Below are positions 1 to 26,268 of a stretch of 26,268 nt of DNA, one piece after another. The stretch's first letter is position 1, and the number at the start of each line of letters is the position of its first letter. A program made the translations under genes and the position numbers. The stretch is from assembly GCA_002269645.1 (NCBI GenBank), contig NIVC01005101.1:1-26268 (forward strand), given 5' to 3'. Below the pieces are notes generated by a model. That model made no database searches and had not been told where the DNA came from. It was given only the letters and a program-made list of their open reading frames with translations. This stretch comes from Macrostomum lignano (Eukaryota).

Positions 1-2070
1 GGCTGGGCTACAATTTCAATACGTCAGACCTGTTGGTTCACGTGCTTCGGAGTAACTTTTGCATGAACTTTCTCGGAGTTGATAATAGGTCACAAACTCT
101 TTAAAATTAGCAGAATTCCTCAACGAGTATTAAAAATAATAACGATCAGAACCTTAATGGAAATCAGTGGTCTTTTCGTGAGTTTTCTCTTTTGTCTAAA
201 TGCATCGAGGGAATCACTGTCTGTACCGAAAAGTTTAATTCAGTGTCATGCTACCGGTCTTAATTATGAAGTTTAAATGGATGGCGGAAGTGCGCTTAAA
301 AAAGGATTTACGAGTAGTTAGCCAGAATATTAGCGTATATTCCCTAGGGATCTTAAAATTTGTCAAAACGACAGTTAATTAGGAAATAAAAATTCTGCCG
401 ACACACTGAAGCCGGAAATGCAGACTTAAAAAACGCAGGAAGTTAAAATATTGAAGTAGGCAGTACAGACTCTGAGTTCATCTTCATCAGGCTTATCCTT
501 CTTTGAATGGGTTAAACAGGCTTCCTCAAAAAAAAACTTTTAAATGACGGATGGACAAGTTAAATAAAAAGTCAGCAATCGAAAAAGATCACGGTAATTG
601 TGCCAGTGACGCTATCAAAATCTCGCACTCGCAAATTTTTCATCCCATTAACAGCCACCGATCTCGTGAGCTGCGATCGCCAGAAAGACTTTGTTGACCC
701 GTTCATCACGCTGAGCCTGGAGCCGCCCATAGACAGTAAGGAGCGGCAGACCTCGCTGCAGCGCAGGACCAGCTGTCCGACTTTCGATCAGACCTTCAAA
801 TTTCCAATTGATTTCGACAGCCTCGAGGGTCACCGATTGCGACTGTTGGTGCAGGACTTTGACAAGTTTTCTCGGCATGCTCCGGTGGGAGAATTCAGTG
901 CGGATCTGGGCAGCATTGATGTCACATCTGAGCCAGAGGTGGTGGGTTCCTTGAGATCAGTTGACGAGGTGAGTAGTTAAGCGGTCTTTAATCTTGAGCA
1001 CAGGGAAAACTGATTCCTAAACACGCCCACGTTGACATTAGGGTTTAAGGAAAATTACCTAGTTTTTATTGGAACTATACGTAATTAATTCTATAGGAAC
1101 ATTCAAATATCATAGAAACTAACTAGGCCAGTTTTCAGCTTAACATAAATCTTCTACCGCTACAACACCGCGTGTTTTAGAAAAAAATAGTTTGCTTCAA
1201 AGAGGGCTTCAAAATTCCCTGAAAGCAATTACGAGAAACTTGATTCTATTTAATCAGCAAGAAGTTCAAATAAAAAATTCCTTTTCAAAAAACAGAACCA
1301 ATACAGCAACGGCGAGCTGCTATTCTCACTCAGCCTCCTGCCGGGAGCCGAGAAGCTCACCATAGCCGTGATGAAAGCGCGAAACCTGCGTCAGATCAAC
1401 AGCGAAAAATCCATGGGTGAGATCACATCGCGTGCTAAAAGTGGCTTGGCTCGAAAATCAAATTAAATAAAGATTGCCTTTCAGCGTATATGGATACCAG
1501 ATACACCCTAGATCAGCTTGCATGGCCTGCGAGGTGTGGATGTTTGAATATCATTAATCATGCCGATCTGATTGCGTACCTGATTTATGGCGCCTTTAAT
1601 AAAATGATATGGTTTGGTTTTGTTTAAATGTCACGTCCTTACCCACCTGCGACGGTCAAAATTTCTAAGGCTGTAACTGTAACTATTATACTTTAAAGAG
1701 CAGTACAAGCTCTACTAAAGAAGAACCAACTACTTCAGATCCTTACGTGAGAGTGACTCTGCTACATGAAGAGAAAGGCATCAAGAAGCGCAAGAAGACC
1801 ACGTCAAAGAAGCGCGCCTTGAATCCTGTGTGGAACGAAGCGATGACGTTTCGAGTGACGCCAGACCTCCTGCATGGCCTGTCCGTTGAGGTGGCAATGC
1901 TGGACAAAGATCTGCTGGGCCAGGACGCGACCATCGGCTCCGTGCGTCTCGGGAACAGCGTCGACTGTCGCTCCGGCAGGCAGCACTGGATGGAGACGGT
2001 TGCAAATCCTCGCCGGGCCCTCGCCATGTGGCACCCGTTGACTGCGAGTGCAACTGGAGCCGCGAATTGA
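1..2070 (+). CDS. Syt: Synaptotagmin-like protein, C2A-C2B region (5'-partial). Exons 1-51, 655-968, 1296-1416, 1739-2070
   Basis: All junctions are GT-AG and phase-compatible (1,0,1). Joined protein has C2A motifs (LGYNFNTSDLLVHVL, VDPFITL, FDQTFKF, DFDKFSRH) and C2B motifs (GELLFSLSLLPGAEKLTIAVMKARNL, DPYVRV, KKRKKTT..KR.LNPVWNE, HW..NPRR.LAMWHPL*). Paralog identity not determined. Confidence 0.92.
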
Positions 2071-3790
2071 ACTATTGGAGCTACCTTTGTCAGCATGACT
2101 TTGGGCTAAATATATTTTTGGATTAAAAAGCGGCGATATTTAGTTTGTTGTGTTTGTTTCGAATGACAGTGATCCAGACTTTTCATATTGTCGATTATTT
2201 TAATTGTAACAGAACCGTTTTTGCGAAGTATGACTTTTAGCTACTAAACCATATAATATTAGTTGAACGTCATATTTAGAATTTTTCTGAAATCACGACT
2301 TACTTGAAGGCATCTAAATATCCCACATAGCGTTACTATTATTCCAAATGAAAGCGCATAACAGATGTTGCTACAACTACGCAATATTTTTGGATGATAC
2401 TGGTTCTGATTATCGTTATGAAAACCTTCAGTGTACCTTTAGCCGTTTTTTCTGAAGTCTACGTTGATACAATGTGTCTTTTAAAAAGTAGTCAATTCTC
2501 TGGAACTTGCGAATAATTTCTCTAGCTGATAGCTCAGTCTGGCTGGTTACTGCGCAGGTTTTGTCCGACCTCTGGTTCAGTGAAATTTCGTCCCTGTTGG
2601 GAATGTTGTGGATCGTCCTTTTATTCTAAGAATGTTTTAGTTCAGCAGTTGGCGTTTACAATTTGACGATGTGCTCTTTTGACGAACTTCTACTGTCTTG
2701 GTGGCGTTAAACTGTATTCTTCGAATAGCGTTAGTTTTTGTTATAATTTTGTTAAATCTTGAGCAGAACTTGTTTAGTCAGTGAATGAAGCTATTAATGA
2801 TTAAAACTATTTTTGTTTAAGTCTGTTTGTTTACTTTGTTTTATAATGGATTCAATACTTTATTTTATTAGTAAAACTGTGTCCTTTCTCTAAACTGTTG
2901 TCGATTGTAACGCTTGACTGACCTGTGTCTGTTCATTTCTGTTGTGCCATAATCTTTTTTCATGTCTCCTAGATCATAAAAATTAGTGTGTGAGAAAATT
3001 TTAAGATTCATTAAAGTCAGTAAAGATTATATCGGTCCAAAAGTTACTAATTACATCACGATAACGAAATTAATAAAATTTATCACGAGAGTATTGTGAT
3101 ATAGCGAAGTTAAAATTTATTCATTTGTCAAAACTCAGAATAAATTGAACATGAAGTAGATGGCCATTTTCTAATAAATTAGTTTTATTAGGCCTTTGCT
3201 CTCAAAGAGTGAAACTTATCCTTAGTATTATGTTCTATGACGGAAGGCCTCCTCTATTATATGAGTTTTTTGCCATGTTTCCATGTTAGTCTTAAAATAC
3301 GAGAAGCATCTCTGCAACTATAATACAGCCCATTCATTCATCATCTCCCGCATTCATTTACGCCTGACTTCATTGCGCGCGGAGCAGTCTTGGGTGTATA
3401 GGATATGCGTGCATTACAATCTTGCATGCTATAATTTGATGCTTTAGAGCCTCTATCGTGTCGTTCTCCGGGCTGCCACTTCCCCTACTCCCATATTCCC
3501 ATAGCAAGTTTTAAAAGATGAAAAGTACACAGTGAGAAGCTATGCAACGATCAATGATATTGATAGGAAATGGTAAAAAAGCATTGTTATACCTGCCTTT
3601 CGATATCAAATCCATCAGTCTAAATTCAATTCAATTAAACAACAGTCAGAGTTTTGTTATACTACTCAGCTGATTATTGCAAAGCAAAGCTACAAGTATA
3701 AGTAAATAGTACTTCTCGAGATTCGTCAGTATTGAGAGAACAAGCAAATACGCTCGCTCGTAGACAAGAAATACTCTTTAGCCTTATTAT

Positions 3791-4724
3791 TACACCTTTT
3801 CACGTTCAATTTTGAACAAAGTCCAGTTCTAAAAAAACTAGCGGAAATTCAATTCAGACAATTCAGACTGGGGCAACAAAACCCAGTTCAAAACATTCTG
3901 CTACGGAAGCGAGGTTTAGCCATAGACAAAATTGTCCCCAGTCTGAATTGTCTGAATTGAATTTCCGCTAGTTTTTTTAGAACTGGACTTTGTTCAAAAT
4001 TGAACCAAGGACGACTTAAGTAGAAGGACGGGAAACCTCGTTTCTTAGAAAATTTTTGAAGGCACTCTTTCCCGAAAAAAATACACTGCGGAGATGGGAA
4101 ATTTTCATTTTTTCAGCACAAAAATTGCTATAACTTTTGATAGGAGGCAGATCCAATGTTGATCTTTTGATATATTGTGCCTTTTTTATTGCTCTATCGA
4201 TATTTATAAAGCTTTCCGTTCAGAAAATTAGGATTCTATGTTAATTTTTTATTCTACGTATATTTTCATGTGTCTTGTGCTTGAAATACATTAGAATGCC
4301 ACGGCTTGGCTCTTTGATTTTATGAGTCTATTTTATCCTTCTTACCTGACTGTATAGCAAATAGTCGTAACATAGATGATAAAATGGATTCATAAAACCA
4401 AATATTAGAGCTGTGTCATGCATTTTTGTGATTTTTAGATACAGGAAATATACGTAGAATAAAAAATTAACATAGAATCCTAATTTTCTGAACGAAAAGC
4501 TTTATAAATATCGATAGAGCAATAAAAAAGGCACAATATATCAAAAGATCAACACTGGATCTGCCTCCTATCAAAGTTATAGCAATTTTTGTGCTGAAAA
4601 AATGAAAATTTCCTATCTCCGCAGTGTATTTTTTCGGGAAAAAGTGCCTTCAAAAATTTTCTAAGAAACGAGGTTTCCTGTCCTTCTACTTAAGTCGTCC
4701 TTGAATTGAACGTGAAAAGGTGTA
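3791..4724. mobile_element. Outer MITE (~230 bp without the insert) with ~83-bp TIRs, probable TA TSD (Tc1/mariner-like), interrupted by an inner element
   Basis: Left arm 3791-3873 (TACACCTTTTCACGTTCAATTTTGAAC...CAGACTGGGG) is the reverse complement of 3937-4005 joined to 4712-4724 (...GTGAAAAGGTGTA). The TIR contains the direct repeat AATTCAGAC x2. Superfamily is inferred from the terminal TA only. Confidence 0.85.
4006..4703. mobile_element. 698-bp non-autonomous foldback DNA transposon, hAT-like (8-bp TSD)
   Basis: Termini CAAGGACGAC...GTCGTCCTTG. Arms 4006-4265 and 4446-4703 are near-perfect inverted repeats (about 6 differences counted by eye). An exact 8-bp TSD, AATTGAAC, lies at 3998-4005 and 4704-4711. 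No ORF. Confidence 0.9.
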
Positions 4725-5501
4725 CTAGTTTGCGTGTTAAAACAAAAAACTTAAGTTTGGTGGAAAGTTTGCCAATTAAGCAACTTCCGGCTACAGAAAA
4801 TTGTAAGATTATAGTGACAAATTGAATGATTAGCACAAACTTTTTAAATCTTTTGACGAAGCACTATATTTGTTTCACATTATAAATATATGTTTTAGCC
4901 CAGAGACCAATAATGAAGACAATATGAGTCGGCAGCTACCAGCTACGGCGATTTCGAGGCTGTAGGGCGACAGCGTGGGCAGGGGCTTAGAAAAGTCGCT
5001 GATATCAGAGGGCACAGAAATAGGAAAAATGACAAATTTACGATCACGATTGTCGTTATTAAACAAGCCGATTATTTTCACACCTGTGCAACGTTACAAT
5101 AATAACTGCGCAGCAGAACTCTAAGCCCATTTTTTTCAAATAATGCGGGGCTCCTATGGGTGAATTTCGCATGAAAGAACCATCCTATTAAGACGCATTA
5201 GAGTAGCAGATCCAGTTACAGAGTACACATATACATGTACGAGTTGAATAAACTCTAAAACCTCGAGGAAATGCAAGTCCGGTCACGTCCAATATCGATC
5301 CAAAGACTCGTTAAGGAGGTTTTAAGACTCGTTTACTCCGCCGCAACATCAAATCGCAAAAACTGGTGATGAAAGTGACTACAAAGAATTGTACAAGGTG
5401 TGTATGCATCAACCGAAAAATTAACTTACTAGATTTTCCTTGCATTCACCATCTTACCTTACACGTACCGAGAGCCATTTAAAATACCCGCAGTCAGCGT
5501 C

Positions 5502-8500
5502 TCATTTAATCTTCCCTTGAATTTTTATTTCTAAAGTTGCAGAAGACCCATCCGGATCGGGCCTATAGCTCAGCACTTGCTGCTGCTGCCCTCCCTGATC
5601 GATCTCATCGACGTCCAGACTCTGCGGCATGGCCCGGCCTCTGGTCTCGATAGGAAGCATCAGGGATAGACCGGCGCACCCGATGCCCACTAAAGCGAAC
5701 GTGGCAAAGCCAGCAAACAAGCTCACGTCGGGCAGTACGACCTGAGCTACAAACGGGGCGCTCATGGAACCGAATCGAGCCATGGCGGAGCAGATACCGA
5801 GGCCGATGCTTCGAATTACGGTAGGGTACACCTGCAATGAATTAGAATTGAATTGAGCACCGCTTTAATGTTTATTCCACTTACAGATTAACAAAAGAAA
5901 CTATCGAAAACACCAAAAGGTAAAGGTAATGACTGCAGGGGTCTTTGAGGGCTGTAAAGTTACCCTGAAGCAATACCTTCAATGAAATCTTTCCACAACC
6001 ATAGCTGACGGCAATATTTCTGTCCATTCCGCTGACTCCTGAACACATACAAGCTCTCGGATACTGAACGCAGGCACGGCACTCATACACGCTCACACAG
6101 GATGTACAGCGGCTCCGACTTTCTAATCGTCAGGCATGTTGCACTCTCTGTGTCGTGGTGCTTGGCCCTTGGTTGTAAACCGGACGACACTGCCTCGAGG
6201 TGAATTTTCGTGCACACAAGCCCTAAGTGAAGGTGGCCGCGAGCGGAACCGACCATTGGTAATGGCGCGAGAGTCTGAGGCGGTTACCGCTGAGCAATAA
6301 AGTTTTACAGATAAAAAGCGGTGCAAAAGTTCGCTTGAACCGACCAGCCATTGTTTCGCTCAAAATTGCATATGCATAATTTAGTTTTCAATTATTATCG
6401 ACTGCACTTTAGGTGCAGAGGGATAAATGCGGGATAAATTTGTGCTAGTCAATGGAAATGGGTCAGTGGATTGGTCAATGGCGATTGACCGAACCTAATC
6501 GGTCAAAAAGAGGTAAAGAGATCTAGGGAACAAATCGATATGGCATGTGCATTAATTAACAACTCACAGATGTACCCCTATATGTATAGAAATTGTTGTG
6601 TTCTCCGCTTCTTTGATGAATTAGATTGAAGTCGTGAGACACCAATTACTGCGAGTTGTAAACTCAAAATGAGCTCTCGGCTCTCTCGTGCGCTAGCATA
6701 TTTTTTCTGCTGGCGTTCGCTGGCTTCAAGCCTAATACCTGTAACGCGTGAATCCCCCAGCATGTCTATGGGAATATTTTAAGATAACAGTTAAATAGAT
6801 AAAATAGAGCCTACTCACCTCAGTAGTATAGATGTAATCGATTTTGAAAATGCCCCCAGCATGCGCTCTAGCCAGCAGAAGAAAAGCTGCCGATACGCCG
6901 CTCGGGACACAGAGGCAGATCAGGCCGAAGAACACCCCCATGAGCAGGTAGTTGATCGCCAGAGTCCACCGTCTACCCAACCAGTCAATGGTGAGAAGAT
7001 TAAATGGAATTATTAAAAATTCGCCAAACGATGAGATAAACATAGCTTTGTAATCCTCCGCTTCGAGGCCTCTGCAGCAGGAGTTGTCTTTCACCAACGA
7101 GGCGTTGCTAGCGACGCTCTCCGACCCCGGCAGCAGCGCCGGACCTCGGTCGCACTGCCGACGCAGCTGAGACATCTCCGAGCTGACCAGCACGATGCCG
7201 TAGTAGGAGAAGGCGATGCCGAACCACAGACAGAAGAGGATTAGCGTTGTTCGGCGGTAGGACGTGTGAAACAGCGACCAGATGTGGCCTCGAGTTTCTG
7301 TCTGCAAAGTTTGGATCTGCTTTTTGTCTGCTCGTAAAAAGATTTCGACATGAGCAAGTATGGATTTGTCAACTTACCTCAGAGATACCTGCCGGTCGGC
7401 CCTTCATCAACGGTCGGCCATTCTCTCGTGCAATTTGGTCAATTACCTTAACTGCCTCATCCGCTTTTCCAGAAGCCAGCAAGAATCTTGCTGACTCCGG
7501 AAGGCACTGAAAAGTTTTAAAAGCGCGATAAAATAATATTTATCTTATTTATCAACACCAAAGCTTTTATGTTGAAGCTTTAAGCTTATGTTGAAGCTCA
7601 AGTTGAGGGCAGATCGAATGAGCTCTTACAAGTCTATCGATAGCTAACTTGAGAATAATTAGTTTAAAAAAATCACTAACCCAAAGCGATGGCAGCGTCA
7701 AGATCAGCGGCAGTGAAGAGAAGGCCACCAGGTATCTCCAGCCCAAAGTGGGCAGCACCAGGTAAGCCAGCAGGATCTCAAAGGTGGATCCAACACCCCA
7801 GAACAGGTTGAAGAGGATGAGCACTTTGGCGCGGTGCCGCTGAGGCAGGTACTCGGACAGCAGGGTGAAGGATGTGGCGGCACCGCCGATGTTGAAGCCC
7901 ACGATACCGCGAAGGCTGGCGAGCCAGAAGTAGTTCGGCGCGAACGAACAGAGCAGGCCGAAGTAGGCCATGAGGATGAAGCAGATGGCGGACACGCTCC
8001 AGCGACCCCGCTTGTCCGACACGGCGCCCCAGACAGGAGCTCCGAGCAGCATTCCAGCGAACACCACAGTGGTGATGCCGGCCACCTGAGCTGACGTCAG
8101 GCGCCAGTCGCAGCGGAGCGCGGGGCCCAGCACTGACAGTAGCAGCATCTCCATTGCGTCCGCTGCCTGGCATGGGTAGGGAAAGTGAAAATTTGGCTCA
8201 TTTGCATACATAGCATCGGAAATGTGGAGCACAAATAAAATTGCATGTTAGTACATTAGCTGCAGAATCTGTTTAACACTTTATTCGTGAGCGTGACGTT
8301 GGCAGCCAATAATGTGGTAAATTCGACAGATTTTCTTAGGCAAATTTAAAGTCCTTACAATTTAAAGAACTCACCGTCATGACTCCCGTGATAAACAGGA
8401 GCTTGATTTGAAATTTTCCAAAGCCCAGCCTCTCCACCGCTTCTTCGACGGAGTAAAATTTATCTTCATTGTTGGAATTCGAATTCGAATCGAAGTTCTC

Positions 8501-8599
8501 AGAGTCCGAGTTAAGCTGCGTGTCTGCAGAAAAGTGTTTAATGAAGGTATTAGTGGACTTTGAATGCCTACCCCTGATTCTAGTCAGGCGCAAGGACAT
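5502..8599 (-). CDS. SVOP: SV2-related protein (SVOP-like) MFS transporter, ~534 aa. Exons 8599-8572, 8523-8375, 8166-7681, 7506-7378, 7301-6819, 5831-5502
   Basis: Junctions are phase-compatible GT-AG with no frameshift or stop. Motifs: FYSVEEAVERLGFGKFQ, ADAMEMLLLSVLGP, SDKRGR, EYLP..HRAK, LGWRYL, LPESARF, DWLGRR, YTTEVYPT.IRSIGLG.CSAMARFG...APFVAQV, LPIETRGR. The start ATG at 8599 is the most plausible choice but is unproven. Confidence 0.92.
6061..6300 (-). mobile_element. tRNA-derived SINE-like repeat, diverged copy A (SVOP intron)
   Basis: Minus strand has a box A-like TTGCTCAGCGGT (6297-6286) and a weak box B GGTTCCGCTC (6250-6241). It then carries TTAGGGCT, ACAACCAAGGGCC and CCTGTGTGAGCGTG blocks shared with the copies at 15.5 kb and 23.9 kb. 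Confidence 0.55.
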
Positions 8600-11321
8600 C
8601 CTGAACCGGATCTGGGCCAAGTAATCTTCACTACAGATTCAATTTTAGACACATGTAGCCTAACTCCATTTTTTGTTTATGATTTTGTGGTAGTTCTAGC
8701 TTTAACTTCAGGTTCTGGCTCACGGTCACTTTGATTCATTGTATCAGTCAAGTTGGTAATTAAGACGATCCAGTGAAGGATCAATTTCATTCGCTGCAGC
8801 AGTGCATTCGGCTAAGGACAATAAAGGTCAACCAAGAGGATATATCCAATAAAATTCAGGATTCTCTCCTTGGTTGTTTTTTAGCTAGATAGAGTCCTAA
8901 GCTCGGCTTTTATGCTATGAGAGATATTAGCTTGAAATTATGAGCTATCCACTTGATTGTGCATTTAATACTCACAAGCAACAGTTCGCAGTCTAGATTC
9001 GTCTCCGTAAATTCGATGCACCGTTCCTGGTCTGCTGATTGGATGCATTGAAAAGCAAGTAGCAGTTCTTAATGAACTTGCAGCTTGAATTAAATAAACA
9101 CGATCGAATGACTCACTTCGGAACCGTCTGCAGCTGATTTTTGCAGTTTATAGCATGCTCTCTGGTCATGGGTAGAGAATAATGGGTTGCCTTCTCTCCC
9201 GTATTGTGCTCACTGTGCACAGTGGGGAAGAGAATATTTCTATAGCACTAGAGCAAGCGCAGGGATCTCAATAGTTGTTGCTCGTTATTTTGTTCAAATT
9301 TTTACTTCGCTGGCCGGCTAGCTTTCTCGAATCGGAACTACTTTCATTTAGTGAGGGGGACAGAATTTGAACCTACTGTAAATGTACGCTCCTAAATTAC
9401 CATTGCCATTGGATTAAGGAAATGAAAAAAAATTCAGAATATTTGCTAACGCATCATACCCTTAGCTACTTAATTTCGTTCTCTAACATTCAGAGTTCAA
9501 GGGATCCTTCATTTGGAGCAAAATGACGAGTTGACCATGGTAAACGCTTTTTATATGTTTGCATGAAGAATAGGAGCGATAGTAATGCTATGTTATGCCC
9601 CCCATTATATTACCACTTAATAATGTTTATGTTATCCCCACACCCCAGCTTTCATTGTGTTTTCCTGCCTAGAATGATGGAGACATGAATAGCGTCAAGA
9701 GGGGTTTGTGTCACACCTTATCTCGTGATTAGTATACCTTTTTGACGAAAAATGCCCTGAAAGAAGTCCTCAAAACATTTGAGACTTTGATATACCTAAA
9801 ACCACAGCTTAAAGCGTTCACCATTCTTCAGTAACTCATAAACGTGCATGCCCTCAATCATTCTCATGTGACTATCGTCAAGTTTTAGTACAATTTTTCA
9901 TAAATGGCTGTATTCTAGAGGGTCCTGATAATACACAATGAAAACATATTAAACTCAAAATACCAGAACTCAAAATAAACTCAAATCATAAAATGACTTG
10001 GAAGATTTCCAATCACATTAAATCCGAATTTATCCCATTTCTCTCCATAAAGATCGCCAAATGCTGAAGTAGTCTGGTTTTCGGCATAACGGTAGCTTTT
10101 TGGCTCTAAATAGAGAGATTGGTGTAAAGAAATCGGCACCCAATGCTTCGGGCTCCATTTTGACTCTTTAAGTTCACATCTACTTTGAAGCTGAAAGAGC
10201 CCACCAACCCATGCGAGGCACGTTTATTCGTGAGACTCGTACAGTTCCTCCCCTGCTTCATTCCGCATGGCAACGACAGCTGGGAATCGCAGCATGGCAA
10301 CTAACACATCGCTACACACAACTGTGGGGGTTTAAGCATTGCCCGTAGGACCGAGCGCTGTTTTAACTCAGCTTAATGCATGCCGTAACATCAATCTAAT
10401 ATGCTACTCAAGCTGTTCTTATAGCGATGTGGAGAGAAGAACAGTCCTGCGAAAATTCTAATCTTTTCAAATTATCTAAATTCACAGTCTTCACTTTCGA
10501 GTTGAGGTATGAACCTGGACAGACTATGCAATAAGACGGACCAATTTGTCAAAGCAATCAATTTCATTAAAAATGAAGAGAAATCGAAGCAAAACGATGG
10601 AGATTGGGACTCACTAGCACCAATACCGCTACGTCATCCACTAAAACGCCGTTCAGCATGTGCTACAGCCGGGTCATTAGGATCGCTCCGGCATCACAAC
10701 GATGACCGAGCAATCGAAAAGTTGCATCTGGTCTGTATGTATGTATGTCTCGCGACATTCAGTCCCATGTAGCTGAATATTAAATTTGTGCAAAGGCTCA
10801 ATCGTGGTGTAGATGGTAGAATACTGTATGAGATACCGTATGTATATCGATCAGTCCTGACCTAATCAGTTCTGTCCATGAATATGCAATAGATATAACA
10901 AGCCGACGATAGCGCGAAAGTCACCTATATTAGTTGTGTGTAAAAATTTCTTGGCGTTGATCTTGTATGACCCCTTTCATCTGGTAAAACTCTACTTGCA
11001 CTAATCAACTACTACTTAAGATCAACAACAACTCTATAATAACAAAAACATGACGGTGATATTCAGTGCATTTGGTGAGTGCAAAGCGCTCGTGTCGCAC
11101 AGTGGACCGTGATTTTCCTGGAATTCCATAACCTTATTGTTGTGTATGCGGCTAGCACACCGTCTTGGAGTGATAGTGCGCGTGGCGCCTTTGGATTGGC
11201 TAGGTCTAGGCCAGGGGTGGGGTTTTGTTGTTTACGTGACTGACTAGCTAAATATATTAGTACGCACAGGCCTTTAAAAGCCTCATGTGTTGTTTTCCCA
11301 ACCTTCTCACTTATTTCTCCG

Positions 11322-12970
11322 TTGTTCCTTTGGCCATGCTGCCTCATATCTAGCATTTCCGAGCCAAGCGTGTTTCTCGACCACCCAGGACAGCCAAAAA
11401 CGCCTTGGAATCGTTGGATCGAAGAATTCAAGATCTACTTGGAAGCCTTGGACCTAAAAGAAGCATCAGAAGCACGAAAGAAAGCGATTCTTGTTCATCT
11501 GCTTGTCTAGGAGGGCCAGCGAATCTTCGCGCTGAGGAATCTGCCCACGGCTCGGGTCGACACCTTCGACAAGCTGGTGGAAGAGCTGAAGACAATCTTC
11601 GGCCAGTCTCACAGCACCATCAACAACCGACCGCTACAGATTCAAGTCACGCGCCCAGATGCCTGGTGAGCCGATTAGCCAGTTCGTTGACACCCTTCGC
11701 GAACTCGAAGCAGATTGGAATACGGCGCTCTTCGAGACCAGATTATCAGGGATCAGATCATTGAGAAGACCCATTCGGCGCGCATCAGAGAGCGACTGCT
11801 CATGGAGAAGGTGCTTGAGCTGGAGACAGCCTCAGCCCTAGCGATTCAGGTCAAATCCGCCATTAACGACGCCAAGAAGCCGCGCGACGGCAAGAGCGAC
11901 AAGGAGCATGAGTCTCGGATCCAGAAGGTCAGCCAGCGCCCGCCACGCAAGGGACCCAAGCACGCGACGCCGCAGAAATCCAGCTCGGACGAGCGATGCG
12001 TCAATCGCGGAAGAGCTGGGCACGCCGCCCACGCCCCCGAGTGTCCAGCGAAAGACAATACCTGCCTGCACTGCCACTGGGTCGGTCATTTCAAGTCCTG
12101 TTGCCGACAGCGACGCAAGGTTCGCACCGTCAAGGACGACGACGACGATGGGCCATTCGAGGTGTCTGCGGTTCAGTGCGCAGCATCACTTCTAAACTTC
12201 GTGGACTGCAGCATCGCCGTCATCGACGTAAAGCTCCTGTTGGACACTGGCTCAAGGTTCAACATCATCAACGAAAAGACCATGAAGCGCCTGCCGAAGC
12301 AACCCGTCATTCCGCCGACTCACAAAAAAGCTTGCCGACTCGTCGTGTACCAGGGCAAGGCTGGAGTCTGCCGATTCTTTATCACGCGGCGAGGTGCCAA
12401 CATCCTTGGTATCGGCGGCATGGACAAGCTCGGATTCTCGATCCGGGTCAAAAAGATCAGCAGCGTTGAGGACATCGCCGAGGAGTTCCCAGGCATCTTG
12501 GCAGGGCCAAGAAGTTCTGCCATAGACCGCAACTGCGCCAGGATGCGACGCCGACGGTCGAGCCGCTGCGCCGGGTGCCGCTGGCGCTGTAGGACCGCGT
12601 GAAGGACGAATTGAACAAGATGGAAGCTGCAGGCGTCATTGCGAAGATCGACACGTCTCCCTGGGTGTCGAAGTTGGTCGTCTCCAAGAAGAAAAACGGC
12701 GACCTGCGACTCTGCGTCGACCTGCGAAACTGCAACCAGCCATCAAGCCGGACAAGTTCCCCGTGCCAACGCAGGAGGAGCTGACCGCCGAGTTTGCGGG
12801 CGCCCAGATGTTCGCCAAGTTGGACCTGAAGCAAAGCTACCTGCATATTCCGTTGCACCCCGGCAGCAGGCAGCTGACTGCCTTCATCACTCACTGCGGT
12901 CTCTACCAGTTCACGAGAGTCCCATTCGGTTCGTCCAGTTCCGGCGCCCGTTTCCAGAAGATCCTGCCAA
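11322..12970 (+). mobile_element. Degenerate Ty3/gypsy LTR retrotransposon fragment (gag, Zn knuckles, aspartic protease, N-terminal RT)
   Basis: Gag-like FLDHPGQPKTPWNRW and RKKAILVHLL*EGQRIF, PGEPISQF, IRDQIIEKT..RIRERLL. CCHC-like H..ECPAKDNTC..C..VGHF..CC. Protease LLDTGS. RT signatures VKDELNKM..GVI, SPW..LVV..KKNGDLRLCVDLR, FAKLDL.QSY, TAFIT..GLYQF.RVPFG. Several stops and frameshifts; similarity ends near 12970, before YxDD. Confidence 0.93.
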
Positions 12971-14281
12971 CCTTGTTTCTTTGGCTAACGCTGCCTCATA
13001 CCTAAAACTTATATTTCATTTACTTTGTCTTACATTCTCGGCTCTTACATCGCTAATTTACACTCACCATCGGCAAGTCACTCCGTACTGGCCAATAGGA
13101 AATACAGAGGTGAAGAGGTGAAACAGCGAACAGCATGTATGACGATCTTTTGAGACAGCGCTCGAGCGGCAGCATGGTGAAAATTCTTAAAAATGATGCA
13201 GAAGAACGCTAAGCAGAACTTTTCTCGTGTTTAAAAGTTGCGTTTCAAGGATGCAGCTTCCAGGGACAACAAGGAACTTATTTTTCGGAGCTATCCCTAA
13301 GACTAAGGGATTCACTAATAAACTAATTTATCCAATTGGTATGTCTACGGCATAAATACTTGGTATATTAACGGCTGCCTAAGCACTTTCCAGCCGTAGC
13401 TTTGACTGATCAGATTCCTTGAAGGCCGACCAAATAAGCCAATTTGAATTCCCTCCCTTATTACGAAGTAAAACCAGTGACTTTTGAGTATACGCTCATG
13501 CGACTGCGATTCCAAGTCAAAAAGAACATATTAATCATTCGGTATTGTCTCAAAAAATGAACTTGAGAAAATTATGCAGATTGGAAACTTTTGAATTGGA
13601 CTTAAATAACGAATAATAGGAAGCAATCTGATGCGTTTGGAAGATGAGCTACCAAAAAAGAAACCATTGTTTCTAGACTTGACCCAGCAAGTTAGCAACT
13701 CTTCCCCAAGCCTTTCATTTTTAACTGCAGGTTTTTGTCTGCACCAACAGATGGGCGATTGATGAATTTCTCATCTGAATATCCCCTGTCAAGTTGTTTT
13801 GCTGACGTGGAAGTAAATGATTGATAGTTTGAATTGGTTCGGCTGTAAGCGCATCTGGATTGCTTTTTTCACCTCTTCAGTGAGCAAACAATCTCGAATA
13901 GATATAGGAGAAATTGCTTCCTGCTCTATTTGTAACAGCTGAAGTTTTTTGTGCAGAAAATTGTACAATTAGACGAGGGACAACATAAAAAATTGGCAAA
14001 GCAGATTGCTCTTGAACGGGGAAGCGTTTAAGGTCATAAAAACTAGATCCAAATTGTTGAAAAAATCGAGAAAATATATCTCTTGAGATGGATGACCTTC
14101 GAATGCATACGCTGAAGTTACGAAAAGCTGCCGTTGAGTGCCTGTCACCTGATGGATTGGTTTGCCTTTTTTACAGGCCAATTTTGCATTTATTTGGACG
14201 AAAATTTGTTTGGAAAGGAATCAAAATCTCTCTAATTCTCAAGTTCCGTTGAGACTCATTCAAACATTGGCTATTTTATCA

Positions 14282-17200
14282 ATGTATCTGCTTTGGAAGT
14301 ATCCTCAAAAGCCGTTAATTCTTCTTCTGCTGCTGCTGATATCCTGCTCAACATTGAGCGGTAAAGAAATATCGCCTCCAGTAGGTAAGCTACGAGCGTG
14401 CTGTAGCCTTGGTTTCTATGGGAAATTATTTAATATTTATCTCACACTGCGAACAGCGGCCTGTTTAATGATCACATGAGCAGGGGCTCATAAAATCATT
14501 ACAACGTACATGAAAGCTTAGGCTTATGGCAAGACAGAGCGAAAAGAACGGGAGAGAATAGTGTGCAACCTTCCCGATGCCCGTACGAGTACAGAATATC
14601 AGTTAGTTAGTTAATCTAGAGTTCAGCAACCAGATACCAAAATTTCTACTATTAAAAGCTCACTCTGCATTAACAACCAGAAAATTATTATCAAAATAAT
14701 TATATTTTTCCGGTTCCAAGGCTAAAACACACATGTGACAATTCTACAAATATTCGGTGTCCTATTCATTGAACAATTAAAAGGACTCTGAACTACATGT
14801 ATAAAGCAAGATCATGGCGGAGAAAGGCATGAATTCTTATCAGTAAAATAGGGGAATTACTCGTACTTTTCTCTATACATGGTACCTTAGTTCGACAATT
14901 TCTATCGGCTATGGTGAAGAGGTCCACCTTAGGCCTTTTGTGGACACCATGCATGGTAGGTATTAGCACAAGTGTTTATTGGGAGCAATCCATTCTTTGA
15001 ATGAAAGACGAACTACTTTGCAAGCTTGGCATGTCGCTTGATATCGTCTTCCTGGTCTCTCTCACAAGTTCAAAACTTTATAAGCAGAAAATATCAACCA
15101 CCTTTTGAAGCTTAAAATTTAGCAGGGTTTGAGATTCAACTTGAAAATTTATGACTTTAAAAAGCCTTACCTAGTTATTTCAGCCTGTTAAAAACCTAAA
15201 AAAGTGGACGATAACACGATGAATGGACGAAATCAAATGGACGATTTAAAATTTTTCCATGAACTGCTTCTGATTGTCTCAGAATGCGTGTTCGAAAAGA
15301 ATAATTAATCGGCCTAGAAACAGTTGTCTTTCTTGACAATGGTCTCAATCGATGAGCATAGACTCGGACAGCACTCATACAAATTTATATTTAACTTTCA
15401 TTGTGCAACCTTTTCGACCAGCAGTTTCGCATTAATCTACGCTACTCAATATTGGTACATGTATAATACGATATTTTTATGCCCACTTATTTTATTTCAT
15501 TAAAAGCAGGGTGCACTTTCAGCGACATTGTCACACAGTCGATGAGAGGCATTAATTCCAATACGTACGGCGTTATACGCACAGGCACACACTCACACAG
15601 GAGTGTACATCGGCTAACTTCATTTCTCATTAGGCATATACGATTCACTGTGCCTCGGGAGTTGGGCCTCAAGGGCATTAACTGCCCCGTTGAAAACGAG
15701 GGTTAATCTTGAAAGTAAATTAACAAAAGGTAACTTCTGGTTAGTTAATTTACCACAGTTTAACTTTCGAAAAAGTGGATTTACGTTAATTAACCACAAA
15801 CACTTTGTACGTTAATTTCGGTTAACAAACTCATAAATTAACGTAACTTACCCTCCATAGAGTAAAGTAACGTCAAGTAACGTTTATTCACCTAAATTCA
15901 CACGTTAGTCAACCTTCAAGCTATTAGTTAACTAACCCCACAATATTAGCCCTCGTTGTCAACGGGGCACAACCATAACCAAGCCGAGATTCCAATTCAG
16001 CCCTAAATTAATGTGATTGCACTTGGAATCGAGCCTGGGCCGCTGGTACATCAGAGCTCTTATCGATCCCGAACTGTGGGGTGGGAAGGTCCAAGTTTTA
16101 TTCCGCTATCGATTTTCAAGGCGGCTTCGTTTCGATACATGCCTTCCTTCCTTGGGCATTAAATGCACTCCAAATCGATTCGGAAAACTTCAGGAAGCAT
16201 CCAGCTCGAGAGACTCGAAAAAACTGCCACCGGACTCGGTCGCAACGTCCCATCTGGAGCGTTGCTATGGCAACCAGTGTCCGCGTCCGACGACCTGCTG
16301 CAACTTCCTATGGGAAGCTCGTCACCCGCCAGATTGTCGCCAACCTCCGACGTCACTCTGCGCTTCTTCCTGCCGATCCGCTTCAACTTGACCGGCCTGC
16401 TGTTGCGCGGATTCCCCGACGTCGGGGCGGCGCCAACCGGATTCTCCGCCGCCGCTTTTCCCGGAAACAGCCTGATTAGCGACGCACCGAAAGTTTCGGT
16501 AAAACTGAACGCGTAGAGCTACTTACAGCAACTTTTTTTAACATGAATTATCTAGCTCGTACATTTACAGTAAATAAGACTAAGGAACCTAATATTTTCC
16601 CCTGATTTTGCACTCAACTGAGTATCATTCAAAAGAATTTTGACGCCTAAATTGTTTTTTTTGGAAAAAATATCGACGTTAACCTTCCTAATAGCTGAAC
16701 TTCGCTTCTACAGACTACAGATCTACGTTCACTGATAATTTTTACTTATTAATGATCATATTCACTCATAGATGGCCAAAATTTAACTCAAAGAGTTAGA
16801 ACTCGCAAAGATCCAATTACAGTCTTTGTGAGCTTCTGTGTTTTAAGTGCACCTGAGGTACTCCAGAGTAGCAAAAAGTGTTAGAACCGACTGTCTCTCA
16901 ATGAACTTGCTTTTCCAAGAGTAATTTATTATTAAAGAATAACCGACAGTCTCTTTGGCTTACACTTACAACTCAACCGATTTGCATGACACAAAAGCCA
17001 GTCAGCGTTTCTTCGTCACTTAAAATGACTTCACCACAATAAAAAAATTCAGACGACTTACCTGCCGATCTACTCTAGCGAAGGCTTCGCTCCAGTTCGG
17101 TTTTCAGCTGCTCAAAGAGCTCAGCTGCTGCAAGTGAAGTTTGGTACATCGAGCGGCACACGTCGGATGCAGATGGATCTCATGGGCCACCCTGATCCAA

Positions 17201-20200
17201 CAGGTGCGACTTTTACTTTGAGATTGAGACACTCACTTGAGGGCTGATTGCTCAAAAATCTTGAGTTGGATTTTCTCTCCAGCCGCGTCAATTTTTGGTT
17301 CGCTCTCTCAAAAAGTGGTCTGGGGCTTTTCGTGCTTTTAGTTTACACCTTCGATGGTAGAAGGTTGCCTAACAAGTGAGGGGCCAGATCTCTTACACAG
17401 TTTCTTTGCATTGATAAGTACTTTTAGGCGGACCACTAGTCAAGATCAAAACGTTAGGATCCATCCGTCTACCGGTATTGACCTTGCTTTGCGGCTGTAC
17501 CTAAACGCTTTTTAGAAAATGACTACCTATCCAACCAAATATCCAACTCCAGCTTGTGGCGTCATTCCAAGCGAAAAATACTCGGCCAGCTTGCTACGAC
17601 ATACCAGCAACAGCGTGCTTGCCATAAGTTTCGATCGCAACTCTACCTACCACGTGACATCATTCGCGCTCGCGGGTCTCAACGCCGATTCGAGTTTTTG
17701 GCTGTCTTTCGCTGATACAGCTGGTAGATTCAAGAACCTCAGCATCCTGCAGCACAGTGGGAACAGTAATATCTCTGGCCTGGACCCATTCTTGGTAAAC
17801 CAGTACTCGATTTACAATGAATCAACGTTTTGGCATGTACACGTAAAATTTCCTTACCAAAATCCGAGAACTTCAATTCCAACACACAGTTCGTGAAGAC
17901 ATTCAACCAGGAGACTTTCGTCATGCCTCTTCTGCTCCCAGTTCGTCAGCTACGAATCCACTTGAGTACTGAGACTCTTGTGACTACCGTTGACCAGATC
18001 AGGGGTTGCGAGCTGACAGGTAGATTCTAAACTCTCTCACGTGTCCAATAAGCAGCGACCTGTCAATCTGTCAAGTCAATTACTTTCTTTTAGACTGCCC
18101 GGTAGGTTGGATCGAGCACCTGAACTCCTGCATCTCCATTCAGCACGCTCGCTACACCTGGGATCAGGCCAGGGACTTCTGCAGCCTTATTAGTTGGAAC
18201 GGAATCAATGCCAGCCTCTTTGCTGCTAAATCGGCCTTTGACAGGAACATTGTGCAACTCGGGTGAGATCATTGGTACCTTTAATAGTACTATTAAAGCT
18301 GAGAATTAAAGGGGATTTCAGTATACAGGATAACTAAGCAGTTGAAATCATTCATTTAAAATTCAATTTCATAAATCACTGGCAAGCTGGTGAATATCTG
18401 TCTATCTGTACTACATAGTAGTCTGTGTGAAATGCGGTTAGTTTTGTCAGCTTGTGCTCCGCAACATTCCGGACCAGACTTATAAAAAGCAGCTTTGGTA
18501 TCTTGCAAATGGTAGATTCACCACTTACCATCTGGTGCGTGGGTTCGATCCCTCATCAATATCGAAAATCCTCGCCAGTAGGTTTTGTGCGATTTATGCT
18601 TATATACTCATCAACAGTCAAAAGTTTCATCCTCCAAACGAGATGAATTTTTTTCACTTATTGCGAGTGACGCAACTTACGGCACGCGCGAAGCTTATTG
18701 CCACTTGGGAGTGGCATAGCTCGTAATGGTCCAAGATGACAACGCGCCGTGACACCGAGCCGATGCTGTTAGTCAACTGAAAGAACAGCTACAGCTGCGC
18801 ACTATGCGCTGGCCTTCCCGGTCCCCAGACATGAATCCCATCTAGCATGTCTGGGACTTCCTAGAACGCTGCGCTCGAAAAGAAAATTCACCACACAATG
18901 TTGCAGAGCTGTATCATGCCCAAGGACCACTAGAAGGAACTTCTAGAAGTTACACTAGTTAAGTTACACTAGTGAAGTTACACTTGAAAACGCTGGGCAG
19001 CAGCTTCCTCAGGACTTTCTGCGCCGCCTCATCTTGAGGATGCACCGCAGAGTCGCCGCACTTTTGCGTGCGTGGAGATCCCACACGCGTTATTAAGCAT
19101 CGCAATTCTAACTGAATATTTCATAAAAACTGTTATAATTTTGTGCGAAATACGTTTATTGATTTAATCAACTTTCCCTTCCTCGCGGTGTCTTAGCTGC
19201 CTAACTGGAGGGTTGAATTGTGAGTGAAAAGTTGTCGCAATACTCTCGCTTGGAAAAATTTTCATCTCGCTTGGTGGGTGGAACTTTTGACTGTTGCTGA
19301 GTATAAGTGCTCAGCGGTCTTACCGGGTGGTCATTGTTGGCTGCAGACTCCCTGCAGCACCCTGCGAGCTAACCACACGTAGTTGATACTCCGCAGTTCC
19401 TTCCCAGCTTCGGACGACCAGCAGCTATTTGTTGGGTCAGTCAGAGACCCGACTACTCAGCAGTGGCAGTGGTCTGACGGTTCCCCCATGGAGCCGGGCG
19501 CGTTCTTCATGGGCCGCCCCTCCAAGCGGTGCGCGGCTCTGAGCGTCAGGTTTGCTGCTCTCGTTGAGGTCAGCTGCTCCATCAAGCTGGAGTTCGTGTG
19601 CCAGCTGCCAAAGTACATTTCGCCGTACCGGACTAAGCAAAAGGTGCTGGTCACCGCGCCAGCAGCTGCTCAGTCAGCGACCGAGAAGATGGCCAGTCTG
19701 GGTACCGGACTCGCTGCTCTTGATGAGGCAGCCAAGCTCCTCTTCATCGACTCATTTGTAGCATCAGCTGCTGCAATCGAGCTGAATACTGGGCTGACCG
19801 TGACGGCAGTGGCTGGAGCTGAGAATGCAGCGTCTGTCACTGCGAACTCGGTGCACTACAGAGTTGCCGAAAGTTCACCGAGGTGAGAACATCTCAGACT
19901 GGCTTAATTTGTGTAAGCAAGTTCCAAAGTTGCTAAGAGACACATTTTCGATCGTGCTCCTCCTCAGGCTGCTCGGAGCCTCTACTCCCTTTAGCCGCCA
20001 TCGACTCAACTGGCGAGCTGCCGTTGCGCCCAGCGAATCGAGCATTTCTAGGAGCCGCTCAGGCCTACGAAGGTAGCGAATGAACCCATTAAACCAATAC
20101 CTCTGAAAAAAACTAAACCTTACAAAATCTGTGCAAATTTTCAGACCACACGAAATGCCAGATGGGCTACCGGGACTTTAACTACTATGATTACGGCTGG

Positions 20201-23200
20201 TCGATGAGTCAGCTGGATGGAGGCCCGTGCACCCCGTGGCCTCCTGGCGAGCTAGCGGGCTTCGACAGGTCCTGCGTGTCCACGGCTGTATCTCAGATTA
20301 AATGCTCCAATTTCACTTCTCAGGTGTCCTGCCTGAGCTCCGATATTTTGTGTGGTAAGCTCTTGCGTTTCTTTATTTCCGAGCCGAGTATCACAGCAGC
20401 TCATATTAATTTTGACTTTGAAATTAACCAACCCTTAATATAGCGGACTTTCACCAGCCAATCGATGACTTCAATCCTGATAGCGTTGGTCACATCGGCT
20501 TTGACAAGGACTACTATTTGAATGAGGTTTCAATCCAGGCGACTCAATCGGAGGAAGAGACAACGCTGGAAGGCGAGGCAGAAATAGCTGAGAATGGTGA
20601 CTACTGGAGACGGGTGGTCGATCTAAAAACTGACCACGAGATCATCGGATTTAGAGCTTTTGCTGGTGAGAGAAGATGTCGTGCTTTGAGCTAATAAATC
20701 AGTCGATGAATTGATTTTTTTATCTGCTAAATGAAGAAAAATTCTAGCCCCTGAATGGTTCCCCAGGATTCCCGCCCCTTGATATTCTTTGCTTTGCTAA
20801 ACTTTATTCTCAAACAAGAATAAAGTTGCCAAACTGCCTCTGATCAAGTCTTGACAGTTTGCCAGCCTCAACTGCTAGGTACCCTCACTAAGTCTCTCAA
20901 GCATTCAGTAGTCATCCAGACGCCATCAGCTCCTTCAACAGATGGCACCAGTCGACTATGAACACTCTATCGCAAATTTCTCTGATGTCGCTGACCAAGC
21001 TTCAAAAGCGGGCAAACTTCCAACTTCCATAGCGGAGAAACTTATATGATATATAAATAAACATAAACAAATTTCTCATGCATCGATTCATTAAACAAGG
21101 AAAAAGTCGCCACACATCCAGACCGCCAAGATATTCAACTATTCTTTAAGAAAGCTTGACTTTTCCATAAGCGCTAATGTATTAAGAACAGTACATTCAG
21201 TACACCCATGTGCGCATATTAGCGCTGTCGTTCATTATGGCCTTGCCAAATCTTGGCAGATTTTAACAGTTCGTCGACCACATGTGTCCGCATTATCCTT
21301 AACTTCGGTAGTCTCTGGCTTTGATTTAGGCTATGCTTCCGGACTTTCAACAGGTGGCAACATTATAGTTGCTTGCTGACACTCAGTTGCACAAATATCA
21401 CATTTTACTGAATGGAGCCCTAGTTTCATAGTTTACCTGGATAATTGCACCTTAAAACTTCCGCAAAGCATGCAAACCCATAATTGTACCACGGCAGGGA
21501 TCAGCTACATCGGCTGTTTCCAAGACTCCGGAGCTCGCGACCTCCCCCTGTGGCGGCTGACCTCCGGCACAACCGTCAGCGTGTGCGCTCGGGTGTGCTC
21601 AAGATATCTGTACTTTGGCACGCAGTGGTATGCTCACTGCTTCTGCGGAAACTCCTATGGTCGGCACGGCCGGGTGGCCGAGTCTCGGTGCAACAACCGG
21701 TGCAGGGCGAATCCAGCCGACATGTGCGGCTCCTGGTTCAAGAGCAACATCTTCACCACTGGCCGTTCTAGTGCGTGCATGTGAAAGAAGGAGGATCAAA
21801 ACATGTCTTGTTTAATCGACACAAATTTATCTCATTTATTGTTAAACTGCCGCATTCGGAATCAACATTGACTTCTACTAAAGTTAAAGAAAGTTTAATC
21901 AGCCATTTTCAGAAAGTGTAAAACATCATTGACCCTATTCACCTAAGCAAGAGTTTAAAAAACACCCATTTGCCGCTCCTGACTCTCTAGTGTCTCAGAA
22001 GCCTAGCGTGTTTAATATTTTATTAGAAACTAAAATCTTTGTGTAATCAACTCTTACGATCCACTGACATGACAATAATTCTTCAGTGAAACCTTGGAGC
22101 GCCAACAATCTGACTGTGAAGGTTGGCAGCAGCTGGGATCCAACCCTGAAAGACGACGCTTTCAAGAACTGGACAGAATGCGCCACGTTCAGCTACCCGG
22201 AGTCGAGCTCCGACTCGCCACTTCAGCTGCTGTGCCGCGGTCGACCAGTTGGGAGATTCGTGGCTTTCCTGCAGGGCGTCTCGGCCGGTAGGCACGGCTG
22301 GAAACAGCTCAGGCTGATGGGAAACGAAGGTAGGTGGCGATGCTGGCCATTATTTCTACAAGTTGGCTAGGAATGCAGCTAGCAGAGTACAGTGCTGACA
22401 CTGTTAGGAGTGACTCTCAGTGGCTGCAGTGAGGGTTAGACGCTGTTGGCGAGTATGATAGCAGCATGTGTTAATGACAATATAGAAAATCAATCTATAA
22501 ATAACCTTGAATTGGGTCATCGATTTGCAACCGTCGATGTACAAGATTTTATTGGCTTTCGGTGCTAACAAGAATTTAGACACTTCAGTATATTTTCGAG
22601 TAAATATGTTCATTAAACTTGTTTTCGCATTTGAAAATTTACAATACTTCAAAATAGTAAGGCTGCACGATCGCCAGCCACTGCCACGGTTTCTAAAGCG
22701 ATTTCCCGAGCCGCTGACGCGCAGAGCTCGGCTGGATGGCAGGATAGATTTCCAGGCAAGACTCGGGACAGGTTCGCTCTGGGTGTACCTGACGGCCCAT
22801 TATGAGCAGAGCGACATTCTACTCAATGTAAGCCTCATACTGCAGTTATTATATACTAAAGTTTAAATACACGGATCTGATTCTGTCCTGTTTTGTCATT
22901 CCAGGACAGATATGAGCTGCTGCTATCAGCCAACCGGTCTCACCTGTCCCTAACATGGCACTCTGTGCGCTCTGGCCGAGTCACTGTGACGCCAGACTTA
23001 CTCGGCCCCCCATTATTAACTGAGTTGAGCAGCGAGACAATCAGCTGCTCGACAGATGGGTTCCAGCCAGTCAGCATCGCATGGACCAATTCTTCATCGG
23101 AGCCCGTACAGATCTCCGTGTCCGTGTGCGGGCGTTCGCTTGCGGTCGTGAAGGACTCGGTAGTCCGGGCATGGAAAATATCCCAGGCTGCCTACTCATG

Positions 23201-26200
23201 CGGCAGCAGCTCAAAATGCCCACAGTTGGTTTTCGACATCATTAGTAAGTTGCTGGCTGCGATTTCCAACCGAATGCTGTAATCGCGATAAAAGTTTTGA
23301 CACTTTTCAGATGACCGTTACATGGGTTTCTGGACTGCGCCCGGCTGGTTCAACAAAGATTACATCGAGGTAAAGCAGAGAATCGATCAAACTGAAATAT
23401 CAACAGTTTGTAAAAATTTAATTCATTGTTCAATTTCAGGCCATTTTTCGGTTCCCAGTCACTGTGTTCTTTGTTCCATGCAAGGCGGCACCGACAGAAC
23501 TGCAATGCTGAAGGACACGTCAGCCTGGGTTGTGGATGCTGTACTGCACTTTTCAACCGATGGCAGAGGCTACATGAAGCATCCGACAGTGAGTCTCAAT
23601 TCGCTTTAATATTTTAAATCCAATTCTTTCATTTTAGCTATTTTACTCTTTTAGACAATAACAGGTCCCAGCGCTCCACAGTACGTGAGCTCCCAAGTGC
23701 TGCAGCCCGAGGTTAGCGGCCTGAACTTTCGCCTCTACATTGGCAACTACAAGAAGCGACCTGAGCTGCGTTGGATGCTGTACGGCTGCACAGATGGTGA
23801 GGCTGTCTTTTTAGTTTAGAGTAGGACGAGCGCATCTTGGCGCACTTTAAGCGACATTGTCACACAACCGACAAGGGTTATTACTACTGCCTATTTTGCC
23901 GACTCACCAGAGTAGGCACACAATCGCGCGGATATATACGCAGTAATACGCACAGGCACACACTCACGCAGGAGTGTATAGCGACCCTAACATTATTTAT
24001 TGTTAGACTTGTACAATTCACTGGGCCTTGGTTGTTCGCCCTTAACAGCACCAGTAGACCTAAGCCAAGATTCCAATTTAGCCCTAAATAACGAGTTATA
24101 TGACCGCACTTACACTCGAGCCTGCCACTAGCACATCAGAGCGCCACGCTAGACCACTGGGCTTTTCGTTGTAGAGCACTGTAACATAATTCACCAGTAC
24201 AATCAACTCTTCCCGCAGGTTTGAATCCGCCGCATCGGCCGCAGCCGATACCAATTCACTATAGCCAGGTAGTGACGTCATCCGATCCCAGAGCAAACTT
24301 TCTGTCGGCAGTGGATGGCAACAGAGGTGCAGGTGGCGGATTCTGGGTGAGTTCGGTCCAGCCCAGCTCTCCCGCCTTCATTGGAGTGCTGTTCAGCTCA
24401 AGACGCTTCATCAACTATCTTATAGTGTGGTGCATCAGTTCCGCTACTTCAAAGAGCGCAAGTATGTCGCATTGCTTTGTGAGCAGACTTCATTAAGAAG
24501 CAAAGATTCAGTGTGAAGTAATGACTGTCAACTTGGCTTTTCAGACGATCGCGTGCTCTATCCAGCAACTGTGACCAGCCTGTTCGTCTCGAACTCGAGT
24601 TCCTACTCAGACGGTCGAGTGGTTGACGCCAAGTGGAAGTCATTAATTCCGTTTCCATGGAGGGCCGACGTGAATGAAGTGAGTTGAATTTCTGTTGGGA
24701 GGGCAAGTGCTAGTATTAAGACAAACAAACTTTAACGTTCTCCTCAGCCTGCACTGCATGCCGGAATCGTAGCTCAATGGAATGCAACAGCTTCGTCATC
24801 TGCGTTTCTGCGAGTATATGAAATTGAAGTTTATGGAAATCCATCAGGTCAGTACTATGGTTTTTATGTTCTAAAAATTCGATGCATTTTTCCAAAAAAA
24901 TATCACCTACCTGAGCAGAGCTTGATCAAGATAAAGCACATGGCAACTATGACGTATCGATTGGTATCGGAAATCAACTGCCTGTCACCTGCGCGTTTCA
25001 CGAGGACACGATCGCCTCCAATGGGGACTTCTCCGGCGATGTTTATTCCCTACCGCTGGACTTTCCTGGAGATGAGAGCTTTCACAGCGCTCTCATTCTG
25101 AAGACTTCGGGAATTTTTTATGTGCAACTGCCTCAGATTTTCAGAAATCACGGGGCTCATCATCAGAGGTGCAGCGCTGCGAGCAACTGATCTTCTTGGC
25201 TATGTAACCAGCCTCAGAGTAAAGCACACAGATACCACTGATAAATCTGATTTAAAATCTATCGTCGATCCCCAGAGAGGAACATCAGAGGTGAGTGGAA
25301 AGTGAAAACAGGCTTGTGAAGTATTATTCTTCTTAGTTTTATTGTGAGTTACCGCAACTGACGAACTGAATTTCCTGGCAAAGACGCACTAAATACTATT
25401 TTAGCTCCTCGTACCCGGACCAGAAGATGAGGTCCAGCCAATGCGAAGATATTTTCCCAACCCGGTCCGAGCGAGACTGATGTCTCTGCAGGCTGTGAGA
25501 TTCGAGAAGCGCCCGATGCTGAAACTGGACTTGATTGGATATCCTGACGATCCGGGTAGGTCACAAAAAAGATACTTTACTTTTATTTAAAGTAGAATGT
25601 AAACTTTTCCACCGACGTTCTTCCTTCTTAGCGTGCGAGAACCTCACCAGAATCAGCACTACATCGCATCGTCTCTGAACTCCTCAATGCTAAACTTCGA
25701 GTTTCTGTCCGACTACCACATCAACTTTATTTACATCAATGCGAATTGGCCAGTGCAGTTTTACATCTCAGGCGAAGAACTGGTTGGCGAAAAATTCACT
25801 GTGAATGTCAGCGAAGTCAGCTGGGTGGTAGGAGAACTACGATGCTTTCTATTTATTCTGAAATATTTGTGATGGAGCATCTAATATTTTTCTTTAATAA
25901 TTGCAGTTTGAGACCCACAGGGCGCAAGAAAAACTAGTCATGCCTCATCTGTACCACTTTCGTTGGATGAAACTTCATGTGATTAACGGGAGCTTGGCTC
26001 CCAGCCAGGTGACTCTGAGCGGAGTCGCCTGTCTTGGCTGTCCTGTGAACTTCATTCTCACGCTGGGATCTGCTTTCACTTGTCCAATGTGAAGGCTTTG
26101 TGGGAGTCCGCGCTTCGAATGTGCCAAAGGTTCCACTGGGCTGGTCAGCAGGGCACACTGCTGATGGTGAAGGACCAAACGCTGCTTAACTTTCTTAATA

Positions 26201-26206
26201 TTCTGG
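14282..26206 (+). CDS. Large secreted/surface mosaic lectin-like protein (>1650 aa, 3'-partial) with six +/-1 frameshifts (pseudogene or consensus errors). Exons: 14282-14360, 16194-16498, 17053-17203, 17516-17842, 17890-18019, 18094-18262, 19397-19882, 19968-20072, 20145-20354, 20444-20665, 21498-21770, 22087-22329, 22658-22827, 22905-23244, 23311-23369, 23440-23588, 23655-23796, 24219-24461, 24545-24678, 24748-24847, 24919-25290, 25405-25555, 25632-25827, 25907-26206
   Basis: Signal-peptide-like first exon MYLLWKYPQKPLILLLLLLISCSTLS|G. 24 exons have GT-AG borders whose phases chain once six single-base indels are allowed. Recognisable discoidin, CTL, WSC and fucolectin motifs occur throughout. 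Boundaries of exons 1-2, the 21498 acceptor and the final donor are less certain. Confidence 0.8.
15511..16080 (-). mobile_element. tRNA-derived SINE-like repeat, copy B (interrupted by a TIR element)
   Basis: Box B-like GGCTCGATTCC on the minus strand (16035-16025). 15575-15607 matches 23946-23978 at 32/33. The blocks GCACTTT.AGCGACATTGTCACACA and AAGCC.AGATTCCAATT.AGCCCTAAAT are also shared with copy C. Confidence 0.7.
15683..15969. mobile_element. 287-bp MITE with 25-bp TIRs and TG...CA termini
   Basis: TGCCCCGTTGAAAACGAGGGTTAAT (15683-15707) is the inverse of 15945-15969 with 2 mismatches. It is absent from the homologous position of SINE copy C. Confidence 0.8.
16194..18019 (+). other. 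Two tandem discoidin/F5-8 type C-like domains (coding segment of the mosaic gene)
   Basis: First: VTLRFFLPIRFNLTGLLLRG...RAQLLQV...RRMQMDLMG. Second: CGVIPSEKYSAS...LAISF..YHVTSFALAG...PVRQLRIH...IRGC. Both resemble divergent discoidin strand patterns. Confidence 0.6.
18495..18555 (+). repeat. Possible degenerate tRNA-derived (SINE head) remnant
   Basis: Canonical box B GGGTTCGATCCC at ~18541-18552, with a weak box A-like GCAAATGGTAG about 35 nt upstream. No acceptor stem. Confidence 0.35.
18947..18986. repeat. Short tandem repeat, 14-bp unit AAGTTACACTAGTK x ~3
   Basis: AAGTTACACTAGTT AAGTTACACTAGTG AAGTTACACTTG read directly. Confidence 0.85.
20444..22329 (+). other. Fucolectin/F5-8C-like beta-sandwich, split into two halves by the WSC exon
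   Basis: N-half YWRRVVDLKTDHEIIGFRAF (end of exon 20444-20665). C-half NLTVKVGSS...EC...LQLLCRGRPVGRFVAF...LRLMG (exon 22087-22329). Confidence 0.6.
21498..21770 (+). other. WSC carbohydrate-binding domain encoded by a single 273-nt phase 1-1 exon
   Basis: YIGCFQDSGARDLP...TTVSVCARVC...YFGTQWYAHCFCGNSYGRHG...CNNRCRANPADMCG...NIF carries the eight-Cys WSC pattern. Confidence 0.9.
22658..23244 (+). other. Farnesoic-acid-O-methyltransferase-like (Methyltransf_FA) domain, divergent
   Basis: IDFQAR..SLWVYL...RYELLL..N.S.L...TPDLL...F..VSIAW...ISV...KD...I..AAYS parallels the recalled FAMeT pattern. Assigned from memory only. Confidence 0.5.
23311..25555 (+). other. Three further discoidin/F5-8C/fucolectin-like domains
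   Basis: (a) FW....DYIEAIFRFPVTV..MQGG...WV...HFSTDG...NFRLYI...LRWMLYGC; (b) PIHYSQVVTSS...AVDGN..FWVS..FIGVLF...LRVYEIEVYG; (c) FYVQLP..EITGLIIRG...YVTSLRV...FPNPVRARLM...LKLDLIG. Confidence 0.8.
23841..24165 (-). mobile_element. tRNA-derived SINE-like repeat, copy C (uninterrupted)
   Basis: Minus-strand head AAGCCCAGTGGTCTAGCG (box A-like) followed by GGCTCGAGTG (box B-like). Body is collinear with copy B on both sides of the B insertion. Confidence 0.7.
25632..26206 (+). other. Discoidin-like domain followed by the N-terminal half of C-type lectin-like domain 2
   Basis: MLNFEF..YHINFIYI...VMPHLYHFRWMKLHV, then GCPVNFILTLGS/CFHLSNVKALWESALRMC...TLLMVKD..LLNFL, with a -1 shift at ~26070. 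Confidence 0.7.
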
Positions 26207-26268
26207 GTTGCGTTAATCGTTAAAAATGCCAATCAATTTTTTGCTTCCTATCACCATTTTATCATCAC

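What the first reader, a model, noticed from the sequence alone, without database searches (positions are those of the whole stretch)
14282..26206. Giant mosaic carbohydrate-recognition protein combining at least five module types
Seen: a signal-peptide-like exon followed by F5/8C-like x2, CTL, a divergent linker, a Cys-rich segment, a fucolectin-like domain containing WSC, FAMeT-like, F5/8C-like x4 and a second CTL, continuing past the window. The ORF track misses it because of short exons and frameshifts. Established: discoidin, fucolectin, CTL and WSC are all glycan- or surface-binding folds. Inference: a multivalent glycan sensor for immunity, mucus or adhesion, or the ectodomain of a polycystin-like or adhesion-GPCR-like receptor. 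I do not recognise this architecture as a named family.
Basis: partly seen in the sequence, partly recalled or inferred. Interest (0 to 1): 0.72.

Follow-up and report, generated by a model that had tools for sequence, protein, structure and literature searches.

The report
Flatworm mosaic lectin-like gene, frame-broken
The region holds a real multi-exon gene from a Macrostomum-type flatworm for a secreted mosaic protein, but only two C-type-lectin-like domains and one WSC domain can be identified; the other claimed lectin folds are unsupported, and as assembled the reading frame breaks at three or four places.

Summary
A real plus-strand, multi-exon coding locus spans about 14.28-26.21 kb. 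An exon-chaining score is 270.6, against 32.5 on the reverse strand and 10 +/- 5 in shuffles. A codon model trained only on the neighbouring genes scores every exon positive in its own frame. Verified parts: a signal-peptide exon, a full C-type lectin-like domain split by an intron that holds a Tc1/mariner remnant, one WSC exon, and the N-terminal half of a second CTLD. The F5/8C, fucolectin and FAMeT assignments have no support from Pfam (E<=10), PDB sequences, hhalign, or AF2 with Foldseek. New here: the 5' block (M1-M2-CTLD) and the 3' block (M6-U7-CTLD2) are an ancient internal duplication (z=25). Module boundaries are phase-1 introns, the signature of exon shuffling. CTLD1 lacks the EPN/WND sugar-binding motifs. 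Exons 1-7 form an intact 529-codon ORF that ends in a stop. The downstream exons form long in-frame islands, separated by normal-looking introns whose phases are off by one, plus a well-supported frameshift inside CTLD2. So the giant protein is not encoded intact: the cause is partial pseudogenisation, assembly indels, or more than one transcript. No relatives were found beyond the CTLD and WSC families. Interest is modest.

The parts
14282..14384 (+). Exon 1: ATG plus signal-peptide-like sequence (MYLLWKYPQKPLILLLLLLISCSTLSG...), donor GTAAGC, ends in phase 1
   Evidence: It is the only strongly hydrophobic segment of the product.
16194..17203 (+). Module M1, unknown fold: exons 16194-16498 and 17053-17203, with a phase-0 intron inside and phase 1 at both ends
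   Evidence: Codon scores +26.1 and +10.5 in frame. Homologous to M6 (z=6.4). No Pfam hit.
17553..18019 (+). Module M2, unknown fold: exons 17553-17794 and 17890-18019
   Evidence: Codon scores +13.1 and +8.2. Homologous to U7 (z=6.3, 1/2000), with the intron at the same aligned position and phase.
18094..18262 (+). CTLD1, N-terminal half exon (DCPVGWIEHLNSC...NIVQLG), donor GTGAGA, phase 2
18263..19396 (+). 1134-nt intron inside CTLD1. It carries a Tc1/mariner-type remnant: a DDE_3 fragment at about 18738-18909 and 53-nt inverted repeats at 18603-18655 and 19253-19305.
   Evidence: DDE_3 E=1.7e-7, 31.7 bits against a cut-off of 28.6. Inverted repeat 87% complementary.
19397..19886 (+). CTLD1 C-terminal half plus an Ala-rich tail. 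A strong donor follows 19882, and the in-frame TGA at 19884-19886 overlaps it.
   Evidence: Spliced Lectin_C E=1.1e-8. Exons 1-7 read as a 529-codon ORF ending at this stop.
19968..20354 (+). Exons 19968-20072 and 20145-20354 (the latter Cys-rich, 6 Cys), both phase 1-1. They are out of phase by one with the preceding exon.
20444..20665 (+).
   Evidence: Codon score +11. No Pfam or PDB hit.
21498..21770 (+). WSC domain in a single symmetric phase 1-1 exon (273 nt, 8 Cys)
   Evidence: PF01822 E=5.1e-14, 52.7 bits against a cut-off of 27.8. 4430 relatives, best identity about 43%.
22087..22329 (+).
   Evidence: Codon score +23.3. No Pfam or PDB hit.
22658..23244 (+).
   Evidence: Codon scores +12.6 and +17.8. 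AF2 of 22905-23243 is all-beta with pLDDT 53. Foldseek finds nothing significant. No Pfam hit.
23311..23796 (+). Module U5: exons 23311-23369, 23440-23588 and 23655-23796. The 70-nt intron 23370-23439 has strong splice sites but the phases are off by one.
24219..24847 (+). Module U6: exons 24219-24461, 24545-24678 and 24748-24847
   Evidence: No Pfam or PDB hit. Exon 24748-24847 has strong splice sites but a negative codon score.
25145..25555 (+). Module M6, paralogue of M1: exons 25145 (or earlier)-25290 and 25405-25555
   Evidence: M1 against the frame-f0 piece plus the next exon: z=4.5, 0/500. Whether the upstream frame-f2 segment 24919-25130 belongs to this module is unresolved.
25632..26040 (+). 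Module U7, paralogue of M2: exons 25632-25827 and 25907-about 26040. The junction 25555>25632 is in phase only if the weak donor 25559|25560 is used.
26041..26206 (+). CTLD2, N-terminal half. The first strand (CPVNFILTLGS) is in frame f1 and the rest (CFHLSNVKALWESALRMCQRF...) in frame f0, so there is a frameshift at about 26067. The rest of the domain lies beyond the window.
   Evidence: Against CTLD1-N: f0 z=6.6 (0/1000), f1 z=3.9 (4/1000), joined z=9.9.

Best explanation
WHAT IT IS. The region is one, at least ancestrally single, plus-strand transcription unit of a Macrostomum-type flatworm. It encodes a secreted, modular, Cys- and sequon-bearing extracellular protein assembled by exon shuffling. 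The order of parts is: signal peptide; two lineage-specific modules (M1, M2); a C-type lectin-LIKE domain; an Ala-rich linker; a Cys-rich exon; several further lineage-specific, probably beta-rich modules with a single WSC exon among them; then a diverged second copy of the M1-M2-CTLD block.

SHOWN. Strand- and frame-specific coding signal. Canonical splice sites. Phase 1 at every module boundary. The CTLD and WSC identities. The internal three-module duplication. The absence of the EPN/WND motifs in CTLD1.

INFERRED. The intact form of the protein would be exported and would act as a multivalent binder of matrix, mucus or surface ligands. The WSC domain may contribute carbohydrate binding. 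The CTLDs would bind through a non-canonical, probably Ca2+-independent surface.

STATE IN THIS ASSEMBLY. The frame is continuous only from the ATG to a stop at 19884-19886 (529 codons: SP-M1-M2-CTLD-tail). The roughly 3.2 kb of downstream exons keep their codon bias and splice sites but fall into in-frame islands separated by +/-1 phase conflicts, and there is a frameshift inside CTLD2. Most likely the 3' two-thirds is a recently disabled part of the gene (a truncated gene with decaying exons). Uncorrected assembly indels are the main alternative.
For: CODING REALITY. The DP exon chain scores 270.6 on the plus strand, 32.5 on the minus strand and 10 +/- 5 (max 18.6) in block-shuffled controls. 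A codon model trained only on the upstream C2 and SV2 genes gives +268 in frame against -106 to -203 in the other five frames, and 18 of the 19 exons are positive, the short signal-peptide exon being about 0.

DOMAINS. Lectin_C E=1.1e-8 after splicing; WSC E=5e-14.

ONE UNIT. 19 of 23 junctions are in phase using strong GT-AG sites. Introns are mostly 66-114 nt. All module boundaries are phase 1. The conflict points themselves are normal-sized introns (85, 70 and 76 nt) with strong sites. No internal signal peptide or start codon opens any island.

DUPLICATION. The block alignment scores 148, z=25, 0/500, with a conserved intron position in M2 and U7.

FRAME BREAKS. The neighbouring SV2-like gene aligns to homologues over 159 aa with no frame change.

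TAXON. The SV2 exon is about 90% identical to M. lignano fragments, and the top WSC relatives are M. lignano proteins.

CTLD1 IS NON-CANONICAL.
Against: There is no transcript, orthologue or population evidence. No relative of any non-CTLD, non-WSC module was found, so exon boundaries rest on ab initio scoring and hand curation. A fully open, frameshift-free exon chain does exist if weaker splice sites are allowed, although it skips homology-supported exons and destroys CTLD2. Four apparent frame conflicts in 4.8 kb against none in about 2.8 kb of neighbouring coding sequence is not statistically decisive (about p=0.16), so assembly error is not excluded. Exons 1-7 end in a genuine stop codon, which also fits a separate shorter gene.
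Confidence: 0.6

Rival explanations
1. One intact giant gene. The +/-1 phase conflicts and the CTLD2 frameshift are assembly indel errors (or my mis-curated boundaries). In vivo the organism makes the full >1,600-aa mosaic protein, which continues beyond the window.
For: Downstream exons keep in-frame codon bias as strong as the 5' exons. They keep strong splice sites. They contain no in-frame stops within the islands: 8 and 7 consecutive exons stay open. Each conflict needs only a single +/-1 correction. The related M. lignano annotation itself contains frame errors, so indel-prone assemblies occur in this genus.
Against: The SV2-like and C2 neighbours (about 2.8 kb of coding sequence) show no frame break. 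The conflict sites are not long homopolymers.
Confidence: 0.3
2. Two or more separate genes. Gene A (14282-19886) would be a complete 529-aa secreted SP-M1-M2-CTLD protein ending at TGA. The exons from 19968 onward would belong to a different transcript, possibly SL-trans-spliced as occurs in Macrostomum, or to a pseudogene.
For: Exons 1-7 form a complete ORF with a start, a signal peptide and a stop. Splicing 19882 to 19968 breaks the frame. The 3' block is a paralogue of the 5' block, as a tandem duplication would produce.
Against: The gap is only 85 nt, with a strong donor and a strong acceptor, like the other introns. No AATAAA was seen in the short stretch after the stop that I read. The downstream unit has no start codon with a signal peptide although it encodes extracellular-type modules: the first in-frame Met is MGYRDF.... 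All exons share the phase-1 modular grammar.
Confidence: 0.2
3. One reading: a multivalent glycan sensor made of discoidin (F5/8C) x6, fucolectin, FAMeT, CTL and WSC folds, possibly the ectodomain of a polycystin-like or adhesion-GPCR-like receptor.
For: To the eye, several modules show discoidin-like motif order, for example ...LHFSTDGRGY... and ...LRWMLYGC. The AF2 model of one exon is all-beta. WSC and CTL co-occur in PKD1/REJ ectodomains (PMC1934368).
Against: No Pfam hit at E<=10 for any such module, even after curation. No match to PDB sequences. hhalign probability 0.09% against FVIII C2. The modules are not mutually similar except for the two paralogous pairs. Forcing a discoidin template predicted a frameshift at 17.85 kb, and the paralogue comparison refuted it. 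No REJ, GPS, PLAT, PKD or TM is present in the window. CTLD1 lacks the sugar-binding motifs.
Confidence: 0.1

Closest known systems
C-type lectin-like domain (CTLD) superfamily, non-lectin branch (NKG2D, DEC-205/PLA2R/FcRY CTLDs, lithostathine, LOX-1)
   Same: Full Lectin_C profile match. Six Cys in long-form positions. WxWSDG core. Best PDB hits E=3e-15 to 1e-6.
   Different: EPN/QPD is replaced by RPS and WND by VEV. The domain sits in a long mosaic with unrelated modules rather than in a type II receptor or a mannose-receptor-type array.
WSC-domain proteins, in particular the Macrostomum lignano WSC-repeat proteins (e.g. UniRef A0A1I8JE00, A0A267GC98)
   Same: WSC domain with 8 Cys, 39-43% identity. 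Same genus-level lineage.
   Different: Those proteins carry 8-13 tandem WSC repeats and share nothing else with this locus. Here a single WSC exon lies among non-WSC modules.
Polycystin-1 / sea-urchin REJ (PKD1 family) ectodomains
   Same: Large extracellular mosaics in which WSC and C-type lectin modules can co-occur (PMC1934368).
   Different: The defining REJ, GPS, PLAT and TM segments and the PKD repeats are absent from the 12 kb examined. The module order differs (CTLD precedes WSC here).
Flatworm temporary-adhesion proteins (Mlig-ap1 and Mlig-ap2 of M. lignano)
   Same: Same genus. [quoted passage not shown] Mlig-ap1 contains a C-type lectin domain (PMC6410801).
   Different: Mlig-ap1 and Mlig-ap2 have vWD, C8, TIL, EGF, TSP-1 and LDL domains plus Lys/Arg-rich or long tandem repeats and no WSC. 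None of those domains occurs here.

Membership tests
C-type lectin-like domain (Pfam PF00059 Lectin_C) | Profile match above the gathering threshold over the whole domain | tested here: met
   CTLD1 spliced: 36.2 bits against a cut-off of 22.6, profile 2-106/107. 93 PDB CTLD sequences at E<=0.01.
C-type lectin-like domain (Pfam PF00059 Lectin_C) | Second copy (CTLD2) recognisable | tested here: inconclusive
   No Pfam hit for the N-half alone, but it is significantly similar to the CTLD1 N-half (z=6.6 to 9.9). The C-half lies outside the window.
Ca2+-dependent carbohydrate-recognition CTLs (true C-type lectins) | EPN or QPD motif plus WND motif forming Ca2+ site 2 | tested here: not met
   The aligned positions read G-RPS and VEV. 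Sugar-binding CRDs (DC-SIGN) align only up to residue ~91. The best full-length hits are non-lectin CTLDs.
WSC domain (Pfam PF01822) | Profile match above the gathering threshold; eight conserved cysteines | tested here: met
   52.7 bits against a cut-off of 27.8, profile 1-81/82. 8 Cys in the exon.
F5/8 type C (discoidin) domain (PF00754) | Detectable sequence or profile similarity to the family | tested here: not met
   No hit at E<=10 for any raw, spliced or curated module. No PDB hit. hhalign probability 0.09% against FVIII C2. SW z<=2.4 against FVIII C2.
Fucolectin / FTP domain | Detectable sequence or profile similarity to the family | tested here: not met
   U3a+U3b, with or without the WSC exon, gave no Pfam hit at E<=10 and no lectin in PDB at E<=10.
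FAMeT / Methyltransf_FA domain (PF12248) | Profile similarity, or a matching fold | tested here: not met
   No Pfam hit. The AF2 model is low-confidence all-beta. Foldseek gives only generic Ig/FN3/MG-like matches with E>0.01. The fold part of the test is inconclusive because of the low pLDDT.
Polycystin-1 / REJ family | REJ, GPS and PLAT domains and TM segments | tested here: not met
   None in the three plus-strand frames of 14.0-26.27 kb. There is no TM-like segment apart from the signal peptide. Sequence beyond 26268 could not be tested.
Exon-shuffled extracellular mosaic proteins (phase 1-1 modules) | Modules bounded by phase-1 introns; symmetric 1-1 exons | tested here: met
   All module boundaries are phase 1. 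The WSC, Cys-rich, U3a, U3b, U6a and 19968-20072 exons are symmetric 1-1.
Tc1/mariner DNA transposon (intronic insert) | DDE_3 transposase similarity flanked by terminal inverted repeats | tested here: met
   DDE_3 31.7 bits against a cut-off of 28.6 (only profile 86-144/146, so a remnant). 53-nt inverted repeats, 87% complementary.

The most novel reading that the evidence does not exclude
The frame conflicts are assembly artefacts, and Macrostomum expresses an intact secreted (or membrane-anchored, beyond the window) protein of more than 1,600 aa. About ten of its modules would be previously undescribed beta-sandwich families, arranged around CTLD and WSC domains and amplified by a three-module block duplication. 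That would make it a candidate lineage-specific component of flatworm mucus, adhesive or surface-recognition systems.
Probability: 0.25. Interest if true: 0.5.

Novelty: new variant of a known kind. Interest (0 to 1): 0.3.

Why it matters
If the gene is intact and expressed, it would add a family of orphan extracellular modules to the flatworm secretome. It would also be a clear example of module-block duplication and phase-1 exon shuffling in a model flatworm genus that is studied for adhesion and regeneration. If it is a partly disabled gene, it is an ordinary case of turnover among lineage-specific secreted proteins. In neither case does it bear on a long-standing open question. The practical lesson is that domain names assigned by eye to short translated exons (F5/8C, fucolectin, FAMeT) did not survive profile and structure tests.

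Tried and rejected
(1) Two long concatenated queries to the search for homologous proteins.

(2) The exhaustive search with the WSC exon. It gave only WSC-family relatives, at most 43% identical, and tblastn of the 150 best against the window showed no other shared exon.

(4) A frameshift-tolerant DP. It placed frameshifts next to exon ends to repair phases and was rejected as an artefact.

(5) My own discoidin-template reading. It predicted frameshifts at about 17.85 kb and 25.1 kb. The first is refuted by the conserved M2/U7 intron. The second is unresolved: the frame-f2 piece is not significantly M1-like, and the in-phase acceptor 25144|25145 exists. My first proposal, an acceptor at 25103, was mis-indexed.

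(6) An HMM built from M1 and M6 found no further copies.

(7) Exact-match searches for the window's DNA in the metagenome, GTDB and IMG/VR collections, and for its WSC ORF in the gene-position index, all found nothing. The contig could therefore not be extended.

(8) No M. lignano contig for the syntenic SV2 orthologue was retrievable, because the entries are UniRef-only.

(9) No tRNA or Rfam family in the window explains the intronic repeats.

(10) The minus strand of the region has no Pfam domain and a chain score of only 32.5.


Full report
CONTEXT. The window is eukaryotic genomic DNA. Upstream of the finding lie three features: a tandem C2-domain gene on the plus strand (C2 E=7e-14 and 7e-17), an MFS/SV2-type transporter gene on the minus strand (MFS_1 E=4e-18), and a degenerate retroelement (RVT_1 E=1e-9). 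The large SV2-like exon finds its best matches in Platyhelminthes. In-frame stretches are about 90% identical to Macrostomum lignano fragments, and the garbled part of one M. lignano model matches an alternative frame of the window. The highest-scoring relatives of the WSC exon are also M. lignano proteins. The source is therefore a Macrostomum species, or a diverged paralogous copy in M. lignano. It is not present in any searchable contig or gene collection.

IS THERE A GENE? Yes. A dynamic-programming exon chainer (codon bias plus generic splice scores, phase-aware) gives 270.6 for the plus strand of 14.2-26.27 kb. The minus strand gives 32.5, and 20 block-wise dinucleotide shuffles give 10 +/- 5 (max 18.6). 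With the codon model retrained on the two upstream genes only, the 19 draft exons total +268 in frame against -106 to -203 in the other five frames; 18 are individually positive and the short signal-peptide exon is about 0. Hand curation shows canonical GT-AG sites, introns mostly 66-114 nt long, and a few long introns that contain repeats. The minus strand carries no recognisable domain.

WHICH MODULES ARE REAL? Pfam on the raw frames finds only a Lectin_C C-half, a weak CTL N-half, a DDE_3 transposase fragment and a WSC domain. After splicing 18094-18262 to 19397-..., Lectin_C is full length (profile 2-106/107, E=1.1e-8). WSC scores E=5e-14. The 1134-nt CTLD intron contains the DDE_3 remnant, bracketed by 53-nt inverted repeats. 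These parts also give no PDB sequence match at E<=10, and hhalign against factor VIII C2 gives probability 0.09%. The C2 bait sequence had been verified against PDB entries. The largest single-exon piece of unknown type (22905-23243) folds as a low-confidence all-beta model (pLDDT 53). Its Foldseek matches are generic Ig/FN3/macroglobulin-like sandwiches, none better than E=0.016. These modules are best described as lineage-specific, probably beta-rich modules of unknown fold. No relatives were found for them in the large protein collections.

INTERNAL STRUCTURE (NEW). Pairwise Smith-Waterman with shuffling shows M1 is similar to M6 (z=6.4; z=4.5 for the frame-safe part). M2 is similar to U7 (z=6.3; M2b against U7b 0/2000; crossed controls null). 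CTLD1-N is similar to CTLD2-N (z=6.6). The three-module blocks align collinearly over about 270 residues (score 148, z=25, 0/500). The intron inside M2 and the intron inside U7 fall at the same aligned position and phase. The intron between M2 and CTLD1 has no counterpart in the second block. The locus therefore contains an old internal duplication of an M-M-CTLD block. Every module boundary is a phase-1 intron, several exons are symmetric 1-1 (including the WSC exon), and intra-module introns are phase 0 (phase 2 inside the CTLD). This is the classical grammar of exon shuffling.

FUNCTION-RELEVANT DETAIL. The curated product has a single N-terminal hydrophobic segment (the signal peptide), 15 N-x-S/T sequons and 38 Cys, clustered in WSC (8), CTLD1 (6) and the Cys-rich exon (6). 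CTLD1's closest solved relatives are non-lectin CTLDs: NKG2D, DEC-205/PLA2R/FcRY, lithostathine, LOX-1 and snaclecs. Genuine CRDs such as DC-SIGN align only up to the loop region, and the EPN/QPD and WND positions read RPS and VEV. By established CTLD knowledge this argues against canonical Ca2+-dependent sugar binding. The only module with a (putative) carbohydrate-binding pedigree is WSC.

READING-FRAME INTEGRITY. Exons 1-7 splice into a complete 529-codon ORF that ends at TGA 19884-19886, overlapping a strong donor. Joining that donor to the strong acceptor at 19968 (an 85-nt intron) breaks the frame. From 19968, eight exons are mutually in phase (about 540 codons). A 70-nt intron with strong sites (23370-23439) is then off by one. 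Seven further exons are in phase (about 345 codons). The 76-nt intron 25556-25631 is in phase only if a weak donor 4 nt downstream is used. Inside CTLD2 the first strand (CPVNFILTLGS) is in frame f1 and the rest in frame f0, with each part independently similar to CTLD1 and the two abutting exactly (z=3.9, 6.6 and 9.9 when joined). That makes three robust conflicts and one that can be rescued, not six. A frameshift I had inferred at 17.85 kb from a discoidin template is refuted by the paralogue comparison, and one at 25.1 kb is unresolved. The SV2-like neighbour shows no frame change over 159 aligned residues. Even so, four events in 4.8 kb against none in about 2.8 kb is not significant (about p=0.16), so real lesions and assembly indels cannot be separated here. 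A fully open chain exists if weaker sites are allowed, but it drops homology-supported exons and CTLD2.

COMPARISON WITH KNOWN SYSTEMS. The locus shares CTLD plus WSC with PKD1/REJ ectodomains but lacks every defining PKD1 feature within the window. It shares genus, size and a CTLD with the adhesion protein Mlig-ap1 but none of its vWD, C8, TIL, EGF or KR features. It shares only the WSC domain with the M. lignano WSC-repeat proteins. It matches no characterised family end to end.

VERDICT. The best reading is a lineage-specific, exon-shuffled, internally duplicated secreted mosaic gene whose 3' two-thirds cannot be translated continuously as assembled. It is a new variant of a known kind, of modest interest.

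Noticed in passing
window 18440-19380 (DDE_3 fragment ~18738-18909; inverted repeats 18603-18655 / 19253-19305): A degenerate Tc1/mariner-type transposon sits inside the intron that splits CTLD1 and accounts for most of that intron's 1.1 kb.
   Followed up: partly
window 15510-16008 and 23839-24089; inverted repeat 15683-15711 / 15941-15969: An interspersed repeat (three collinear pieces, 80-85% identical) occurs in intron 1 and again in the intron at 23.8-24.2 kb. The first copy contains a 29-nt inverted repeat, which is MITE-like. No tRNA or Rfam match.
   Followed up: partly
window ~11300-13120 (+): A retroelement remnant: a 303-codon open segment with a CCHC-like Cys/His motif, followed by an RVT_1 fragment in another frame, in an unusually GC-rich stretch (up to 58%). 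It is degenerate and multi-frame, and lies just upstream of the lectin-like gene's first exon.
   Followed up: partly
window ~3730-4700: Translated plus- and minus-strand segments match each other at 75-100% identity. This indicates a large inverted duplication or foldback element in the AT-rich spacer between the C2 gene and the SV2-like gene.
   Followed up: no
window 564-2067 (+): Two C2 domains (E=7e-14 and 7e-17) in separate exons: the 3' part of a synaptotagmin/Doc2/rabphilin-type gene that runs in from the window's left edge.
   Followed up: partly
window 5505-8638 (-): An SV2-type MFS transporter gene with intact exons. The M. lignano UniProt model A0A1I8FBD2, named 'GPI mannosyltransferase 2', is in fact its homologue, and its middle section is translated out of frame. 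That points to an annotation or assembly error in that record.
   Followed up: partly
window 19640-19880 (+): An Ala-rich, low-complexity tail or linker of about 80 residues follows CTLD1 and has strong in-frame codon bias. It is the last segment before the in-frame stop/donor overlap at 19883-19886.
   Followed up: no
window 18020-18093 vs ~26020-26040: The phase-1 intron between M2 and CTLD1 in the 5' block has no counterpart in the duplicated 3' block, where U7 runs straight into CTLD2. An intron has been precisely lost (or gained) since the duplication.
   Followed up: no
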